DNA from: Escherichia phage ECML-363
Sequence record: OL631483.1
Length of the DNA: 64,000 nucleotides
Reading direction: 5' to 3' (one strand)
The notes under the pieces are model-generated. The model saw only the letters and a list, made by a program, of their open reading frames with translations. It made no database searches and was not told where the DNA came from. Of the stretch, positions 1-64,000 are shown piece after piece. Made by a program: the position numbers and the translations under genes. Positions within the stretch are counted from its first letter, which is position 1. The number at the start of each line of letters is the position of its first letter.

Positions 1-1497
1 GCATTAGGTTCTAACTGGACTGCGGAAATTTCTTCGTCTTCCTCTGGTTTAGCTGCAGTAATAACTCTTGGGAAAATTATTACTGATTCTGGTATTTTAT
101 TAGCTGAAATTGAAAATGCCGAAGCTGCTATGACAGCTGTTGACTTTCAGGCAAATCTCGAAAAATATGGAATTCCAGGAGTAGTAGCTCTTTATCCAGG
201 CGAGTTGGGCGATAAAATCGAAATTGAAATCGTATCTAAAGCTGACTACGCAAAAGGTGCTTCTGCATTACTGCCGATTTATCCAGGTGGCGGAACACGC
301 GCATCTACTGCCAAAGCAGTGTTTGGATATGGACCACAAACTGATTCACAATACGCTATTATAGTTCGTCGCAATGATGCTATTGTTCAAAGCGTTGTTC
401 TTTCAACAAAACGTGGTGAAAAAGATATTTACGATAGTAACATCTATATTGATGACTTTTTCGCAAAAGGTGGTTCAGAATATATTTTCGCAACTGCACA
501 AAACTGGCCAGAAGGCTTCTCTGGAATTTTAACTCTGTCTGGTGGATTATCATCAAATGCTGAAGTGACAGCAGGAGATTTGATGGAAGCTTGGGACTTC
601 TTTGCTGACCGTGAATCTGTTGATGTTCAGTTGTTTATTGCGGGTTCTTGCGCCGGTGAATCTTTAGAAACAGCATCTACTGTCCAAAAACACGTCGTTT
701 CAATTGGGGATGCTCGCCAAGATTGCTTAGTACTGTGCTCACCGCCGCGTGAAACTGTAGTTGGAATTCCTGTAACTCGTGCTGTTGATAACTTAGTCAA
801 CTGGAGAACCGCAGCAGGTTCATACACTGATAATAACTTTAATATCAGTTCAACCTACGCAGCAATTGATGGTAACTACAAATATCAGTATGACAAATAT
901 AATGATGTAAATCGTTGGGTTCCATTAGCAGCTGATATTGCTGGTTTATGCGCGAGAACAGATAACGTTTCTCAGACTTGGATGTCTCCAGCTGGTTATA
1001 ATCGCGGCCAAATTTTGAACGTTATTAAACTTGCTATTGAAACTCGCCAGGCGCAGCGCGATCGTTTATACCAAGAAGCTATCAACCCAGTAACTGGTAC
1101 AGGTGGTGATGGTTACGTATTGTATGGTGATAAAACAGCTACTTCTGTTCCTTCTCCATTTGATCGTATTAACGTTCGTCGTCTGTTTAATATGTTGAAA
1201 ACGAATATCGGACGTAGTTCAAAATATCGTTTATTCGAATTAAACAACGCGTTTACTCGTTCATCGTTCCGCACAGAAACTTCCCAGTACTTGCAGGGAA
1301 TTAAAGCTCTCGGTGGAATTTATGAATATCGTGTAGTTTGCGATACAACAAATAACACTCCGTCAGTAATTGATAGAAATGAGTTTGTTGCAACATTCTA
1401 CATCCAACCGGCTAGAAGCATTAACTACATTACCTTAAACTTCGTAGCAACTGCTACTGGTGCAGATTTCGATGAGTTAACTGGTCTTGCTGGTTAA
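1..1497 (+). CDS. 18: Tail sheath protein gp18, C-terminal ~499 aa; 5' end lies outside the window
   Basis: Reading frame is open from base 1 to the stop at 1497; followed by tail tube gene as in T4; length and position fit gp18 (659 aa in T4). Confidence 0.88.
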   Translation, partial: ALGSNWTAEISSSSSGLAAVITLGKIITDSGILLAEIENAEAAMTAVDFQANLEKYGIPGVVALYPGELGDKIEIEIVSKADYAKGASALLPIYPGGGTRASTAKAVFGYGPQTDSQYAIIVRRNDAIVQSVVLSTKRGEKDIYDSNIYIDDFFAKGGSEYIFATAQNWPEGFSGILTLSGGLSSNAEVTAGDLMEAWDFFADRESVDVQLFIAGSCAGESLETASTVQKHVVSIGDARQDCLVLCSPPRETVVGIPVTRAVDNLVNWRTAAGSYTDNNFNISSTYAAIDGNYKYQYDKYNDVNRWVPLAADIAGLCARTDNVSQTWMSPAGYNRGQILNVIKLAIETRQAQRDRLYQEAINPVTGTGGDGYVLYGDKTATSVPSPFDRINVRRLFNMLKTNIGRSSKYRLFELNNAFTRSSFRTETSQYLQGIKALGGIYEYRVVCDTTNNTPSVIDRNEFVATFYIQPARSINYITLNFVATATGADFDELTGLAG

Positions 1498-1591
1498 TAC
1501 GGTGCATTCTAAAGGCCTGTTTCGACAGGCCATATAAATACACTATATCCTTAATTCTTTAATTCTATATGCCCTAGGTTAAACATAGGGA

Positions 1592-1599
1592 TATAAATA
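1592..1599 (+). promoter_or_regulatory. T4-type late promoter (TATAAATA) for gene 19
   Basis: Exact TATAAATA 15 nt upstream of the gene 19 ATG; a second copy lies at 1533-1540. Confidence 0.7.
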
Positions 1600-1613
1600 C
1601 TACAGAGGCTAAT

Positions 1614-2105
1614 ATGTTTGTAGATGATGTAACACGAGCGTTTGAATCTGGTGATTTTGCTCGACCTAACTTATTCCAAGTAGAAATTTCTTATCTTGGA
1701 CAAAATTTTACGTTTCAATGTAAAGCCACTGCTTTACCAGCTGGTATTGTAGAAAAAATTCCAGTCGGATTCATGAACCGTAAAATTAACGTAGCAGGCG
1801 ATCGTACATTCGATGACTGGACTGTTACAGTAATGAACGATGAGGCACATGATGCTCGCCAGAAGTTTGTTGATTGGCAAAGCATTGCTGCTGGGCAAGG
1901 GAACGAAATTACTGGTGGAAAACCAGCAGAATATAAAAAGAGCGCTGTTGTTCGCCAATATGCTCGTGACGCTAAAACTGTAACAAAAGAAGTCGAAATT
2001 AAAGGCCTGTGGCCTACTAACGTGGGTGAACTTCAATTAGATTGGGATTCAAACAATGAAATCCAAACCTTTGAAGTAACTCTTGCTCTCGATTATTGGG
2101 AATAA
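1614..2105 (+). CDS. 19: Tail tube protein gp19
   Basis: 163 aa, sequence matches recalled T4 gp19 (MFVDDVTRAFESGDF...); ATG at 1614 preceded by TATAAATA late promoter. Confidence 0.93.
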   Translation: MFVDDVTRAFESGDFARPNLFQVEISYLGQNFTFQCKATALPAGIVEKIPVGFMNRKINVAGDRTFDDWTVTVMNDEAHDARQKFVDWQSIAAGQGNEITGGKPAEYKKSAVVRQYARDAKTVTKEVEIKGLWPTNVGELQLDWDSNNEIQTFEVTLALDYWE

Positions 2106-2110
2106 AATGA

Positions 2111-3762
<1,652 letters not shown>

Positions 3763-3763
<1 letters not shown>

Positions 3764-3999
3764 TGGAAGGTTTAATTGAAGCTATTAAATCAAACGACCT
3801 CGTAGCCGCTCGTAAATTATTTGCTGAAGCCATGGCTGCAAGAACGACTGATTTAATCAAAGAAGAAAAAATCACTATCGCTCGTAATTTCTTAATCGAG
3901 GGTGAAGAACCTGATGACGAGGATGACGACGAAGATAGCGATGATGATAAAGACGACAAAAAAGACAAAGACTCTGACGATGACGAGGATGATGAATAA
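3763..3999 (+). CDS. 67: Prohead core protein gp67 (acidic C-terminal tail)
   Basis: 78 aa with poly-Asp/Glu C-terminus, located between genes 20 and 68 as in T4. Confidence 0.8.
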
Positions 4000-4424
4000 T
4001 GATTCTAATCCCTGAAACTCATGAATTAGTTCTCGAGAATGTCGAAGCACTTATTCCTGAAGCACAGGGTCGCTTTGACGAGTTGTCTTCTGCTTTAAAT
4101 AAAGACGATATAAATAAAATTATCGAGAATATGCTTGATGATGAAACTGATTTAGCGGTTGCATTAGCTTCTATTAATGAAAATATGCCGTTAAATGAAT
4201 TTATCGTTAAACATGTTTCTGCCCGTGGTGAAATTACTCGCACTAAAGATCGCAAAACCCGCGAACGTAATGCATTTCAAACTACCGGGTTGTCTAAAGC
4301 AAAACGTAGACAAATTGCTCGTAAAGCTACCAAAACGAAGATTGCCAATCCAGCAGGTCAATCTCGTGCTCAGCGTAAGCGTAAAAAAGCTCTTAAACGC
4401 CGTAAAGCATTAGGATTAAGCTAA
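3999..4424 (+). CDS. 68: Prohead core protein gp68
   Basis: 141 aa, basic C-terminus, position between 67 and 21 as in T4. Confidence 0.75.
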
Positions 4425-5062
4425 TGAATGAACCCCAATTGCTAATTGAAACTTGGGGTCAACCTGGCGAAATTATTGATGGTGTGCCAATGCTTGAATC
4501 CCATGATGGGAAAGACTTAGGTTTAAAACCTGGTTTATACATCGAAGGAATATTCATGCAAGCAGAAGTCGTCAATAGAAATAAACGTCTTTATCCAAAA
4601 CGTATATTAGAAAAAGCGGTAAAAGACTATATTAATGAGCAAGTTTTAACTAAACAAGCTCTCGGAGAATTAAATCATCCTCCACGCGCTAATGTTGACC
4701 CGATGCAAGCCGCTATCATTATAGAAGATATGTGGTGGAAAGGAAATGACGTATACGGACGAGCTCGTGTTATTGAAGGTGACCATGGTCCTGGAGATAA
4801 ATTAGCAGCTAATATTCGTGCCGGATGGATTCCAGGAGTTTCTTCTCGTGGATTAGGTTCATTGACTGACACAAATAAAGGTTATCGTATCGTAAACGAA
4901 GGATTCAAATTAACTGTAGGTGTTGATGCAGTATGGGGTCCAAGTGCTCCAGATGCATGGGTAACTCCTAAGGAAATTACAGAATCACAGACGGCGGAAG
5001 CCGATACAAGTGCCGATGACGCCTATATGGCTCTCGCAGAGGCCATGAAAAAAGCGTTATAA
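4424..5062 (+). CDS. 21: Prohead core protease gp21
   Basis: 212 aa, the T4 gp21 length; start overlaps the gp68 stop (TAATG); synteny. Confidence 0.9.
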   Translation: MNEPQLLIETWGQPGEIIDGVPMLESHDGKDLGLKPGLYIEGIFMQAEVVNRNKRLYPKRILEKAVKDYINEQVLTKQALGELNHPPRANVDPMQAAIIIEDMWWKGNDVYGRARVIEGDHGPGDKLAANIRAGWIPGVSSRGLGSLTDTNKGYRIVNEGFKLTVGVDAVWGPSAPDAWVTPKEITESQTAEADTSADDAYMALAEAMKKAL

Positions 5063-5065
5063 ATA
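5058..5065 (+). promoter_or_regulatory. Late promoter TATAAATA for gene 22
   Basis: Exact TATAAATA ~28 nt upstream of the gene 22 ATG. Confidence 0.65.
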
Positions 5066-5092
5066 TTATTATCTAAACAACAGGACTACAAA

Positions 5093-5902
5093 ATGCTTAA
5101 AGAACAACTGATTGCCGAAGCGCAGAAAATTGATGCTTCCGTTGCTCTTGATAGTATTTTCGAATCAGTTAATATTTCTCCGGAAGCAAAAGAAACTTTC
5201 GGCACTGTATTCGAAGCTACCGTCAAGCAGCACGCCGTTAAATTAGCTGAATCTCATATCGCTAAAATTGCTGAAAAAGCAGAAGAAGAAGTAGAAAAAA
5301 ATAAAGAAGAAGCAGAAGAAAAAGCTGAGAAGAAAATCGCTGAGCAAGCTTCTAAATTCCTTGACCATCTTGCAAAAGAATGGCTCACTGAAAATAAATT
5401 AGCAGTAGATAAAGGTATCAAAGCCGAACTGTTTGAATCCATGCTTGGTGGATTGAAAGAGCTCTTCGTTGAACACAACGTTGTTGTTCCAGAAGAATCA
5501 GTTGATGTTGTAGCTGAAATGGAAGAAGAACTGCAAGAACATAAAGAAGAATCAGCTCGTCTGTTCGAAGAACTCAATAAGCGTGACGCATATATCAATT
5601 ATGTGCAGCGTGAAGTGGCATTGAGCGAAAGTACTAAAGATCTGACTGAGTCTCAAAAAGAAAAAGTCTCTGCTCTGGTCGAAGGTATTGATTATTCAGA
5701 TGCATTCTCAAGCAAATTGAGTGCCATCGTAGAAATGGTGAAGAAATCTAATAAAGATGAAAGCACTATTACTGAGAGTATAAATACTCCTGATACTGAA
5801 GCAGCCGGACTGAATTTCGTCACTGAAGCTGTAGAAGATAAATCTGCACAAGGTGCAGAAGATATTGTAAGTGTATATGCGAAAGTCGCATCTCGTTTCT
5901 AA
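5093..5902 (+). CDS. 22: Prohead scaffolding core protein gp22
   Basis: 269 aa, highly charged Glu/Lys-rich helical protein immediately upstream of the major capsid gene. Confidence 0.9.
   Translation: MLKEQLIAEAQKIDASVALDSIFESVNISPEAKETFGTVFEATVKQHAVKLAESHIAKIAEKAEEEVEKNKEEAEEKAEKKIAEQASKFLDHLAKEWLTENKLAVDKGIKAELFESMLGGLKELFVEHNVVVPEESVDVVAEMEEELQEHKEESARLFEELNKRDAYINYVQREVALSESTKDLTESQKEKVSALVEGIDYSDAFSSKLSAIVEMVKKSNKDESTITESINTPDTEAAGLNFVTEAVEDKSAQGAEDIVSVYAKVASRF
5779..5786 (+). promoter_or_regulatory. Candidate late promoter TATAAATA inside the 3' end of gene 22, upstream of gene 23
   Basis: Exact TATAAATA ~135 nt upstream of the gene 23 ATG. Confidence 0.45.
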
Positions 5903-5920
5903 TTTTAAAGGTTAACACAA

Positions 5921-7486
5921 ATGACTATCAAAACTAAAGCTGAACTTTTGAACAAATGGAAGCCATTACTGGAAGGTGAAGGTTTACCGGAAATTGCTAA
6001 TAGCAAACAAGCGATTATCGCTAAAATCTTTGAAAACCAGGAAAAAGATTTCCAGACAGCTCCGGAATATAAAGACGAAAAAATTGCTCAGGCATTCGGT
6101 TCTTTCTTAACAGAAGCTGAAATCGGTGGTGACCACGGTTATAATGCTACTAACATTGCTGCAGGTCAGACTTCTGGCGCGGTAACTCAGATTGGCCCAG
6201 CTGTTATGGGTATGGTACGTCGTGCTATTCCTAACCTGATTGCCTTCGATATTTGTGGTGTTCAGCCGATGAACAGCCCGACTGGCCAGGTATTCGCACT
6301 GCGCGCAGTATACGGTAAAGACCCAATCGCTTCCGGCGCTAAAGAAGCATTCCACCCAATGTATGGTCCAGATGCAATGTTCTCTGGTCAGGGTGCTGCT
6401 AAGAAATTCACAGCTCTGGCTGCTAGCACACAAACCACAGTAGGTGATATCTATACTCACTTCTTCCAGGACACTGGTACTGTGTATCTGCAAGCTTCTG
6501 CTCAAGTAACAATTAGTGCAAGCGCAACTGACGCAGCTAAATTAGATGCTGAAATTAAGAAACAAATGGAAGCTGGTGTACTGGTAGAAATCGCTGAAGG
6601 TATGGCTACTTCTATCGCTGAACTCCAGGAAGGTTTCAATGGTTCTACCGATAACCCATGGAATGAAATGGGCTTCCGTATCGATAAGCAAGTTATCGAA
6701 GCTAAATCTCGTCAGCTGAAAGCTGCTTACTCTATCGAATTAGCACAGGACCTCCGCGCTGTTCACGGTATGGATGCTGATGCTGAACTGTCTGGCATTC
6801 TGGCTACAGAAATTATGCTGGAAATCAACCGCGAAGTTGTTGATTGGATTAACTACTCAGCTCAGGTTGGTAAATCTGGTATGACCCTGACTCCGGGTTC
6901 TAAAGCTGGTGTATTTGACTTCCAGGACCCAATCGATATTCGTGGTGCTCGCTGGGCAGGTGAATCCTTTAAAGCTCTGTTGTTCCAGATTGACAAAGAA
7001 GCAGTTGAAATTGCTCGTCAGACTGGTCGCGGCGAAGGTAACTTCATTATCGCTTCCCGTAACGTAGTTAACGTTCTGGCTTCAGTTGATACCGGCATTT
7101 CTTATGCTGCACAGGGTCTGGCTACTGGCTTTAACACTGATACTACCAAGTCAGTATTTGCTGGTGTTCTGGGTGGTAAATACCGTGTATATATCGACCA
7201 GTATGCTAAACAGGATTATTTCACTGTAGGTTATAAAGGTCCGAACGAAATGGATGCTGGTATTTACTACGCTCCATATGTAGCTCTGACTCCACTGCGT
7301 GGTTCTGATCCGAAGAACTTCCAACCAGTAATGGGATTCAAAACTCGTTACGGTATCGGTATCAACCCATTTGCAGAATCCGCTGCTCAGGCTCCGGCTT
7401 CTCGCATCCAGAGCGGTATGCCTTCTATTCTGAATAGCCTTGGTAAAAACGCTTACTTCCGCCGTGTATATGTTAAAGGTATCTAA
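5921..7486 (+). CDS. 23: Major capsid protein gp23
   Basis: 521 aa, N-terminus MTIKTKAELLNKWKPLLEGEG matches T4 gp23. Confidence 0.97.
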   Translation: MTIKTKAELLNKWKPLLEGEGLPEIANSKQAIIAKIFENQEKDFQTAPEYKDEKIAQAFGSFLTEAEIGGDHGYNATNIAAGQTSGAVTQIGPAVMGMVRRAIPNLIAFDICGVQPMNSPTGQVFALRAVYGKDPIASGAKEAFHPMYGPDAMFSGQGAAKKFTALAASTQTTVGDIYTHFFQDTGTVYLQASAQVTISASATDAAKLDAEIKKQMEAGVLVEIAEGMATSIAELQEGFNGSTDNPWNEMGFRIDKQVIEAKSRQLKAAYSIELAQDLRAVHGMDADAELSGILATEIMLEINREVVDWINYSAQVGKSGMTLTPGSKAGVFDFQDPIDIRGARWAGESFKALLFQIDKEAVEIARQTGRGEGNFIIASRNVVNVLASVDTGISYAAQGLATGFNTDTTKSVFAGVLGGKYRVYIDQYAKQDYFTVGYKGPNEMDAGIYYAPYVALTPLRGSDPKNFQPVMGFKTRYGIGINPFAESAAQAPASRIQSGMPSILNSLGKNAYFRRVYVKGI

Positions 7487-7500
7487 TCTTTGACGATTTA

Positions 7501-7520
7501 AGGGACCTTCGGGTCCCTTT
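7501..7520 (+). terminator. Intrinsic terminator after gene 23
   Basis: AGGGACC-TTCG-GGTCCCT hairpin followed by TTT. Confidence 0.6.
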
Positions 7521-7534
7521 AGTTGTTTTTATGG

Positions 7535-7542
7535 TATAAATA
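7535..7542 (+). promoter_or_regulatory. Late promoter TATAAATA for gene 24
   Basis: Exact TATAAATA between the gene 23 terminator and the gene 24 ATG. Confidence 0.7.
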
Positions 7543-7569
7543 AATCATATAAACCAAAAGGAAAGCGCA

Positions 7570-8853
7570 ATGGCTAAAATCAACGAACTTCTGCGCGAAT
7601 CAACCACAACGAATAGCAACTCAATCGGTCGCCCAAATCTCGTTGCTTTGACTCGCGCTACCACTAAATTAATATATTCTGACATTGTAGCAACGCAAAG
7701 AACTAATCAACCTGTTGCTGCTTTTTATGGTATCAAATACCTTAACCCAGACAACGAATTTACATTTAAAACTGGTGCTACTTATGCTGGCGAAGCTGGA
7801 TATGTAGACCGAGAACAAATCACAGAATTAACAGAAGAGTCCAAATTAACTCTCAATAAAGGCGATTTATTCAAATATAATAACATCGTTTATAAAGTAT
7901 TAGAAGATACACCATTTGCTGATATTGAAGAAAGCGACTTAGAGTTAGCTCTTCAGATTGCAATCGTTCTTTTAAAGGTTCGTCTATTTTCTGATGCAGC
8001 ATCAACAAGCAAATTTGAAAGCTCTGATAGCGAAATTGCAGATGCTAGATTCCAGATTAATAAATGGCAAACCGCCGTTAAATCTCGTAAACTTAAAACT
8101 GGTATCACAGTTGAATTAGCACAAGATTTAGAAGCAAATGGATTTGATGCTCCTAATTTCTTGGAAGATTTGCTTGCAACTGAAATGGCAGATGAAATCA
8201 ATAAAGATATTCTGCAGTCTTTGATTACAGTATCAAAACGTTATAAAGTTACAGGAATTACTGATACTGGATTCATTGATTTGAGTTATGCATCTGCACC
8301 TGAAGCTGGTCGTTCATTATACCGAATGGTATGCGAAATGGTTTCGCATATCCAAAAAGAATCAACTTATACAGCAACGTTTTGTGTTGCTTCAGCTCGT
8401 GCCGCTGCGATTCTTGCTGCATCAGGTTGGTTAAAACATAAACCAGAAGATGATAAATATCTTTCACAAAATGCCTATGGGTTCTTAGCTAATGGTTTAC
8501 CGCTTTATTGCGATACTAACAGCCCATTAGATTATGTAATCGTTGGCGTAGTAGAAAATATCGGTGAAAAAGAAATTGTTGGATCAATTTTCTATGCTCC
8601 GTATACAGAAGGTCTCGACTTAGATGACCCTGAACATGTAGGTGCATTTAAAGTTGTTGTTGATCCAGAAAGCTTGCAACCGTCTATCGGTTTATTAGTT
8701 AGATATGCTTTATCTGCAAATCCTTACACCGTAGCAAAAGATGAAAAAGAAGCAAGAGTAATTGATGGTGGAGACATGGATAAAATGGCGGGTCGTTCAG
8801 ATTTGTCTGTTTTATTAGGTGTTAAGCTACCAAAAATTATCATTGATGAATAA
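7570..8853 (+). CDS. 24: Capsid vertex protein gp24
   Basis: 427 aa, gp23 paralog directly downstream, preceded by a terminator hairpin and late promoter. Confidence 0.93.
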   Translation: MAKINELLRESTTTNSNSIGRPNLVALTRATTKLIYSDIVATQRTNQPVAAFYGIKYLNPDNEFTFKTGATYAGEAGYVDREQITELTEESKLTLNKGDLFKYNNIVYKVLEDTPFADIEESDLELALQIAIVLLKVRLFSDAASTSKFESSDSEIADARFQINKWQTAVKSRKLKTGITVELAQDLEANGFDAPNFLEDLLATEMADEINKDILQSLITVSKRYKVTGITDTGFIDLSYASAPEAGRSLYRMVCEMVSHIQKESTYTATFCVASARAAAILAASGWLKHKPEDDKYLSQNAYGFLANGLPLYCDTNSPLDYVIVGVVENIGEKEIVGSIFYAPYTEGLDLDDPEHVGAFKVVVDPESLQPSIGLLVRYALSANPYTVAKDEKEARVIDGGDMDKMAGRSDLSVLLGVKLPKIIIDE

Positions 8854-8858
8854 AACAA

Positions 8859-8880
8859 AGGGACCTTTCGGTCCCTTTTT
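8859..8880. terminator. Bidirectional terminator between gene 24 and rnlB
   Basis: AGGGACC-TTTC-GGTCCCT hairpin flanked by A-run and T-run. Confidence 0.6.
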
Positions 8881-8882
8881 AT

Positions 8883-9887
8883 TTAACTTACCAATTCAAT
8901 CCAAGCCGGACGAAGTACATCTTGCACCATTTTAACTAATTCCTTTTTAATCAAAGAAGGATTATCCGCTTGAGTTAGAGTAATACCTTCACGAGAAGTT
9001 TCTTCCAAAATATCTTGGACAGTTAGCCCCATCACCTTTCCAAAATCCTTTAGACCAATTTCGCCAATTTTAGAAATAACGTTATTTACTCGGTTCAGTG
9101 TAACGTAACAAGCTAAAATTCCCACCAATTTGTTATCAGCTTCTGACAATTCAACTTTAGCTTTAATAGGCTTATCAGACTTTTTCTTTTCACTAAATTT
9201 AGAATTCTTGCATTTGATGGCTACACGATTGCGATTAGGCAGCCAAGAAGGATAACAAGGTTTCAATACATATCCTTCAGCGGTAAATACTTCGCCTTTG
9301 GCTTCGACATTCCAAACGCATTTATTTGCATCAACTAATCCAGCATGGTCTACTGTAAAATTATAATCTTGGACGACAGAATCTAAATCATTTGGCAATT
9401 TAATAAGCTCTTCAAATTTACCGCGACCTAAAAGTGGAGCCATTTTAAATTTAAATGTATTGCAGAATGATTCCATCATATAATCATCGACATAAGTCAC
9501 GTCACCACTTTCTGTAGTGACAATAATGTCAAATACATAGAAATCTTTATCACCATAATCAACATTCTTCTGAATGCCAGGTCCAGCGAATTCGCCAAAA
9601 ACTTGATAAGTCACAACAGCTGAAGTTTCCATAATATCTTGTACTGCTTTAATGGAATCAGCGTAATTCTTTAGAATAATTTCATACCCAAAGAAATCTT
9701 CAGCAGGAAGAATCGGTCCAGTACGTTTAGCGCAAGTTACTTTATCACGCTCAATAATCAATGAGAAATTTGTGCCGTGAATCTTTTCACGAGCTACCCA
9801 TTCGCCGCCAGTCAATCCCAAGCTATAAAGTTTTTCAATAAATTTAGAGTTGTAATGATTTTCAAGACTGCTATACTTTTTAAACAT
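8883..9887 (-). CDS. rnlB: RNA ligase 2 (Rnl2)
   Basis: 334 aa; nucleotidyltransferase lysine motif EKIHGTNFS near the N-terminus; position downstream of gene 24 as in T4. Confidence 0.85.
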
Positions 9888-9896
9888 AATTAATCC

Positions 9897-10175
9897 TCAA
9901 AATGTAATTTCTAACCAATCACCATCACGCTGATCACTATTGACTTTAAAATTAAATCCTTCTTTTCTCAGCCAATCACCAATTTCTTCAGTAATCAATT
10001 TATCACGAGCAGTACAATAATAACTAAAATATGTTTTACCTTGTTCAGCTGCTTTATTAGCAAGTTCTGAAAAATCTTTAATAAAACACTCTAGTTTAAA
10101 CTGTTTACTTTTTAATGCTTTTTCACGTAATTGATTAGCAAAATATTCATTTTCATAAAGATCATACTGTTCCAT
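9897..10175 (-). CDS. Hypothetical protein (T4 24.2 position)
   Basis: 92 aa ORF with good coding continuity between rnlB and 24.3-like ORF. Confidence 0.6.
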   Translation of the reverse strand: MEQYDLYENEYFANQLREKALKSKQFKLECFIKDFSELANKAAEQGKTYFSYYCTARDKLITEEIGDWLRKEGFNFKVNSDQRDGDWLEITF

Positions 10176-10377
10176 TTTTCACCTTTTTATTAATGTGTCT
10201 TTTTCTATAGACAACTTTTTCTCGAGTCTCAAATTTATTCTTTGCAGTCATAGCTCGAGCCCATAATACAGCCACTTCTTTCGCCTGTAAGTTTAATTCA
10301 CGAGCAATTTCAATGAATGACTTTCCAGACTCATGAAGTGTAAACACCACAACTTCAGTTCTCATAATCAATCTCAT
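10162..10377 (-). CDS. Small basic hypothetical protein (T4 24.3 position), possible HTH
   Basis: 71 aa; helix-turn-helix-like segment SFIEIARELNLQAKEVAVLWAR. Confidence 0.5.
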   Translation of the reverse strand: MRLIMRTEVVVFTLHESGKSFIEIARELNLQAKEVAVLWARAMTAKNKFETREKVVYRKRHINKKVKNGTV

Positions 10378-10446
10378 GTTATCGAGTTGGTGCCATTATA
10401 TACATCATTTTCTGATTGTGTTTTGTGTGCTTTCAAAATGAAGAAA

Positions 10447-10463
10447 GGGGCCGAAGCCCCTTT
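10447..10463 (-). terminator. Terminator-like hairpin downstream of hoc
   Basis: GGGGC-CGAA-GCCCC hairpin followed by TTTC on the minus strand. Confidence 0.5.
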
Positions 10464-10466
10464 CGA

Positions 10467-11885
10467 TTATGGATAAGTATAGATGATACCAGTTTCTAAA
10501 GCAGTTTTATGGATGATGTATCCATTACGTGATTCTTGAACATCAACTTCTGGATAATCTTTCATCATCTTCTGAAGCGTATAACGATGCAAGTAGTACT
10601 TACTATCTGGATCTTCAGTTTTCCAATCTTTACCTTCTTCAGTCATTTTTTGGATTTCATCCATAACCCACCAACCGCACCAGATATAAGCTGAAGTACG
10701 ATGTGGAAGAGGATGAACATAAGGCAATTCACCTTCCGGTTCTGGAGCAACTTTATCAGTTACCTGAACTTGACCCGTCGTTTTAACTGTTTTGCTATCA
10801 TAATCAGTAGCAGTAACAGTTGCCGTAACTTCAATAGTTTGACTTCCAATAGATGAGGTATCAACGGTATATACATTAGTTGACCCTTCTACAGGAGAAG
10901 AATCTTTCTTCCATGAATAAGTAATTTGCGCTTCTTCTGGAGCATCAGTGACATTAGCAGTAAATGTAGCCGAAGCATCTTGCTGAACGTTAATAGAAGG
11001 AGGAGTCAATGTAACCTGTGGATTCATTGTCTTTTTATTAACAGTCAGTGATACTTCATTCGAAGTAACTTCCTTTTCATTGTAATTTTCTGCTGTTACT
11101 TGGGCTACGCATTTAATTCTTTTTACCCCACTTGTAGTTGGAGTATAGCTAAATGTAGAGTTAGTTTCTCCACCAACTTGAGAATCATCTACATACCATT
11201 TATATGTAGCAGACGCTCCATCAGGTTGAGAAGCTAAGGTAGCAGTAAATTGAACTGGGGTTCCAATTACTCCTGCTGGAGGACTATTAGGAGTTACTGC
11301 CAATGTAGTTGTCTGTGTCTTTTTATTAACAGTCAGTGATACTTCATTCGAAGTAACGGTTTTTTCATCATAATTTGTCGCGGTTACTTGAGCTACACAC
11401 TTGATTTTTTTAACTCCGCTGGCGGCAGGAGTGTAATTAAATGTAGCAGAAGTCGCTTCGTCTACAGGAGAATCGTCAACGTACCATTGATACGTAGCAG
11501 ATGCACCTGATGGCTGCGAAGCTAAGGCAGCAGTAAATTTAACAGCTGTTCCGATTACTCCAGCAGCGGGACTATTGGGAGTTACTGCCAATGTAGTTGT
11601 CTGAGTTTTGTTTTTGACTGTGATAGTTGTAGTAGCTTCTGCTGTTTCAGCTTCAGATTCTGGAACTGTATTTGTTGCAACAACTTTAATAGTCTTTTGA
11701 CCAGCAGGACCTTTTAATACATAATCAAAAGTTGCTTCAGACCCATCTTGTGGAGCATTATCTACACTCCAAGCATAAGTAATAGTTCCACCTCCAGTTT
11801 CACCACTGGGTGCAGCAGTAAACTGCTTGGTTTCATCAATAACCCCTGTCGGTGTTTTAGGAGTTATATCAACTGTAAAAGCCAT
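10467..11885 (-). CDS. hoc: Hoc, highly immunogenic outer capsid protein, with four tandem Ig-like domains
   Basis: 472 aa; ~96 aa Ig-like repeats (T4 Hoc has three in 376 aa); C-terminal capsid-binding region; position between 24.x and inh. Confidence 0.85.
   Translation of the reverse strand: MAFTVDITPKTPTGVIDETKQFTAAPSGETGGGTITYAWSVDNAPQDGSEATFDYVLKGPAGQKTIKVVATNTVPESEAETAEATTTITVKNKTQTTTLAVTPNSPAAGVIGTAVKFTAALASQPSGASATYQWYVDDSPVDEATSATFNYTPAASGVKKIKCVAQVTATNYDEKTVTSNEVSLTVNKKTQTTTLAVTPNSPPAGVIGTPVQFTATLASQPDGASATYKWYVDDSQVGGETNSTFSYTPTTSGVKRIKCVAQVTAENYNEKEVTSNEVSLTVNKKTMNPQVTLTPPSINVQQDASATFTANVTDAPEEAQITYSWKKDSSPVEGSTNVYTVDTSSIGSQTIEVTATVTATDYDSKTVKTTGQVQVTDKVAPEPEGELPYVHPLPHRTSAYIWCGWWVMDEIQKMTEEGKDWKTEDPDSKYYLHRYTLQKMMKDYPEVDVQESRNGYIIHKTALETGIIYTYP
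11028..11603 (-). repeat. hoc: 288 bp tandem repeat encoding duplicated Ig-like domains of Hoc
   Basis: Near-identical 40-mer at 11028 and 11316; a second ~26-mer recurs at 11290 and 11578; encoded 96 aa units are strongly similar. Confidence 0.8.
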
Positions 11886-11894
11886 AAGTTATCC

Positions 11895-12575
11895 TTATTT
11901 TAATGTTACGAAAGAAGAATTGCGTGTTTCACGAATTAAAACTGATCCGTCGCGATTAATGTAATAAATTAAGCTAAACAAAGTTTGGTGTGCTGACGCG
12001 TGTTCAAAACTAGTTGGATGAGATTTCCAATCAGGAGTTTCAGCGATCCATTGATAAATCCACCAAGGAACCGTACAGAATCCTGGATTTTTCCCCAATA
12101 ATTGAAGATTCGGGCTAAAGTTTTCCGGAAGAGTAAATACAGACGGCTTTTCAGATTCAATAATCTCAGCTATAGCTTGTTCAAACTTTTCTTCAACAAA
12201 AGGAGTGTCTTCAATCAAAACATCAGTATTTTCAGGAATTTTATCCGTTTCTACCACTTCAATTTTAATATCAGATTTAACTGGAGAATCAATCAGAAGT
12301 GCTGCTTCTGGATTAACTTCTTCATCGTCATATTTTAATCCCTCTGCAGCATCAGCAGCATCAATTAAGTCTTTAATAGATAACCCATCAGTCTCTGGCA
12401 TAGGTTCACTAGCGAGCTTCTGGAGGGCTTCTTCAATATCAGCAACGATATTATCAAAAGATTTATTCTTTTTGACCTTTATACCAAACTGTTCAGCATA
12501 TTCAGCTAATTTAGCTTTAGCTTCTTTATTATCATCAAGAGCCTTCAGCTCTGCAATATAATCTTTATCTATCAT
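11895..12575 (-). CDS. inh: Inh, inhibitor of prohead protease
   Basis: 226 aa (T4 Inh length), position between hoc and uvsW. Confidence 0.7.
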   Translation of the reverse strand: MIDKDYIAELKALDDNKEAKAKLAEYAEQFGIKVKKNKSFDNIVADIEEALQKLASEPMPETDGLSIKDLIDAADAAEGLKYDDEEVNPEAALLIDSPVKSDIKIEVVETDKIPENTDVLIEDTPFVEEKFEQAIAEIIESEKPSVFTLPENFSPNLQLLGKNPGFCTVPWWIYQWIAETPDWKSHPTSFEHASAHQTLFSLIYYINRDGSVLIRETRNSSFVTLK

Positions 12576-12588
12576 AATATTTCCTCAG

Positions 12589-12596
12589 TATAAATA
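12589..12596 (+). promoter_or_regulatory. Late promoter TATAAATA for uvsW
   Basis: Exact TATAAATA ~30 nt upstream of the uvsW ATG. Confidence 0.65.
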
Positions 12597-12625
12597 TAGA
12601 TATATTTATTACATGGTATTTAGAC

Positions 12626-14137
12626 ATGACTGACATTAAAGTACATTTTTATGATTTTAGTCACGTGAGAATTGATTGTGAAGAAAGTACATTTCATGAA
12701 CTCCGTGATTTCTTTAGCTTTGAAGCTGATGGGTATCGTTTTAATCCGAAATACAAATATGGCCACTGGGATGGACGAATCCGTCTTTTAGATTATAATC
12801 GTCTTCTTCCATTCGGCTTAGTCGGGCAAATTAAAAAGTTCTGTGATAACTTTGGCTATAAAGCCTGGATTGACCCACAAATTAACGAAAAAGAAGAATT
12901 ATCAAGAAAAGATTTTGATGAATGGCTTTCTAAATTAGAAATCTATTCAGGAAATAAAAGAATTGAACCACACTGGTATCAAAAAGATGCAGTGTTCGAA
13001 GGATTAGTTAATCGTCGTAGAATTCTTAATCTTCCAACATCCGCAGGTAAATCTTTAATTCAAGCTTTGCTTGCACGTTATTATTTGGAAAATTATGAAG
13101 GTAAAATTCTTATCATTGTTCCAACAACTGCTCTAACAACTCAGATGGCTGATGACTTCGTTGACTATCGTTTATTCAGTCATGCAATGATAAAGAAAAT
13201 TGGTGGCGGAGCATCAAAAGATGATAAATATAAAAATGATGCACCAGTCATTGTTGGTACATGGCAAACTGTAGTAAAACAGCCAAAAGAATGGTTCTCA
13301 CAGTTTGGAATGATGATGAATGATGAATGCCATCTTGCTACAGGAAAAAGTATTTCATCTATCATATCAGGTTTAAATAACTGCATGTTCAAATTTGGTC
13401 TATCTGGTTCATTACGTGATGGCAAAGCCAATATCATGCAGTATGTTGGAATGTTTGGTGAAATATTTAAGCCAGTAACGACTTCTAAATTAATGGAAGA
13501 TGGACAAGTAACTGAGCTAAAAATTAATAGTATTTTTCTTCGCTATCCCGATGAATTCACTACCAAATTAAAGGGAAAAACTTACCAAGAAGAAATAAAA
13601 ATTATTACTGGGCTTAGTAAAAGAAATAAATGGATCGCTAAATTAGCTATTAAGCTTGCGCAAAAAGATGAAAACGCTTTTGTCATGTTTAAACATGTAT
13701 CACATGGTAAAGCTATTTTCGATTTAATTAAAAATGAATACGATAAAGTTTATTACGTATCAGGGGAAGTTGATACCGAAACCCGCAATATAATGAAAAC
13801 CTTAGCTGAAAATGGTAAAGGAATAATTATAGTAGCTAGTTATGGTGTATTTTCTACTGGTATTTCAGTTAAAAATCTGCACCACGTTGTTTTAGCGCAC
13901 GGTGTTAAATCAAAAATCATTGTATTACAAACAATCGGTCGTGTATTACGTAAGCATGGTTCGAAGACAATAGCAACAGTCTGGGACCTCATAGATGATT
14001 GTGGTGTTAAGCCAAAATCTGCTAATACGAAAAAGAAATATGTTCATTTGAACTATCTTTTAAAACACGGCATTGATCGTATTCAGCGCTACGCAGATGA
14101 AAAATTTAATTACGTAATGAAAACAGTTAATTTATAA
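12626..14137 (+). CDS. uvsW: UvsW DNA/RNA helicase (SF2)
   Basis: 503 aa; Walker A LPTSAGKS and DECH box; N-terminus MTDIKVHFYDFSH matches T4 UvsW. Confidence 0.93.
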   Translation: MTDIKVHFYDFSHVRIDCEESTFHELRDFFSFEADGYRFNPKYKYGHWDGRIRLLDYNRLLPFGLVGQIKKFCDNFGYKAWIDPQINEKEELSRKDFDEWLSKLEIYSGNKRIEPHWYQKDAVFEGLVNRRRILNLPTSAGKSLIQALLARYYLENYEGKILIIVPTTALTTQMADDFVDYRLFSHAMIKKIGGGASKDDKYKNDAPVIVGTWQTVVKQPKEWFSQFGMMMNDECHLATGKSISSIISGLNNCMFKFGLSGSLRDGKANIMQYVGMFGEIFKPVTTSKLMEDGQVTELKINSIFLRYPDEFTTKLKGKTYQEEIKIITGLSKRNKWIAKLAIKLAQKDENAFVMFKHVSHGKAIFDLIKNEYDKVYYVSGEVDTETRNIMKTLAENGKGIIIVASYGVFSTGISVKNLHHVVLAHGVKSKIIVLQTIGRVLRKHGSKTIATVWDLIDDCGVKPKSANTKKKYVHLNYLLKHGIDRIQRYADEKFNYVMKTVNL

Positions 14138-14152
14138 GGGCTTCGGCCCTTT
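14138..14152 (+). terminator. Hairpin after uvsW
   Basis: GGGC-TTCG-GCCC followed by TTT. Confidence 0.45.
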
Positions 14153-14162
14153 GGAGAAAAAG

Positions 14163-14393
14163 ATGTTACTAGAATTTAAACAATTTCTTTATGAAGCTTC
14201 TATTGATGAATTTATGGGTAAAATTGCCTCTTGCCAAACGATAGAAGGTTTAGAAGAACTTGAAGCTTATTATAAGAAAAGAGTTAAAGAAACTGAATTA
14301 AAAGATACTGATGACATCTCTGTGAGAGATGCTTTGGCAGGAAAAAGAGCTGAATTAGAAGATTCAGACGATGAAGTAGAAGAAAGCTTTTAA
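14163..14393 (+). CDS. uvsW.1: UvsW.1 small acidic protein
   Basis: 76 aa from ATG at 14163 with GGAG RBS; the track ORF begins at an upstream TTG. Confidence 0.6.
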   Translation: MLLEFKQFLYEASIDEFMGKIASCQTIEGLEELEAYYKKRVKETELKDTDDISVRDALAGKRAELEDSDDEVEESF

Positions 14394-14448
14394 ATTAAAA
14401 AAGGCCCAACCAAAAAGGAAGGGCCAAAACTATAGACTAAAGGTCACA

Positions 14449-14616
14449 CTATAGCAAAAGTTGTGTTTCATTTAATTGTTCTTCCGAACTTTCTGAAACT
14501 GGTAGTTCTTTAATGTAATTATAGCAAGGCCCAGGATGTACAGGACCTTTGTCTGTTTCAACAACCAATGCAGAATCGATTGGAGTTTTACAGACAACAC
14601 AAATCTTATCTGACAT
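14449..14616 (-). CDS. Small Cys-containing protein (T4 uvsY.-2 position), possible zinc ribbon
   Basis: 55 aa from ATG at 14616 preceded by AAGGAG; CVVCKT...HPGPC motif. Confidence 0.5.
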   Translation of the reverse strand: MSDKICVVCKTPIDSALVVETDKGPVHPGPCYNYIKELPVSESSEEQLNETQLLL

Positions 14617-14739
14617 GATTGTCTCCTTTTGAATATAGTAATATTTATAAACCCATTTTAATCCGCATTTCTTGTACACGGATTAAGCAAGCTTCCATCT
14701 CTGCTAATAGTCGAAATACTTCTTTATAATCTGTCATAT

Positions 14740-14967
14740 TTACCCCATATCTCTCATATGCATATCAATGCCCATATCTTTAGAATAAAAATATTCATCA
14801 AGATATCCGGCAAATTTTCCTTTAATATAAAGGACATCTTCACCACACGGGTGGTCGGCCAGGATACGAATATCCTGACGCTTAAGATTATGCTTTTTCA
14901 TTAAGAATTGAATCTCAGTTTCAAATTCTTCTTCATAATTAAAAGCATCATCAATGTTATATCTCAT
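14740..14967 (-). CDS. Hypothetical protein (T4 uvsY.-1 position)
   Basis: 75 aa ORF directly downstream of uvsY on the same strand. Confidence 0.55.
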   Translation of the reverse strand: MRYNIDDAFNYEEEFETEIQFLMKKHNLKRQDIRILADHPCGEDVLYIKGKFAGYLDEYFYSKDMGIDMHMRDMG

Positions 14968-15380
14968 TATTTTCCAGCCTCAAATGCCCGCATGTCTTGA
15001 ATATGCTTAATAGCAAATCCTCGTGATTTGATAGCATCAAGAGCTCCGCTACAGAAATCCAATAAAATTCCCCAATATTGTAATGAAGTATCAACCTTTA
15101 AAACATCCTTATCAGCTGATAGAACTGTTTTCATTTCTGATTTCTCGTAACGATCCATACTAAATTCATCACCATCTCCTCGTCCCGAGTAGTAGTCTAA
15201 TTTAGCTTTAAGAGCAACTTTTTTCTGTGCTTCAATTCTAAGCATTTCCTTTTTAATACTTGAATGCTTATTAAGCCATTTACTATATAACATCACATTA
15301 TTAGCTGCTTCATACTGTAATTTAGTCGAATCTATAAACACATCTTTCTTCAATTCTTCTTGAAGATCTTCTAATCTCAT
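14967..15380 (-). CDS. uvsY: UvsY recombination mediator protein
   Basis: 137 aa, the T4 UvsY length; sequence MRLEDLQEELKKDVFIDSTKLQYEAANN recalled as UvsY. Confidence 0.9.
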   Translation of the reverse strand: MRLEDLQEELKKDVFIDSTKLQYEAANNVMLYSKWLNKHSSIKKEMLRIEAQKKVALKAKLDYYSGRGDGDEFSMDRYEKSEMKTVLSADKDVLKVDTSLQYWGILLDFCSGALDAIKSRGFAIKHIQDMRAFEAGK

Positions 15381-15446
15381 ATTGTTCTCTATTCAATTGT
15401 TATTGGATGGGCTTAGATTCATTATACCACGTTTATACGTGAAGCA

Positions 15447-15845
15447 TTATACTCTATTACTGGAAGCCAGTTGTAGTTTTATCTGCTCAATATCATCAGG
15501 GTTATCGATGACTGAAAAGCGTATTTCTACTATCAAAGTATAATCATCATAAACCGGTATTACATTAACTGCTAATTTATCAATACGTGGCTCATAGTTT
15601 CTTACTGCGCTTTCGATATTACGCTCAACCGTGTCAGCAGTAAGAGGAGTCATATTCTCAAAAAGTTGGTCAGATAAATCGCATCCAAATTCAGGGTCAA
15701 ACGGTCTTGAACCTTTTCTTGTTGTAATAATTCCTAAAAGACTATTTTTAATTGACCTTAATCCAAGTGATCTTGAAACGTCTTTGTTCCAATCCATTTT
15801 CATCTCTGGGTCAATATCAGAATAAAGCTTATTAATATTTGCCAT
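15447..15845 (-). CDS. 25: Baseplate wedge protein gp25
   Basis: 132 aa (T4 gp25 length); start overlaps the gp26 stop; SD separated from the AUG by a hairpin, as described for T4 gene 25. Confidence 0.9.
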   Translation of the reverse strand: MANINKLYSDIDPEMKMDWNKDVSRSLGLRSIKNSLLGIITTRKGSRPFDPEFGCDLSDQLFENMTPLTADTVERNIESAVRNYEPRIDKLAVNVIPVYDDYTLIVEIRFSVIDNPDDIEQIKLQLASSNRV

Positions 15846-16471
15846 TACAATAGCTCAAAGAATTCTTTGAGTCCTCTTATTACATGAGCGTGGGTTTTTC
15901 CACACTCTGGACATTTAATTGGAACAGCCAAATAAACAGTAGGCTTTAAAAGCATATCTTTTATAGCTACAATATCTGACTCTGTGATGATAGAATATAA
16001 ATCTTCCAATTCTTTTTCATTTAAGTCTTCAACTGGAATGCTTTCACCGTTAGCATGAATCGTTTCTATACATGATACTATCATGTGGGCTATATTTTTA
16101 TCATCAAAAATTTTAGGGTAATGGAATTTAATTTTAATGTCACCCAGTGTATACCAGAGGTCTTCTGGTGCATCTATTTGTGTATGTAATAGATTTATAT
16201 GGGTTGGTATTTCAGTTCCACAGGTGCACTTCCAGGAGTTTTCGTGATTAACTTCTCCAAGAGAATGCGCCCATAAATGAATCAGTAATAGTTCTGATTC
16301 TTGGCGGTTTAAATCTTTTGCATTTGTGCAGTCTTTGATTAGCTTTTTAACAATTACTTCTACGGAACCATTATTTTTGGCAGTAATAAGTTCTAGATAT
16401 TCTTTAAGAGTAAATGCACGACAGTTGATTATTTTAGAACCAACTCTCACGTCAAATTTGTATTCATACAT
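15845..16471 (-). CDS. 26: Baseplate hub protein gp26
   Basis: 208 aa (T4 gp26 length), divergent from gene 51. Confidence 0.85.
15846..15877 (-). promoter_or_regulatory. Gene 25 translation-initiation region with a hairpin between SD and AUG
   Basis: mRNA sense AAGAGGA-CUCAAAGAAUUCUUUGAG-CUAUUGUA-AUG; the hairpin would bring the SD to a functional distance, as described for T4 gene 25. Confidence 0.6.
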
Positions 16472-16492
16472 ATTTAGCTCCTTTATTTATCA

Positions 16493-16504
16493 TATTTATA
16501 AATA
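16493..16504. promoter_or_regulatory. Palindromic divergent late promoter TATTTATAAATA between genes 26 and 51
   Basis: 12 bp perfect palindrome containing TATAAATA on both strands, in the 50 bp gap between divergent genes. Confidence 0.65.
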
Positions 16505-16521
16505 GAATAAAAGGAGCATCT

Positions 16522-17271
16522 ATGGCAAACATTATTCGTTGTAAATTACCTGATGGTGTTCATCGTTTTAAACCATTTACGGTAGAAGATTATCGAGATT
16601 TTTTGTTAGTTCGAAACGATATAGAACATCGGTCATCACAAGAACAAAAAGAAGTAATTGCTGATTTAATTGCTGATTATTTTGGAGACTATCCAAAGAC
16701 TTGGCAACCATTTATATTTTTGCAGGTATTTGTAGGTTCAATAGGTAAAACTAAAGTACCAGTCACATTCATATGTCCAAAATGTAAAAAAGAAAAGACA
16801 GTTCCATTTGAAATATATCAAAAAGAATTAAAGGAACCTATTTTTGATGTAGCTAATGTTAAAATTAAATTAAATTTTCCTTCTGAGTTTTATGAAAATA
16901 AAGCAAAGATGATTACTGAAAATATTCATTCTGTTCAAGTAGATGAAATGTGGTATGATTGGAAGGAAATTAGTGAATCAAGTCAAATAGAACTTGTTGA
17001 CGCCATCGAGATAGAAACATTAGAAAAAATTCTCGATGCAATGAATCCTATTAATTTAACATTGCACATGTCGTGTTGTGATAAGTACATTAAAAAATAC
17101 ACTGATATAGTAGATGTGTTTAAGCTATTAGTTAATCCAGATGAGATATTTACTTTTTATCAAATTAATCACACGCTTGTAAAAAGTAATTATAGCTTAA
17201 ATTCAATAATGAAAATGATTCCTGCCGAGCGCGGATTCGTATTAAAACTGATTGAGAAGGATAAACAATAA
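16522..17271 (+). CDS. 51: Baseplate hub assembly protein gp51
   Basis: 249 aa (T4 gp51 length), first gene of the 51-27-28-29-48-54 cluster. Confidence 0.85.
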
Positions 17272-18443
17272 TGAGTATGTTGCAACGCCCCGGATATCCA
17301 AATCTCAGCGTTAAATTATTTGAGAGTTATGACGCTTGGAGTAATAATAGATTTGTTGAATTAGCTGCTACTATTACCACATTAACTATGCGTGACTCTC
17401 TTTATGGTCGAAATGAAGGAATGCTACAATTTTATGATTCTAAAAACATTCATACAAAAATGGATGGAAATGAAATAATTCAGATTTCTGTAGCTAATGC
17501 AAACGATATTAATAATGTTAAAACACGAATTTATGGATGCAAGCATTTTTCCGTGTCAGTAGATTCAAAAGGCGATAACATCATTGCTATTGAATTGGGA
17601 ACTATTCATTCTATAGAAAATCTTAAATTTGGTAGACCATTTTTCCCTGATGCCGGTGAATCTATAAAGGAAATGCTTGGCGTAATTTATCAAGATCGTA
17701 CATTATTAACTCCAGCGATAAATGCTATTAATGCTTATGTTCCTGATATTCCATGGACTAGCACATTTGAAAACTATTTGTCATATGTAAGAGAAGTTGC
17801 TCTAGCGGTAGGAAGCGATAAGTTCGTATTTGTATGGCAAGACATCATGGGAGTTAACATGATGGACTATGATATGATGATAAATCAAGAACCATATCCA
17901 ATGATTGTAGGTGAGCCAACTTTAATAGGTCAATTCGTCCAAGAATTGAAATATCCATTAGCATATGATTTTGTTTGGTTGACTAAATCAAACCCGCATA
18001 AACGTGATCCAATGAAAAATGCTACTATCTATGCTCATTCATTTTTAGATTCTTCATTACCAATGATTACTACAGGAAAGGGTGAAAACTCTATTGTAGT
18101 GTCAAGGTCAGGTGCTTATTCTGAAATGACTTATAGAAATGGATATGAAGAAGCTATTCGTCTTCAGACTATGGCGCAGTATGATGGTTACGCTAAATGT
18201 TCTACTGTCGGTAATTTTAACTTGACTCCTGGCGTTAAAATTATTTTTAATGATAGTAAAAACCAATTTAAAACAGAATTTTACGTTGATGAAGTTATTC
18301 ACGAATTATCAAATAATAATTCCGTAACTCATCTTTATATGTTCACTAATGCAACGAAACTGGAAACAATTGACCCAGTTAAGGTTAAAAATGAATTTAA
18401 AACTGATACTACCACTGAAGAAAGTAGTTCTTCCGATAAGTAA
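17271..18443 (+). CDS. 27: Baseplate hub protein gp27
   Basis: 390 aa (T4 gp27 is 391 aa), synteny. Confidence 0.9.
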
Positions 18444-18924
18444 TAAAGAAGTTTCTATTCCTAAGATGGGTCTTAAACATTATAACATTTTAAAAGATGT
18501 TAAAGGTCCTGATGAAAATTTAAAGCTTCTTATTGATTCTATTTGTCCAAATTTATCACCGGCAGAAGTTGATTTCGTTTCTATTCATTTGCTAGAATTT
18601 AATGGAAAGATTAAATCTCGTAAAGAAATAGATGGTTATACTTATGATATTAATGACGTTTATGTATGTCAAAGATTGGAATTTCAATACCAAGGAAATA
18701 CATTTTATTTTAGACCTCCTGGAAAATTTGAACAATTTTTAACTGTAAGCGATATGTTATCCAAATGCTTGCTTAAGGTCAATGATGAAGTTAAAGAAAT
18801 TAATTTTCTTGAGATGCCAGCATTTGTTTTAAAATGGGCAAATGATATTTCTACAACTTTAGCAATTCCTGGCCCTAATGGTCCAATAACCGGAATTGGC
18901 AATATTATTGGATTATTTGAATGA
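18391..18924 (+). CDS. 28: Baseplate hub distal subunit gp28
   Basis: 177 aa from ATG at 18391 (T4 gp28 length), overlapping the 3' end of gene 27. Confidence 0.8.
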
Positions 18925-20693
18925 AAAAGCCACAAGAAATGCAAACGATGCGTAGAAAAGTTATTTCAGATAATAAACCAACACAGGACGCGGCTAAATC
19001 CGCTTCTAATACTTTATCTGGTCTTAATGACATTTCTACAAAATTAGATGATGCTCAAGCTGCTTCTGAATTAATAGCTCAGACTGTTGAAGAAAAATCA
19101 AATGAAATAGTTGGAGCAATTGATAACGTTGAAAGCGCAGTAAGTGATACTACTGCCGGTTCTGAGTTAATTGCTGAAACTGTTGAAATTGGAAACAATA
19201 TTAATAAAGAAATCGGTGAATCGCTCGGAAGCAAATTAGATAAATTAACAAGTTTACTGGAACAAAAAATTCAGACAGCTGGAATTCAGCAAACTGGAAC
19301 GAGTTTAGCAGTAGTCGAAAATGCTATTCCTGTTAAAGTCGTCGAGGATGATACAGCTGAATCTGTGGGTCCTTTATTACCGGCTCCTGAAGCAGTTAAT
19401 AATGATCCTGATGCTGATTTTTTCCCTACTCCTCAGCCAATTGAACCAAAACAAGAGTCTCCAGAAGAGAAGCAAAAAAGAGACGCATTTAACTTAAAAT
19501 TATCTCAAGCTTTAGATAAATTAACAAAGACAGTTGATTTCGGATTTAAGAAATCTATTTCAATTACTGATAAAATATCTAGCATGCTATTTAAGTATAC
19601 CGTCAGTGCTGCTATTGAAGCTGCAAAAATGGTTGCATTGATAATGGCTGTTGTTATTGGAATAGACCTGCTGATGGTTCATTTTAAATACTGGTCAGAT
19701 AAATTTTCAAAAGCCTGGGATTTATTTAGCACTGATTTTACTAAATTCTCTAGCGAAACCGGAACATGGGGTCCTTTATTACAGAGCATCTTTGATTCTA
19801 TTGATAAAATTAAACAACTTTGGGAAGCTGGAGATTGGGGCGGATTGACAGTAGCTATTGTTGAAGGGCTTGGAAGTGTTCTTTATAATTTAGGAGAGCT
19901 TATTCAATTAGGTATGGCTAAATTATCTGCAGCAATTCTTCGAGTCATTCCTGGCATGAAGGATACTGCTGATGAAGTAGAAGGAAGAGCATTAGAAAAT
20001 TTCCAAAATTCTACTGGAGCATCTCTTAATAAAGAAGACCAAGAAAAAGTAGCAAATTATCAAGATAAACGAATGAATGATGATCTTGGCCCAATAGCAA
20101 AAGGATTAGACAAAATTGCGAACTGGAAAACTCGTGCATCTAACTGGATTCGTGGTGTAGATAATAAAGAAGCATTGACTACTGACGAAGAACGTGCAGC
20201 AGAAGAAGAAAAATTAAAACAACTTTCACCGGAAGAAAGAAAAAATGCTTTAATGAAAGCTAATGAAGCTCGTGCTGCGATGATTCGTTTTGAAAAATAC
20301 GCTGATTCAGCTGATATGAGCAAAGACTCGACAGTTAAATCAATTGAAGCTGCTCATGAAGACCTTAAAAAACGAATGAATGATCCGGATTTAAATAATT
20401 CACCAGCAGTTAAAAAAGAACTTGCTTCTAGATTTGCTAAAATTGATGCCACTTATCAAGAGCTCAAGAAAAATCAACCTGAAGCAAAACCTGAAACTTC
20501 TGCTAAATCACCAGAAGCAAAACAGGTCCAGGTGATTGAAAAGAACAAAGCACAACAAGCTCCTGTTCAACAAGCATCTCCTTCAATCAATAATACTAAT
20601 AATGTTATTAAGAAAAATACTGTCGTTCATAATATGACACCTGTCACAAGCACAACTGCTCCTGGTGTATTTGGTGCGACGGGAGTTAATTAA
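18921..20693 (+). CDS. 29: Baseplate hub / tail length determinator gp29
   Basis: 590 aa (T4 gp29 length), synteny. Confidence 0.88.
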   Translation: MKKPQEMQTMRRKVISDNKPTQDAAKSASNTLSGLNDISTKLDDAQAASELIAQTVEEKSNEIVGAIDNVESAVSDTTAGSELIAETVEIGNNINKEIGESLGSKLDKLTSLLEQKIQTAGIQQTGTSLAVVENAIPVKVVEDDTAESVGPLLPAPEAVNNDPDADFFPTPQPIEPKQESPEEKQKRDAFNLKLSQALDKLTKTVDFGFKKSISITDKISSMLFKYTVSAAIEAAKMVALIMAVVIGIDLLMVHFKYWSDKFSKAWDLFSTDFTKFSSETGTWGPLLQSIFDSIDKIKQLWEAGDWGGLTVAIVEGLGSVLYNLGELIQLGMAKLSAAILRVIPGMKDTADEVEGRALENFQNSTGASLNKEDQEKVANYQDKRMNDDLGPIAKGLDKIANWKTRASNWIRGVDNKEALTTDEERAAEEEKLKQLSPEERKNALMKANEARAAMIRFEKYADSADMSKDSTVKSIEAAHEDLKKRMNDPDLNNSPAVKKELASRFAKIDATYQELKKNQPEAKPETSAKSPEAKQVQVIEKNKAQQAPVQQASPSINNTNNVIKKNTVVHNMTPVTSTTAPGVFGATGVN

Positions 20694-20701
20694 GGAATAA
20701 T

Positions 20702-21796
20702 ATGGCAATTGTTAAAGAAATAACTGCTGATTTAATTAAAAAGTCCGGTGAAACAATTTCAGCCGGACAGAGTACTAAATCAGAAGTAGGAACTAAAACA
20801 TACACAGCCCAGTTTCCAACTGGGCGTGCTAGTGGTAATGACACTACAGGGGACTTCCAGGTAACAGATCTATATAAGAATGGATTATTATTTACTGCAT
20901 ACAATATGTCATCTAGGGATTCTGGAAGTCTTAGAACGATGAGATCTAACTACTCTTCTTCATCTTCGAGTATTTTACGTACAGCCAGAAACACTATCAG
21001 TAATACAGTATCAAAACTATCAAATGGACTAATATCAGATAATAATTCAGGAACAATAAGTAAAGTTCCTGTTGCAAATATTCTTTTACCTAGATCTAAA
21101 TCTGACGTCGATACGTCATCACATAGATTTAATGATGTTCAAGATAGTCTTATTACAAAAGGCGGAGGTACTGCTACTGGTGTGCTAAGTAATATGGCTT
21201 CAACTGCAGTATTTGGTGCGCTTGAAAGTATAACACAAGGAATAATGGCTGATAATAATGAACAGATCTATACAACAGCTAGAAGTATGTATGGCGGTGC
21301 TGAAAATAGAACAAAAGTGTTCACCTGGGATTTGACTCCGCGCTCAACAGAAGATTTAATGGCTATTATTAATATCTATCAGTATTTTAACTATTTTTCT
21401 TACGGTGAAACTGGTAAATCTCAATATGCTGCTGAAATAAAAGGATATTTAGATGAGTGGTATCGTTCTACATTTATTGAACCATTAACGCCAGAAGACG
21501 CGATTAAAAACAAGACGTTATTTGAAAAAATGACATCGAGTTTAACGAACGTTCTTGTAGTTTCAAACCCGACAATTTGGATGGTGAAAAACTTTGGTGC
21601 AACTTCTAAATTTGATGGAAAGACTGAAGTATTCGGTCCATGCCAAATACAGAGTATTAGATTTGATAAAACACCAAATGGTAACTTTAATGGATTAGCT
21701 ATTGCTCCTAACCTTCCAAGTTCTTTTACACTCGAGATTACTATGAGAGAGATTATTACGTTAAACCGTGCTTCTTTATATACGGGGACTTTCTAA
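20702..21796 (+). CDS. 48: Baseplate tail tube cap gp48
   Basis: 364 aa (T4 gp48 length), synteny. Confidence 0.88.
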   Translation: MAIVKEITADLIKKSGETISAGQSTKSEVGTKTYTAQFPTGRASGNDTTGDFQVTDLYKNGLLFTAYNMSSRDSGSLRTMRSNYSSSSSSILRTARNTISNTVSKLSNGLISDNNSGTISKVPVANILLPRSKSDVDTSSHRFNDVQDSLITKGGGTATGVLSNMASTAVFGALESITQGIMADNNEQIYTTARSMYGGAENRTKVFTWDLTPRSTEDLMAIINIYQYFNYFSYGETGKSQYAAEIKGYLDEWYRSTFIEPLTPEDAIKNKTLFEKMTSSLTNVLVVSNPTIWMVKNFGATSKFDGKTEVFGPCQIQSIRFDKTPNGNFNGLAIAPNLPSSFTLEITMREIITLNRASLYTGTF

Positions 21797-22761
21797 TGTA
21801 TTCTTTAGAGGAATTTAATAATCAAGCAATAAACGCAGACTTCCAACGTAATAATATGTTCAGCTGTGTTTTTGCTACAACTCCATCAACTAAAAGTTCA
21901 TCGTTAATAAGCTCAATTAGTAACTTTGCTTATAATAACTTGGGTCTAAATTCAGATTGGTTGGGATTAACTCAAGGTGATATTAATCAGGGAATTACCA
22001 CGCTAATTACCGCTGGCACACAAAAACTGATAAGAAAATCAGGGGTTAGTAAATATCTTATTGGTGCCATGAGTCAACGTACAGTTCAAAGTTTATTAGG
22101 CTCATTTACAGTTGGTACATATTTAATTGACTTCTTTAACATGGCATATAACTCATCTGGATTGATGATATATTCTGTAAAAATGCCAGAGAATAGATTA
22201 TCCTATGAAACTGACTGGAACTATAATTCTCCTAATATTCGTATAACTGGAAGAGAATTAGACCCTTTGGTTATTTCATTTAGAATGGATTCAGAAGCTT
22301 GTAACTATCGTGCAATGCAAGACTGGGTTAACGCCGTTCAAGACCCAGTAACTGGATTGCGTGCTTTACCGCAAGATGTCGAGGCAGATATTCAGGTCAA
22401 TCTTCATTCTCGCAATGGATTACCACATACTGCGGTGATGTTCACTGGCTGTATTCCAATATCTGTGAGTGCTCCTGAGTTATCATATGATGGAGATAAC
22501 CAAATAACTACATTTGATGTTACTTTCGCTTATAGAGTCATGCAGGCTGGAGCAGTTGATAGACAAGCTGCCCTTGAATGGCTTGAATCTGCTACTATAA
22601 ATGGTATTCAAAGCGTTCTCGGAAATAGTGGAGGTGTTACTGGACTATCTAATTCGCTTTCACGACTTAGTAGATTAGGGGGAACTGCAGGAAGCATTTC
22701 AAATATTAATACTATGACAGGAATTGTCAACTCGCAAAGTAAAATATTAGGAGCAATATAA
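21796..22761 (+). CDS. 54: Baseplate tail tube initiator gp54
   Basis: 321 aa (T4 gp54 is 320 aa), synteny, followed by a terminator hairpin. Confidence 0.88.
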   Translation: MYSLEEFNNQAINADFQRNNMFSCVFATTPSTKSSSLISSISNFAYNNLGLNSDWLGLTQGDINQGITTLITAGTQKLIRKSGVSKYLIGAMSQRTVQSLLGSFTVGTYLIDFFNMAYNSSGLMIYSVKMPENRLSYETDWNYNSPNIRITGRELDPLVISFRMDSEACNYRAMQDWVNAVQDPVTGLRALPQDVEADIQVNLHSRNGLPHTAVMFTGCIPISVSAPELSYDGDNQITTFDVTFAYRVMQAGAVDRQAALEWLESATINGIQSVLGNSGGVTGLSNSLSRLSRLGGTAGSISNINTMTGIVNSQSKILGAI

Positions 22762-22765
22762 CAAT

Positions 22766-22795
22766 GGGGACCGAAAGGTCCCCATGTTTTTATTT
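22766..22795 (+). terminator. Terminator after gene 54
   Basis: GGGGACC-GAAA-GGTCCCC hairpin followed by a T-rich tract. Confidence 0.6.
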
Positions 22796-23080
22796 ACGGA
22801 ATGAAATAAAAGCAGCAACTGAAGAAACAGAGGTTTCTTCAATATAAACCTCAATTTTTACCGGAGCTTCTGACTCAAATTTACCTGTTACTACACCCTG
22901 AAAAATACTTTCAGTCTGTTCTGGCTTTGAAAAATTTTCAGAAGGAAAAATTCCAAACTTTTTATCGGTTCCGAAAATTTTAATAAATTCATCGTAAACT
23001 GCTTCATTAAAAGCATTATCAGCAGGAATAACGCCTTCAACTACAAGTTCTTGACCTAAAAAGCGCAAAGAAGATTTCAT
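22790..23080 (-). CDS. Hypothetical protein (T4 alt.-3 position)
   Basis: 96 aa ORF with its own early-type promoter and GAGGAA RBS. Confidence 0.6.
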   Translation of the reverse strand: MKSSLRFLGQELVVEGVIPADNAFNEAVYDEFIKIFGTDKKFGIFPSENFSKPEQTESIFQGVVTGKFESEAPVKIEVYIEETSVSSVAAFISFRK

Positions 23081-23088
23081 TTTGTGTT

Positions 23089-23141
23089 CCTCATGTTATG
23101 TCAGTAAGACTACTATAACACAACACGAGGGACTTGTAAAC
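23089..23141 (-). promoter_or_regulatory. Early (sigma70-type) promoter plus leader cassette upstream of the alt.-3-like ORF
   Basis: Minus strand GTTTAC(-35), ~18 nt spacer, TATAGT(-10), then AACAUGAGGAAC leader with SD; near-identical copy at 38886-38939. Confidence 0.6.
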
Positions 23142-25198
23142 TACATTTTGAACTTTTTAGACATTCCGTTAATGTTAACCAAAGAAGCTAAGATTTGAGA
23201 AACTTCGTTTTCCTCTTCTTTTGATTCTTCTACAAGGAATTGATTAAATCCAGCCATTGGACGAACTTCACCAGTTTCCATTAGATGGTCGCCATCATAT
23301 ACTGATTCTTCTAATTGTTCAGAAGGAGGAACGATTGTACCTTCGATTAGATACTTGTTATAAGCAGTTTCTTTCATAAAGTAAGTACTTACTTTATTAA
23401 TCTTCAGTAAAATTCCACGTGGTAGAATAACTTCAGCTTCTGATGGAAATCCTGATAAATGACCCGGAACGATAACTTTAACTCGTTCAGCTCCTTTAAT
23501 TACCATACCCACGCTAGTTTCAGCATCTTCATTAGCATATGTAGAATGACTACCCATATGCATCAAATCTTCTGCATCAACGGAACCTTCTCCTTCACCA
23601 GAAAATACTGCTCCGGAATCATCTAAGGCCATATAATTTTTACCATACTCACCAAAGATATTTGGTTTAAGTGATGTCGATACGAAGTTCTTGAAATAGA
23701 ACATTTTATTTTCAATGTTATGACGCAAAGTTTTAAAAGTAACTTCTTGTCCACGGTAAAGTGTAGTTCCTGGAGGAAGAACTGAACCTTTAACGAATGC
23801 AGAATCAAGCGTCTCAATATGTTTAATAGCTCGTTCCATATATTCTTCACGGGTAGAATCTGGTTTACCCAAAAGGAACGAGTTCATTTCAACATATGAA
23901 TCTGCGCAATAATCTTCAATTACGTCAGATTCAGCCTGAGTTAATCCTTTTGGAGTTACTTCGGTGCTTGCATATTCATACGCCTGAGCAGCGGATTCAT
24001 CAATTAATTTATAAATGCCATTCATGACAAATTGAATAATAGCTGTCTTTTCATCTGGCGTAGCTTTAGAACCTTTAACTAAATCATTGACAATTTTCTT
24101 AATAACATCAAAGCTATTAGAAATATTAATGTCAGCAAGATCGCTTAAAATTTTATCAGTTTTGTAATTAAAGAAGTCTTTATTCTTTAAATATTCCTGG
24201 GAACCTTGATATGATGTATCGCTCTGCAACTTGATAGATGGATCGCGTAAACGTGCATGGGCTAATGCAATATGATTTCGGAAACTTTCTAGTTCATAAT
24301 CGCTAGATTTAAAACGAGAAGCACTTCTCATACCGCCGATAGCTCCTTTGCTAAAGTTTGAACCAATCTGAATAACGCCAGAGTTCATTGGTCCTTCTGC
24401 TTTATATACCGGAACTTTAGATTCAAACTCTTGATATTTCTTAGCAGCGAAGCTATCACCCTGAAGTGAAGCATCAACAGTAGAATATTGAGCTTGTGCT
24501 GCTAATCGACGACTAATTTTAGTTTTCTGAATAACAGCTTGATCCGTACGCTTATCATTTTCTAAAGCAATAGAAGCAGCAACTGCGACAGCTTTAGGAA
24601 CAGCATTACCTGTTTTAACGTCTACATAAACATCACCAACCTTTGATTCAACTTTTGTGAATAACTCAGTTGAAATAGGAGGTACACCTGGAATGTCTTC
24701 TAAATTGGCATTTTTACGGTAAACCATAATATATGCATATTTCTTATCATAGTCCCAGATTTCCTTTAAAAGAACATATCGACCTGCTCCTTTAGTACGT
24801 ACTAAACGGTCAGCAATAACTTGCATTTGACGAGCAGCGCCATTTGTTTTACTTTTTAGTACGCGGAATAGGCATGCATCAATTTTATACTGTTTCATTG
24901 TTTGAAGAGCAGTATCAAAAACCGCATTAATGACACCAATTGGATTTCCACCCAAGTTTTTAAGCTTGACTAATGATAATTTCTCGTTGACACCTATCAT
25001 TACGATATGCATCATTTTGTCGCCTGGCTTAACGTTTTTATTCGTATCACCGCCAGAGGTGTATGTACAAAATCGAAATCCAGGAAGAACGCTTTCTTCA
25101 CCGGCTTGAATAGCAAAAATTTGAGGTATTTTATGCTTAGGATTTAAGTTAACAACCGGCGCCGAAGCGCCGTCAAATAATTCTGTAATAAGTTCCAT
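23141..25198 (-). CDS. Alt-family ADP-ribosyltransferase paralog
   Basis: 685 aa; N-terminus MELITELFDG shared with the adjacent paralog; C-terminal R-S-E elements (YRGQ, STS, EAEVILPRG). Confidence 0.8.
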   Translation of the reverse strand: MELITELFDGASAPVVNLNPKHKIPQIFAIQAGEESVLPGFRFCTYTSGGDTNKNVKPGDKMMHIVMIGVNEKLSLVKLKNLGGNPIGVINAVFDTALQTMKQYKIDACLFRVLKSKTNGAARQMQVIADRLVRTKGAGRYVLLKEIWDYDKKYAYIMVYRKNANLEDIPGVPPISTELFTKVESKVGDVYVDVKTGNAVPKAVAVAASIALENDKRTDQAVIQKTKISRRLAAQAQYSTVDASLQGDSFAAKKYQEFESKVPVYKAEGPMNSGVIQIGSNFSKGAIGGMRSASRFKSSDYELESFRNHIALAHARLRDPSIKLQSDTSYQGSQEYLKNKDFFNYKTDKILSDLADINISNSFDVIKKIVNDLVKGSKATPDEKTAIIQFVMNGIYKLIDESAAQAYEYASTEVTPKGLTQAESDVIEDYCADSYVEMNSFLLGKPDSTREEYMERAIKHIETLDSAFVKGSVLPPGTTLYRGQEVTFKTLRHNIENKMFYFKNFVSTSLKPNIFGEYGKNYMALDDSGAVFSGEGEGSVDAEDLMHMGSHSTYANEDAETSVGMVIKGAERVKVIVPGHLSGFPSEAEVILPRGILLKINKVSTYFMKETAYNKYLIEGTIVPPSEQLEESVYDGDHLMETGEVRPMAGFNQFLVEESKEEENEVSQILASLVNINGMSKKFKM

Positions 25199-25201
25199 GA
25201 T

Positions 25202-27298
25202 TTATCCTTGAACGAACTTGTAAGGCATGTTTGTAATATCTATGCAAGACGCAATAATTCCAAGAGATGATTCTACTTTCTGTTTAATATTTGATGAAAC
25301 AAATGATGCAAAGTCAACTCTGTCTTCTATTTCAATATCACCTGTCATTGCAACCAATTCACCAGTTTCCATTAAATGGTCTCCATCATAGATTACCGAT
25401 TCGGTGAGCTCTTCCGTGGTCATAACTTCAGCTTGAATGAGTTTTGTATTATTAGATGTTGTTCCGTCATTATTAGAAGCATCAGTTATTTTATTAACCT
25501 TGACCATCAATCCGCGTGGTAGAATAACTTCAGCTTCTGTTGCTATTCCGAGACTTCCTGGATATACAACATTAACTTTATGAGCTCCATCAATTGCCCA
25601 TCCTATTTGAACTTTAACATATTCAGGATTTTCTTTATACGCTCTTATTTCGTTTGGATTAATAGTTATTCCTTCTTCATTTTTATCAACTGTTAATTCG
25701 TTACGAGCTTCTGGTTCTAAAAGACCAATACCAGCATGTGTGATTCCAAAACGTCCAAAAATGATAGGAGTTAAAGAAGTAGATACAAAATTTCTGAAGT
25801 AGAACACTTTATTTTTAACTAACGCTTCATATATAGGAGCAGTCATACTTTGAGCACGATAAACTGTAATGCCTTCTGGTATACGGTCACCATTTTCAAA
25901 AGCTGAATCTAAGTTATTTATAGCAGATTCAATTTCTTTTTCACTCATTACATCATATCGTTCTGGATTGTAACGACCTAAAAGAAGATTATTGATGTCA
26001 GTATATCCTGAACCGCAATATTCTCTAATGCCACGCTTTTGTGATGGAGTATATTTAGAACCATCGCGGGCAATAGTAATATCAATCATTGGACCAGCAC
26101 CAATTCCAGAAAAACTGTAAATCATTCGTTTGAGGAATTTAGTTTTTGCTGCGTTCCAGGAATTTTTAGTTATTTCTTCCCAGACTTCATCTGGTTGTCC
26201 TTTACGATTTTTATTATGATTAGCAAGCCATTTATCTTTATAATCTTCAAAGAATTGATTTACAGCTGCTGCGTATTTCTCTAAACATTTTATTGAAGTA
26301 GTTGGTTCATTTTTAATTGCATTAAAAATTACTTCTTTAATTTTTTCTGAAACTTCACCGACTTGACTCATTGGAAAGAATTTATAATCATAGTGAAGTT
26401 CATCTGCCGTTCCTTCAGCAATAATTTTTGCTGCCTTTGTTTTAGAAGCTAATGAATTAATTCCAATTTTCATTTCTTCTGCTTCGGGAATTAAAGGTGC
26501 AGTAGCTGGTTTATTAAAATTAGCTGCTGTAGATTCATACTTCTGGAATAATTCACTTTCAAATCTAGAAGATTCCAATGACTGACTTTGTGCAATTGCT
26601 CTACGGGAAATTTTAACTTTAACGATTACGGCTTGGTCAGAACGTTTATCATTTTCTTGTGCAATAGATGCAGCAATTGCCTCATTTTTGGTTACTTGAG
26701 CTCCAGTATCTTTATTGATATAAACATCACCGACCTTCGATTCAACTTTAGTAAAAAGCTCGGTGCTAATTTCTGGAACTCCTGGAATGTCTTCTAGTGA
26801 TACATTTTTACGATGTATAAGAATATATGCATACTTTTTATCGTAATCCCAGAGTTCCTTAAGAAGGACGTATCTGCCACCTGAACGACTGCGGATGAGT
26901 CTATCAGCAATAAGTTGAATTTGTCGAGCTTGACCGGCGGTTTTAGACTTAAGAATACGAAGCATGCAGGCATCAATTTTATATTGACGCATTGTTTGCA
27001 TTGCAACAGTAAAAACTGAATTGATATAATTAATCGGGCTTGGACCAAGACCTTTTAATTTAGCAATTGAACCTTTAGCAGTTAATGTAAAAGGAACAAT
27101 GTGCATCATTTTATCGCCCATCTTTAAATCACGATTAGTATCACCTCCAGATGTATAGGTACATAAACGAAAGCCTGGTTGTTCAATTGCATCATCAACA
27201 TGAACTGAAAAAATTTGTGGTATTTTCTTCTTTGGATTTAAGTTTGTAATCGGAAGAGTAGTATCTTCGTCAAATAATTCTGTAATGAGTTCCATCAT
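25202..27298 (-). CDS. alt: Alt ADP-ribosyltransferase (packaged internal protein)
   Basis: 698 aa; YRAQ, STS and EAEVILPRG motifs; adjacent to gene 30 as in T4; minus-strand late promoter upstream; the true start may be the second Met at 27295. Confidence 0.8.
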   Translation of the reverse strand: MMELITELFDEDTTLPITNLNPKKKIPQIFSVHVDDAIEQPGFRLCTYTSGGDTNRDLKMGDKMMHIVPFTLTAKGSIAKLKGLGPSPINYINSVFTVAMQTMRQYKIDACMLRILKSKTAGQARQIQLIADRLIRSRSGGRYVLLKELWDYDKKYAYILIHRKNVSLEDIPGVPEISTELFTKVESKVGDVYINKDTGAQVTKNEAIAASIAQENDKRSDQAVIVKVKISRRAIAQSQSLESSRFESELFQKYESTAANFNKPATAPLIPEAEEMKIGINSLASKTKAAKIIAEGTADELHYDYKFFPMSQVGEVSEKIKEVIFNAIKNEPTTSIKCLEKYAAAVNQFFEDYKDKWLANHNKNRKGQPDEVWEEITKNSWNAAKTKFLKRMIYSFSGIGAGPMIDITIARDGSKYTPSQKRGIREYCGSGYTDINNLLLGRYNPERYDVMSEKEIESAINNLDSAFENGDRIPEGITVYRAQSMTAPIYEALVKNKVFYFRNFVSTSLTPIIFGRFGITHAGIGLLEPEARNELTVDKNEEGITINPNEIRAYKENPEYVKVQIGWAIDGAHKVNVVYPGSLGIATEAEVILPRGLMVKVNKITDASNNDGTTSNNTKLIQAEVMTTEELTESVIYDGDHLMETGELVAMTGDIEIEDRVDFASFVSSNIKQKVESSLGIIASCIDITNMPYKFVQG

Positions 27299-27318
27299 AT
27301 CCTCTCTAGTGTTTATTC

Positions 27319-27326
27319 TATTTATA
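27319..27326 (-). promoter_or_regulatory. Late promoter (TATAAATA on minus strand) for alt
   Basis: TATTTATA on plus strand ~20 nt upstream of the alt start. Confidence 0.6.
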
Positions 27327-27331
27327 AAATT

Positions 27332-27349
27332 AAAGGCCCGAAGGCCTTT
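27332..27349. terminator. Palindromic hairpin between the gene 30 operon and alt
   Basis: AAAGGCC-CGAA-GGCCTTT. Confidence 0.45.
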
Positions 27350-27536
27350 AATAATCTATTGGTAATAGAGTACGATATATTTCAAACTTTGGACCTTTTT
27401 CATAAGCATCAAAAGTTTCTGTGAATTTATTATAAGCATATGCATCTATAAATTCAATCATGATTTGCGATACAGAAGTAGAAACATCTCCACCTTCTTT
27501 TTGAGCCACGACAATTGTTTCTAAGTAAGCTTTCAT
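27348..27536 (-). CDS. Hypothetical small protein
   Basis: 62 aa ORF whose start overlaps the gene 30 stop. Confidence 0.5.
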   Translation of the reverse strand: MKAYLETIVVAQKEGGDVSTSVSQIMIEFIDAYAYNKFTETFDAYEKGPKFEIYRTLLPIDY

Positions 27537-28996
27537 AAACCAGTTACCTCATGAAAATCGCCAAATACATCTTCGAACGTATTAGCTTTAGTTTTATCTT
27601 CACGTAAACGAATTGCAATTGGAAGAAATAGCTTAACGTAATCAGTACGTCCATCTAATTTTACCCAGCCGTTGCATTCGCACTCTAGAATTTTTCCAAT
27701 ATAATAATTTTGGTTTTCCATAATGCGAGTACGATCAAGTTCATGCGATTTTATACCGGCTTTATCTTTTAAGCCTGAACCAGCATTTACTTTAATTTTT
27801 CCACACTCTGATTCAAGAATGAAACCACCTGCTTTAGTAGGGTCTTTACGGTGAGGATAAATTCCTACAATTTTTAAATCAACATCAATTACTTCTTTAA
27901 ATTTATAAAGATTTTTTGAACGAGCATTTTCCCATAATCCATCGATATTTTTGAGAATAATACCTTCAAGACCTTGGTCAATATACTTTTTATAAATTAC
28001 CTTAGCTTCATCTAGGTTATTTACTATCTGGTTTTCAATTAAAATTACTTTATCATAGCCTGATGTCATTTGTTCTAGTTTAGAAAAACGTACATCATAT
28101 TTTAAACGAAATGCTGGAAGACCATATATTTCTACTAATGGAACATAGTCCCAGACCTGAAACTTCATGCATTGTGCTTCTTTTTCAGAAATGGTTCCCT
28201 TTAAAGATTTATTAGCGATTCCATTAGAAGTAGTACGTGATTCAGCTACTTCGGCGAATTCTTTAGCTTTACTAATTTCAGGATAAGCATCAAAAAGAAA
28301 ATCTAGGCCTTCTGGTTCCTTTTCAACTTGCTCATGGTATACCAATTCGCCATCAATTAACACACCTTCTGGATGAATCTGGCGAGCTTCTGCAGTCATT
28401 TTGATTAACTCTTCCTTGAGAAGATCTAATCCTAGATATTCATTACCAGCTCGTGATAAAAGACGAACATCATCTAATTCATCACCTCTGACTTCAGCAA
28501 AGCACCGAGCTCCATCAGCTTTTAACTGGGCAAAAGCTGGAAATTTGATATTCTTATTAATGCCTTTTTCATCATAAGAACTTGCCAGCATTTGAGGTTG
28601 TTCAGGAATTAAACCTGGCCAAACTTTGTTTGCAATAGATACTGATGCACCACATTCAAGGTCTCGCATCATCACCCGACGCAAAACTTCAACATCATCT
28701 TTTTTACCGTCAGCAATATATCCAGTTAATTCCTCAATTGCCGCATTTCCGGTCAATTTCCGAGTAGCTAACGTGAATTCAATGAAGTCAAGCATATCGG
28801 TAAGAGTCAACATTCCAAAACTCTGGGTAGTAATACCCGGTTTAGGCCATTTCTTGATATAATACTGTAACCCACGAGAATAAGTCAGACGATATACTCG
28901 TTTAAGCAATTCATTATCTTTATTCTTTTCAAGAATTGCTTGCTTCTGCTTAGTTGAACCAATAGATGCTATTTCGTTCAGAATTTTAAGAATCAT
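27533..28996 (-). CDS. 30: ATP-dependent DNA ligase gp30
   Basis: 487 aa (T4 ligase length); active-site lysine motif KADGAR; N-terminus MILKILNEIASIGSTKQKQ. Confidence 0.95.
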   Translation of the reverse strand: MILKILNEIASIGSTKQKQAILEKNKDNELLKRVYRLTYSRGLQYYIKKWPKPGITTQSFGMLTLTDMLDFIEFTLATRKLTGNAAIEELTGYIADGKKDDVEVLRRVMMRDLECGASVSIANKVWPGLIPEQPQMLASSYDEKGINKNIKFPAFAQLKADGARCFAEVRGDELDDVRLLSRAGNEYLGLDLLKEELIKMTAEARQIHPEGVLIDGELVYHEQVEKEPEGLDFLFDAYPEISKAKEFAEVAESRTTSNGIANKSLKGTISEKEAQCMKFQVWDYVPLVEIYGLPAFRLKYDVRFSKLEQMTSGYDKVILIENQIVNNLDEAKVIYKKYIDQGLEGIILKNIDGLWENARSKNLYKFKEVIDVDLKIVGIYPHRKDPTKAGGFILESECGKIKVNAGSGLKDKAGIKSHELDRTRIMENQNYYIGKILECECNGWVKLDGRTDYVKLFLPIAIRLREDKTKANTFEDVFGDFHEVTGL

Positions 28997-29262
28997 TGTT
29001 CATCCTTTAGAGTTTGGTTTACAGCTCTATTATAAATCAATTCATCATTAAGCTCAGTCAAAGACCTGTGGTACGTGGTTCTAACTTTATTTCCTTGCAT
29101 CCAGTGCTTGACGTAAATGAAACCTTGCTCTACACATTTTTTAAAAATTCGTTCGTCTTTTTGAGCTCGGAATTCTGGATTGCATCTAAAAAATTGATTT
29201 ACGTGACCGTAATCACGTGTAGTATTACCTTCATTTTCATAAATAGTGTGAACAACAAACAT
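28993..29262 (-). CDS. Hypothetical protein (T4 30.1 position)
   Basis: 89 aa ORF, translationally coupled in the 30.x operon. Confidence 0.55.
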   Translation of the reverse strand: MFVVHTIYENEGNTTRDYGHVNQFFRCNPEFRAQKDERIFKKCVEQGFIYVKHWMQGNKVRTTYHRSLTELNDELIYNRAVNQTLKDEQ

Positions 29263-30098
29263 TAGAATGCTCCTTGGAAAATATTATCACCGCTAGTAGG
29301 TCTATTATACAAATACTCTATGCCACCAGGTTTAATATAGTTCCATGTCTGAAACGGATGCGTCTGATATGGATGATATAGATTATAAGGATTAAATCCA
29401 GGAGTTCTCCAGGTAGTGTTCCAAGGAAAAGAATCGTTTTTAATCATCTTTTCAATTACATCTTTTACAGCTTTTTCACTATCAAAACTTTCTTTATTTT
29501 CCTTCGATGGAAAAAGCTTATTCTCTACATCATTCCATGTATAAACTCGCTGTGCAGTTTTTGGAATACTGTCACGCTCCCCTCGAGCCATCCAATAAAC
29601 AGGAACATTTAATATTTCACTTGCATGATCGCAGTGGTGAGCGAGATCGTCAATATAACAAATTACGTTATATTTCTCTTTTGCCTTTTTGAACAACTCT
29701 TCTTTTGAAGAATCATGACCACACATCAATACTTCTGAGAAGGCACCAGGAAAAAGAGCATTCAAATTAAATTGACGATTCAGCAGAGCGTCAATAGAAT
29801 CACCCAATGCTGTAACAGCTACAAAATTATAATCTTCTTTTAATTTGTTAATTACACATAGGGCATCTTTATATGGAGACAAATAGCGAATAAAATCTGA
29901 ACGATTATACTTTTCGATTAATTTAACACCAAGTTCTTCATCGCAATTAAAGAGCTTACCAGGAGAAATAAATTTTTCGTCCTGAATCATTTTTAAAATA
30001 TGTTCCAACGGAAGATTATATTTTTGGGCAAAATAAGGAAGGCCCGATTGCCAGCTTAAACACACCCCGTCAATATCAGTCAAAATAGTAGGCTTCAT
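29262..30098 (-). CDS. HAD-superfamily hydrolase-like protein (T4 30.2 position)
   Basis: 278 aa; N-terminal DIDGV (HAD motif I) and a downstream YIDD acidic motif. Confidence 0.6.
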   Translation of the reverse strand: MKPTILTDIDGVCLSWQSGLPYFAQKYNLPLEHILKMIQDEKFISPGKLFNCDEELGVKLIEKYNRSDFIRYLSPYKDALCVINKLKEDYNFVAVTALGDSIDALLNRQFNLNALFPGAFSEVLMCGHDSSKEELFKKAKEKYNVICYIDDLAHHCDHASEILNVPVYWMARGERDSIPKTAQRVYTWNDVENKLFPSKENKESFDSEKAVKDVIEKMIKNDSFPWNTTWRTPGFNPYNLYHPYQTHPFQTWNYIKPGGIEYLYNRPTSGDNIFQGAF

Positions 30099-30559
30099 AG
30101 AGAGTCTCTTAATAGGTTTAACACATCAATAAATTCAGCTTCGGTTAGTATTGTATCATCTTTTGTTAGACTACTAGCCATGCTGTGCTTCAAAACTTTT
30201 CCTTTCGAGGCTAGTAATGCATCACGAAAGCCCTTGTTTTGAATCGCTGCCTCAAAATACGCATTTGTGTATAATTCTTTCCACGCTGGAGAGTATCTTG
30301 AAAACGGAACTCCGAGCCAGAAGAGGGTCCCACGGTCCTGAGCTCTAGCATAAGACCTTCCAGCTTGTTGGGCGGCAAGCCCGGATAACCCAAATACACG
30401 ACGTTGCTGTTCAACATTTTTCACCTTACATCCTTGGAGAAATCCTTCAAGACCTCCAAATTGGATACCATTCATAACAAAAGGCCATTGGGCGAAATTA
30501 CTTAATGCACACGATGGCCATCTAAAATTGCTTCTAATCTCTAACTCAGGCATTTTCAA
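30095..30559 (-). CDS. NADAR (YbiA-like, DUF1768) domain protein (T4 30.3 position)
   Basis: 154 aa; LSNFAQWPFVMNGIQFGGLEGFLQGCK resembles the YbiA/NADAR core FSNFAAWP...EHYFQAQK. Confidence 0.6.
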   Translation of the reverse strand: MKMPELEIRSNFRWPSCALSNFAQWPFVMNGIQFGGLEGFLQGCKVKNVEQQRRVFGLSGLAAQQAGRSYARAQDRGTLFWLGVPFSRYSPAWKELYTNAYFEAAIQNKGFRDALLASKGKVLKHSMASSLTKDDTILTEAEFIDVLNLLRDSL

Positions 30560-30752
30560 TACTTATAATTTCAACATCAGCCCAATGACCATAGCAAGGA
30601 AGACGAAATTCAACTGGCCAGTTAGGGTCCTTTTCTAATATAATAGACTTAACTTGTGGTTCTTCATGTTCATCAGTATATGGATTTTTATCTGTTACTT
30701 TATATGTGACCTTAATGTACTGAATTCCAAAAATCTTATTAATTATATTCAT
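30546..30752 (-). CDS. Hypothetical protein (30.4 position)
   Basis: 68 aa ORF in operon context. Confidence 0.5.
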   Translation of the reverse strand: MNIINKIFGIQYIKVTYKVTDKNPYTDEHEEPQVKSIILEKDPNWPVEFRLPCYGHWADVEIISIENA

Positions 30753-30946
30753 ACTAATTCCTTTAATCCGTAAATAGGAGATAATTCATCACCCATACGA
30801 AGGTCTTCATTTCCATCTACCCAGGAAACAATATAAGCCTCTTTTATTTGAACACCACTCCATTTAAATGGAGGTAGAACCTTAGAAATTAATCCAGGTA
30901 TACCAACTCCCTTTAATTCAACAGTTTGACCTAAAAAGAATTTCAT
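30749..30946 (-). CDS. Hypothetical protein (30.5 position)
   Basis: 65 aa ORF, start/stop coupled with neighbours. Confidence 0.5.
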   Translation of the reverse strand: MKFFLGQTVELKGVGIPGLISKVLPPFKWSGVQIKEAYIVSWVDGNEDLRMGDELSPIYGLKELV

Positions 30947-31233
30947 CAGAACCTCATCTGAAAGCCGTGTGATTTAACATTACCGCCGCCAATATCAGAA
31001 ATATTAATTTCACGCGCAATTGAAGGGTCAATGTCAATTTCACGATTAAGTTTAGCGATAGCTAAAGTATCACGCCCATTTACTGTACGGAATTCTAAAG
31101 GACAAACCACATCAACATAATTTTTAATTGATTCACTGGTAGGTTGCAAATGAGCAGGAAGGTCTTTAGGCGCCTTAGAGAAAACCACTTCACAGAAATT
31201 TTTGCGGGTGTCAAAATAAGTAGTCATAAACAT
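30946..31233 (-). CDS. Hypothetical protein (30.6 position)
   Basis: 95 aa ORF. Confidence 0.55.
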   Translation of the reverse strand: MFMTTYFDTRKNFCEVVFSKAPKDLPAHLQPTSESIKNYVDVVCPLEFRTVNGRDTLAIAKLNREIDIDPSIAREINISDIGGGNVKSHGFQMRF

Positions 31234-31250
31234 AGTATTTTCCTTAGTAA

Positions 31251-31264
31251 GGGGCCGAAGCCCC
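31251..31264. terminator. GC-rich hairpin between 30.7-like and 30.6-like ORFs
   Basis: GGGGC-CGAA-GCCCC; T-tract only on the plus side, so role is unclear. Confidence 0.35.
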
Positions 31265-31274
31265 TCATTTTATT

Positions 31275-31640
31275 TTAAATATCAAATTCGTTAAGAACTA
31301 CATCAAAGATTGCTTCAAGATGCTCAGGTTTAGCTCTGTTACTCAGAATATGACGAATCCAAGTTTTAACCAGAAGCTTGCGATTAGCGCCATTCCAGCA
31401 AGGATGGGTCCCTAAATCGCGTTGACGAAAATCATCATCCAGAGCGATTTTGAAGTTTGAACCTTCCATTGTGATTGAAACCGTGATGCCATTTTCAAAT
31501 CGCATATAAACGTAGTTAGGAGTCATATACTGTTCAATTTCGCATACTGATCCATTTTGATGTTTCCAAAGGCAAATAGTATCAATAGAACCTGCAATAC
31601 CATTAGAAACATATTTACGTTCAAAGTTGATGTAGTTCAT
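31275..31640 (-). CDS. Hypothetical protein (30.7 position)
   Basis: 121 aa ORF. Confidence 0.55.
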   Translation of the reverse strand: MNYINFERKYVSNGIAGSIDTICLWKHQNGSVCEIEQYMTPNYVYMRFENGITVSITMEGSNFKIALDDDFRQRDLGTHPCWNGANRKLLVKTWIRHILSNRAKPEHLEAIFDVVLNEFDI

Positions 31641-31708
31641 TTTTATTCTCCGAGATGTTTAATTGCGGTACAGGTATATAATATCATATCCTGTACCAAA
31701 GTAAACAA

Positions 31709-32041
31709 TTATTTTACTACTTTCCAGTGCTTCATGTCAAGTTTACCAACTTTTTTCATCTTCTCAATCAAACGTTCGGCACGTTGGCGAGCTGTAACAT
31801 AATACCATTCGCCTAATTCATTTTGTTCAATTTTTCCAACGATTACTGTATTCAATTCATAAATCCAACCAGTAAAGAAATTATGAACTTGAATTGTAAA
31901 GGTGAAATCTGTTCCCATACCTTCTGTTGTTTCTACTTCAATAATATCACCTTCAATTGCCATTAAGAACCACATAGTTTCATCATATTTACCATTGAAG
32001 CATTTAGTCTTAACTGCAGCGTTCAGATTAATCGTTTTCAT
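31709..32041 (-). CDS. Hypothetical protein (30.8 position)
   Basis: 110 aa ORF with AAGGAG RBS. Confidence 0.55.
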   Translation of the reverse strand: MKTINLNAAVKTKCFNGKYDETMWFLMAIEGDIIEVETTEGMGTDFTFTIQVHNFFTGWIYELNTVIVGKIEQNELGEWYYVTARQRAERLIEKMKKVGKLDMKHWKVVK

Positions 32042-32111
32042 TTTATTCTCCTTTGTTTGTGTAAGATAATACTATCACAAAGGAACCATACTGTAAACAA
32101 CTTTATGCAAT

Positions 32112-32148
32112 CTTTGGAAAATAAAAAAGGACTCCCGAAGGAGTCCTT
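32112..32148 (-). terminator. Intrinsic terminator downstream of the 30.9-like ORF
   Basis: Minus-strand GGACUCC-UUCG-GGAGUCC followed by UUUUUUUAUUUU. Confidence 0.7.
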
Positions 32149-32151
32149 AAC

Positions 32152-32370
32152 TTATGCTTTCTGCTTACCAAAACGAGAAGCATCATCTCGAAGAACCGCA
32201 CGTGCTCGGCGCATGATCTTCTCAACAGTTTGATTGATACGAGAGTTCGACCCACGCTTGTAGCCAGCGCGTTTAGAATCACCAACTTTCTTTTCAACTG
32301 CTTTCTTTGCTTTAGCTTGTTTTGCCATTATAAATTCTCTTTTAAATGAAAATGCAGGACTTATTGGCAT
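32152..32370 (-). CDS. Small lysine-rich basic protein (30.9 position)
   Basis: 72 aa (or 58 aa from the internal Met at 32328); followed by a strong intrinsic terminator. Confidence 0.5.
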   Translation of the reverse strand: MPISPAFSFKREFIMAKQAKAKKAVEKKVGDSKRAGYKRGSNSRINQTVEKIMRRARAVLRDDASRFGKQKA

Positions 32371-32571
32371 TGCCTGCGCAAGCCCTCAAGGGGAACATAG
32401 GTTTTGGATATTTAACGACAGGATAACCATAAACCCGTCATCATTCACATTCAAGAGGTACACCATAAAACTGCCGGGGTCTTAAAACTATAATGATTCG
32501 CAAATCATTAATCAGACAGTTCGATGGCTCCTCGATTTTAGCTCACACTAAGGCAGTGAATCTCCAATAAA

Positions 32572-32820
32572 TTACTTCAATGTTACCACAAAGTGACGAA
32601 CTGCTTTTCGCGCAGCAGAAGCCAGAGGCTTAGCATACTTAAGTTCATCTTTTTCCTGAAGCTCAGCAGCTAATGCAGTTTGAGCAGGATTTAGATGTTT
32701 GAAATAACGCAGGATTTCAAGAGCTTCGGCTTCAACATCAATAGATGCGCCATAGTTTTCGTGACCATTATTCCATGCGTTTCGTTGCAGTTCAAGAGCG
32801 TGTTGTAATTGTTTAATCAT
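32572..32820 (-). CDS. rIII: Probable RIII lysis-inhibition accessory protein
   Basis: 82 aa (T4 RIII length); nine ORFs lie between it and gene 30, matching T4 30.1-30.9; sequence identity not independently confirmed. Confidence 0.55.
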   Translation of the reverse strand: MIKQLQHALELQRNAWNNGHENYGASIDVEAEALEILRYFKHLNPAQTALAAELQEKDELKYAKPLASAARKAVRHFVVTLK

Positions 32821-32967
32821 TTAAAAATTCTCGTTAGAGATTAAAACTCGGTAGTCACGTTCTTCTGAATTTCATCTTCTTTCGACAGATCTCTCAGTTG
32901 TAGACTACCACATAGAATTGTTCGGTTAACTTATTATTCCGACACCCAATTCATATTATTATTTATA

Positions 32968-33303
32968 TCACTTATAAAGACACGGAATAGCTTTATAGTG
33001 ACAAGTAACGAATTTTTGTTTAATTTCTTTTGGCTGCTTAAGACCCAGAGCTACAAAAGGATGCGGAACATTTCGAATTTGACCAACTGGAAGAGAAGTC
33101 AAATCACCAACTTCGCAGAAACCTTCAGGAACATCAGGACCAACAGAGTGAACTACACACAGTTCAGGAACTTCACCTTGAACACGTTTACCGATAATAA
33201 GTCCTGATTCTGTAACTTCTTCATCACCGGCTTGTGCAGGTTCAGAAACTAAAATAACATATTCACCGACAGCACGAATTGGTAGCTGTTGTACTTCAGA
33301 CAT
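32968..33303 (-). CDS. 31: Co-chaperonin gp31 (GroES analogue)
   Basis: 111 aa (T4 gp31 length), synteny. Confidence 0.88.
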
Positions 33304-33359
33304 CGTTTTTCCTTTTTGTTAACAGATGAATTAATAATAACAAATAATTCTTAAAGCAT

Positions 33360-33668
33360 TTATTTACCAATAAATTGAAGCAAATGCTCAACTTTCATAC
33401 CATTAACAGAAATCAATTTGTCAATAGAAAAACCTCGCCACTCGCCAAGCTCAACATCAAATACTGGAATCATATCAGTAGATTCTTTCCGAGCAGATTC
33501 AGTCAATTTACCAGTTTGCATGGTTGGCATAAAGTCAGCATCACGAGTACCTTTCATAGTACGAATAGTACCATCAGACTTTTCAAAAACTACGTTTGAA
33601 ACACCCATGGACAATTTAGTTTTCAAAATTTCACGAATTGCTACTTTCTGTTCAGTTGTCAGTTTCAT
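33360..33668 (-). CDS. Hypothetical protein
   Basis: 102 aa ORF between cd and 31. Confidence 0.55.
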   Translation of the reverse strand: MKLTTEQKVAIREILKTKLSMGVSNVVFEKSDGTIRTMKGTRDADFMPTMQTGKLTESARKESTDMIPVFDVELGEWRGFSIDKLISVNGMKVEHLLQFIGK

Positions 33669-33905
33669 TTATTTACCTATTACAGTTTTAATATGAGTTG
33701 TTCCACGTTCTTTAAGGGTGGAAAGTAATTTTTGGCATTTTTCTAAATCAGATTTCCAACTATATGGTCTATCAATACTAGTCCAATCAGTTTTATAATA
33801 CTGTTTCCATTTAGAGAAAAAATATTTCTTATACTCTACAGCAAACGAGATGTTCTCATTAGAATAAGAACTAATTGCTGTGAGCTGTACCAAACGAAAT
33901 TTCAT
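33669..33905 (-). CDS. Hypothetical protein
   Basis: 78 aa ORF. Confidence 0.5.
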   Translation of the reverse strand: MKFRLVQLTAISSYSNENISFAVEYKKYFFSKWKQYYKTDWTSIDRPYSWKSDLEKCQKLLSTLKERGTTHIKTVIGK

Positions 33906-34486
33906 TATTCACCACAGAATTCGTTGATATTTTCCCAGTTTAACTTATTCAAGTTTTTCTTAGGAACATTAAACACTTCAATACCTGCATTTCGCAGAAT
34001 ATCATCCCAGCCAGGTTTATTTTTATCGTATGTTTCACAATAAACCAGTTTTTTAATACCAGATTGAGCTATCGCTTTTGCACAATCTGGACAAGGAGAA
34101 AGTGTTACATACATAGTAGCACCTTCAATAGAAGAACCATTTCGTGCAGCAAACAAAATTGCATTTAGTTCAGCATGAATTTCATTTTTAGACGACCATT
34201 CAGAGTGAGCGCTCCGGTGTTCTTTTGCCAAGACAAAACGATCAGTTGAACCAAATGATACGCATTCAGGCTTATGGCCTTGAATGATAGTATGTTTAGG
34301 CTTATTCAGCAACCAACCTTGCTCAGCAGCATAATCACAACAGTTCACACCCCCTGCGGGTGAACCATTATACCCAGTAGAAATAATACGTCCATTCTTT
34401 TCAATTACTGCTCCTACCTTCCAGGAGCAACATTTTGATTCCTGCGATACTAAATATGCAATTTGAAGTACTGTACTCGCTTTCAT
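33905..34486 (-). CDS. cd: dCMP deaminase
   Basis: 193 aa (T4 Cd length); zinc-binding deaminase motifs HAE...PCxxC (HAELNAILFAA, PCPDCAKAI). Confidence 0.9.
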   Translation of the reverse strand: MKASTVLQIAYLVSQESKCCSWKVGAVIEKNGRIISTGYNGSPAGGVNCCDYAAEQGWLLNKPKHTIIQGHKPECVSFGSTDRFVLAKEHRSAHSEWSSKNEIHAELNAILFAARNGSSIEGATMYVTLSPCPDCAKAIAQSGIKKLVYCETYDKNKPGWDDILRNAGIEVFNVPKKNLNKLNWENINEFCGE

Positions 34487-34821
34487 TTCATAATCACCAG
34501 ATAAGCAGATTTAGCAGTTTCAACACGATAAATTTCGTGACGAAGTTTAGTTATACTTTTAATAACAGAACTAATTATATTCTGCCCATCTTTAAAGCGG
34601 TTTTTCTTATCAATAAAAACTGCGCCAGTCATCTTTTTGTGAAGCTCAACTGGATACTTCGTCACAATAATAGCATCATACACAGAAGGATGAATACTAT
34701 TCACCAGAGTATCATTCATTAAAGTTATTCTAATGAACTGTGCTGTTTCAGAATCAAGCGCTCTATGATCGCCAGTATCATTTTCAAGACAATTATCAAT
34801 TATATCAGTTAAATTCATCAT
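34483..34821 (-). CDS. Hypothetical protein (cd.x series)
   Basis: 112 aa ORF. Confidence 0.5.
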   Translation of the reverse strand: MMNLTDIIDNCLENDTGDHRALDSETAQFIRITLMNDTLVNSIHPSVYDAIIVTKYPVELHKKMTGAVFIDKKNRFKDGQNIISSVIKSITKLRHEIYRVETAKSAYLVIMK

Positions 34822-35054
34822 AGTACGCCATACACCCTTTGTGCTTCAACTAATCCATCAAAATCTAATTTAAGATGCGATATTTGATCGCCATCACCTG
34901 GATTCACAATTACTAATACTGAACGAGGAGTTTCGGTAATAACACGAACCGATGTTTCAGGAAATCGTTCAGAAATCCTATTTACTAATTCCTGCGCAAA
35001 TAGTTTAACTTTTTCTTGGAATTCTTTAACAGTAATTGGTTTTTCACTTAGCAT
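34818..35054 (-). CDS. Hypothetical protein (cd.x series)
   Basis: 78 aa ORF. Confidence 0.5.
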   Translation of the reverse strand: MLSEKPITVKEFQEKVKLFAQELVNRISERFPETSVRVITETPRSVLVIVNPGDGDQISHLKLDFDGLVEAQRVYGVL

Positions 35055-35575
35055 GTTGATCCCAGCTCCTTACTTTCAACGTTTTTAACTAATTTGACAG
35101 AAACTAATTCAGCATCTTGAGTAATCATTACCGGACCTTCTTCATACTCTTCAAGATATTCTAGAGCTTTCTTTTTAGCTTCTTCCTTCGTATCAGTTTG
35201 AGCATAGATATAGAACATACAACCAGTAATACCTACTACTTTCCACTTAATTTCTTTATCAGTTTTAATTTCAAATTTACTTACAGAATCATCTTTTTGA
35301 ACTTCTTCGAAAAAAGAATATTCTAACATATAAGCAATTGAAAATAACGGGCTAACTTTATAGGATTCACCCATTACATCAACAGCTTTATACCAGCAGT
35401 CATCAATTTCGCGTTTAATGCTAATAACATTTTTCGCAGGGTCAATTTTTACTTTAAATGAATTTTCCCCAATAAACTGGGCAATTCGTTTATTAGCCCC
35501 GCAAGTTTCATTAAAAATATCTTTATATCCAGCTTTAAAGCGATAAACCTTATCTTCTTCAAACCATTCGCTCAT
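35048..35575 (-). CDS. Hypothetical protein (cd.x series)
   Basis: 175 aa ORF with GAGGAAA RBS and an upstream early-type promoter. Confidence 0.55.
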   Translation of the reverse strand: MSEWFEEDKVYRFKAGYKDIFNETCGANKRIAQFIGENSFKVKIDPAKNVISIKREIDDCWYKAVDVMGESYKVSPLFSIAYMLEYSFFEEVQKDDSVSKFEIKTDKEIKWKVVGITGCMFYIYAQTDTKEEAKKKALEYLEEYEEGPVMITQDAELVSVKLVKNVESKELGSTC

Positions 35576-35604
35576 TTCAATTTCCTCATTTGTTTTGGTA
35601 GAGC

Positions 35605-35635
35605 TATAATATCACAACTCTACCGTAAAGTAAAC
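35605..35635 (-). promoter_or_regulatory. Candidate early promoter (GTTTAC -35, TATTAT -10)
   Basis: Minus-strand GTTTAC followed 18 nt later by TATTAT, in the gap upstream of the 175 aa ORF. Confidence 0.45.
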
Positions 35636-35637
35636 TA

Positions 35638-35913
35638 TTAAATTGCTTTGAATTCTGATGTCTGTGATTCAAAGCGAATGTCGCCTTTGATAACTAGCTC
35701 AGCATCAAGACCGAATACGACAATGATATGCGCTGAACCTGGATACAACGTGATGGCAACAGAATCCACCTGGTCTGGAAGCAAAGTATTCAATACATGA
35801 GTCACTTGAGCATGGATTCGAAGCTCAGCTGCATTATCAAGTTTTTCAAACATATTATTAGCGATAATTTGGCTAAACACTACTTCTACGATTTTAGAGT
35901 AAGTCGGAAACAT
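35638..35913 (-). CDS. Hypothetical protein
   Basis: 91 aa ORF. Confidence 0.5.
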   Translation of the reverse strand: MFPTYSKIVEVVFSQIIANNMFEKLDNAAELRIHAQVTHVLNTLLPDQVDSVAITLYPGSAHIIVVFGLDAELVIKGDIRFESQTSEFKAI

Positions 35914-35915
35914 AT

Positions 35916-36108
35916 TTACCTCACATAATTTTCTTCAAGCCAATCAATAACATCCAAAGCGTTATCAAAAGTTGAACCATCTACTCTGTCTTCTGTTTCA
36001 TAATCAAGAACATCTAAGCCTACTCTTCCATCAACAATAGGCCATAAACAAAATAGATATTTCTTTTCTTTTTCAATTTTATCACAAAGATGATAAATCT
36101 TTTCTAGG

Positions 36109-36116
<8 letters not shown>
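35916..36116 (-). CDS. Hypothetical protein
   Basis: 66 aa ORF. Confidence 0.5.
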
Positions 36117-37506
<1,390 letters not shown>

Positions 37507-37510
<4 letters not shown>

Positions 37511-37737
37511 TTATTTTTCTCAACCAATGATTGAATATAATCATGCAGGTCTTTAGATGCTTTACCCCACTTATTTTGATATTCATTTTTGAGATTAGCG
37601 CGTGATTGAGCTAATAAAACATCATTAGTTGGAGGTAAAGATTCTAATCGTTGAATCTGTCGTCCATAAATCATTGCAGCCATCTCGGATTCATAAATTA
37701 ATCCTTTTAGATGTTCAAATTGATACCATGAAATCAT
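37507..37737 (-). CDS. Hypothetical protein (pseT.1 position)
   Basis: 76 aa ORF. Confidence 0.5.
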
Positions 37738-38033
37738 TTACATTTATCCTCTTTTAGCTCTTGACGATAATAACATATCATAGTTTTCTGGTCATGTACA
37801 TATCGTTTTACATCATTAAGCCAAATACGAAATTCCTGAGAATCTTCAAATGGCATACCTACCCAAGCTTTACCATCAATAACTTTAACTTGCCAAGATA
37901 GTTTAGCTTCGTCATATGACTTTATTTGCACAGGCCAATTAGGATGAACTGTTTCTTTCTTTACTTCTAGAGGCTTTGTCGAACAACCAACTAGAAGACC
38001 AATAGATAATATTACTGCAGATAATTTAATCAT
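37734..38033 (-). CDS. Outer-membrane spanin subunit (o-spanin, lipoprotein; T4 PseT.2 equivalent)
   Basis: 99 aa; signal peptide with lipobox LLVGC; immediately downstream of and overlapping the i-spanin-like gene. Confidence 0.6.
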   Translation of the reverse strand: MIKLSAVILSIGLLVGCSTKPLEVKKETVHPNWPVQIKSYDEAKLSWQVKVIDGKAWVGMPFEDSQEFRIWLNDVKRYVHDQKTMICYYRQELKEDKCK

Positions 38034-38383
38034 TTAGAAAGGTCCTGGATGTCTTCTGCGAACTTGTTGAAGGAGTTGTTGATTTGTTTTTCAACCAATC
38101 CTGGCTTACGAGCCACCACATCCGCCTTCTTTGCATCTTTGCGCAGTTTTTCATTTTCACGCTCAATAGCAGCAATCGCCTCACGATTTTTATTATTCAT
38201 CGCATCAATATAATTATACTGAATTCGCAAATTATTTAATGCTAAGGCGTTTTCATTGGCCGTTTTTGTAATTTCTACAACAGACGTTTCTAATCTTTCT
38301 ACCTTATTTTTTAAAATAATAGATGTTCCGCCAAATGCTATTACAAGTAATAGCAATCCAGCTGTAAAATTACTTACATGCAT
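38030..38383 (-). CDS. Inner-membrane spanin subunit (i-spanin; T4 PseT.3 equivalent)
   Basis: 117 aa; N-terminal TM helix (GLLLLVIAFGGTSIIL) followed by a coiled-coil-like charged domain. Confidence 0.6.
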   Translation of the reverse strand: MHVSNFTAGLLLLVIAFGGTSIILKNKVERLETSVVEITKTANENALALNNLRIQYNYIDAMNNKNREAIAAIERENEKLRKDAKKADVVARKPGLVEKQINNSFNKFAEDIQDLSK

Positions 38384-38880
38384 AAAGTTTTAATAACCTC
38401 TATAATATCGTCTTGAGAAAGACCGTTAATTAAAATATGATGTTCAGCCGGAGATTTAGAAATTTTAAAGCACGCCGCAACATCTTCTGCCATATCCGAT
38501 GCGCTACGATTTGGATTACTAATTCCAAGACGATGCTTTCCTGTCAAAGGATTAACGATGATATAGCATTTGCAGCTATTGATATGAACATTAGGTTGAG
38601 TCTGATTAATAAACACTTCACAATCATACTTAGCGAGTTGATTTTCTAAAAAGACTTTCATCTCCTCAACCGCATCAGGAAGCATATCACGGGCTTGCTC
38701 AAGACGACGATTTCGATATTCTTTAATGGTCGTTTTCCGCTTGACTTGCTTAGCTAAATCTTTCTTAAGATCGGTGATATATCCAACTCGACGATTTCCT
38801 TTGAATACAGAAATCCCATCTGTAGTATCACCGTATGCTTCAACGACCATTTCAGTAGTAATAAGCTGCAAATCCATCAT
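38374..38880 (-). CDS. alc: Alc-like protein (host transcription shutoff), assigned by position and length only
   Basis: 168 aa (T4 Alc is 167 aa), between rnlA and the spanin genes; own early-type promoter. Confidence 0.5.
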   Translation of the reverse strand: MMDLQLITTEMVVEAYGDTTDGISVFKGNRRVGYITDLKKDLAKQVKRKTTIKEYRNRRLEQARDMLPDAVEEMKVFLENQLAKYDCEVFINQTQPNVHINSCKCYIIVNPLTGKHRLGISNPNRSASDMAEDVAACFKISKSPAEHHILINGLSQDDIIEVIKTLCM

Positions 38881-38885
38881 AAAGT

Positions 38886-38939
38886 CCTCATGTTATGTCA
38901 GTAAGACTACTATAACACAACATGAGGGACTTGTAAACA
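38886..38939 (-). promoter_or_regulatory. Early (sigma70-type) promoter plus leader cassette upstream of the alc-like gene
   Basis: Second copy of the ~52 bp element (GTTTAC ... TATAGT ... CATGAGG), with a perfect 9 bp inverted repeat CCTCATGTT/AACATGAGG. Confidence 0.6.
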
Positions 38940-38941
38940 GC

Positions 38942-40529
<1,588 letters not shown>

Positions 40530-40537
40530 AATAAAAT

Positions 40538-40551
40538 GGGCCTTGCGGCCC
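40538..40551 (-). promoter_or_regulatory. Hairpin GGGCC-GCAA-GGCCC between the denA SD and start codon
   Basis: Sits between AAGGAG and the AUG at 40529; also immediately downstream of the nrdB stop. Confidence 0.45.
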
Positions 40552-40556
40552 ACTCC

Positions 40557-41735
40557 TTAAAAGTATTTTTTAAAACTCATCATAACTTTATCATCAACAT
40601 CATTATCAATCTGTGCAACAAGATAAGATGACAGTTCTACTTCTTGTGGCGCGGATTGAACATTATCAGAATTAAGGTATTCACGAATCCAAGGATATGG
40701 ATGTTTAACCGGAGCATCGGTAATTGGGCATGGAAGACCACACTGTTTCATACGAGATACAGTTAAGTAATCAATAAAGCTCCACATGCTATTTGTATTT
40801 AATCCAGGAACATCGCCATCTTTAAATAAATGAACTGCCCAATCTTTTTCTTGGCGGTTAACTTCCATGAAAATATCAACTGCTTCTTGTTCACACTCTT
40901 GAGCAATTTTAACCCATTCATCACCATCAGTGCCAAGTTGGAGCTGACGAATAATATACTGGGTGCCTTTAAGGTGGAGTTGTTCGTCTCGAGCAATGAA
41001 TTTCATAATCTTCGCATTACCTTCCATGATTTCCATATTTTTATGGAAGTTGAAAGTACATGCAAAGGATACATAAAAACGAATAGCTTCCAGGGCATTG
41101 ATAACATGAAGGCAGAGATAAAGCGACTTCATCAATGCATATTTACATTCTTCCACATGCATAAGACTATTTGAATATGCATCTAAATCATATTCATTTT
41201 CGGAAAAACATTTAAAAATTTCTTTTGCATTTTCCCATTCGCGCGTCTTAACCAGAACATCATCATAATAACGACCAATAGATTCAGCACGTTTCATGAT
41301 AGCTTTATCTAATACAATCTCATCAAATACCTTTGACGGATCAGTATAAAGATTTCGCATAATATGAGTGTATGAACGACTGTGAATAGTTTCACTAAAA
41401 GTCCATGTAGCAACCCATGTATCAAGACTTGGGTCTGAAATTAACGACATAAGTACAGCAGACGGTGCACGACCCTGAATGCTATCTAGAAGTGATTGAT
41501 ACTTCAGGTTATTAGTAAAAATATCTTGCTGATATTGAGGAAGCTTGTTAAATTGCGCAGCATCCATCATTAAGTTTACTTCTTCAGGACGCCAGAAAAA
41601 TGATAATTGCTTTTCGGTTAAATCTTCAAAAACTTTATGGCGTTGAATATCATAACGCGCAATACCAAGACCTGAACCAAAAAACATAGGTTCTTTTAAA
41701 ACATCAACTGGATTTGTATTAAAAACTGTGCTCAT
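40557..41735 (-). CDS. nrdB: Ribonucleotide reductase small subunit, uninterrupted
   Basis: 392 aa continuous ORF; position between denA and nrdA; no intron-sized interruption. Confidence 0.93.
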   Translation of the reverse strand: MSTVFNTNPVDVLKEPMFFGSGLGIARYDIQRHKVFEDLTEKQLSFFWRPEEVNLMMDAAQFNKLPQYQQDIFTNNLKYQSLLDSIQGRAPSAVLMSLISDPSLDTWVATWTFSETIHSRSYTHIMRNLYTDPSKVFDEIVLDKAIMKRAESIGRYYDDVLVKTREWENAKEIFKCFSENEYDLDAYSNSLMHVEECKYALMKSLYLCLHVINALEAIRFYVSFACTFNFHKNMEIMEGNAKIMKFIARDEQLHLKGTQYIIRQLQLGTDGDEWVKIAQECEQEAVDIFMEVNRQEKDWAVHLFKDGDVPGLNTNSMWSFIDYLTVSRMKQCGLPCPITDAPVKHPYPWIREYLNSDNVQSAPQEVELSSYLVAQIDNDVDDKVMMSFKKYF

Positions 41736-41786
41736 AAATTTTCCACTTAGTTAATAGACAGTGACTCGTCCATGAGTCAAATTATA

Positions 41787-44051
41787 TCATAATTTACAGG
41801 ATGAACAATCTTCAGCTTTTGGAGTTTCTATTTCATAATCATCAGTACCAGAACCATCACGGGTATTATGATAATAGAAATTTTTTCCGCCAAAATACCA
41901 AAAATACAAAAGGTCATCAATCATTATTGACATTGGAACCTTTCCTTTTGGAAAAATCTGTGGGTCATAGTATGTATTCGCCGAAGCTGATTGACAAACC
42001 CATTTCAGCATAATAGCTACCTGCGTGAGATAAGGTTTATTACCTTTCTTAGCTAATTTCCATGTATAATCATAGAGGTCTATGTTATGCTCAATATTGG
42101 GCACGACTTGATTAAAGGAGCCCTCTTTTGATTCTTTAACAGAGACTGGTCCACGTGGAGGCTCGATACCGTTTGTACTGTTAGAAACTTGGGAAGATGA
42201 CTCACATGGCATAAGTGCTGATAATGTGCTATTACGGATGCCAAAGAGCTTAAGGTCTTCCCGCAGCGACGACCAGTCACAAACGTATTTTGGAGCTGCG
42301 ATTTGGTCAATCTTTTTATTGTACCAGTCGATAGGTAATTCGCCTCGAGACCAACGAGTGTCTGAATAATATTCGCAAGGTCCTTTTTCTTTGGCGAGCT
42401 TAATGGATGCTTTAATGAGTCCATACTGTAATCTCTCAAATAGTTCATGTGTTAAATCGTTAGCATCTTCATAAGAAGCAAAGTTACTTGCCAGCCAAGC
42501 TGCATAGTTGGTAACACCTACACCGAGGTTACGACGCTTTTTAGCTTTTTCTGCTTCAGGAACTGGATATCCTTGGTAATCCAAAAGATTATCAAGAGCA
42601 CGAACTTGGACTTCTGCCAATTCATTAATTTTATCTTGGTCTTGCCAGTCAAAATTATCCAGTACGAATGCAGAGAGAGTACACAATCCAATTTCAGCAT
42701 CGGGGCTATTCACATCATTTGTTGGAATAGCAATTTCACAGCACAAGTTACTCTGACGAATAGGTGCTTTTTCACGAATAAACGGAGTATAGTTATTCGT
42801 ATTATCAATGAACTGTACATAAATCCTTGCTGTTCCTGAACGTTCAGTCATGAGCAATTCAAATAGTTCACGGGCTTTAATACGTTTTTTACGAATATTA
42901 GGGTCTTTTTCTGCTGCTTCGTATAATTCACGGAAACGGTCTTGGTCTTTAAAATAAGAATAATAAAGCTCGCCACCCATTTCATGCGGACTGAACAAAG
43001 TAATGTAATCGTTCTTTCCGAATCGTTCCATCATCAAATCATTCAGCTGAACACCATAATCCATATGACGAATACGGTTTTCTTCAACACCTTTGTTATT
43101 TTTTAGAACGAGAAGATTTTCAACTTCCAAATGCCAAATAGGATAATAAGCAGTAGCAGCGCCGCCACGAATTCCACCCTGTGAGCATGATTTAACAGCA
43201 GTCTGAAAATGTTTCCAAAAAGGAATAACACCAGTATGGCGGACTTCACCCATGCCAATCTTAGAACCTTCGGCACGAATCATACCAACGTTAATACCAA
43301 TTCCAGCGCGTTTAGAGATATATTCAACAATTGAAGCTGAAGCCTTATTAATAGACTTCAGCGAATCACCTGCCTCAATAACAACACATGAACTAAACTG
43401 TCGAGTCGGAGTACGACAACCAGCCATAATAGGAGTTGGTAATGAAATCTGTCGAGTAGATACTGCTTCATAAAAACGAATAACATGTTTTAATCTATCA
43501 ACAGGTTCATCTTGATGCAGTGCCATTCCAATAGTCATAAATGCAAACTGCGGAGTTTCATAAATTTGACCAGTGGTTTTATCTTTAACTAGATATTTTT
43601 CTTTTAATTGCATCGCACCGGAATAAGTAAATTCCATATCCCGCTCGTGCTTAATTTTTGATTCTAAAAATGTAATTTCTTCTGCTGAATATTTTGACAG
43701 CAGTTCAGGGTCATATTTACCTTCATTTACACAGTAAGAAATATGGTCAATAAATGAACGTGGTTCATATTGTCCGTAAACATGCTTACGAAGAGCAAAC
43801 ATTAAACAGCGAGCGGCTACGTATTGATAATCAGGCTCTTCAACTGAAATAGAATTCGCAGCAGCCTTAATTACAATGGTTTGAATGTCATCAGTGGTCA
43901 TTCCATCACGGAGATATGATTTAATATTTTCATATAATTCATAAGGATCTACAGATGTTCCTTCGGCTGCCCAAGATAAAACTTTAATAATTTTTTGCGG
44001 GTCAAAGCTCTGAGAAACACCACTACTTTTGATAACATTAATTAATTGCAT
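41787..44051 (-). CDS. nrdA: Ribonucleotide reductase large subunit
   Basis: 754 aa (T4 NrdA length); N-terminal ATP-cone-like region; synteny. Confidence 0.95.
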   Translation of the reverse strand: MQLINVIKSSGVSQSFDPQKIIKVLSWAAEGTSVDPYELYENIKSYLRDGMTTDDIQTIVIKAAANSISVEEPDYQYVAARCLMFALRKHVYGQYEPRSFIDHISYCVNEGKYDPELLSKYSAEEITFLESKIKHERDMEFTYSGAMQLKEKYLVKDKTTGQIYETPQFAFMTIGMALHQDEPVDRLKHVIRFYEAVSTRQISLPTPIMAGCRTPTRQFSSCVVIEAGDSLKSINKASASIVEYISKRAGIGINVGMIRAEGSKIGMGEVRHTGVIPFWKHFQTAVKSCSQGGIRGGAATAYYPIWHLEVENLLVLKNNKGVEENRIRHMDYGVQLNDLMMERFGKNDYITLFSPHEMGGELYYSYFKDQDRFRELYEAAEKDPNIRKKRIKARELFELLMTERSGTARIYVQFIDNTNNYTPFIREKAPIRQSNLCCEIAIPTNDVNSPDAEIGLCTLSAFVLDNFDWQDQDKINELAEVQVRALDNLLDYQGYPVPEAEKAKKRRNLGVGVTNYAAWLASNFASYEDANDLTHELFERLQYGLIKASIKLAKEKGPCEYYSDTRWSRGELPIDWYNKKIDQIAAPKYVCDWSSLREDLKLFGIRNSTLSALMPCESSSQVSNSTNGIEPPRGPVSVKESKEGSFNQVVPNIEHNIDLYDYTWKLAKKGNKPYLTQVAIMLKWVCQSASANTYYDPQIFPKGKVPMSIMIDDLLYFWYFGGKNFYYHNTRDGSGTDDYEIETPKAEDCSSCKL

Positions 44052-44368
44052 AAGTCCTCAACTTGAAAATCGTCTTTAAACAATCGGTTAACTATATGAG
44101 CTATTATATCACCATGACACGGCTTTGGTTTACATGTGCATCCTAGCCTCATTCCACGTAAAGGCTCTAAATGTGCTTTAGTTATTTCTCCGGATTTAAT
44201 TCGACGTATAAAATCTTTTTTGAATAATTCAATGGCAGCCTCCCGGCTGCCAGCATCTTTACCGACGTAATTTCCCCAAAATGTACCACGGTGAATATTA
44301 ACATCAAAGTCGGATTTATATTTATTCACTACCTGGCATAGACGGCCCGCGCGGCGATAATTCGTCAT
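44042..44368 (-). CDS. Conserved hypothetical protein (nrdA.1 position)
   Basis: 108 aa ORF with [11 protein letters not shown] motif. Confidence 0.55.
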
Positions 44369-44585
44369 ATTGTTTTTCCGTTAATACAGTAATATCATAG
44401 TAACAATCGGAAGAAGTTTTAACTGTGGAAATTTTATTATCAAAATACTCACGAGTCATTTTATGAGTATAGTATTTTTTACCATAAATGGTAATAGGCT
44501 GTTCTGGTCCTGGAACTTCTAACTCGCTTGGGTTAGGAAGTGTAAAAAGAACGGCACCAGAAGTATCTTTAAATCGTAAAATCAT
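44322..44585 (-). CDS. Hypothetical protein
   Basis: 87 aa ORF overlapping the start of the downstream ORF by 47 nt in another frame. Confidence 0.45.
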
Positions 44586-45442
44586 ATTGCCATTTTCCCT
44601 TTAATTGCTGGATGCGATTCATAATTTTCAAGGATAAAATCTTTCGGTTTCATGTATTCAGTTAACCAGTAAAGCTGTGTTTCGGTGTCACAATTTTCAA
44701 ACTCTATAGGCCAATCAATTTTAAGTTCGCACAGTTCTTTAGGCTCACGGCGTAAAATTTCTTTACATTGTTCTACGTGATTCATATAGATATGAGTATT
44801 ACCACCAGAAAATATCAAATCTCCTGGGATAAGATTACACATCTTAGCCATAATATGCGTCAAGGCAGCGTACGAGGCAATGTTGAATGGCAAGCCCAAG
44901 AAAACATCTACACTTCTTTGGTACCATTGTAAATCAAGATAACCATTACGCACATTAAACTGATAGAACATATGACAGGGCGGTAATGCCATTTGATTGA
45001 TTTCAGCTGGATTCCATGCTGAAACGATTTGACGTCGATCAGTTGGTAATTTTTTAATACGATCAATAGTTTCAACTAATTGATCCACACCACCGAAATC
45101 ACGCCATTGTTTACCGTATATAGGACCAAGTTCACCACTATGATATCCTAGGTCTTTAGCTTGGTTTTCATAATTGTCATCCCAGATAGTTTTACCTTGA
45201 ATAAGACTACCATGAGTAAGAAGACGTAAATCATTAACATTGGTAGAACCAGAAATAAACCATAAAAGCTCAGCAATGCATGCATTCCAGGCGAGCTTTT
45301 TAGTTGTTACTGCAGGAAAGCCTTTAGTTAAATCCCAGCGTAATTTAGTACCGAACAAAGCAATTGTTCCTGTGCCTGTTCGGTCATCAGTTTCATAGCC
45401 ATTTTCAAAAATGTCTTTAATTAAATCTTGGTATTGTTTCAT
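44582..45442 (-). CDS. td: Thymidylate synthase, uninterrupted
   Basis: 286 aa (T4 Td length); active-site PPCH motif ([10 protein letters not shown]); continuous ORF. Confidence 0.95.
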
Positions 45443-45487
45443 TTAGTACCTTATATAAATTATAATACATTTTATGAAGCTAAATAA

Positions 45488-45835
45488 TCAATACGGTTTA
45501 GCATCAAATTTTCTCTCAATTTCAGGCGTGAAATATAATTCTTTACCGCGTTTGGAAAAGCGACCAATAATATGATAATTATTCTCATCAGACGTGATAT
45601 TACCAATATCCATAGCTTTCAACCAAATATCGATATTTCTATCCAACTTTATGTCAAAATTCCAATATGGAGAACTATTACCGAAAATACTGCAAGCGGA
45701 TTCAGTAAAACAACTGCTATAAATCTTGTCTTTAGGAACTACTAATTGATAGACGCCTTTAATAAACTGAGGACCCTGCCATTTAGGTTGTTTCTCATCT
45801 TTTTCTAATAGAATAGGGTAATAATTAAAATTCAT
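45488..45835 (-). CDS. Hypothetical protein between frd and td
   Basis: 115 aa ORF. Confidence 0.5.
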   Translation of the reverse strand: MNFNYYPILLEKDEKQPKWQGPQFIKGVYQLVVPKDKIYSSCFTESACSIFGNSSPYWNFDIKLDRNIDIWLKAMDIGNITSDENNYHIIGRFSKRGKELYFTPEIERKFDAKPY

Positions 45836-45854
45836 ATTTCCGCCACGCGTTATT

Positions 45855-46680
<826 letters not shown>

Positions 46681-46696
<16 letters not shown>

Positions 46697-47040
46697 TGAA
46701 AGGGGCCATAAGCAAATCCGCTATCTTTAATCATTTTAATTAACGTTAACATTCCTTTGTTAACTGCTCGTGAGATTTCATCAAAAACTTCATCACTATC
46801 ACCATAAAGATCGCTAAAAAGTTCTAACACGTTCTTCTGAACTTTTAATTTACAACCAACAAATTCGCCTACAGTAAATTCGTTTCCGCCAACTCCAGCG
46901 TAAAACGTAATTACACCAGTTAATGGTCTTTCACTAGAACATAGGTCGTGTGATAAATTAATATAAGCCGTCCCGGGCGCAGTTTTAAGTTGGCAACGAA
47001 TACTTACTCGAGAAATTCCAGCTACACGAATGTCAGACAT
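46681..47040 (-). CDS. Hypothetical protein (frd.2 position)
   Basis: 119 aa ORF. Confidence 0.5.
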
Positions 47041-47050
47041 ATTATTTTCC

Positions 47051-47293
47051 TCAAACAGACTTTTTCACAATTTTCCAATCAGCTTTAAACTGATCAACAT
47101 CAGAATGATAAATCCAAAATCCTGCGCTTTCACCATCTTCATAAAGCGGACATCCATCGCATTCATCTTCCCATCCCATATCACGTAAAAGATGTTCAGC
47201 TTTTTCAACAAGTTCAGAATCTTTACCGATGATATTAAAATACCATTTACCTCTAACTTCCGAATCTTTGATGCTCTGACGTTGTAATCTCAT
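47051..47293 (-). CDS. Hypothetical protein (frd.3 position)
   Basis: 80 aa ORF with GAGGAG RBS and an upstream early-type promoter. Confidence 0.5.
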   Translation of the reverse strand: MRLQRQSIKDSEVRGKWYFNIIGKDSELVEKAEHLLRDMGWEDECDGCPLYEDGESAGFWIYHSDVDQFKADWKIVKKSV

Positions 47294-47351
47294 TTTATTC
47301 TCCTCAAGTTGATAAGGCTATAGTATCATTACCATAGCCTGTTGTAAACAT

Positions 47352-47654
47352 TTATTTTTGAATTTTATCGAGCCACTTACCAAGCTTAATCATTTCTTTA
47401 GTAGCCTTTTCCATACTTCTGAACTTAACCAATAGAGGATAGGTATCGACACCCATAACTAAATTGGTTGCAAGACTGTGTTCACCCACAAGCCATAACG
47501 AATACGTTTGAATATCGAGTCCGTAATTTCTGTCTTTATGGACCCGTACACCCATCACTTCAAATTTCTCACTAGCTTTTTCTACCGCATCCAGGAAATC
47601 ATCTTTAGTCATATTAGGCCTTAAAAGTTTTTCGCAAAAGTTCAATGATTTCAT
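47352..47654 (-). CDS. Hypothetical protein
   Basis: 100 aa ORF. Confidence 0.45.
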   Translation of the reverse strand: MKSLNFCEKLLRPNMTKDDFLDAVEKASEKFEVMGVRVHKDRNYGLDIQTYSLWLVGEHSLATNLVMGVDTYPLLVKFRSMEKATKEMIKLGKWLDKIQK

Positions 47655-48000
47655 CTACATTGTTTTCGTCAACAATACAGTGAATTTTTGTTACGCCAGA
47701 AACTATACCTTCATTAGCGGATTGAGGCTTTTCTAAAGTTACCTCAGTAAAGTATTTGAATTCTTCAGAGTAAATCTCAAAATACGTCTCAAGTGGGCCA
47801 CCAGCCATGTATTCAGTGCCATCTTCCATAGTTACACGTACCACACAGTCACCAGCACAATCATCACTTTCCATTTCATCTACAACAAAACTAGGTCCGT
47901 GCTTCTCTATTAAATTTAGCATCATTACATTGCAACGGCACTCGTTAGCAAAGTCATTTTTAAATAAAGGGTTAATGATATAAGTTTTTCCAACTTCCAT
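47614..48000 (-). CDS. Hypothetical protein
   Basis: 128 aa ORF. Confidence 0.5.
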   Translation of the reverse strand: MEVGKTYIINPLFKNDFANECRCNVMMLNLIEKHGPSFVVDEMESDDCAGDCVVRVTMEDGTEYMAGGPLETYFEIYSEEFKYFTEVTLEKPQSANEGIVSGVTKIHCIVDENNVDEIIELLRKTFKA

Positions 48001-48043
48001 TTTGATTTCCTCATTTTAATAGGGCTTGATAGCCCCTTGATAA

Positions 48044-48274
48044 TTATTGTTCAATCAGTCCCATGTAAAATTCTGCGTCTTCAGAATCCATGCCATCACA
48101 ATATTCATTAGCCATAAAGCGGGTAAGGTCTTCAAGAGGACCTTCAATGACAATAGAAAAATTGCAATAATTGGGATCATCATGAATACTTGTGATACTA
48201 AGTTCAGGATAACGATTACGAATAATCTCTTCAATATATTCAAAATCAACGATGTCAATATCAACTTTAGCCAT
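48044..48274 (-). CDS. Hypothetical small acidic protein
   Basis: 76 aa from ATG at 48274 (MAKVDIDIV...) with AAGAGGA RBS; the longer track ORF would run through the gene 32 terminator. Confidence 0.45.
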
Positions 48275-48369
48275 ATTATTTTCCTCTTTAATCATCAGCA
48301 GTATTGCCGATAGTTGTATAGTACCATGGAAGGACAAGGATGTAAACAGTTTTGTGAAAAAATTTTTGA

Positions 48370-48398
48370 AATAAAAAAAGGGGACCTCTAGGGTCCCC
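48370..48398 (-). terminator. Intrinsic terminator downstream of gene 32
   Basis: Minus-strand GGGGACCC-UAGA-GGUCCCC followed by UUUUUUUAUUU. Confidence 0.7.
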
Positions 48399-48420
48399 AA
48401 TTAATTAGTAATATAATCTA

Positions 48421-49329
48421 TTAAAGGTCATTCAAAAGGTCATCCAGGTCCGTGTCATCAGCACTAGATGAACTGCCAGAGCTTGAGCTCATAAAATCAT
48501 CTTCAGTTTTTGTTTTGAAGTCATCAACATTGAATGCATCCAAATCATCAGCAACTTTATCAGCTTTCTTAGCAGCAGTTGCAGCGGCACCGCCCATCAC
48601 AGCAGTTCCCATAACTTGACCGAATTTAGTATTCAGTTCTTCAAACGATTTGAATTTATCTTTAGAAGTCATTTCAGAAAGGTCAACCATTTGTTCGAAC
48701 AGTTCTTTCTGGAAAGATTCATCATCAATGTTTGGAATCGCAGATTGATTCAGGAATTTAGATTCGTCGTAGTTACTAAAACCAGAAACTTGTTTAACTT
48801 TCAGTACAAAGTTAGCACCTTCCCACGGACAAGTTACATCAACCGGAGTTTCACCCATTTCAACATCAACTGCAATCATTGCGTTGATTTTATCCCAGAT
48901 TTTCTTACCGAAACGGTATTTAAATACTTTACCTTCATTTTCTGGAGCAGCCGGGTCTTTTACTACAAGAATGTTAGCCCAGTAAGAAGTTTTACGTTTA
49001 ACAAGACCGTATTCTTTATTGTCAGTGTTGTACAAATCATTTTTACTGATGTACTGACATACTGGACAAGAATCGTAATCACCGTGAGTAGATGAACAGT
49101 TTTCAATATACCATTTACCATTTTTCTTGAAACCGTGATTTACAAGAATTGCGAATGGTGCTTGTTCATCATTTTTAGACGGAAGAAAACGAATTACTGC
49201 TTGACCGTTACCCGCATTATCGAGTTTCAGTTTCCACTCGCCTTTATCTTCAGAAGAAAAACCACCTTTATTTCCAGCCAGTTTAGCCATTTGTGCAGCG
49301 AGTTCAGCAGTAGATTTACGTTTAAACAT
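48421..49329 (-). CDS. 32: Single-stranded DNA-binding protein gp32
   Basis: 301 aa (T4 gp32 length); acidic Ser/Asp-rich C-terminus; translational operator-like leader upstream; terminator downstream. Confidence 0.95.
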
Positions 49330-49400
49330 TTTTATTTCCTTTTTAATTTAATTAACAGTTGGTGCTATGACGATGTATGACCTCATAGCTGGTCAGTGAG
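49330..49400 (-). promoter_or_regulatory. Gene 32 translational operator-like leader (A/U-rich, UUAAA repeats)
   Basis: mRNA-sense leader ...UUAAUUAAAUUAAAAAGGAAAUAAAAAUG directly upstream of the gene 32 AUG, resembling the T4 autoregulatory site. Confidence 0.6.
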
Positions 49401-49412
49401 ATAATTATAATC

Positions 49413-49420
49413 TATTTATA
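49413..49420 (-). promoter_or_regulatory. Late promoter (TATAAATA on minus strand) upstream of gene 32
   Basis: TATTTATA on plus strand ~85 nt upstream of the gene 32 start. Confidence 0.55.
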
Positions 49421-49428
49421 ATAAGCAA

Positions 49429-50082
49429 TTAATACTTGCAAGATTTCACAGTTTCAATGAAAACACTTTTAGCTTTCTGTGAATCAATATTTAAAATTTT
49501 TCTATAAGCCTTTAACTTTATAGAATAATTATTCCAGACTAAATTATCAGTCTGTTCATCATGTTTATCGATTATATTTAAAAACGAATCAAGCAAGATA
49601 AACGTCTCAAACGAAATTATATTCGATTGAAGTAGTTTAAAAATATAACTTGATTGAACTTTTGGATTATACTCAAAGATTTCTTTAAAAGCAGAAACTT
49701 CAACTTTTTTACTAAAATAATAGATATTCCTAATATCTTCTTCAAACTTAAATTTAATTTGCTTTAAGCGTCCGATATATTCACGATAAAACACAAGTGC
49801 ATCAGCGTCAGAGATGTCACCAATCCAAGCATCCTGGTTAGCAACCAAATTACTTATAAAGATTAAAGCAAGTTCCTTTAATTTATATTTTTCTGATAAC
49901 TTCTGGAAAAAATACTTATCCCTTCGCTTTTGATAAGCGGCATCAGACACCCGCATGCACCAATTATACTTAATAACATCATACTTTCCATTCATATGTT
50001 GTTTTATCATTAAGTATAATTTATAAACTGATTTACCATCAATATATCTTTCACCTCCAGCAGGCATGCGGAGTTTAATCAT
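49429..50082 (-). CDS. 59: gp59 helicase loading protein
   Basis: 217 aa (T4 gp59 length), between 32 and 33. Confidence 0.88.
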   Translation of the reverse strand: MIKLRMPAGGERYIDGKSVYKLYLMIKQHMNGKYDVIKYNWCMRVSDAAYQKRRDKYFFQKLSEKYKLKELALIFISNLVANQDAWIGDISDADALVFYREYIGRLKQIKFKFEEDIRNIYYFSKKVEVSAFKEIFEYNPKVQSSYIFKLLQSNIISFETFILLDSFLNIIDKHDEQTDNLVWNNYSIKLKAYRKILNIDSQKAKSVFIETVKSCKY

Positions 50083-50426
50083 AGCAGAAAATCTAATGTA
50101 TTAGTTTTTTCACAACGAACAACAGAAGGACGTAAAAGATTTTCGTCAATGGCTTCTGACTGAATTTTTTCAATTATACCTGAAGGAATAAATTTAGCAA
50201 ATTGAGTTTCAGGAATAGAATTTTCTTCCAAGAATGCTGTTGTAGCTTCAAGATAACTCATTCCAAACTCTTCTACCATTTTTTCAATAATAAATCCATT
50301 TTCTTGACGATCAAGAAGCTTTGCTATTTCATCCTTTTCTTTCTTAATTGAAAGTTCTTTTTCTGAAAGACCGGTCTCATCGACCGGACGAATATCATTT
50401 AGAGAAAACTGTGTCATAAAGTTCAA
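50079..50426 (-). CDS. 33: gp33 late transcription co-activator
   Basis: 115 aa (T4 gp33 is 112 aa), synteny. Confidence 0.8.
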   Translation of the reverse strand: MNFMTQFSLNDIRPVDETGLSEKELSIKKEKDEIAKLLDRQENGFIIEKMVEEFGMSYLEATTAFLEENSIPETQFAKFIPSGIIEKIQSEAIDENLLRPSVVRCEKTNTLDFLL

Positions 50427-50664
50427 CTACCTCTTCAGTTTCAGCTTCAAACACATCACGGTTATCTTTATGATACAAAGCTAATAGACGATTAAACATC
50501 TTACCATCAACGCCAAGTTCATCTTTGGCACGAATTCGAATATCTTTAATCAGTTCATTATAACCGGAAATTTTCAGTTTATGATCAGATGCTTCTTTAA
50601 TAAATTTAGCCAAGTCTTCGCCATGGATAGCTTCATCAAATTCAACCATTTCTTTTTTAGCCAT
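50395..50664 (-). CDS. dsbA: DsbA double-stranded DNA-binding protein
   Basis: 89 aa (T4 DsbA length), synteny. Confidence 0.8.
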   Translation of the reverse strand: MAKKEMVEFDEAIHGEDLAKFIKEASDHKLKISGYNELIKDIRIRAKDELGVDGKMFNRLLALYHKDNRDVFEAETEEVVELYDTVFSK

Positions 50665-50672
50665 TATTCACC

Positions 50673-51590
50673 TCAAAATTCATTAATGCTGTTAGTTAAT
50701 TTAGAAAGACCAGATTTTACAAAATAAGAATAAATTTTGCCACGCGGTGGTAATTTATATGAATTATAGTAATTCACAATGTTTGAAGCAATATTATCAG
50801 GAATATAATCAAAATCAATTAGAACTAAATTTTCTTTATAACGATTATATTCAGATTCTGTGAGAAGCACCTTAGCTTGTTCACGGTCATTAGCAATAGC
50901 TTCAACGATTGAAGTTTTCATTGAAGGAGTTCGTTCACCTTCAACTTTGGTAAACCAAAAGTCAGATCGTACTTTAACTGAAGCAACGTTATCCTTTTTG
51001 TCACCTTTAAGGATTTTAGTCATACAGTCAATTTCAGCAGAACCGCTTTTAATTTTAACCCATTTCTTATGCATCGGTGACCATTGCTTAACATTTGGAT
51101 ATTTGTGAAGCTGCGTAAAGTCACCATCCGATGAAATGATTAAAATCTTGTGTCCTTCTAAAGAGAACTTTTTAACAAGTACTGCAATGTGGTCATCTGC
51201 TTCATACTTATCAATATCCATAACAATGTATGGCATATAAGCTTTCAATTCATCTATAACTTTATGGCTGGATTCAAAATAACCTTCCCAGTCCCAAGTC
51301 GATTCTTCTCGTGCTTTTCCACGGTTTTTCTTATAATAATACGCGAAATCACGACGCCAGTATCCAGATTTCGCATTATCAATACACAGTACAATTTTAG
51401 TGTATCCAAGAGTTTTTGCTTTTTTGACATTAAACTTAATTGAGTTCAATATCAAATGACGAACCATTGATAAATTAATTTTTTCTTTATCTGGAAAGTT
51501 TACTAAAGCAGTTGAAAGCGCAATTTGACTAAAGTCAATAAAGCAAATTCCTTCTTTGTAATCTTCATCCAGCATCATTTCTAAATCCAT
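50673..51590 (-). CDS. rnh: RNase H (5'-3' exonuclease / flap endonuclease)
   Basis: 305 aa from ATG at 51590 (MDLEMMLDEDYKEG...); synteny with gene 34. Confidence 0.9.
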   Translation of the reverse strand: MDLEMMLDEDYKEGICFIDFSQIALSTALVNFPDKEKINLSMVRHLILNSIKFNVKKAKTLGYTKIVLCIDNAKSGYWRRDFAYYYKKNRGKAREESTWDWEGYFESSHKVIDELKAYMPYIVMDIDKYEADDHIAVLVKKFSLEGHKILIISSDGDFTQLHKYPNVKQWSPMHKKWVKIKSGSAEIDCMTKILKGDKKDNVASVKVRSDFWFTKVEGERTPSMKTSIVEAIANDREQAKVLLTESEYNRYKENLVLIDFDYIPDNIASNIVNYYNSYKLPPRGKIYSYFVKSGLSKLTNSINEF

Positions 51591-51652
51591 ATGAACCTCG
51601 TTCAATTAGTGAGATTTCTATTATATACCATCCAAATCTTAAAGTAAACAAG

Positions 51653-51660
51653 TATAAATA
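51653..51660 (+). promoter_or_regulatory. Late promoter TATAAATA for gene 34
   Basis: Exact TATAAATA ~35 nt upstream of ATG 51695. Confidence 0.7.
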
Positions 51661-51694
51661 CTTATTATTGAAAACACAATAGGAGCCCGGGAGA

Positions 51695-54600
51695 ATGGCC
51701 GAGATTAAAAGAAAGTTCAGAGCAGAAGACGGTCTGGACGCAGGTGGCGATAAAATAATCAACGTAGCTTTAGCTGATCGTACCGTAGGAACTGACGGTG
51801 TTAACGTTGATTACTTAATTCAAGAAAACACAGTTCAACAATATGATCCAACTCGTGGATATTTAAAAGATTTTGTAATCATTTATGATAACCGTTTTTG
51901 GGCTGCTATAAATGATATTCCAAAACCAGCAGGAGCTTTTAATAGCGTACGATGGAGAGCGTTACGTACTGATGCAAACTGGACAACTGTTTCGTCAGGA
52001 CCTTATCAATTAAAATCAGGCGAATCGATTTCAGTTAACACTGCAGCGGGTAATGACATTACATTTACTTTGCCATCTTCTCCAATTGATGGTGATACTA
52101 TCGTTCTCCAAGATATTGGAGGAAAACCTGGAGTTAACCAGGTTTTAATTACAGCTCCGGTACAAAGCATTGTAAACTTTAGAGGTCAACAAGTACGCTC
52201 AGTACTAATGACTCATCCAAAATCACAGATAGTTTTAATTTTTAGTAATCGTCTGTGGCAAATGTATGTTGCTGATTATAGCAGAGAAGCGGCAGTTGTA
52301 ACGCCAGCGAGTCTTTATCAAGCGCAATCAAACGATTTTATCGTGCGTAGATTTACTTCTGCTTCAGCAATTAATATTAAACTTCCTAGATTTGCTAATC
52401 ATGGGGATATTATTAATTTTGTTGATTTAGATAAATTAAATCCGTTATATCATACTATCGTTACTACATACGATGAAACGACTTCAGTACAAGAAGTTGG
52501 AACTCATTCTATTGAAGGCCGTACATCTATTGATGGTTTCTTAATGTTTGATGATAATGAGAAATTGTGGAGATTGTTTGACGGGGATAGTAAAGCACGT
52601 TTACGCATTATAACGACTAATTCTAATATTCGTCCAAATGAAGAAGTCATGGTATTTGGCGCGAATAATGGAACAACCCAAACAATTGAACTTCAGCTTC
52701 CAACTGATATTTCTATCGGTGATACTGTTAAGATTTCCATGAATTATATGAGAAAAGGACAAACAGTTAAAATCAAAGCTGCCGGTGAAGATAAAATTGC
52801 TTCTTCAGTTCAATTGCTGCAATTTCCAAAACGTTCAGAATACCCACCTGAAACTAAATGGGTGACTGTTCAAGAATTAGTTTTTAATGGCGAAACCAAT
52901 TATGTTCCAGTTTTACAGCTTGCTTATATTGAAGATTCCGATGGAAAATATTGGGTTGTACAGCAAAACGTTCCAACTGTAGAAAGAGTAGACTCTTTAA
53001 ATAATTCTACTAGAGCAAGATTAGGCGTAATTGCTTTAGCTACACAGGCTCAAGCTAATGCTGATCTAGAAAATTCTCCACAAAAAGAACTGGCAATTAC
53101 TCCAGAAACGCTAGCTAATCGTACTGCTACAGAAACTCGTAGAGGTATTGCAAGAATAGCAACAACTGCGCAAGTAAACCAGGATACCACATTCTCTTTT
53201 GCAGATGACCTTATCATCACTCCTAAAAAGTTGAATGAAAGAACTGCTACAGAAACTCGCAGAGGTGTCGCAGAAATTGCTACGCAACAGGAAACTAATA
53301 CAGGTACTGATGATACTACAATCATTACTCCTAAAAAGCTTCAAGCTCGCCAAGGTTCTGAATCATTATCTGGTATTGTAACTTTTGTATCTACTGCAGG
53401 TGCTACTCCGGCTTCTAGCCGTGAATTAAATGGTACGAATGTTTATAATAAAAACACTAATAACTTAGTTGTTTCACCTAAAGCCTTGGATCAGTATAAA
53501 GCTACTCCAACACAGCAAGGTGCGGTAATTTTAGCAGTTGAAAGTGAAGTAATTGCTGGACAAAGTCAAGAAGGATGGGCAAATGCGGTTGTAACGCCAG
53601 AAACGTTACATAAAAAGACATCAACTGATGGAAGAATTGGTTTAATTGAAATTGCTACTCAAAGTGAAGTTAATACAGGAACTGATTATACTCGTGCAGT
53701 CACTCCTAAAACTTTAAATGACCGTAGAGCAACTGAAAGTTTAAGTGGTATAGCTGAAATTGCTACACAAGTTGAATTCGACGCAGGCGTCGACGATACT
53801 CGTATCTCTACACCATTAAAAATTAAAACTAGATTTAATAGTACTGATCGTACTTCTGTTGTTGCTCTATCTGGATTAGTTGAATCAGGAACTCTCTGGG
53901 ACCATTATACCCTTAATATTCTTGAAGCAAATGAGACACAACGTGGTACACTTCGTGTGGCTACACAAGTTGAAGCTGCTGCTGGAAAATTAGATAATGT
54001 TTTAATAACTCCTAAAAAGCTTTTAGGTACTAAATCTACCGAATCACAAGAAGGTGTTATTAAAGTTGCAACTCAGTCTGAAACTGTGGCTGGAACGTCA
54101 GCGAACACTGCTGTATCTCCAAAAAATTTAAAATGGATTGTACAGAGTGAACCTACCTGGGCAGCTACTACTGCGATAAGAGGTTTTGTTAAAACTTCAT
54201 CTGGTTCAATTACATTTGTCGGTAATGATACAGTCGGTTCTACCCAAGATTTAGAACTGTATGAGAAAAATAGCTATGCAGTATCACCATACGAATTAAA
54301 CCGTGTATTAGCAAATTATTTGCCATTAAAAGCAAAAGCTGCAGATAGTAATTTATTGGATGGTCTAGATTCATCTCAGTTCATTCGTAGGGACATTGCG
54401 CAGACGGTTAATGGTTCACTAACCTTAACCCAACAAACGAATCTGAGTGCCCCTCTTGTATCATCTAGTACTGCTACGTTTGGTGGTTCAGTTACAGCAA
54501 ATAGTGTACTAACGATTTCTAATACTGGAACAGCAACTCGATTGATTTTTGAGAAAGGACCTCAAACTGGAACAAACCCAGCCCAAACGATGACTGTTAG

Positions 54601-55564
54601 AGTGTGGGGAAATCAATTTAGTGGGGAATTAGATACAACACGTTCTACCGTATTTGAAGTTAGTGATGAAACATCTAGTCATTTTTATTCTCAGCGCAAT
54701 AAAGCTGGAAATATAACATTTAATATCAACGGTACAGTAACACCGATAAATGTTAATGCTTCAGGAACATTGAATGCAAATGGCGCAGCAACATTTGGTA
54801 ATTCAGTCACTGCAACTGGTGAAATTATTTCTCGAAGCGCAAATGCTTTCCGTGCTATTAACGGAAATTATGGTTTCATTATTCGCAACGATGGATCAGT
54901 AACGAATTTTATGCTTACTGCATCGGGTGATCAGACTGGTGGATTCAATGGATTACGCCCATTAGCTATTAATAATGCATCTGGTCAAGTAACGATTGGT
55001 GAAAGCTTAATCATCGCCAAAGGTGCTACTATAAATTCTGGTGGTTTAACTGTTAACTCGAGAATTCGTTCTCAAGGTACTAAAACATCTGACTTATATA
55101 CACGCGCGCCAACATCTGATACTGTAGGATTCTGGTCAATTGATATTAACGATTCAGCTACTTATAACCAGTTCCCAGGTTATTTTAAAATGGTTGAAAA
55201 AACTAATGAAGTGACTGGTCTTCCATATTTAGAACGTGGCGAAGAAGTTAAATCTCCTGGTACACTGACTCAGTTTGGTAACACACTTGATTCGCTTTAT
55301 CAAGATTGGATTACTTATCCAACGACGCCAGAAGCGCGTACCACTCGCTGGACACGTACATGGCAGAAAACCAAAAATTCTTGGTCAAGTTTTGTTCAGG
55401 TATTTGATGGAGGTAACCCTCCTCAACCGTCTGATATCGGTGCTTTACCATCTGATAATGCTACAATGGGTAATCTTACTATTCGTGATTTCTTACGAAT
55501 TGGTAATGTTCGCATTATTCCTGACCCAGTGAATAAAACTGTTAAATTTGAATGGGTTGAATAA
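51695..55564 (+). CDS. 34: Long tail fibre proximal subunit gp34
   Basis: 1289 aa (T4 gp34 length); N-terminus MAEIKRKFRAEDGLDAGGDKI; internal fibre repeats. Confidence 0.95.
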   Translation: MAEIKRKFRAEDGLDAGGDKIINVALADRTVGTDGVNVDYLIQENTVQQYDPTRGYLKDFVIIYDNRFWAAINDIPKPAGAFNSVRWRALRTDANWTTVSSGPYQLKSGESISVNTAAGNDITFTLPSSPIDGDTIVLQDIGGKPGVNQVLITAPVQSIVNFRGQQVRSVLMTHPKSQIVLIFSNRLWQMYVADYSREAAVVTPASLYQAQSNDFIVRRFTSASAINIKLPRFANHGDIINFVDLDKLNPLYHTIVTTYDETTSVQEVGTHSIEGRTSIDGFLMFDDNEKLWRLFDGDSKARLRIITTNSNIRPNEEVMVFGANNGTTQTIELQLPTDISIGDTVKISMNYMRKGQTVKIKAAGEDKIASSVQLLQFPKRSEYPPETKWVTVQELVFNGETNYVPVLQLAYIEDSDGKYWVVQQNVPTVERVDSLNNSTRARLGVIALATQAQANADLENSPQKELAITPETLANRTATETRRGIARIATTAQVNQDTTFSFADDLIITPKKLNERTATETRRGVAEIATQQETNTGTDDTTIITPKKLQARQGSESLSGIVTFVSTAGATPASSRELNGTNVYNKNTNNLVVSPKALDQYKATPTQQGAVILAVESEVIAGQSQEGWANAVVTPETLHKKTSTDGRIGLIEIATQSEVNTGTDYTRAVTPKTLNDRRATESLSGIAEIATQVEFDAGVDDTRISTPLKIKTRFNSTDRTSVVALSGLVESGTLWDHYTLNILEANETQRGTLRVATQVEAAAGKLDNVLITPKKLLGTKSTESQEGVIKVATQSETVAGTSANTAVSPKNLKWIVQSEPTWAATTAIRGFVKTSSGSITFVGNDTVGSTQDLELYEKNSYAVSPYELNRVLANYLPLKAKAADSNLLDGLDSSQFIRRDIAQTVNGSLTLTQQTNLSAPLVSSSTATFGGSVTANSVLTISNTGTATRLIFEKGPQTGTNPAQTMTVRVWGNQFSGELDTTRSTVFEVSDETSSHFYSQRNKAGNITFNINGTVTPINVNASGTLNANGAATFGNSVTATGEIISRSANAFRAINGNYGFIIRNDGSVTNFMLTASGDQTGGFNGLRPLAINNASGQVTIGESLIIAKGATINSGGLTVNSRIRSQGTKTSDLYTRAPTSDTVGFWSIDINDSATYNQFPGYFKMVEKTNEVTGLPYLERGEEVKSPGTLTQFGNTLDSLYQDWITYPTTPEARTTRWTRTWQKTKNSWSSFVQVFDGGNPPQPSDIGALPSDNATMGNLTIRDFLRIGNVRIIPDPVNKTVKFEWVE
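53020..54135 (+). repeat. 34: Degenerate ~40 aa coding repeats inside gene 34
   Basis: At least six units of the motif (I/V)TP(K/E)xL...ATE...G...EIATQ.E...GTDDT in the translated sequence. Confidence 0.55.
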
Positions 55565-55572
55565 GAGGTATT

Positions 55573-56688
55573 ATGGAAAAATTTATGGCAGAGTTTGGAC
55601 AAGGATATGTCCAAACGCCATTTTTATCGGAAAGCAATTCAGTAAGATATAAAATAAGTATAGCGGGTTCTTGCCCGCTTTCTACCGCAGGACCATACGT
55701 TAAATTTCAGGATAATCCTGTAGGAAGTCAAACATTTAGTGCAGGTCTTCATTTAAGAGTTTTTGACCCTTCCACGGGAGCATTGGTTGATAGTAAGTCA
55801 TATGTTTTTTCGACTTCAAATGATACTACATCAGCTGCTTTTGTTAGTTTCATGAATTCTTTTTCAAGCAATAGACTTGTTGCCATATTAACTAGCGGAA
55901 AGGTTAATTTTCCTCCTGAAGTAGTATCTTGGTTAAGAACGGCAGGAACATCTGCTTTTCCATCTGATTCTTTATTGTCAAGATTTGATGTATCATATGC
56001 TGCCTTTTACACTTCTTCTAAAAGAGCTATCGCACTAGAGCATGTTAAACTGAGTAACAGAAAAAGCACAGATGACTATCAAACTATATTAGATGTAGTA
56101 TTTGACAGTTTAGAAGATGTTGGAGCGACAGGATTTCCTAAAAGAACATATGAAAGCGTTGAGCAATTTATGTCAGCTGTTGGTGGAACTAATAACGAAA
56201 TTGCACGTCTACCTACAGCATCTGCAATAAGTAAACTTTCTGACTATAATTTAATTCCTGGAGATGTTCTTTATCTTAAAGCACAACTATATGCTGATGC
56301 TGATTTACTTGCTCTTGGAACTACAAATATATCTATCCGTTTTTATAATGCATCAAATGGATATATTTCCTCGACACAAGCTGAGTTTACCGGACAAGCT
56401 GGGTCTTGGGAATTAAAAGAAGATTATGTAGTTGTTCCTGAAAATGCAGTAGGATTTACGATATACGCACAGAGAACTGCACAAGCGGGTCAAGGCGGTA
56501 TGAGAAATTTAAGCTTTTCTGAAGTGTCAAGAAATGGCGGCATTTCAAAACCTGCTGAGTTTGGCGTCAATGGTATTCGAGTTAATTATATCTGCGAATC
56601 TGCTTCACCTCCAGATATAATGGTACTTCCTACGCAAGCATCGTCTAAAACTGGTAAAGTGTTTGGGCAAGAATTTAGAGAAGTTTAA
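55573..56688 (+). CDS. 35: Long tail fibre hinge protein gp35
   Basis: 371 aa (T4 gp35 is 372 aa), synteny. Confidence 0.92.
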   Translation: MEKFMAEFGQGYVQTPFLSESNSVRYKISIAGSCPLSTAGPYVKFQDNPVGSQTFSAGLHLRVFDPSTGALVDSKSYVFSTSNDTTSAAFVSFMNSFSSNRLVAILTSGKVNFPPEVVSWLRTAGTSAFPSDSLLSRFDVSYAAFYTSSKRAIALEHVKLSNRKSTDDYQTILDVVFDSLEDVGATGFPKRTYESVEQFMSAVGGTNNEIARLPTASAISKLSDYNLIPGDVLYLKAQLYADADLLALGTTNISIRFYNASNGYISSTQAEFTGQAGSWELKEDYVVVPENAVGFTIYAQRTAQAGQGGMRNLSFSEVSRNGGISKPAEFGVNGIRVNYICESASPPDIMVLPTQASSKTGKVFGQEFREV

Positions 56689-56693
56689 ATTGA

Positions 56694-56720
56694 GGGAGCC
56701 TTCGGGCTCCCTTTTTCTTT
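56694..56720 (+). terminator. Intrinsic terminator after gene 35
   Basis: GGGAGCC-TTCG-GGCTCCC followed by TTTTTCTTT. Confidence 0.65.
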
Positions 56721-56727
56721 ATAAATA
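56720..56727 (+). promoter_or_regulatory. Late promoter TATAAATA for gene 36
   Basis: Exact TATAAATA just after the gene 35 terminator. Confidence 0.7.
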
Positions 56728-56750
56728 CTATTAAAATAAAGGGGCATACA

Positions 56751-57407
56751 ATGGCTGATTTAAAAGTAGGTTCAACAACTGGAGGCTCTGTCATTTGGCA
56801 TCAAGGAAATTTTCCATTGAATCCAGCCGGTGACGATGTACTCTATAAATCATTTAAAATATATTCAGAATATAATAAACCACAAGCTGCTGATAACGAT
56901 TTCGTTTCTAAAGCTAATGGTGGTACATATTTAAATAAAGTAATTTTTAATAAAGGAATGACTGTTCCTGGTGCTGGGTCAGGTGACAACGGTATTTTTG
57001 CCGGTCCTGGTGATAATGCCACATATGATACTACAAATATGGATATTGTTTCATGGTATGGTATCGGCTTTAAATCATCACAAGGGGCAGCAGGTAGAAC
57101 TGTAGTAATTAACACACGAAACGGAGATATTAGCTCAAAGGGTGTAATTGAAGCATCACAAATACGCGCAACTTCGTTATCACCAGTAAATAATTATGAC
57201 CTTACGAGAAAAGATTATGTTGATGGAGCAATAAATATTGTTACAACAAATGTAAACTCTAGAGTATTACGCTCTGGAGACACTATGACAGGAAATTTAA
57301 CTGCGCCAAACCTTTTTTCACAGAATCCTGCATCTCAACCCTCGCATGTTCCGCGATTTGACCAAATCGTAATTAAGGATTCTGTTCAAGATTTCGGCTA
57401 TTATTAA
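56751..57407 (+). CDS. 36: Long tail fibre distal small subunit gp36
   Basis: 218 aa, preceded by terminator and TATAAATA late promoter. Confidence 0.9.
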   Translation: MADLKVGSTTGGSVIWHQGNFPLNPAGDDVLYKSFKIYSEYNKPQAADNDFVSKANGGTYLNKVIFNKGMTVPGAGSGDNGIFAGPGDNATYDTTNMDIVSWYGIGFKSSQGAAGRTVVINTRNGDISSKGVIEASQIRATSLSPVNNYDLTRKDYVDGAINIVTTNVNSRVLRSGDTMTGNLTAPNLFSQNPASQPSHVPRFDQIVIKDSVQDFGYY

Positions 57408-57415
57408 GAGGACTT

Positions 57416-60400
57416 ATGGCTACTTTAAAACAAATACAATTTAAAAGAAGCAAAACGGCAGGTCAACGTCCAGCTGCTTCAGTATTAGCCGAAGGTGAAT
57501 TGGCTATAAACTTAAAAGACCGTGTACTTTTTACTAAAGATGACCAGGGAAATATTATTGATTTAGGTTTTGCTAAAGGCGGTAGTATTGACGGGAATGT
57601 TATTCATAAAGGCAATTATAACCAAACTGGCGATTATACTTTAAACGGTACATTCACCCAGACTGGTAATTTTAATTTAACCGGTATTGCTCGAGTAACT
57701 CGTGATATTATTGCTGCTGGGCAGATTATGACTGAAGGCGGAGAACTTATTACAAAAAGTTCAGGAACGGCACACGTTCGTTTTCATGATTCCGCCGACC
57801 GTGAACGCGGTATTATTTTTTCTCCTGCTAATGACGGTTTAACTACACAAGTAATTAACATCAGAGTTCAAGATTACAAAGCCGGTTCAGAAAGCACTTT
57901 CGCTTTTAATGGAAATGGTTTGTTTTCTTCACCAGAAGTTTTTGGGTGGAAATCTGTATCAACTCCGGTAATTTATACCAATAAAGTTATCACCAATAAA
58001 AAAGTTAAAGATGATTATGACATCTATTCGATGGCAGACAATGTTCCATTGTCTGAAAGCACTACTGCTATTAATCATCTTCGTGTTATGCGTAATGCAG
58101 TTGGTTCTGGTATTTTCCATGAAGTTAAAGATAATGATGGAATAACATGGTATAGTGGAGATGGATTAGACGCTTATCTTTGGTCATTTACTTGGAGCGG
58201 CGGAATTAAATCAAGTCACTCAATTTCCATCGGTTTAACACCCGGACCTAAGGATTACTCAATATTAGGACCGTCTAGTATCGCTTTAGGAGATAATGAT
58301 ACTGGATTTAAATGGCATCAAGACGGATATTATTTCAGTGTTAACAATGGCACAAAAACGTTTTTATTTAGTCCAAGCGAAACAACTAGCCTAAGAAAAT
58401 TTATAGCTGGATATTCTACTAACGGAACCGATTTAACTACTCCTCCAACTGAAAATTATGCTCTTGCTACTGTAGTGACATACCATGATAATAACGCGTT
58501 TGGGGATGGTCAGACTCTTTTAGGATATTATCAAGGCGGTAACTATCATCATTATTTCCGCGGCAAGGGCACTACAAACATTAATACTCATGGCGGTTTG
58601 TTAGTTACTCCAGGCAATATTGACGTTATTGGTGGTTCTGTTAATATCGATGGTAGAAATAATAATTCAACTTTAATGTTTAAAGGCTATACCATGGGTC
58701 AAAGCTCCGTTGATAACATGTATATAGCTGTTTGGGGAAATACTTTTACTAATCCAAGTGAAGGCACCCGTAAAAATGTCATGGAAATTTCTGATGATAT
58801 TGGATGGATGCATTATATTCAACGTAATAAAGATAATACGGTTGAAGCCGTGTTAAATGGTCAACAAACAATTAATGAAAATATTATTGCGAAAAAGGAT
58901 ATTTGGGTTGACCGAGCAGTTCATACCATTGGCGAAATCACTACAAATGCTGTTAATGGTCTTCGTATTTGGAACAATGATTACGGAGTTATTTTTAGAC
59001 GCTCAGAAGAAAGTCTTCATATTATTCCTACAGCATTTGGCGAAGGAGAAACCGGTGATATTGGGCCTTTACGTCCTCTCAGCGTAGCTTTAAATTCCGG
59101 TAAAGTTACTATTCCAGATTTACAGTCAAGTTATAATACGTTCGCTGCAAATGGTTATATTAAATTTGCTGGTCATGGGGCTGGTGCCGGTGGTTATGAT
59201 ATTCAGTATTCACAAGCTGCTCCTATTTTCCAAGAAATCGATGATGCTGCTGTAAGCAAATATTATCCTATTGTTAAACAGAAGTTTTTAAACGGTAAAG
59301 CCGTTTGGTCTTTAGGTACTGAAATTAATTCTGGTACATTTGTTTTACATCATTTGAAAGAAGATGGTTCACAAGGCCATACATCAAGATTTAATGCTGA
59401 TGGTACAGTTAATTTCCCCGATAACGTTCAAGTTGGCGGCGGTGAAGCTACTATTGCTCGTAATGGTAATATTTTCTCAGATATTTGGAAATCGTTTACT
59501 TCTGCGGGAGAAACCACAAATATTCGCGATGCAATAGCTACTCGTGTTTCTAAAGAAGGCGACACGATGACTGGTAAATTGACTTTATCGGCAGGCAATG
59601 ATGCTCTCATTTTAACTGCGGGCGAAGGTGCTTCATCACATATCCGTAGTGATGTAGGTGGTACAGGTAACTGGTATATAGGCAAAGGCGGCGGCGACAA
59701 TGGTCTAGGTTTTTATAGTTACATTACACAAGGCGGTGTATACATAACAAATAACGGCGAAATATCGCTTTCTCCTCAAGGTCAAGGAACATTTAATTTT
59801 AATAGAGATCGCCTTCATATAAACGGTACACAATGGGTTGCGCACCAAGCTGGTGATTGGAGAAACCAATGGCGACAAGAAGCGCCAATATTTGTAGATT
59901 TTGGCAATGTCGGTAATGATAGTTATTACCCGATTATCAAAGGAAAATCTGGTATTACTAATGAAGGATACATATCGGGTGTTGATTTTGGTATGCGACG
60001 CACTACTAACCAATGGGCTCAGGCTATTATCCGTGTTGGTAACCAGGAAAATGGTTCTGACCCACAAGCTATCTATGAATTTCACCACAATGGAGTTCTG
60101 TATGCTCCTAATATGGTTCAAGCTGGAGCAAGATTATCAGCTGGCGGTGGTGACCCTGTATGGACCGGCCCGTGTCTTGTTATTGGTGATAATGATACTG
60201 GATTAGTTCATGGTGGTGACGGCCGAATCAATATGGTTGCAAATGGAGCGCATATTGCTTCGTGGTCTTCATCTTATCATTCTCATCCTGGCCTTTGGGA
60301 TTCAAATGGAGCTTTTTGGACAGAAGTTGGCAAAGCAATTATTTCTCACGGCCATCTTGTCCAGGCGAATGACAGTTATTCCACATATGTCCGCGATGTT

Positions 60401-60745
60401 TATGTCCGTTCTGATATTCGTGTTAAAAAAGACCTTGTTAAATTTGAAAATGCTTCACAAACACTTTCAAAAATTAACGGTTACACTTATATGCAGAAGC
60501 GAGGCCTAGATGAAGAAGGCAATCAGAAATGGGAACCTAACGCCGGTTTGATAGCTCAAGAAGTTCAAGCTATTTTGCCTGAATTAGTTGAAGGTGACCC
60601 TGATGGCGAAGCTTTACTTCGTTTGAACTATAACGGTGTAATTGGTTTAAATACAGCTGCAATCAATGAGCATACTGCAGAAATTGCGGAACTTAAATCA
60701 GAAATTGAAGAACTTAAAGCATTAGTTAAATCATTGTTAAAATAA
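57416..60745 (+). CDS. 37: Long tail fibre distal large subunit gp37 with C-terminal chaperone-like module
   Basis: 1109 aa; C-terminal ~110 aa contains a coiled-coil tail ([22 protein letters not shown]) typical of intramolecular chaperone domains. Confidence 0.92.
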
Positions 60746-60750
60746 TAAGA

Positions 60751-60766
60751 GGGGCTTCGGCCCCTT
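60751..60766 (+). promoter_or_regulatory. GC hairpin between genes 37 and 38, adjacent to the gene 38 RBS
   Basis: GGGGC-TTCG-GCCCC flanked by AAGAGG upstream and GGAGG downstream, 10 nt before the gene 38 AUG. Confidence 0.4.
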
Positions 60767-60986
60767 GGAGGTTTATATGGCAGTAGCAGGACCGTGGGTA
60801 GGATCGTCTGCAGTAGTTAATACAGGACAAAATTGGATGGGCGGCGCGGCCCAACGATTAAGAATGGGCATTCCGTTCTGGATGAGTAATATGATAGGTC
60901 GATCTGTTGAAGTAATTCACACGCTTGGAGCAGACCATAACTTCAATGGTCAATGGTTCCGAGATAGATGTTTTGAGGCAGGTAGT

Positions 60987-61862
<876 letters not shown>

Positions 61863-61894
61863 TTTTTGAATAAATATCCTTAAAAGGAGGGTCT

Positions 61895-62551
61895 ATGGCA
61901 GCACCTAGAATATCATTTTCGCCCTCTGATATTCTATTTGGTGTTCTAGATCGCTTGTTCAAAGATAACGCTACCGGGAAAGTTCTTGCTTCCCGGGTAG
62001 CTGTCGTAGTTCTTTTGTTTATGATGGCGATTGTTTGGTATAGGGGAGATAGTTTCTTTGAGTACTATAAGCAATCAAAGTATGAAACATACAGTGAAAT
62101 TATTGAAAAGGAAAGAAATGCACGCTTTGAATCTGTCGCCCTGGAACAACTCCAGATAGTTCACATATCATCTGAGGCAGACTTTAGTGCGGTGTATTCT
62201 TTCCGCCCTAAAAACTTAAACTATTTTGTCGATATTATAGCATATGAAGGAAAATTACCTTCAACAATAAGTGAAAAATCACTTGGAGGATATCCTGTTG
62301 ATAAAACTATGGATGAATATGCAGTTCATTTAAATGGACGTCATTATTATTCCAACTCAAAATTTGCTTTTTTACCAACTAAAAAGCCTACTCCCGAAAT
62401 AAACTACATGTACAGTTGTCCATATTTTAATTTGGATAATATCTATGCTGGAACGATAACCATGTACTGGTATAGAAATGATCATATAAGTAATGACCGC
62501 CTTGAATCAATATGCGCCCAGGCGGCCAGAATATTAGGAAGGGCTAAATAA
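61895..62551 (+). CDS. t: Holin T
   Basis: 218 aa (T4 T length); N-terminal cytoplasmic segment, single TM (VAVVVLLFMMAIVWY), large periplasmic domain. Confidence 0.92.
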   Translation: MAAPRISFSPSDILFGVLDRLFKDNATGKVLASRVAVVVLLFMMAIVWYRGDSFFEYYKQSKYETYSEIIEKERNARFESVALEQLQIVHISSEADFSAVYSFRPKNLNYFVDIIAYEGKLPSTISEKSLGGYPVDKTMDEYAVHLNGRHYYSNSKFAFLPTKKPTPEINYMYSCPYFNLDNIYAGTITMYWYRNDHISNDRLESICAQAARILGRAK

Positions 62552-62824
62552 TTATTTGTTCGTATACATCTCTAGATATCGATATACACCCTCAAAACCC
62601 TCGTTGAATTCGTCGATGAGGGTTTTCTTATCTTCTTGAGTTAATTCAGAAACAATTTTACGGAATGAATTCTGATTTAATTTTCTACCTTCATGTGTTA
62701 CTCCAATCTCATTCAGAAATGCAATAAAATTAGCACGATTTTCAACAATATCTTCTCTGGAAAATTTAATCAAAATAGACGCAACAGTAATAATTTCACG
62801 AACTGTATCAATATTTTTATTCAT
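62552..62824 (-). CDS. asiA: AsiA anti-sigma70 factor
   Basis: 90 aa (T4 AsiA length); sequence recalled as AsiA (MNKNIDTVREIITVASILIKF...). Confidence 0.88.
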   Translation of the reverse strand: MNKNIDTVREIITVASILIKFSREDIVENRANFIAFLNEIGVTHEGRKLNQNSFRKIVSELTQEDKKTLIDEFNEGFEGVYRYLEMYTNK

Positions 62825-62985
62825 TAACTATACCACTCAATTAGTTGACTTTGTTATAATATCATCAGACGCTTGATTTGTAAACTGGTCTGTGTTATTT
62901 TCTTCAAAAATTTTTTCTACGAATTCCTTGAACGACTTACGTTCCTGAGCTACATTATGCTCGATTACTTTTTCAAGATTATGAC

Positions 62986-63264
62986 TCATTCGAAATAATC
63001 TTCAATTTCATAATCATGGACGTAAATCATTATAGTTTTTAATACATCATCAATACTTTTTCCTGGTGCTGGAATTACGTAGAAATATCCTGCTTTTGAA
63101 AGGTCTTTATAAGTTCCAATCAAGAAATCATTATTCTCGAGATGTAATTCTTCAACTAATTCATTAACAATTGAGTGGTATAAATTTGGTAGAAACTTAT
63201 ATAGCTTTTCTAGAATATCAATTTTGATTGTGTATTGAACCACAGACTGAGAATCAATAATCAT
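62986..63264 (-). CDS. arn: Probable Arn (anti-restriction nuclease, DNA mimic)
   Basis: 92 aa acidic protein at the T4 arn position and length. Confidence 0.6.
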   Translation of the reverse strand: MIIDSQSVVQYTIKIDILEKLYKFLPNLYHSIVNELVEELHLENNDFLIGTYKDLSKAGYFYVIPAPGKSIDDVLKTIMIYVHDYEIEDYFE

Positions 63265-63347
63265 AGACCTTCCCCTTATGTTTCTGTTTGCGATTAGATT
63301 CTTTAAACGCTTTCTTCTTATCCTTATGAACAGAAGCTTTATTAAAA

Positions 63348-63566
63348 TTATGTTTTGCGACTAAATTGTTCATAATGCTGAATTACCTCTCTTAAACATT
63401 TGCATGTGAATGAGAACTTTTTAGCTACACCACACTCAAATATATGTTCTCTTAAATCACGTGTATCAGTATATCCCATCTCAACAATAAAATGCCTTAT
63501 TAGATTTTTATCTTTATCATTGAGAGAATTAAAATAATCAGATTTTGAATTAATTTCCCTGGCCAA
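63348..63566 (-). CDS. Hypothetical protein
   Basis: 72 aa ORF. Confidence 0.45.
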   Translation of the reverse strand: MAREINSKSDYFNSLNDKDKNLIRHFIVEMGYTDTRDLREHIFECGVAKKFSFTCKCLREVIQHYEQFSRKT

Positions 63567-63846
63567 ATTGAATCACCTTCAGTTGACGTTTTAATTCTTT
63601 TATCATTTCTTCGTTCATCGCAATATAAAGATCGCGTAAAGCAGGTTTTAGCATTCCATTTACCGGAGAACTAAATGGGCATACATAATCTTTTCCTACA
63701 AGCTTTTTGGTAAATTCCATATCACAAAATTTAAATGCCGGCTCATTCGCATAAATTCCCCAATTAGTTGACATCATTTTATTGGCATATTCCAGTGCCT
63801 GAATTTGATTCATAATTCCATCAATTTGAAACTTTTTAATATTCAT
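63550..63846 (-). CDS. Hypothetical protein
   Basis: 98 aa ORF. Confidence 0.5.
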   Translation of the reverse strand: MNIKKFQIDGIMNQIQALEYANKMMSTNWGIYANEPAFKFCDMEFTKKLVGKDYVCPFSSPVNGMLKPALRDLYIAMNEEMIKELKRQLKVIQFGQGN

Positions 63847-64000
63847 TAGTAAAGGTCCTCAGAGTAAAGTTCTTTTTCACTACCACCACGTTCAATACGT
63901 ACTTGTCCAGCGTAAGTTGCAATAATCATTGCTTCTTCACGTGTCCAATAATTACTGTATTGGTCAATAAACCCTTGGTCATCATCACAAACTTGTTGAG
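63846..64000 (-). CDS. 3' end of an unidentified minus-strand gene continuing beyond the window
   Basis: Open frame to the window edge ending ...[12 protein letters not shown] with TAA overlapping the next ATG. Confidence 0.35.

Follow-up and report, generated by a model that had tools for sequence, protein, structure and literature searches.

An undamaged T-even alt locus in Escherichia phage ECML-363 with two tandem genes for Alt-family ADP-ribosyltransferases

In the genome of Escherichia phage ECML-363 (record OL631483.1) we saw two adjacent genes of the Alt family. We consider it likely (probability ∼0.7) that they make up a T-even alt locus with an intact Alt.-2, that both products are packaged and injected ADP-ribosyltransferases (ARTs), and that their sets of substrates differ. 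The whole stretch of DNA analyzed, 64 000 nt (the window), is from a Tequatrovirus, with ∼98–99% DNA identity to RB68, RB51, RB14 and PYps32T, and ∼98.8% for RB68, RB51 and PYps32T; the records of these four phages have two Alt-like genes at the same locus. The gene order is gene 30, alt.1, alt, alt.-2, alt.-3, gene 54, i.e. the pair is in the canonical position, on the strand opposite to the baseplate genes; what we have here is the usual alt locus of T-even phages, undamaged. The upstream neighbor, alt.1 (27348..27536, minus strand; 62 aa, PF24647, annotated in RB51, T4, T2 and T6), lies beside the DNA ligase gene 30. The downstream neighbor, alt.-3 (22790..23080, minus strand; 96 aa, DUF5498), has an early-type promoter, TTTACA-17-TATAGT (23140..23112, minus strand), and a bidirectional terminator past its end (22764..22785). 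The tandem pair is real but ordinary: it was noted in the literature in 2006, T2 and T6 are annotated with the same pair of genes, 2094 and 2058 nt long, RefSeq labels both genes as Alt-like ADP-ribosyltransferases, and GenBank and RefSeq have the pair in hundreds of relatives.

A sequence-only reading of this DNA had proposed two tandem full-length Alt-family paralogs. This is indeed what the window contains: adjacent minus-strand ORFs of 697 and 685 aa, with 42% identity over full length (BLASTP E-value 7e-165, far past chance), both matching phrog_802 from end to end. The upstream gene (25202..27295, minus strand; ORF, PF03496, phrog_802) is, by sequence comparison, alt itself, the RB51/T2/T6-type allele of the T4 Alt gene; its protein is 100% identical to Alt of phage Sa45lw and 71% identical to T4 Alt, the same gene is called alt in the annotation of RB51, T2 and T6, and PF03496, a family of ADP-ribosyltransferase exoenzymes, matches it with E-value 9.6e-38 (130 bits). 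If read from the first ATG (27298), the ORF has one Met more (698 aa, 25202..27298, minus strand) and begins with MMELITELFD. Judged by spacing from the ribosome-binding site GAGAGG (27301..27306, minus strand; 5 nt from ATG 27295, 2 nt from ATG 27298) and by agreement with the RB51 and T4 annotation, the second ATG is the better start. The downstream gene, alt.-2 (23141..25198, minus strand; ORF, PF03496, phrog_802), matches PF03496 with E-value 1.5e-19 (70 bits). P0001, which is 98% identical, and neighboring homologs have recorded matches to the N-terminal family PF26846 (Tevenvirinae_ADPRT); our Pfam search reported no match to it for either protein.

Both proteins have the same order of domains, all encoded on the minus strand: an N-terminal domain (aa 1–238 of Alt, 27295..26582; aa 1–235 of Alt.-2, 25198..24494), a central region (aa 239–411, 26581..26063; aa 236–415, 24493..23954), an ART domain (aa 412–632, 26062..25400; aa 416–631, 23953..23306) and a C-terminal propeptide (aa 633–697, 25399..25205; aa 632–685, 23305..23144). 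The N-terminal domains are basic, conserved and ∼70% identical, and both start with the MELITELFD noticed earlier; the C-terminal tails are acidic. The ART domains are 30–50% identical, with near-identical NAD-binding and catalytic stretches, e.g. FYF(K/R)NFVSTS and EAEVILPRG; the inserts that separate STS from ExE are unrelated. The C-terminal ART elements named in the sequence-only reading were located in both proteins: YRAQ (479–482), STS (505–507) and EAEVILPRG (587–595) in Alt; YRGQ (481–484), STS (507–509) and EAEVILPRG (587–595) in Alt.-2. The predicted catalytic residues are R480 (25858..25856), S505-T-S507 (25783..25775) and E587-A-E589 (25537..25529) of Alt, all within 25529..25858 of the minus strand, and R482 (23755..23753), S507-T-S509 (23680..23672) and E587-A-E589 (23440..23432) of Alt.-2, within 23432..23755 of the same strand. 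Upon alignment none of the R-S-E residues was lost; R, S-x-S and E-x-E are invariant columns among 15 family sequences. Mutation of the second Glu of the ExE motif is known to abolish the activity of T4 Alt (PMC11404850). Structure models made from the 15-sequence alignments reached a mean pLDDT of 73 and 75, a moderate confidence; the predicted ART fold of Alt.-2 is confident in its core, and the predicted ART folds are near those of Vis, CDTa/Ia, VIP2 and C3, the nearest structures in a Foldseek search with the Alt model. Sequences and models thus support both proteins as Alt-family ADP-ribosyltransferases with a C3/VIP2/Vis-like R-S-ExE ART domain.

The central regions, ∼190 aa long, are as divergent as had been claimed: identity is 6–22% in 40-column windows, and profile–profile comparison of the two found no similarity (hhalign probability 0.3%); both are alpha-helical. 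With no similarity detectable between these regions, it is plausible that Alt and Alt.-2 have different targets; non-homologous central regions, together with different loops flanking ExE, would direct the two enzymes to different, perhaps overlapping, sets of substrates. T4 Alt reportedly modifies many proteins, so the two sets could largely overlap. At the extreme, the two genes could be redundant duplicates, both packaged and active on much the same set of host proteins, such as RNA polymerase alpha, with the second copy mainly adding dose or robustness. The nearly identical NAD-binding and catalytic motifs would fit this, as would the success of T4 with a single copy and the existence of isolates with single-gene hybrids. 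Still, we think it unlikely, since the central regions share no detectable similarity, the ExE-adjacent loops are wholly different, and both genes persist under purifying selection across hundreds of genomes although recombination is able to merge them into one, which is rare for pure redundancy.

As for expression, the late promoter expected before the upstream gene is present: an exact match to the T4-type late promoter, TATAAATA, is located 23 nt upstream of the alt ATG at 27295 (27319..27326, minus strand). This octamer occurs 18 times in the 64-kb window, with 9.1 occurrences expected; one of them is internal to alt (25922..25915). Just before the late promoter we read from the sequence a hairpin, AAAGGCC-TTCG-GGCCTTT followed by AATTTT (27332..27349, minus strand), which is probably a terminator closing the gene 30/alt.1 transcript; its short T-run explains why it was absent from the output of the consensus terminator scan. 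A conserved terminator upstream of alt has been reported in T4-like genomes (PMC1524935). At the junction of the two genes (25196..25209, minus strand) the sequence AAGGA (25209..25205), at the very end of alt, sits beside the alt stop codon TAA (25204..25202), followed by a 3-nt spacer and the alt.-2 ATG (25198..25196). No promoter or terminator was found at the junction, no late promoter belonging to alt.-2 itself, and no terminator inside either gene in a scan of the minus strand. The lack of such signals between the genes suggests co-transcription, possibly with coupled translation.

T4 Alt is a prohead core protein present in ∼40 copies and injected with DNA (PMC9026906); it ADP-ribosylates the alpha subunit of host RNA polymerase as well as other host proteins (PMC9026906, PMC5512222). 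Its gp21 protease sites, ITE-6 and LTE-619, were mapped by mass spectrometry (PMC5694885). Both proteins of the window keep candidate sites, with the C-terminal L-x-E followed by S at ∼55–65 residues from the C-terminus. In Alt these are I-T-E6, identical to T4 ITE-6, with a predicted cut before L7 (27278..27286, minus strand), and L-T-E632, aligning with LTE-619, with a predicted cut before S633 that would remove 65 residues (25397..25408, minus strand). In Alt.-2 these are I-T-E6, whose E6 is invariant in the family, with a predicted cut before L7 (25181..25189, minus strand), and the gp21-type motif L-E-E631, also aligned with LTE-619, with a predicted cut before S632 that would remove 54 residues (23303..23314, minus strand); E631 is invariant and S632 nearly so in the 15-sequence family alignment. 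The late promoter, the 3-nt gap, the kept gp21 sites, the conserved basic N-terminal domain and purifying selection on alt.-2 suggest that Alt and Alt.-2 are probably arginine ADP-ribosyltransferases, both of them made late, packaged in the capsid, processed and injected. Late in infection alt and alt.-2 would be transcribed as a single message from the TATAAATA promoter before alt, and both proteins would be incorporated in the prohead core. The gp21 protease would trim both after ITE-6 and after L-x-E near the C-terminus, leaving mature proteins of ∼69 to 70 kDa. Ejected with DNA into the next host, the enzymes would use NAD+ to ADP-ribosylate host proteins on arginine ahead of any phage gene expression.

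Alternatively, Alt.-2 could be active but unpackaged, acting late inside the producing cell as ModA and ModB act early. The gene lies downstream of alt without its own promoter, and we found in the literature neither virion data for Alt.-2 nor virion proteomics of a phage with both copies. We regard this option as having little chance of being right: Alt.-2 keeps the entire N-terminal Alt domain (∼70% identity), ITE-6 and the C-terminal L-x-E/S site, and in natural hybrids the single Alt gene consists of the Alt N-terminal domain fused to the body of Alt.-2, which fits shared delivery.

Comparison with T4 clarifies what alt.-2 is. T4 Alt is like the proteins of the window in domain order, in the R, S-T-S and E-x-E residues and in the ITE-6 and L-x-E/S gp21 sites, and its gene is like the pair here in locus (alt.1/gene 30 to alt.-3/gene 54) and late promoter context. 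With Alt.-2 it shares 41–42% identity overall and ∼70% over aa 1–240, whereas the central region of Alt.-2 is unrelated. The small T4 genes alt.-1 and alt.-2 (61 and 67 aa) correspond to the same gene as the 685-aa ORF: DNA is near-identical over the first ∼350 and the last ∼20 nt, and the T4 genes align with the two ends of the 685-aa gene, with ∼1.7 kb missing from the interior and a frameshift of 1 bp. What T4 has lost is most of the N-terminal domain, the central region and the ART domain; the gene is whole here. Residues 1–56 and 62–117 of the 685-aa protein are hit by the PHROG families of T4 Alt.-1 and Alt.-2, and notes in GenBank, including the T4T record, describe T4 alt.-1/alt.-2 as remains of a second alt copy. 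On this alignment the ‘second copy of alt’ is present here, intact, as the downstream gene, and T4 alt.-1/alt.-2 are what a deletion plus a frameshift left of it. As T4 lost alt.-2 without obvious cost, the gene should be dispensable, at least on laboratory hosts; we found no study of Alt.-2 in the open-access literature.

Copies at least 95% identical to alt.-2 were found in 396 phage records, with the reading frame intact, and dN/dS (0.05 versus RB51; 0.14 versus L003, a 75%-identical ortholog) indicates purifying selection. A decaying or non-catalytic duplicate with at most a structural role, as one might propose from the T4 remnant and from a Pfam score lower than that of Alt (70 versus 130 bits), is very unlikely in view of these intact frames and dN/dS values, the invariance of all catalytic residues and the confident core of the predicted ART fold.

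Alleles of alt itself differ unevenly. Identity of the window Alt to T4 Alt is 99% over aa 1–240 and ∼90% over the C-terminal tail; it is 15–45% in the central region and 62–72% in the ART core. Between the two alleles dS is 0.05–0.18 in the flanks and ∼1.3 in the middle, a jump that points to a recombinant allele; by this pattern alt alleles are mosaics. Some phages have one hybrid gene, Alt(N)–Alt.-2, in place of the pair; in ECML-134, SCS4 and Yersinia PST the effector part of Alt.-2 is the sole Alt present, and the crossovers of independent hybrids are near nt 480, 540 and 660. One could speculate, tentatively, that the alt locus is a polymorphic-effector cassette, with constant delivery ends (the basic N-terminal domain and the acidic tail removed by protease) and a swappable payload (central region plus ART domain) exchanged by recombination between phages and, as the hybrids suggest, between the two tandem copies. 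The target set of Alt.-2 might then be distinct from that of Alt, possibly including defence proteins, and loss of the gene from T4 might add to phenotype differences between T4 and T2/T6.

Other known systems share parts of this arrangement. ModA and ModB of T4 are small and early-expressed, and lack both propeptides and an N-terminal domain of the Alt type. They belong to the same R-S-E clade of phage ADP-ribosyltransferases, act on host transcription and translation proteins and are not injected from the capsid (PMC5512222). Vis, C3 exoenzymes, VIP2, Ia, CDTa and CPILE-a are secreted bacterial toxins directed against eukaryotic proteins; none has a domain for delivery from a phage capsid, and sequence identity is only 14–28%. 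The small T-even prohead-core proteins share the mode of delivery (gp21 trimming after a short N-terminal targeting peptide, co-injection with DNA) and variability (PMC9026906, PMC12373910); they differ in being non-enzymatic, ∼8 to 20 kDa in size and present in hundreds of copies per head, with no ART domain.

The gain for annotation is small, as the pair was already labelled and alt.-1/alt.-2 have their explanation in the T4 GenBank record. Both the mosaicism of alt and the natural hybrids point to where delivery and payload functions part, which may be useful for engineering capsid-delivered proteins. Injected ADP-ribosylation has been studied almost wholly in T4, the exception in that only one copy works there; if our reading of the locus is right, most relatives, T2 and T6 included, would inject two enzymes with unrelated central regions, and the host modifications made within seconds of infection may cover a wider range than T4 as a model indicates.

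Two adjacent minus-strand open reading frames, 25202..27298 (698 aa from the first ATG, 697 aa from the second, at 27295) and 23141..25198 (685 aa), had been described in the sequence-only reading as tandem full-length paralogs of the Alt family of ADP-ribosyltransferases (ART). The tandem pair was confirmed and its assignment to this family is supported: protein alignment gave 42% identity across the full length (E 7e-165), both products matched Pfam family PF03496, the ADP-ribosyltransferase exoenzyme family (E 9.6e-38 for the upstream and E 1.5e-19 for the downstream one), and phrog_802, ‘Alt-like RNA polymerase ADP-ribosyltransferase’, covered both end to end. The C-terminal ART motifs said to be kept in both copies were located (YRGQ or YRAQ, STS and EAEVILPRG); loss of the R-S-E residues, which would have spoken against the assignment, was not seen, as the catalytic Arg, Ser-x-Ser and Glu-x-Glu (ExE) formed invariant columns in an alignment of 15 family members. 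The inactivating T4 Alt mutation is named E577A (PMC11404850); in the protein of the T4T record the ExE glutamates count as E574 and E576. Neither protein had a match in NCBIfam; a PDB sequence search with both proteins found no solved Alt structure, the upstream product having only weak matches to iota/CDTa and the downstream product none.

The order of genes around the pair (gene 48, gene 54, alt.-3, the 685-aa gene, the 697-aa gene, alt.1 and gene 30) is that of the T4 alt locus, and the upstream gene is alt; Alt of phage Sa45lw has the same protein sequence as its product, Alt (100% identity), and T4 Alt is 71% identical to it. The downstream gene is named alt.-2 in the annotation of RB51 and RB14. 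The 4.9-kb region was 98-99% identical to Yersinia phage PYps32T, RB68, RB51, RB14 and many other Tequatrovirus genomes.

The small T4 ORFs alt.-1 and alt.-2 agree almost base for base with the first ∼350 and the last ∼20 nt of alt.-2 of the window; T4 lacks ∼1.7 kb between the matching ends and one base near nt 160. PHROG families founded on these T4 ORFs matched Alt.-2 of the window at residues 1-56 and 62-117. The T6 record speaks of an ‘apparent insertion in alt.-2’ (4302..6359 of our T6 locus); we rejected this description, as many phages carry a complete, full-length paralog, and T4 a deletion and a frameshift. The change is a deletion in T4, not an insertion in the other phages. Naming of the second copy varies among records; it is alt.-1 in T2 (5744..7801 of our T2 locus), alt.-2 in RB51 and a ‘hypothetical protein’ in many others. 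The tandem pair is real and already known, with T4 the exception, since T2 and T6 have the same two genes (2094 and 2058 nt), Nolan et al. 2006 listed alt duplications for several T4-like phages (PMC1524935), many RefSeq records label both genes ‘Alt-like RNA polymerase ADP-ribosyltransferase’, and a note in the T4T GenBank record describes alt.-1 and alt.-2 as what is left of a second alt copy. In the literature searched, alt.-1/alt.-2 were mentioned by Nolan et al. alone, and nothing was found on the function or proteomics of the second copy.

Alt and Alt.-2 have a common four-part layout: a basic N-terminal alpha/beta domain (∼235 aa, ∼70% identical between the paralogs, net charge +10 to +13), a helical central region (∼175-195 aa), an ART domain (30-50% identical, with unrelated inserts between STS and ExE) and an acidic C-terminal tail of 54-65 aa. 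Divergence of the central regions, claimed from the first inspection, was confirmed, with 6-22% identity in windows and no similarity by profile-profile comparison (hhalign probability 0.3%). A BFVD search with the N-terminal domain returned Alt homologs as the sole matches. The homolog search with the central fragment of Alt returned nothing; the word index is apparently to blame, since the collection is known to contain near-identical proteins. An exhaustive search of cluster representatives with the central region of Alt.-2 gave 0 matches; either this module is lineage-restricted or the protein standing for its 50% cluster has another centre.

Two observations suggest that the alt locus is modular and recombining. 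First, alt of the window (25202..27295) is a mosaic in comparison with T4 alt (3001..5049 of the T4 locus): identity is 99% in the N-terminal domain (dS 0.18) and ∼90% in the tail (dS 0.05), with dS of ∼1.3 in the central region (15-45% identity) and the ART core (62-72%). Second, some phages have between alt.1 and alt.-3 a single gene with the 5′ end of Alt and the remainder of Alt.-2. Three such hybrids, with crossovers near nt 480 (ECML-134, L007 1801..3861), nt 540 (L004 5001..7055) and nt 660 (L005 5001..7061), join the Alt N-terminal domain to the centre, ART domain and tail of Alt.-2 and replace the tandem pair; in the hybrid proteins P0003 and P0004 the crossovers lie near aa 40 and 100. 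The three different crossover points indicate recurrent unequal recombination between the paralogs. Assembly artefacts were rejected as the origin of the hybrids, because the complete genomes of three sequenced isolates, ECML-134, SCS4 and Yersinia phage PST, have one matching place each. Judging from the hybrids, the N-terminal domains are interchangeable; these genes also show that the Alt.-2 payload can serve as the only Alt of a viable phage.

Downstream of the end of alt.1 at 27348 the minus strand carries a hairpin (27349..27332), the T4-type late-promoter octamer TATAAATA (27326..27319), which bears out the late promoter proposed ahead of the upstream gene, then GAGAGG and the alt start codon. 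The latter is most likely the second ATG, judging from its context: it lies 5 nt from GAGAGG and yields MELITELFD, as in T4 and RB51. Only 3 nt separate the alt stop from the alt.-2 start, AAGGA overlaps the end of alt, and a terminator scan found no minus-strand terminator inside either gene; in the simplest reading, alt and alt.-2 would be co-transcribed from the alt late promoter. Within alt, the minus strand carries a second exact TATAAATA (25922..25915), ∼720 nt ahead of the alt.-2 start codon. It may serve alt.-2 as an internal late promoter or have arisen by chance; the window has 18 such sites, with 9 expected.

Among the neighbours, alt.-3 (22790..23080, minus strand, 96 aa, DUF5498) is preceded by an early-type promoter of its own, TTTACA-17-TATAGT, at 23140..23112, and shares a bidirectional hairpin terminator (22764..22785) with gene 54. 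Mutations lengthening the C-terminus of T4 Alt.-3 allow escape from the CmdTAC defence system (PMC11618068); Alt.-3 of the window differs from that of T4 at a few residues near the C-terminus. The start of alt.1 (27348..27536, minus strand, 62 aa, matching PF24647 ‘Phage blade protein’, E 7.5e-29) overlaps the end of the DNA ligase gene 30. Elsewhere, minus-strand ORFs at 40557..41735 (392 aa) and 44582..45442 (286 aa) may correspond to nrdB and td by position on the T4 map. These T4 genes contain group I introns; if the ORFs are those genes, the phage appears to lack the introns. Rfam found no RNA family in the whole 64 kb. A G+C peak at 60001..62000 (0.455, ∼0.35 elsewhere) covers the end of a 1109-aa ORF (57416..60745) and the ORFs following it, by position perhaps tail-fibre genes.

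T4 Alt is cut by the prohead protease gp21 at ITE-6 and LTE-619, as determined by mass spectrometry (PMC5694885), and ∼40 copies of Alt are held in the T4 head and ejected into the host (PMC9026906). In the window, Alt and Alt.-2 share ITE-6, and each has an L-x-E/S site aligned with LTE-619, Alt at LTE-632 and Alt.-2 at LEE-631; the residues of these sites are invariant or almost invariant family-wide. It is mainly because both gp21 sites are conserved that we infer packaging and processing of both proteins; the support is indirect. The analysis shows which genes these are and that they are intact and under selection; of their products, it shows the fold, the catalytic residues and these cleavage motifs. 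How the pair is expressed, packaged and cleaved, its activity and its divergent targets are inferred, and the most likely mechanism is as follows: Alt and Alt.-2 would be synthesized late and incorporated into the prohead core, trimmed by gp21 at both ends and injected along with DNA, and would then modify arginines of host proteins by ADP-ribosylation with NAD+ of the host, with different, possibly overlapping, target sets owing to distinct central regions and active-site-flanking loops. One could suppose instead that the paralogs are redundant, as the viability of phages with a hybrid as their only Alt might suggest; the unrelated centres and STS-to-ExE inserts are more consistent with differing targets. 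Alt.-2 might also be an unpackaged, late-acting enzyme, a role less compatible with two conserved gp21 sites.

A decaying alt.-2, such as the T4 remnant might bring to mind, was rejected, given the dN/dS values, the invariant catalytic residues and a reading frame that is intact in hundreds of genomes. The dN/dS ratio was 0.05 in comparison with RB51 and 0.14 in comparison with a 75%-identical ortholog, where synonymous sites are near saturation; this ortholog comes from a metagenomic contig in which the tandem pair is present too. Copies of Alt.-2 at least 95% identical in protein sequence were present in 396 phage records. All evidence here argues for the second copy being a working gene.

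The feature is the ordinary, already annotated condition of the T-even alt locus, and the locus may act as a cassette of polymorphic effectors.

Follow-up and report, generated by a model that had tools for sequence, protein, structure and literature searches.

The window analysed here, a 64,000-nt stretch of DNA taken at its full length, is a segment of a Tequatrovirus (T4-like) genome, and its positions 22000-26000 and 37500-40500 are 98-99% identical to RB51, wV7, Sa45lw and their relatives. Gene names were taken from the RB51 and T4 annotations together with the ORF list. The window holds two copies of one short cassette, and both cassettes and the genes that they serve lie on the minus strand:

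22790..23080, minus strand: alt.-3 (96 aa), served by copy A and followed by a bidirectional terminator at 22764-22785
23088..23141, minus strand: cassette copy A, upstream of alt.-3, identical to copy B at 53/54 positions, with G at position 16
38374..38880, minus strand: alc (inhibitor of host transcription), served by copy B
38885..38938, minus strand: cassette copy B, upstream of alc, sequence GTTTACAAGTCCCTCATGTTGTGTTATAGTAGTCTTACTGACATAACATGAGGA

Copy A lies between the alt.-2 stop codon and the alt.-3 ATG (23080), and the G at 23141 is at once the last base of the alt.-2 TAG and the G of GTTTAC. The DNA upstream of copy A is A-rich (AAAAAGTTCAAAAT), and alt.-2 in the window encodes a full-length, 685-aa Alt paralogue of which T4 keeps remnants only. 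Copy B lies between rnlA (gene 63) and alc, starting 3 nt past the rnlA stop codon (38942-38944) and ending 4 nt before the alc ATG (38880). GAGGA precedes the ATG by 4-7 nt in the two copies. The annotation and the ORF list bore out the original prediction in placing both copies directly upstream of the early genes alt.-3 and alc on the minus strand. Alt.-3 has been discussed in relation to escape from the CmdTAC defence system (PMC11618068).

The cassette is a 54-nt direct repeat (23088-23141 and 38885-38938), and the sole mismatch between its copies is at cassette position 16, where copy A has G and copy B has A. The near-identity of the two copies had been recognised correctly in the original prediction, but the coordinates given there, 23089-23141 and 38886-38939, were offset by one base. 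The repeat runs from the G of GTTTAC to GAGGA, and the flanks of the two copies are unrelated and do not align. A search of the window at up to three mismatches returned exactly these two sites, and dinucleotide shuffles returned no site at the same threshold, indicating that no such repeat is expected by chance. Six other GTTTAC-type early promoters in the window have just 21-36 of the 54 positions in common with each other or with the cassette pair; the identity of copies A and B thus reflects homology rather than promoter consensus. Further copies, for which the original prediction had proposed a search, did not turn up: in a phage collection, 997 places at 90% identity or more were found in 499 records, all Tequatrovirus-like, with two per genome and no third copy in any of these records. 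T4 itself has both copies, and it and about 500 relatives have exactly two each, upstream of alt.-3 and of alc. A scan of IMG/VR with the 15-mer GTTTACAAGTCCCTC returned mainly chance matches and a few Tequatrovirus contigs, adding few copy pairs.

By sequence match, each copy is a strong T4-type sigma-70 early promoter, with the following predicted elements:

23112..23140, minus strand: copy A promoter (predicted), -35 TTTACA at 23140-23135, 17-nt spacer, TGn and -10 TATAGT at 23117-23112, predicted start at the A at 23105
38909..38937, minus strand: copy B promoter (predicted), -35 TTTACA at 38937-38932, 17-nt spacer, TGn and -10 TATAGT at 38914-38909, predicted start at the A at 38902

Both copies scored 10 of 12 matches plus the TG extension in a consensus scan. 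The GTTTAC at -35, the TATAGT at -10 and the common leader with its Shine-Dalgarno (SD) sequence, all named in the original prediction, are present (leader CATGAGGA), as are TGn and the 17-nt spacing counted from TTTACA. Ordinary T4 early promoters consist of an UP element, GTTTAC at -35, TGn and a -10 element (Hinton, 2010; PMC2988021), and the -35 element, 17-nt spacer, TGn and -10 element of the cassette all match this pattern. However, ordinary early promoters of the window agree with one another at just 21-36 of 54 positions, whereas the cassette pair agrees at 53 and has in addition a full-length dyad reaching the SD. The late promoter sequence TATAAATA is absent from the cassette, so that the internal promoter is of the early sigma-70 type. 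The start was placed at the seventh nucleotide after the -10 element (cassette A37), an A belonging to a CTTAC motif also seen in other genera; no mapped start sites or translation data for either promoter were found in searchable literature.

The original prediction overlooked the main feature of the cassette, a stem-loop that spans the promoter, masks the SD in the predicted folds and is kept at alc by compensatory change across genera. It had reported a perfect 9-bp inverted repeat in the second copy, which is real but understates the length, as the whole cassette forms a hairpin of about 20-22 bp:

38882..38932, minus strand: copy B hairpin in readthrough RNA, 22 pairs, 3' arm formed by the leader including the SD GAGG at 38886-38889
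23086..23133, minus strand: copy A hairpin in readthrough RNA, arms as in copy B, 20 pairs including a G.U at position 16, SD GAGG at 23089-23092

The 5' arm consists of cassette positions 7/9-25, that is, the promoter spacer with part of the -10 element, and the 3' arm of positions 36-57, the transcribed leader with the GAGG of the SD. The apical stem of 4 bp (AGUA/UACU, loop GUCU) takes in half of the -10 element, which is thus contained within the 5' arm and the apical stem. The G at position 16 of copy A leaves the pair preserved as G.U. The copy B cassette alone folds at -24.8 kcal/mol (RNAfold; z = -7.0) and has z = -5.5 in a 101-nt context; compared with shuffles, copy A has z = -5.3 alone and -3.8 in a context of about 100 nt. 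No Rfam family was matched anywhere in the window at gathering thresholds. The stem begins 10-13 nt past the upstream stop codon, and a ribosome terminating there might open it.

The predicted start falls at the border of the loop and the 3' arm, on the first bases of that arm, and the promoter's own transcript is therefore expected to be without the 5' arm. This geometry was reflected in the computed accessibility of the SD. In readthrough RNA, all four SD bases were paired in silico in both copies. In partition-function calculations, the SD of alc was unpaired with a probability of 0.008 in readthrough RNA versus 0.70 in the primary transcript, and that of alt.-3 with a probability of 0.001 versus 0.115. 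For alc of Tequatro-, Dhaka-, Gelderland-, Karam- and Winklervirus, the corresponding values were no higher than 0.01 in readthrough RNA and reached 0.40-0.74 in the primary transcript; at alt.-3 and at Jiaodavirus alc, the SD was predicted to be merely 0.04-0.12 open in the primary transcript. At promoters whose hairpin stops short of the SD, the ratio of primary to readthrough accessibility was about 1.

The rnlA-alc junction was compared among GenBank phages of eight other Tevenvirinae genera and 38 IMG/VR loci. The distance from -35 to ATG at alc was 60-64 nt throughout the 38 IMG/VR loci and the eight GenBank phages, and in Dhaka-, Gelderland-, Karam-, Jiaoda- and Winklervirus, part of Kanagawavirus and two further lineages, the bases right after GTTTACA complement the SD-bearing leader. 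The stems are lineage-specific: CCCTCGTGTTGTG/..CATAACATGAGG, TCTCCATTTGGTTGTG/..ACCAAATGGAGA, TCTCCGTTTAGTT/AACTAAACGGAGA, TCCTCATCA/TGATGAGGA and TCCCCATTTTG/CAAAATGGGGA. In the last of these lineages, the SD itself is altered along with its partner, GGGG being matched by CCCC. As the stem sequences differ and pairing is retained, compensatory change has occurred at alc. Judged from these sequences, the cassette anatomy recurs upstream of alc in at least six other Tevenvirinae genera with mutually compensating stems, and the Alc proteins of these genera are 45-60% identical. The arrangement is not universal: in lineages L035, L048 and KLB31/L040, the hairpin in the equivalent place ends 2-5 nt before reaching the SD; in Mosigvirus and two others, alc has no SD stem and the spacer holds only a mini-hairpin; and in Gaprivervirus, an additional ORF interrupts the rnlA|alc junction.

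RNAalifold predicted no pairs from a plain MAFFT alignment of 28 alc cassettes, in which the 3' arms were out of register. The stems were instead assessed by comparing own and cross arm duplexes, by pair counts in 14 sequences and by partner tables for each position. Duplexes between a lineage's own 5' and 3' arms had energies of -15 to -24 kcal/mol, versus averages of -6.5 to -13 kcal/mol with foreign arms, and own-arm pairing exceeded every cross pairing in 10 of 11 hairpin-bearing lineages. In the in-register alignment of 14 sequences, 82% of cells were paired, compared with 36-47% when the partner columns were slid. The covariation score of these 14 sequences was 0.224 against 0.146 in shuffles, none of 500 shuffles reached 0.224, and four pairs had changed on both sides. 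Furthermore, a covariance model trained on alc cassettes from other genera recovered both Tequatrovirus copies and an element upstream of gene 30.8; its all-hits alignment, in which antisense hits and other promoters were mixed in, was left out of the counts.

The element upstream of gene 30.8 has a like anatomy and an unlike sequence:

32039..32098, minus strand: third element, upstream of gene 30.8, spacer TTCCTTTGT pairing with ACAAAGGAG (SD)

It scored 26.6 bits with the model from other genera, and its SD accessibility was predicted to be 0.05 in readthrough RNA versus 0.96 in the primary transcript.

The situation at alt.-3 is different. In the alt-alt.-3 gap of six other genera, an early promoter stands right after the alt stop codon with the same -35 element and spacing and a leader ending in AACATGAGGA, and no complementarity between spacer and SD was found at these promoters; their spacer holds a small internal hairpin, for example CACCACA-AGG-ATGTGGT. 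They thus form a natural control, indicating that a promoter and an SD alone do not create the long hairpin. The SD-masking cassette occurs upstream of alt.-3 in Tequatrovirus only. This distribution identifies the putative SD-masking arrangement as ancestral at alc. Because the alt.-3 cassette is confined to Tequatrovirus and the alc anatomy spans genera, the alc cassette was probably copied onto alt.-3 in Tequatrovirus rather than in the reverse direction. In a Tequatrovirus ancestor, it may have replaced the ordinary promoter and leader of alt.-3 by ectopic recombination through the GTTTACA and AACATGAGGA ends, which would have served as microhomologies.

Within Tequatrovirus, the 3' arm is near-invariant, the single variant being G40 to A in T4 alt.-3, where a U.G pair is improved to U-A. 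The 5' arm and loop have ten variable positions among nine genomes: four changes preserve a pair as either G.U or A-U, two disrupt one, including the change of TATAGT to TATAAT, and the rest affect unpaired bases. Most changes in the 5' arm are transitions retaining G.U pairs, and the sense-strand fold of Tequatrovirus cassettes is 5-10 kcal/mol more stable than the antisense fold. Positions 16, 32 and 34 are polymorphic at both loci, and RB51, IME339 and one IMG/VR genome each have identical copies with haplotypes that differ between the genomes. In this nine-genome sample, the pattern suggests ectopic gene conversion between copies A and B, and the two copies would then still swap sequence occasionally.

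To account for these features, we propose that each copy may act as a transcript-specific translational gate, an early-promoter analogue of the gates of T4 e, soc, 49 and I-TevI, and we put the chance that this model is correct at about even. RNA reading through from early or middle promoters far upstream, or as late alt transcripts, would carry both hairpin arms. The anti-SD arm encoded by the spacer (CCCUC...) would pair with the leader (...CAUGAGGA) and hide the SD. RNA from the cassette's own promoter would begin at about the first base of the 3' arm, without the 5' arm, and its SD would be free. Translation of Alc, and in Tequatrovirus also of Alt.-3, would thus be limited essentially to the time when its own early promoter fires and would be insulated from readthrough.

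Sources of such readthrough RNA are mapped in T4, where middle promoters lie upstream of alc at 138,939, 139,878 and 142,726 (PnrdB, PI-TevIII and PnrdA) and upstream of alt.-3 at 127,234 and 128,355 (P30 and P30.2) (Hinton, 2010; PMC2988021); these promoters would supply the RNA that the gate would silence. A scan of 22000-41000 found no terminator-like site between approximately 32.1 kb and copy A or between 41.0 kb and copy B. We know of no reason for confining Alc or Alt.-3 synthesis to the early period.

In T4 e, soc, 49 and I-TevI, long transcripts have their ribosome-binding site hidden in a helix, whereas RNA from an internal late promoter can be translated, a mechanism that is experimentally established for these four genes; some homing-endonuclease genes are listed along with them (Uzan & Miller, 2010; PMC3014915). 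Like these genes, the cassette has its SD in a helix of the long RNA (predicted), a promoter in or over the 5' strand, and recurrence in related phages. The SD is paired in upstream-derived RNA in silico, and, from the geometry and the predicted start, the own transcript would be without the 5' strand. In contrast to the known cases, where the internal promoter is late and translation is delayed, the internal promoter of the cassette is of the early sigma-70 type and translation would be confined to the earliest minutes. Its spacer and -10 element form the 5' arm, unlike in the late-promoter cases. The cassette is therefore a variant of this class and not a member, as its internal promoter is early and not late. 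The genes alc, alt.-3 and 30.8 are not among the masked cases reviewed by Uzan and Miller (2010; PMC3014915), in which the word 'alc' is absent. No prior description of SD masking at alc was found in searchable literature, though the older T4 literature could contain one. The repeat, which has been in the T4 sequence for decades, the promoter-early stem-loop (PeSL) cassette class and the gating principle of e/soc/49 are known already. An early promoter that supplies the anti-SD strand from its own spacer, with covariation at alc among Tevenvirinae and a probable transfer to alt.-3 in Tequatrovirus, is a combination that appears undescribed in searchable literature.

If the gate operates as proposed, one 60-nt element would both start an early transcript and silence the gene in abundant middle and late readthrough RNA, and it could be duplicated whole in front of a second gene, as probably happened in Tequatrovirus from alc to alt.-3, carrying its expression programme along. 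The classic late-only gate of e/soc/49 would be extended to an early-only gate, and PeSL stem-loops would gain a translational role that their discoverers did not consider. The abundance of alc, alt.-3 and 30.8 RNA would not predict protein synthesis, and edits to the promoter spacer in phage engineering could alter translation. The expression of Alt.-3 is also of practical interest with regard to escape from CmdTAC defence (PMC11618068).

A possible but unlikely alternative is that the copies are PeSL-type mobile cassettes, in which the stem attenuates or terminates incoming transcription and the repeats of about 50 bp are homology patches that shuffle genes. A PeSL combines an early promoter with a stem-loop, an SD and an ATG; five positional subclasses of stem-loop are recognised, among them those lying between the promoter boxes or overlapping them, and the stems are taken to be terminators or attenuators as well as substrates for recombination (Arbiol et al., 2010; PMC2839356). 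The words 'translation', 'ribosome' and 'sequest' do not occur in that paper, which never mentions SD masking. The kinship with PeSLs implied by the original prediction holds, as both copies fit this broad anatomy, including the placement of the stem-loop relative to the -35 and -10 boxes (PMC2839356). As in PeSLs, a predicted sigma-70 promoter (10/12 matches, 17-nt spacer), a stable stem-loop (20-22 bp), an SD and an ATG lie in a short gap right after an upstream stop codon set in AT-rich sequence, and the unit is repeated in the genome. In the T4/PST pair, the stem-loop is placed just upstream of the promoter (Comeau et al., 2014; PMC4122927), whereas that of the cassette lies across it. PeSLs are also numerous, occurring in many copies in hyperplastic regions at insertions, deletions and replacements, whereas the cassette sequence occurs twice per genome and at no rearrangement.

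Shuffling does have a counterpart nearby. A different promoter-hairpin cassette at 35576-35637 bounds an insertion exactly at its SD end: a 175-codon ORF (35048-35575), absent from T4 and RB51, sits exactly between the SD of this cassette and the cd.2 ATG, which fits the shuffling model of Arbiol et al. in general. The extra ORF at the Gaprivervirus junction, the polymorphisms common to both loci and the identical copies within three genomes also favour shuffling. However, for copies A and B, the expected consequences were not observed. They do not flank the alt region, as had been supposed, but bracket alt.-2, alt, gene 30 (DNA ligase), rIII, 31, cd, pseT, pseT.1-.3 and alc, lying 13.2-15.8 kb from each other in direct orientation. 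Genes essential in T4 would be lost if the interval were deleted. The comparison of flanking genes called for in the original prediction revealed no rearrangement bounded by the two copies: small internal indels aside, the gene order around and between them is the same in the seven genomes inspected (T4, T2, RB51, KIT03, SsoM_113, IME339 and the window), and the endpoint of the T4 deletion affecting the Alt paralogue lies about 20 bp upstream of copy A and not within it. With no further copies in 499 records and no synteny breakpoints in seven genomes, the idea that the copies are recombination hotspots did not stand and is only weakly supported. Moreover, the stem lacks a trailing U-tract in copy A and in most genera, and neither copy was called in the terminator scan. 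An intrinsic terminator as such was set aside, there being no T-tract, although the stem might still attenuate transcription without a T-run. A role as homology patch also does not explain why pairing that reaches the SD covaries across genera that have no stem sequence in common.

Translational gating also has to be weighed against a role at the level of DNA, in which the palindrome would be a cruciform or dyad site that tunes promoter opening or is targeted in the shut-off of T4 early promoters, and its overlap with the SD would be incidental. Of the eight GTTTAC promoters in the window, about seven are embedded in inverted repeats, and in three of these the hairpin is centred on the -10 element and never reaches the SD. 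As some such hairpins miss the SD, part of the selection on promoter-embedded hairpins is not about the SD. How T4 early promoters are shut off is not understood, according to a review (PMC3014915). In genera other than Tequatrovirus, the stems are nearly purely Watson-Crick and the sense fold is more stable in just 20 of 35 sequences; as sense and antisense folds are thus equally stable, an RNA structure is indistinguishable from a DNA palindrome in these genera. In Tequatrovirus, however, the two to three G.U pairs favour the sense RNA by 5-10 kcal/mol, and a G.U pair corresponds to a mismatch in DNA. The 3' arm at alc tracks the SD even when the SD changes (GGGG with CCCC), and a sequence-specific binding protein is hard to reconcile with the lack of conservation in the stem sequences. 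We regard a DNA-level role as quite improbable. An operator for a dimeric protein was set aside, as stem sequences are not conserved. A broader conjecture, which we also consider improbable, is that promoter-embedded hairpins are a general, selected design of Tevenvirinae early promoters, acting either as self-unmasking translation gates (with alc, alt.-3 and 30.8 each tied to one promoter) or as a DNA-level part of T4 early-promoter shut-off.

Masking of the SD might, furthermore, serve translational coupling: the masked SD would be opened only by a ribosome finishing rnlA or alt.-2, and synthesis from readthrough RNA would be coupled rather than silenced. The opening of SD-masking stems by an upstream ribosome is a classical coupling mechanism, and in all genera the stop codon of the upstream gene touches or overlaps the -35 element, the base of the stem following approximately 10-13 nt later. 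However, a terminating ribosome unwinds roughly 8-10 nt, and the anti-SD bases of the alc copy lie at least 17 nt past the stop codon. The tight spacing is also explained by a promoter having to fit a 60-nt intergenic gap, and the sequence offers nothing to tell coupling from simple masking. On balance, coupling appears rather unlikely. A neutral relic, that is, a recent accidental duplication of a promoter with a functionless inverted repeat, is very improbable: Tequatrovirus genomes are just 2-5% diverged, so that conservation within the genus alone proves little, but covariation contradicts this explanation, since compensatory changes have maintained the architecture at alc in at least six further genera, with Alc proteins that are 45-60% identical.

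The PeSL (promoter-early stem-loop) model predicts indels bounded by cassettes, and the insertion at cd.2 revealed by genome comparison is of that kind.

35048-35637, minus strand: RB32ORF214c-like ORF of 175 aa with its promoter-hairpin cassette

The ORF, bounded by the cassette GTTTACTTTACGGTAGAGTTGTGATATTATAGCTCTACC...AAATGAGGAAA, was present in SsoM_113 and IME339 and absent from T4 and RB51 among the genomes compared, and its insertion point lies exactly between the SD end of the cassette and the ATG of cd.2. Three more GTTTAC early promoters of the window, at 47348, 35634, and 31705 on the minus strand, lay in strong hairpins with the -10 element at their centre (arm pairs AGGCTATGGTA/TACTATAGCCT, GGTAGAGTTGTG/TATAGCTCTACC, and GGTACAGGATATG/TATATACCTGTACC; z = -3.2 to -4.7), all of which stop before the SD. 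At the promoter at 48346 (minus strand), pairing between spacer and SD was weak (5 bp). In total, seven of the eight early promoters in the window lie within inverted repeats.

Early promoters upstream of alt.-3 (loci L011-L016) or alc (L003, L039, L051, and L053) in Dhaka-, Mosig-, Gelderland-, Gapriver-, and Marfavirus contained a mini-hairpin wholly within the 17-nt spacer, the counterpart of the PeSL subclass with the stem-loop between -35 and -10. The stem of this mini-hairpin covaries, as in CATCC-ATGGAA-GGATG and GCAC-AAGGAA-GTGC, around a purine-rich loop (AAGGAA, ATGGA, or ACGG). The alc SD in Karam-, Gelderland-, and Dhakavirus (L004-L006 and L021-L030) consists of GGAG followed by an A-rich tract; the T4-type alc SD is GAGGA, without GGAG. 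GGAG is the cleavage motif of the RegB endoribonuclease, and in the alc leaders of these three genera it would be exposed only in the unmasked primary transcript. Gaprivervirus (L007, L027, L028, and L052) has an additional 78-aa ORF between rnlA and alc, annotated as 'inhibitor of host transcription', 5' of which a terminator-like hairpin overlaps a -35-like GTGTAC and a second small hairpin, GGTTCCATCA/TGATGAGGACC, covers the ORF's own SD.

Terminators and paralogous genes were also located in the window.

32127-32148, minus strand: strong intrinsic terminator (AAGGACTCCTTCGGGAGTCCTT and then a T-run)
22764-22785, both strands: bidirectional terminator between alt.-3 and gene 54
23141-27298, minus strand: two tandem full-length Alt ADP-ribosyltransferase paralogues
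23141-25198, minus strand: alt.-2
25202-27298, minus strand: alt

The first terminator directly precedes the SD-masking gene 30.8 promoter, and the bidirectional one makes alt.-3 a self-contained promoter-gene-terminator unit. The DNA repeats of alt and alt.-2 have a period of approximately 2094 nt and 70-82% identity; of the tandem paralogue, T4 retains only short alt.-1 and alt.-2 remnants.

Tandem repeats in coding regions occurred at three further sites.

60981-61589: tandem repeat within a coding region
11028-11603: tandem repeat within a coding region
53096-53766: tandem repeat within a coding region

The repeat units, in the order of these sites 300 nt in two copies (88% identity), 288 nt in two copies (78% identity), and a 68-nt motif in three copies, probably code for repeated domains of the tail-fibre and hoc genes.

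What the first reader, a model, noticed from the sequence alone, without database searches (positions are those of the whole stretch)
29262..30559. NADAR-like and HAD-like hydrolase genes next to DNA ligase, in a genome with two ADP-ribosyltransferases
The 154 aa ORF has a YbiA/NADAR-like core (LSNFAQWPF...GGLEGFLQGCK). NADAR domains are known to process ADP-ribose and, in some systems, to remove ADP-ribose from DNA bases. The adjacent 278 aa ORF begins with the HAD motif DIDGV. Together with ligase this could be a DNA end or modification repair module, possibly a counter to DNA-ADP-ribosylating defence toxins. That role is inference.
Basis: inference. Interest (0 to 1): 0.45.

Follow-up and report, generated by a model that had tools for sequence, protein, structure and literature searches.

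The report
T4 AdfN and a neighbouring phosphatase
These are the phage T4 genes 30.3 and 30.2: the first is the already published enzyme AdfN, which strips ADP-ribose off phage DNA to defeat the bacterial DarTG1 defence, and the second is an uncharacterised nucleotidase-like phosphatase that published screen data show is not needed for that job.

Summary
The window is a T4-like phage (Tequatrovirus), and the two ORFs are genes 30.3 and 30.2, lying upstream of 30.1 and the DNA ligase gene 30.

Gene 30.3 has the NADAR fold. Its three best PDB matches are the three solved NADAR structures. It is 96% identical to T4 gp30.3, and the catalytic residues E36, K43 and H123 are intact. T4 gp30.3 was published in 2024-2025 as AdfN, a guanine-ADP-ribose DNA glycohydrolase that is necessary and sufficient against DarTG1.

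Gene 30.2 is a capped HAD phosphatase with all four catalytic motifs, and it links to the NT5C 5'(3')-deoxyribonucleotidase family. It carries a disordered, variable C-terminal tail, and its substrate is unknown.

The proposed three-gene module is not supported:
- In a published T4 transposon screen on DarTG1, insertions in 30.3 are lost (log2FC -7.25), while 30.2 (-0.12) and 30.1 (-0.01) are unaffected.
- AdfN-like genes often sit far from 30.2 and ligase.

What is conserved is the 30.2-ligase pair, found in 72 of 78 viral loci. That may simply reflect inherited gene order. Overall this is ordinary and already explained; only the role of 30.2 remains open.

The parts
30095..30553 (-). It is a NADAR-superfamily guanine-ADP-ribose DNA glycohydrolase. 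Catalytic codons: E36 at 30448..30446, K43 at 30427..30425, H123 at 30187..30185.
   Evidence: Pfam PF08010, E = 1.4e-69. 146/152 residues identical to T4 gp30.3. AlphaFold model pLDDT 94. The top three Foldseek PDB hits are YbiA 2b3w, PnNADAR with ADP-ribose 8bau, and G. lovleyi NADAR 8bat. E36 and H123 are invariant and K43 is at least 90% conserved across 53 homologs. Function comes from PMC11825919 and PMC11125620.
29505..30098 (-). Gene 30.2, residues 1-198: capped (C1) HAD phosphatase core of the NT5C / 5'(3')-deoxyribonucleotidase type. Motif I is D8 (30077..30075) and D10 (30071..30069), motif II is T96, motif III is K132, motif IV is D150-D151.
   Evidence: Invariant columns in 46 homologs. 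Model core pLDDT above 90, with a helical cap between strand 1 and strand 2. 94 PDB fold matches at E <= 1e-3, HAD-type as far as listed; cdN/mdN give rmsd 4.7-5.0 and TMt 0.63-0.67. The family profile's best PDB hit is 2jao, E = 0.05. Distant family members pass the Pfam NT5C cut-off. 270/278 residues identical to T4 gp30.2.
29262..29504 (-). Gene 30.2, residues 199-278 plus the stop codon: predicted disordered tail rich in aromatic residues, Pro and Asn, with a recurrent GIEYLxxQPT motif near the end. It is variable or absent in many homologs.
   Evidence: pLDDT below 50 over residues 223-278. Alignment A2 shows tail variability. 58 of 100 homologs have a tail of at least 40 aa, and 14 of those carry the motif.
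28993..29262 (-). Gene 30.1 (89 aa, DUF3045), lying between 30.2 and ligase. Function unknown.
   Evidence: Pfam PF11243, E = 2.9e-64. Annotated as 30.1 in RB51 and T4. No phenotype on DarTG1. One metagenomic protein, P0015, fuses the 30.2 core to DUF3045.
27533..28996 (-). Gene 30, ATP-dependent DNA ligase (487 aa). It is an essential gene and the constant downstream neighbour of 30.2.
   Evidence: Pfam PF01068, E = 1.9e-32. 72 of 78 viral loci with a 30.2 homolog have ligase just downstream on the same strand. Essential in the T4 HIDEN-SEQ data.
30546..30752 (-). Gene 30.4 (68 aa, unknown function). Its last 8 nt overlap the adfN start codon.
   Evidence: ORF list and sequence. phrog_2042, unknown function. 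Moderately depleted on DarTG1 in T4 (log2FC -1.79, adjusted p = 0.014), most simply explained as a polar effect on adfN.

Best explanation
The region holds two functionally separate early genes of a T4-like phage. They are neighbours because of inherited gene order.

(1) Gene 30.3 is AdfN. When the host toxin DarT1 ADP-ribosylates guanines in phage DNA and blocks replication, AdfN cuts the N-glycosidic bond between ADP-ribose and guanine. It uses the NADAR active site (E36 and K43 of the EGFLQxxK motif, plus H123 in the last strand) and so restores replicable DNA. It does not act on thymidine-ADP-ribose, the DarT2 product. This is shown experimentally for the T4 protein. It is inferred here from 96% identity with intact catalytic residues and full length.

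(2) Gene 30.2 is a capped HAD phosphatase of the NT5C (5'(3')-deoxyribonucleotidase) type. It most likely removes the phosphate from a nucleoside monophosphate or a similar small phospho-metabolite through an aspartyl-phosphate intermediate on D8, with D10 as the acid/base. The substrate and physiological role are inferred, not shown. Its variable disordered tail may dock it onto a partner.

Gene 30.2 is dispensable for AdfN's anti-DarTG1 function.
For: AdfN identity:
- Pfam Phage_30_3.
- 96% identity to T4 AdfN.
- The NADAR fold is the only significant fold match.
- The family profile's best PDB hit is YbiA.
- Catalytic residues are conserved.

AdfN function (literature):
- PMC11825919: deletion sensitises T4 and T2 to DarTG1, ectopic expression rescues RB69, E36A and K43A impair the protein, and purified protein removes ADPr from DNA.
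- PMC11125620: active on guanine-ADPr, not on thymidine-ADPr.
- HIDEN-SEQ: log2FC -7.25 on DarTG1.

30.2 identity:
- All four HAD motifs are invariant or nearly so.
- Confident HAD core with a helical C1 cap.
- HAD and deoxyribonucleotidase fold matches in the PDB and among viral models.
- NT5C link through family members and distant representatives.

Independence of the two genes:
- 30.2 and 30.1 are neutral on DarTG1.
- 30.2 is non-essential and neutral in M9.
- AdfN is unlinked from 30.2 and ligase in most distant loci.
Against: - This phage's own AdfN allele has not been tested. Six substitutions separate it from T4 (P2S, N28D, V53I, L114Q, M125I, S128G; window residue first, T4 residue second).
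- For 30.2, no Pfam or NCBIfam model reaches its threshold on the window protein itself. The NT5C link is transitive, and no biochemical data were found.
- AdfN, 30.2, 30.1 and ligase are translationally coupled here. AdfN sits directly upstream of 30.2 in 37 of 78 loci, so a subtle or condition-specific cooperation is not excluded.
- A pooled screen on one plasmid-borne DarTG1 system in K-12 cannot exclude a role against other DarT variants.
- AdfN(T4) needs an unidentified T-even factor for full activity.
Confidence: 0.82

Rival explanations
1. AdfN, gp30.2 and DNA ligase act together as one repair module. NADAR removes ADP-ribose from DNA, the HAD enzyme processes the released product or a damaged end, and ligase seals the strand.
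For: The genes lie in the same orientation with overlapping start and stop codons. The order AdfN-30.2-ligase is kept in Straboviridae down to about 40-45% identity. AdfN(T4) needs an unknown T-even factor for full activity.
Against: Insertions in 30.2 and 30.1 are neutral on DarTG1, while 30.3 insertions are lost. NADAR hydrolysis leaves an intact base and backbone, so no nick is created that would need healing or sealing (mechanism as described in PMC11543638 and PMC11825919). About 60 of 80 AdfN-like loci lack 30.2 and ligase nearby. In many T4-like genomes AdfN lies about 58 kb from 30.2 and ligase, for example OR753410.1. Only 37 of 78 loci with 30.2 have AdfN nearby.
Confidence: 0.05
2. 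gp30.2 is a DNA 3'-phosphatase, an end-healing enzyme like the HAD domain of polynucleotide kinase-phosphatase, that prepares nicks for the ligase encoded just downstream.
For: 30.2 lies directly upstream of ligase in 72 of 78 viral loci. There is a weak match to the PHROG polynucleotide kinase family (phrog_415, E = 0.004). Phage PNKP phosphatase domains appear among the viral fold matches.
Against: The model has a four-to-six-helix C1 cap inserted after motif I (residues 16-86). From established knowledge of HAD families, C1-capped members enclose small substrates, whereas macromolecule-directed members such as the T4 Pnk phosphatase domain lack a cap. The closest families by sequence and fold are the deoxyribonucleotidases. 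The phage already encodes PseT. Conserved synteny within one virus family can be inheritance alone.
Confidence: 0.1
3. gp30.2 is a catalytically dead HAD-fold adaptor whose function lies in its C-terminal tail.
For: No phenotype in any screened condition. The tail carries a recurrent short motif.
Against: D8, D10, K132, D150 and D151 are invariant, and T96 is at least 90% conserved, across homologs down to about 34% identity. That pattern is expected only under selection for catalysis. About 40% of homologs lack the tail.
Confidence: 0.03

Closest known systems
AdfN (T4 gp30.3), anti-DarT factor NADAR (Johannesman et al., Nat Commun 2025, PMC11825919)
   Same: Orthologous gene in the same genomic position. 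146 of 152 residues are identical, the length is the same, the catalytic residues E36 and K43 and the phage-specific H123 are present, and the C-terminal helix that RB69 lacks is intact.
   Different: Six substitutions (P2S, N28D, V53I, L114Q, M125I, S128G; window residue first, T4 residue second), none at a known catalytic position. This allele has not been tested.
DarG1 / DarT1-associated NADAR antitoxin (Geobacter lovleyi NADAR, PDB 8bat) and the other solved NADARs, E. coli YbiA (2b3w) and PnNADAR (8bau)
   Same: Same fold, the same EGF.Q..K active-site motif, and the same chemistry on guanine-ADP-ribose according to the literature.
   Different: About 16-18% sequence identity. No N-terminal extension. 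His replaces Asp (DarG1/BC4488 type) or Glu (YbiA type) in the last strand. It is an orphan gene with no DarT partner. The T4 protein does not rescue DarT1 toxicity in uninfected E. coli.
NT5C family (Pfam PF06941): cytosolic and mitochondrial 5'(3')-deoxyribonucleotidases cdN and mdN (PDB 2jao, 2i7d, 1q92)
   Same: HAD core with a C1 helical cap. DxDGV motif I is followed by an aromatic residue and then SGL: W16-Q-S18-G-L in 30.2 against F-E-S-G-L in cdN. The TxL, K and DD motifs fall in the same order. These are the best PDB matches by rmsd and by target-normalised TM-score.
   Different: Only about 15-17% identity. The window protein itself does not reach the Pfam cut-off. It has an extra 80-residue disordered tail. 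The substrate is unknown.
T4 PseT (polynucleotide kinase / 3'-phosphatase), HAD phosphatase domain
   Same: A DxD-type HAD phosphatase encoded by the same phage, with weak profile and fold similarity.
   Different: The PseT phosphatase domain is uncapped and acts on nucleic-acid ends (established knowledge). 30.2 has a C1 cap and no kinase domain.

Membership tests
NADAR superfamily (gp30.3 / AdfN subgroup) | [quoted passage not shown] | tested here: met
   The model has pLDDT 94. Its only fold matches with high Foldseek probability (0.96-1.00) are the three solved NADARs; YbiA alone reaches E <= 0.001 (3.6e-5; TMq 0.69). The fold definition is quoted in PMC11125620 and PMC9503650.
NADAR superfamily (gp30.3 / AdfN subgroup) | Catalytic Glu and Lys of the E-G-F-x-Q-x-x-K motif (E36 and K43 in T4 numbering) | tested here: met
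   E36 is invariant and K43 is at least 90% conserved in 53 homologs. Both are present in the window protein. The motif aligns with the equivalent YbiA segment.
NADAR superfamily (gp30.3 / AdfN subgroup) | [quoted passage not shown] | tested here: met
   H123 is invariant in alignment A1. The subgroup rule is stated in PMC11125620 and PMC11825919.
NADAR superfamily (gp30.3 / AdfN subgroup) | Full-length C-terminal helix (its loss in RB69 gives DarTG1 sensitivity) | tested here: met
   152 aa with helix 138-151 in the model. The C-terminus is identical to T4's.
NADAR superfamily (gp30.3 / AdfN subgroup) | Hydrolysis of guanine-linked ADP-ribose on DNA, and protection from DarTG1 | not testable with these tools
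   Shown for the T4 ortholog only. Inferred here from 96% identity.
HAD superfamily phosphatases | Four catalytic motifs: I DxD, II T/S, III K, IV DD | tested here: met
   D8, D10, K132, D150 and D151 are invariant, and T96 is at least 90% conserved, in 46 homologs.
HAD superfamily phosphatases | Rossmann-like HAD core fold | tested here: met
   Core pLDDT above 90. 94 PDB matches at E <= 1e-3, HAD-type as far as listed. 84 viral-model matches at E <= 1e-3; the named ones are mostly nucleotidases, HAD hydrolases and PNKP phosphatase domains.
HAD superfamily phosphatases | Pfam HAD models at the curated threshold | tested here: not met
   The window protein has no Pfam hit at E <= 0.1. 12 of 46 family members give sub-threshold PF00702 hits, the best at 3.5e-4. 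This reflects model sensitivity and does not contradict the assignment.
NT5C (PF06941) 5'(3')-deoxyribonucleotidase family | Sequence membership at Pfam's gathering score | tested here: inconclusive
   The window protein gives no hit. 10 of 46 close homologs give weak hits, the best at 1.2e-4. Distant representatives found by the 30.2 profile at E of about 1e-21 to 1e-25 (P0290, P0310, P0330) pass the cut-off over the whole domain, scoring 26-37 bits against 24.8. The link is therefore transitive.
NT5C (PF06941) 5'(3')-deoxyribonucleotidase family | C1 helical cap and an aromatic residue after motif I that lines the nucleoside pocket | tested here: met
   Helices at residues 16-86 lie between strands 1 and 2. 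The invariant W16 aligns with the Phe of DFESGL in cdN. The role of that Phe in base binding is recalled from the cdN/mdN structural literature and was not checked here.
NT5C (PF06941) 5'(3')-deoxyribonucleotidase family | dNMP/NMP phosphatase activity | not testable with these tools
   No biochemical report on gp30.2 was found.
DarTG-type toxin-antitoxin operon | A NADAR or macrodomain antitoxin encoded next to a DarT ADP-ribosyltransferase toxin | tested here: not met
   No DarT gene is adjacent. The neighbours are 30.4 and 30.2. The nearby ARTs are Alt paralogs (PF03496), which are protein-targeting virion enzymes. AdfN is an orphan antitoxin-like gene, as published.

The most novel reading that the evidence does not exclude
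The one part not yet explained is gp30.2. It is a catalytically intact NT5C-type phosphatase fixed directly upstream of DNA ligase across Straboviridae (72 of 78 loci). In a subgroup it carries a disordered tail with a conserved GIEYLxxQPT docking motif.

The most novel reading still open is that gp30.2 is a dedicated partner of the ligase or replication machinery, or a counter-measure to a nucleotide-based host defence that has not yet been screened. In either case it would be more than a housekeeping nucleotidase.

A second open thread concerns gene 30.4, which overlaps the adfN start and is partly depleted on DarTG1. It could be the unidentified T-even factor that AdfN needs, and not merely a polar effect.
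Probability: 0.15. Interest if true: 0.45.

Novelty: already known. Interest (0 to 1): 0.12.

Why it matters
For the NADAR gene, nothing new is at stake. Its fold, chemistry and anti-DarTG1 role were published in 2023-2025, and this phage carries an ordinary full-length allele. The practical value lies in annotation. Gene 30.3 in this genome, and in the many GenBank records where it is still called 'hypothetical protein', can be named AdfN. Gene 30.2 can be named an NT5C-like HAD phosphatase. If gp30.2 turned out to have a specific role with ligase or against a defence system, that would assign a function to one more of the roughly 100 uncharacterised T4 genes. That would be a modest advance.

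Tried and rejected
Searches that returned little:
- Pfam and NCBIfam on gp30.2 gave nothing usable. The weak thiamine-diphosphokinase hits were treated as noise.
- Single-sequence PDB searches gave nothing significant for either protein.
- Profile-against-PDB searches gave only marginal hits, though they pointed the right way: YbiA at E = 0.015 and cdN at E = 0.05.
- The promoter and terminator scan of 27000-33000 found no more sites than in shuffled sequence (24 against 23.0 ± 5.6). It therefore does not define the transcription unit; it shows only that there is no terminator-like site on the minus strand between 32127 and 27000.
- A literature search for gp30.2 found no functional study.

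Ideas considered and rejected:
- gp30.2 as the unknown T-even factor that potentiates AdfN. Rejected because 30.2 insertions are neutral on DarTG1.
- AdfN-ligase linkage as evidence of a functional link. Rejected because AdfN moves around the genome while 30.2 and ligase stay together.
- A link between AdfN and the phage's own Alt ADP-ribosyltransferases. There is no evidence for it: alt is neutral on DarTG1, and the adjacency of early NADAR and ART genes was already noted in PMC9503650.
- The cis-epoxysuccinate hydrolase and dehalogenase top fold hits as functional models. Rejected because 30.2 has the second Asp (DxD) typical of phosphatases, and because those alignments are poor (rmsd about 9).
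Full report
**What is there.** The window is a Tequatrovirus. The 1.9-kb stretch around the finding is 99.0% identical to Shigella phage ESh28 and 98.4% identical to RB51 and RB14. On the minus strand, in order of transcription, lie:
- 30.4 (30546..30752)
- 30.3 (30095..30553)
- 30.2 (29262..30098)
- 30.1 (28993..29262)
- gene 30, DNA ligase (27533..28996)
- alt.1
- two tandem alt paralogs (25202..27298 and 23141..25198)

Successive genes overlap. The end of 30.4 overlaps the 30.3 ATG by 8 nt. The 30.3 stop and the 30.2 start share ATGA. The 30.2/30.1 junction overlaps by 1 nt and the 30.1/30 junction by 4 nt.

**Gene 30.3.** Pfam assigns it to its own family, Phage_30_3 (PF08010, E = 1.4e-69), not to NADAR. 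I therefore tested the NADAR claim independently.
- I aligned 53 homologs that range down to about 35% identity. In this alignment P13, A16-L-S-N-F20, E36-G-F38, Q40, H123, T134, L136-T137, E140-F141 and other positions are invariant, and K43 is at least 90% conserved.
- A profile built from the alignment finds E. coli YbiA as its best PDB sequence match (E = 0.015), aligned over the LSNF...E..F.Q..K segment.
- The AlphaFold model is confident (pLDDT 94.2).
- Its only credible fold matches are the three solved NADAR structures: YbiA 2b3w (E = 3.6e-5, TMq 0.69), Phytophthora NADAR with ADP-ribose 8bau, and the Geobacter lovleyi DarT1-associated NADAR 8bat. Every other hit has a probability of 0.05 or less.

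**This is already published.** Johannesman et al. (Nat Commun 2025, PMC11825919) renamed T4 gene 30.3 adfN. They showed the following:
- Deleting it makes T4 and T2 unable to plaque on DarTG1 hosts.
- Ectopic expression rescues RB69, whose own allele is frameshifted and lacks the last 15 residues.
- The E36A and K43A mutants are impaired.
- Purified protein removes ADP-ribose from DarT1-modified DNA.
- It does not counter DarTG2.

Two other studies agree. Toxins 2024 (PMC11125620) showed independently that gp30.3 hydrolyses guanine-ADPr but not thymidine-ADPr. It also showed that phage NADARs carry a His where YbiA has Glu and DarG1-type NADARs have Asp. A T4 transposon screen (HIDEN-SEQ preprint, 10.1101/2025.11.20.689424) again found 30.3/adfN conditionally essential on DarTG1.

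The window protein is 146/152 identical to T4 AdfN. It is full length, with E36, K43 and H123 intact. It is therefore an ordinary, presumably active AdfN allele. Its activity is inferred from the T4 data and was not tested.

**Gene 30.2.** No Pfam or NCBIfam model reaches significance on the window protein, and PHROGs lists its family as unknown. Other evidence establishes what it is.
- The model has a confident core (residues 1-198, pLDDT mostly above 90) with a helical insertion between strands 1 and 2, which is a C1 cap. Residues from about 199 to 278 are predicted to be disordered.
- Foldseek returns 94 PDB matches at E <= 1e-3, HAD-type as far as listed. The 5'(3')-deoxyribonucleotidases cdN and mdN fit best by rmsd (4.7-5.0 Å) and by target-normalised TM-score (0.63-0.67).
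- Viral model matches include phage proteins annotated as 5'-nucleotidases.
- The family profile's best PDB sequence hit is cdN (2jao, E = 0.05), with W16-x-S18-G-L aligned to F-E-S-G-L.
- Ten of 46 members give weak NT5C hits.
- An exhaustive profile search finds 1383 representatives. Distant ones (P0290, P0310, P0330) pass Pfam's curated NT5C threshold over the full domain.

I therefore call gp30.2 a capped HAD phosphatase of the NT5C type. The DxD motif argues for phosphoryl transfer and against dehalogenase or epoxide-hydrolase chemistry. From established knowledge of the HAD superfamily, the C1 cap argues for a small substrate such as a nucleoside monophosphate and against a DNA end. The actual substrate is unknown.

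The tail varies between phages, and about 40% of homologs lack it. A subgroup shares a GIEYLxxQPT motif near the C-terminus.

**Is there a NADAR-HAD-ligase module?** I tested this in two ways.

*Gene neighbourhoods.* Of 80 viral contigs with an AdfN-like gene, only about 20 have 30.2 or ligase within 4 kb. Of 78 contigs with a 30.2 homolog, 72 have ligase immediately downstream on the same strand, and 37 have AdfN nearby. The same genomes often carry AdfN about 55-60 kb away from 30.2 and ligase. In Enterobacter phage vB_EclM_AS6, for example, AdfN lies at 72.6 kb and 30.2 at 130.8 kb. The constant unit is therefore 30.2 plus ligase, and AdfN is a movable neighbour. Because all of these phages belong to one family, the conserved 30.2-ligase order may be inheritance and nothing more.

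*Published genetics.* In the HIDEN-SEQ DarTG1 sheet, insertions in 30.3 fall from a mean of 261.0 to 0.7 (log2FC -7.25, adjusted p = 0). Insertions in 30.2 are neutral (271.5 to 249.8, log2FC -0.12, p = 0.61), as are 30.1 (-0.01) and alt (-0.01). Gene 30.2 is also non-essential on K-12, with insertions at 72 of 72 sites, and neutral in the LB-versus-M9 comparison (-0.10). In addition, NADAR chemistry restores an intact guanine without breaking the backbone, so no end-healing or sealing step is needed. The module idea is therefore not supported.

**Verdict.** That role is already experimentally established, and the proposed cooperation with the HAD protein and ligase is contradicted by the available data. 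Two things remain open: the substrate and role of gp30.2, and the identity of the T-even factor that AdfN(T4) needs for full activity. Gene 30.2 is not a good candidate for that factor. Gene 30.4 shows a moderate depletion on DarTG1 (log2FC -1.79, adjusted p = 0.014), which is most simply a polar effect because it overlaps the adfN start, but it deserves a clean test.

Noticed in passing
window 23141..25198 and 25202..27298 (minus strand): Two tandem Alt-type ADP-ribosyltransferase paralogs (685 and 698 aa), as in RB51. T4 itself has a single alt gene at this position. The N-terminal thirds are similar and the central regions diverge.
   Followed up: partly
window 30546..30752 (gene 30.4): In the published T4 HIDEN-SEQ DarTG1 screen, 30.4 insertions are moderately depleted (log2FC -1.79, adjusted p = 0.014). 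The gene overlaps the adfN start by 8 nt, so polarity is the simplest reading. It could also be a candidate for the unidentified T-even factor that AdfN needs.
   Followed up: partly
proteins P0107, P0113-P0117, P0156, P0197; loci L005/L006 and hits H38-H42: Many natural T4-like phages carry truncated AdfN genes, or AdfN fused to fragments of neighbouring genes (Pfam domains of 30.7, 30.8 and others on the same product). Another group matches only residues 1-144. This suggests frequent deletion or frameshift of adfN in nature, like the RB69 allele.
   Followed up: no
protein P0015 (302 aa): One metagenomic homolog fuses the 30.2 HAD core directly to a DUF3045 (gene 30.1) domain in place of the disordered tail. 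This is a possible hint that 30.2 and 30.1 act together. It is a single 1.4-kb contig, so it could be an assembly or frameshift artefact.
   Followed up: no
window 29265..29504 (gp30.2 residues 199-278): Disordered tail rich in aromatic residues, Pro and Asn, with two recurrent short motifs: W[RK]xPG, and GIEYLxxQPT near the C-terminus. The second is conserved in phages whose core is only 45-55% identical. It looks like a docking peptide for an unknown partner.
   Followed up: partly
window 30211..30417 (minus strand, alternative frame inside adfN): A 68-aa ORF corresponding to the T4 annotation 30.3' ('internal translation in a different reading frame'). No evidence was gathered on whether it is expressed.
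   Followed up: no
L022/L096, L062/L102, L067/L110, L074/L114 (same contigs); GenBank OR753410.1: In Klebsiella, Enterobacter, Edwardsiella and Cronobacter T4-like phages the AdfN-like gene lies about 55-60 kb away from the 30.2-ligase pair. The gene has therefore been relocated or acquired separately within Straboviridae.
   Followed up: partly
proteins P0258 (591 aa), P0313 (660 aa), P0210 (430 aa), P0249 (365 aa): A few distant relatives of the 30.2 HAD core are fused to long extra regions with no Pfam match. Their domain partners might hint at the family's substrate.
   Followed up: no
window 32148..32127 and 31740..31711 (minus strand): A strong terminator-like hairpin (9 pairs followed by a T-run) lies at 32148..32127, just downstream of the end (32152) of the 72-aa ORF at 32152..32370. 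The best sigma-70-like site of the region (TTGACA-18-TAAAAT) lies at 31740..31711, upstream of 30.7. No terminator-like site follows on this strand down to ligase. The overall number of promoter-like sites is no higher than in shuffled sequence.
   Followed up: no
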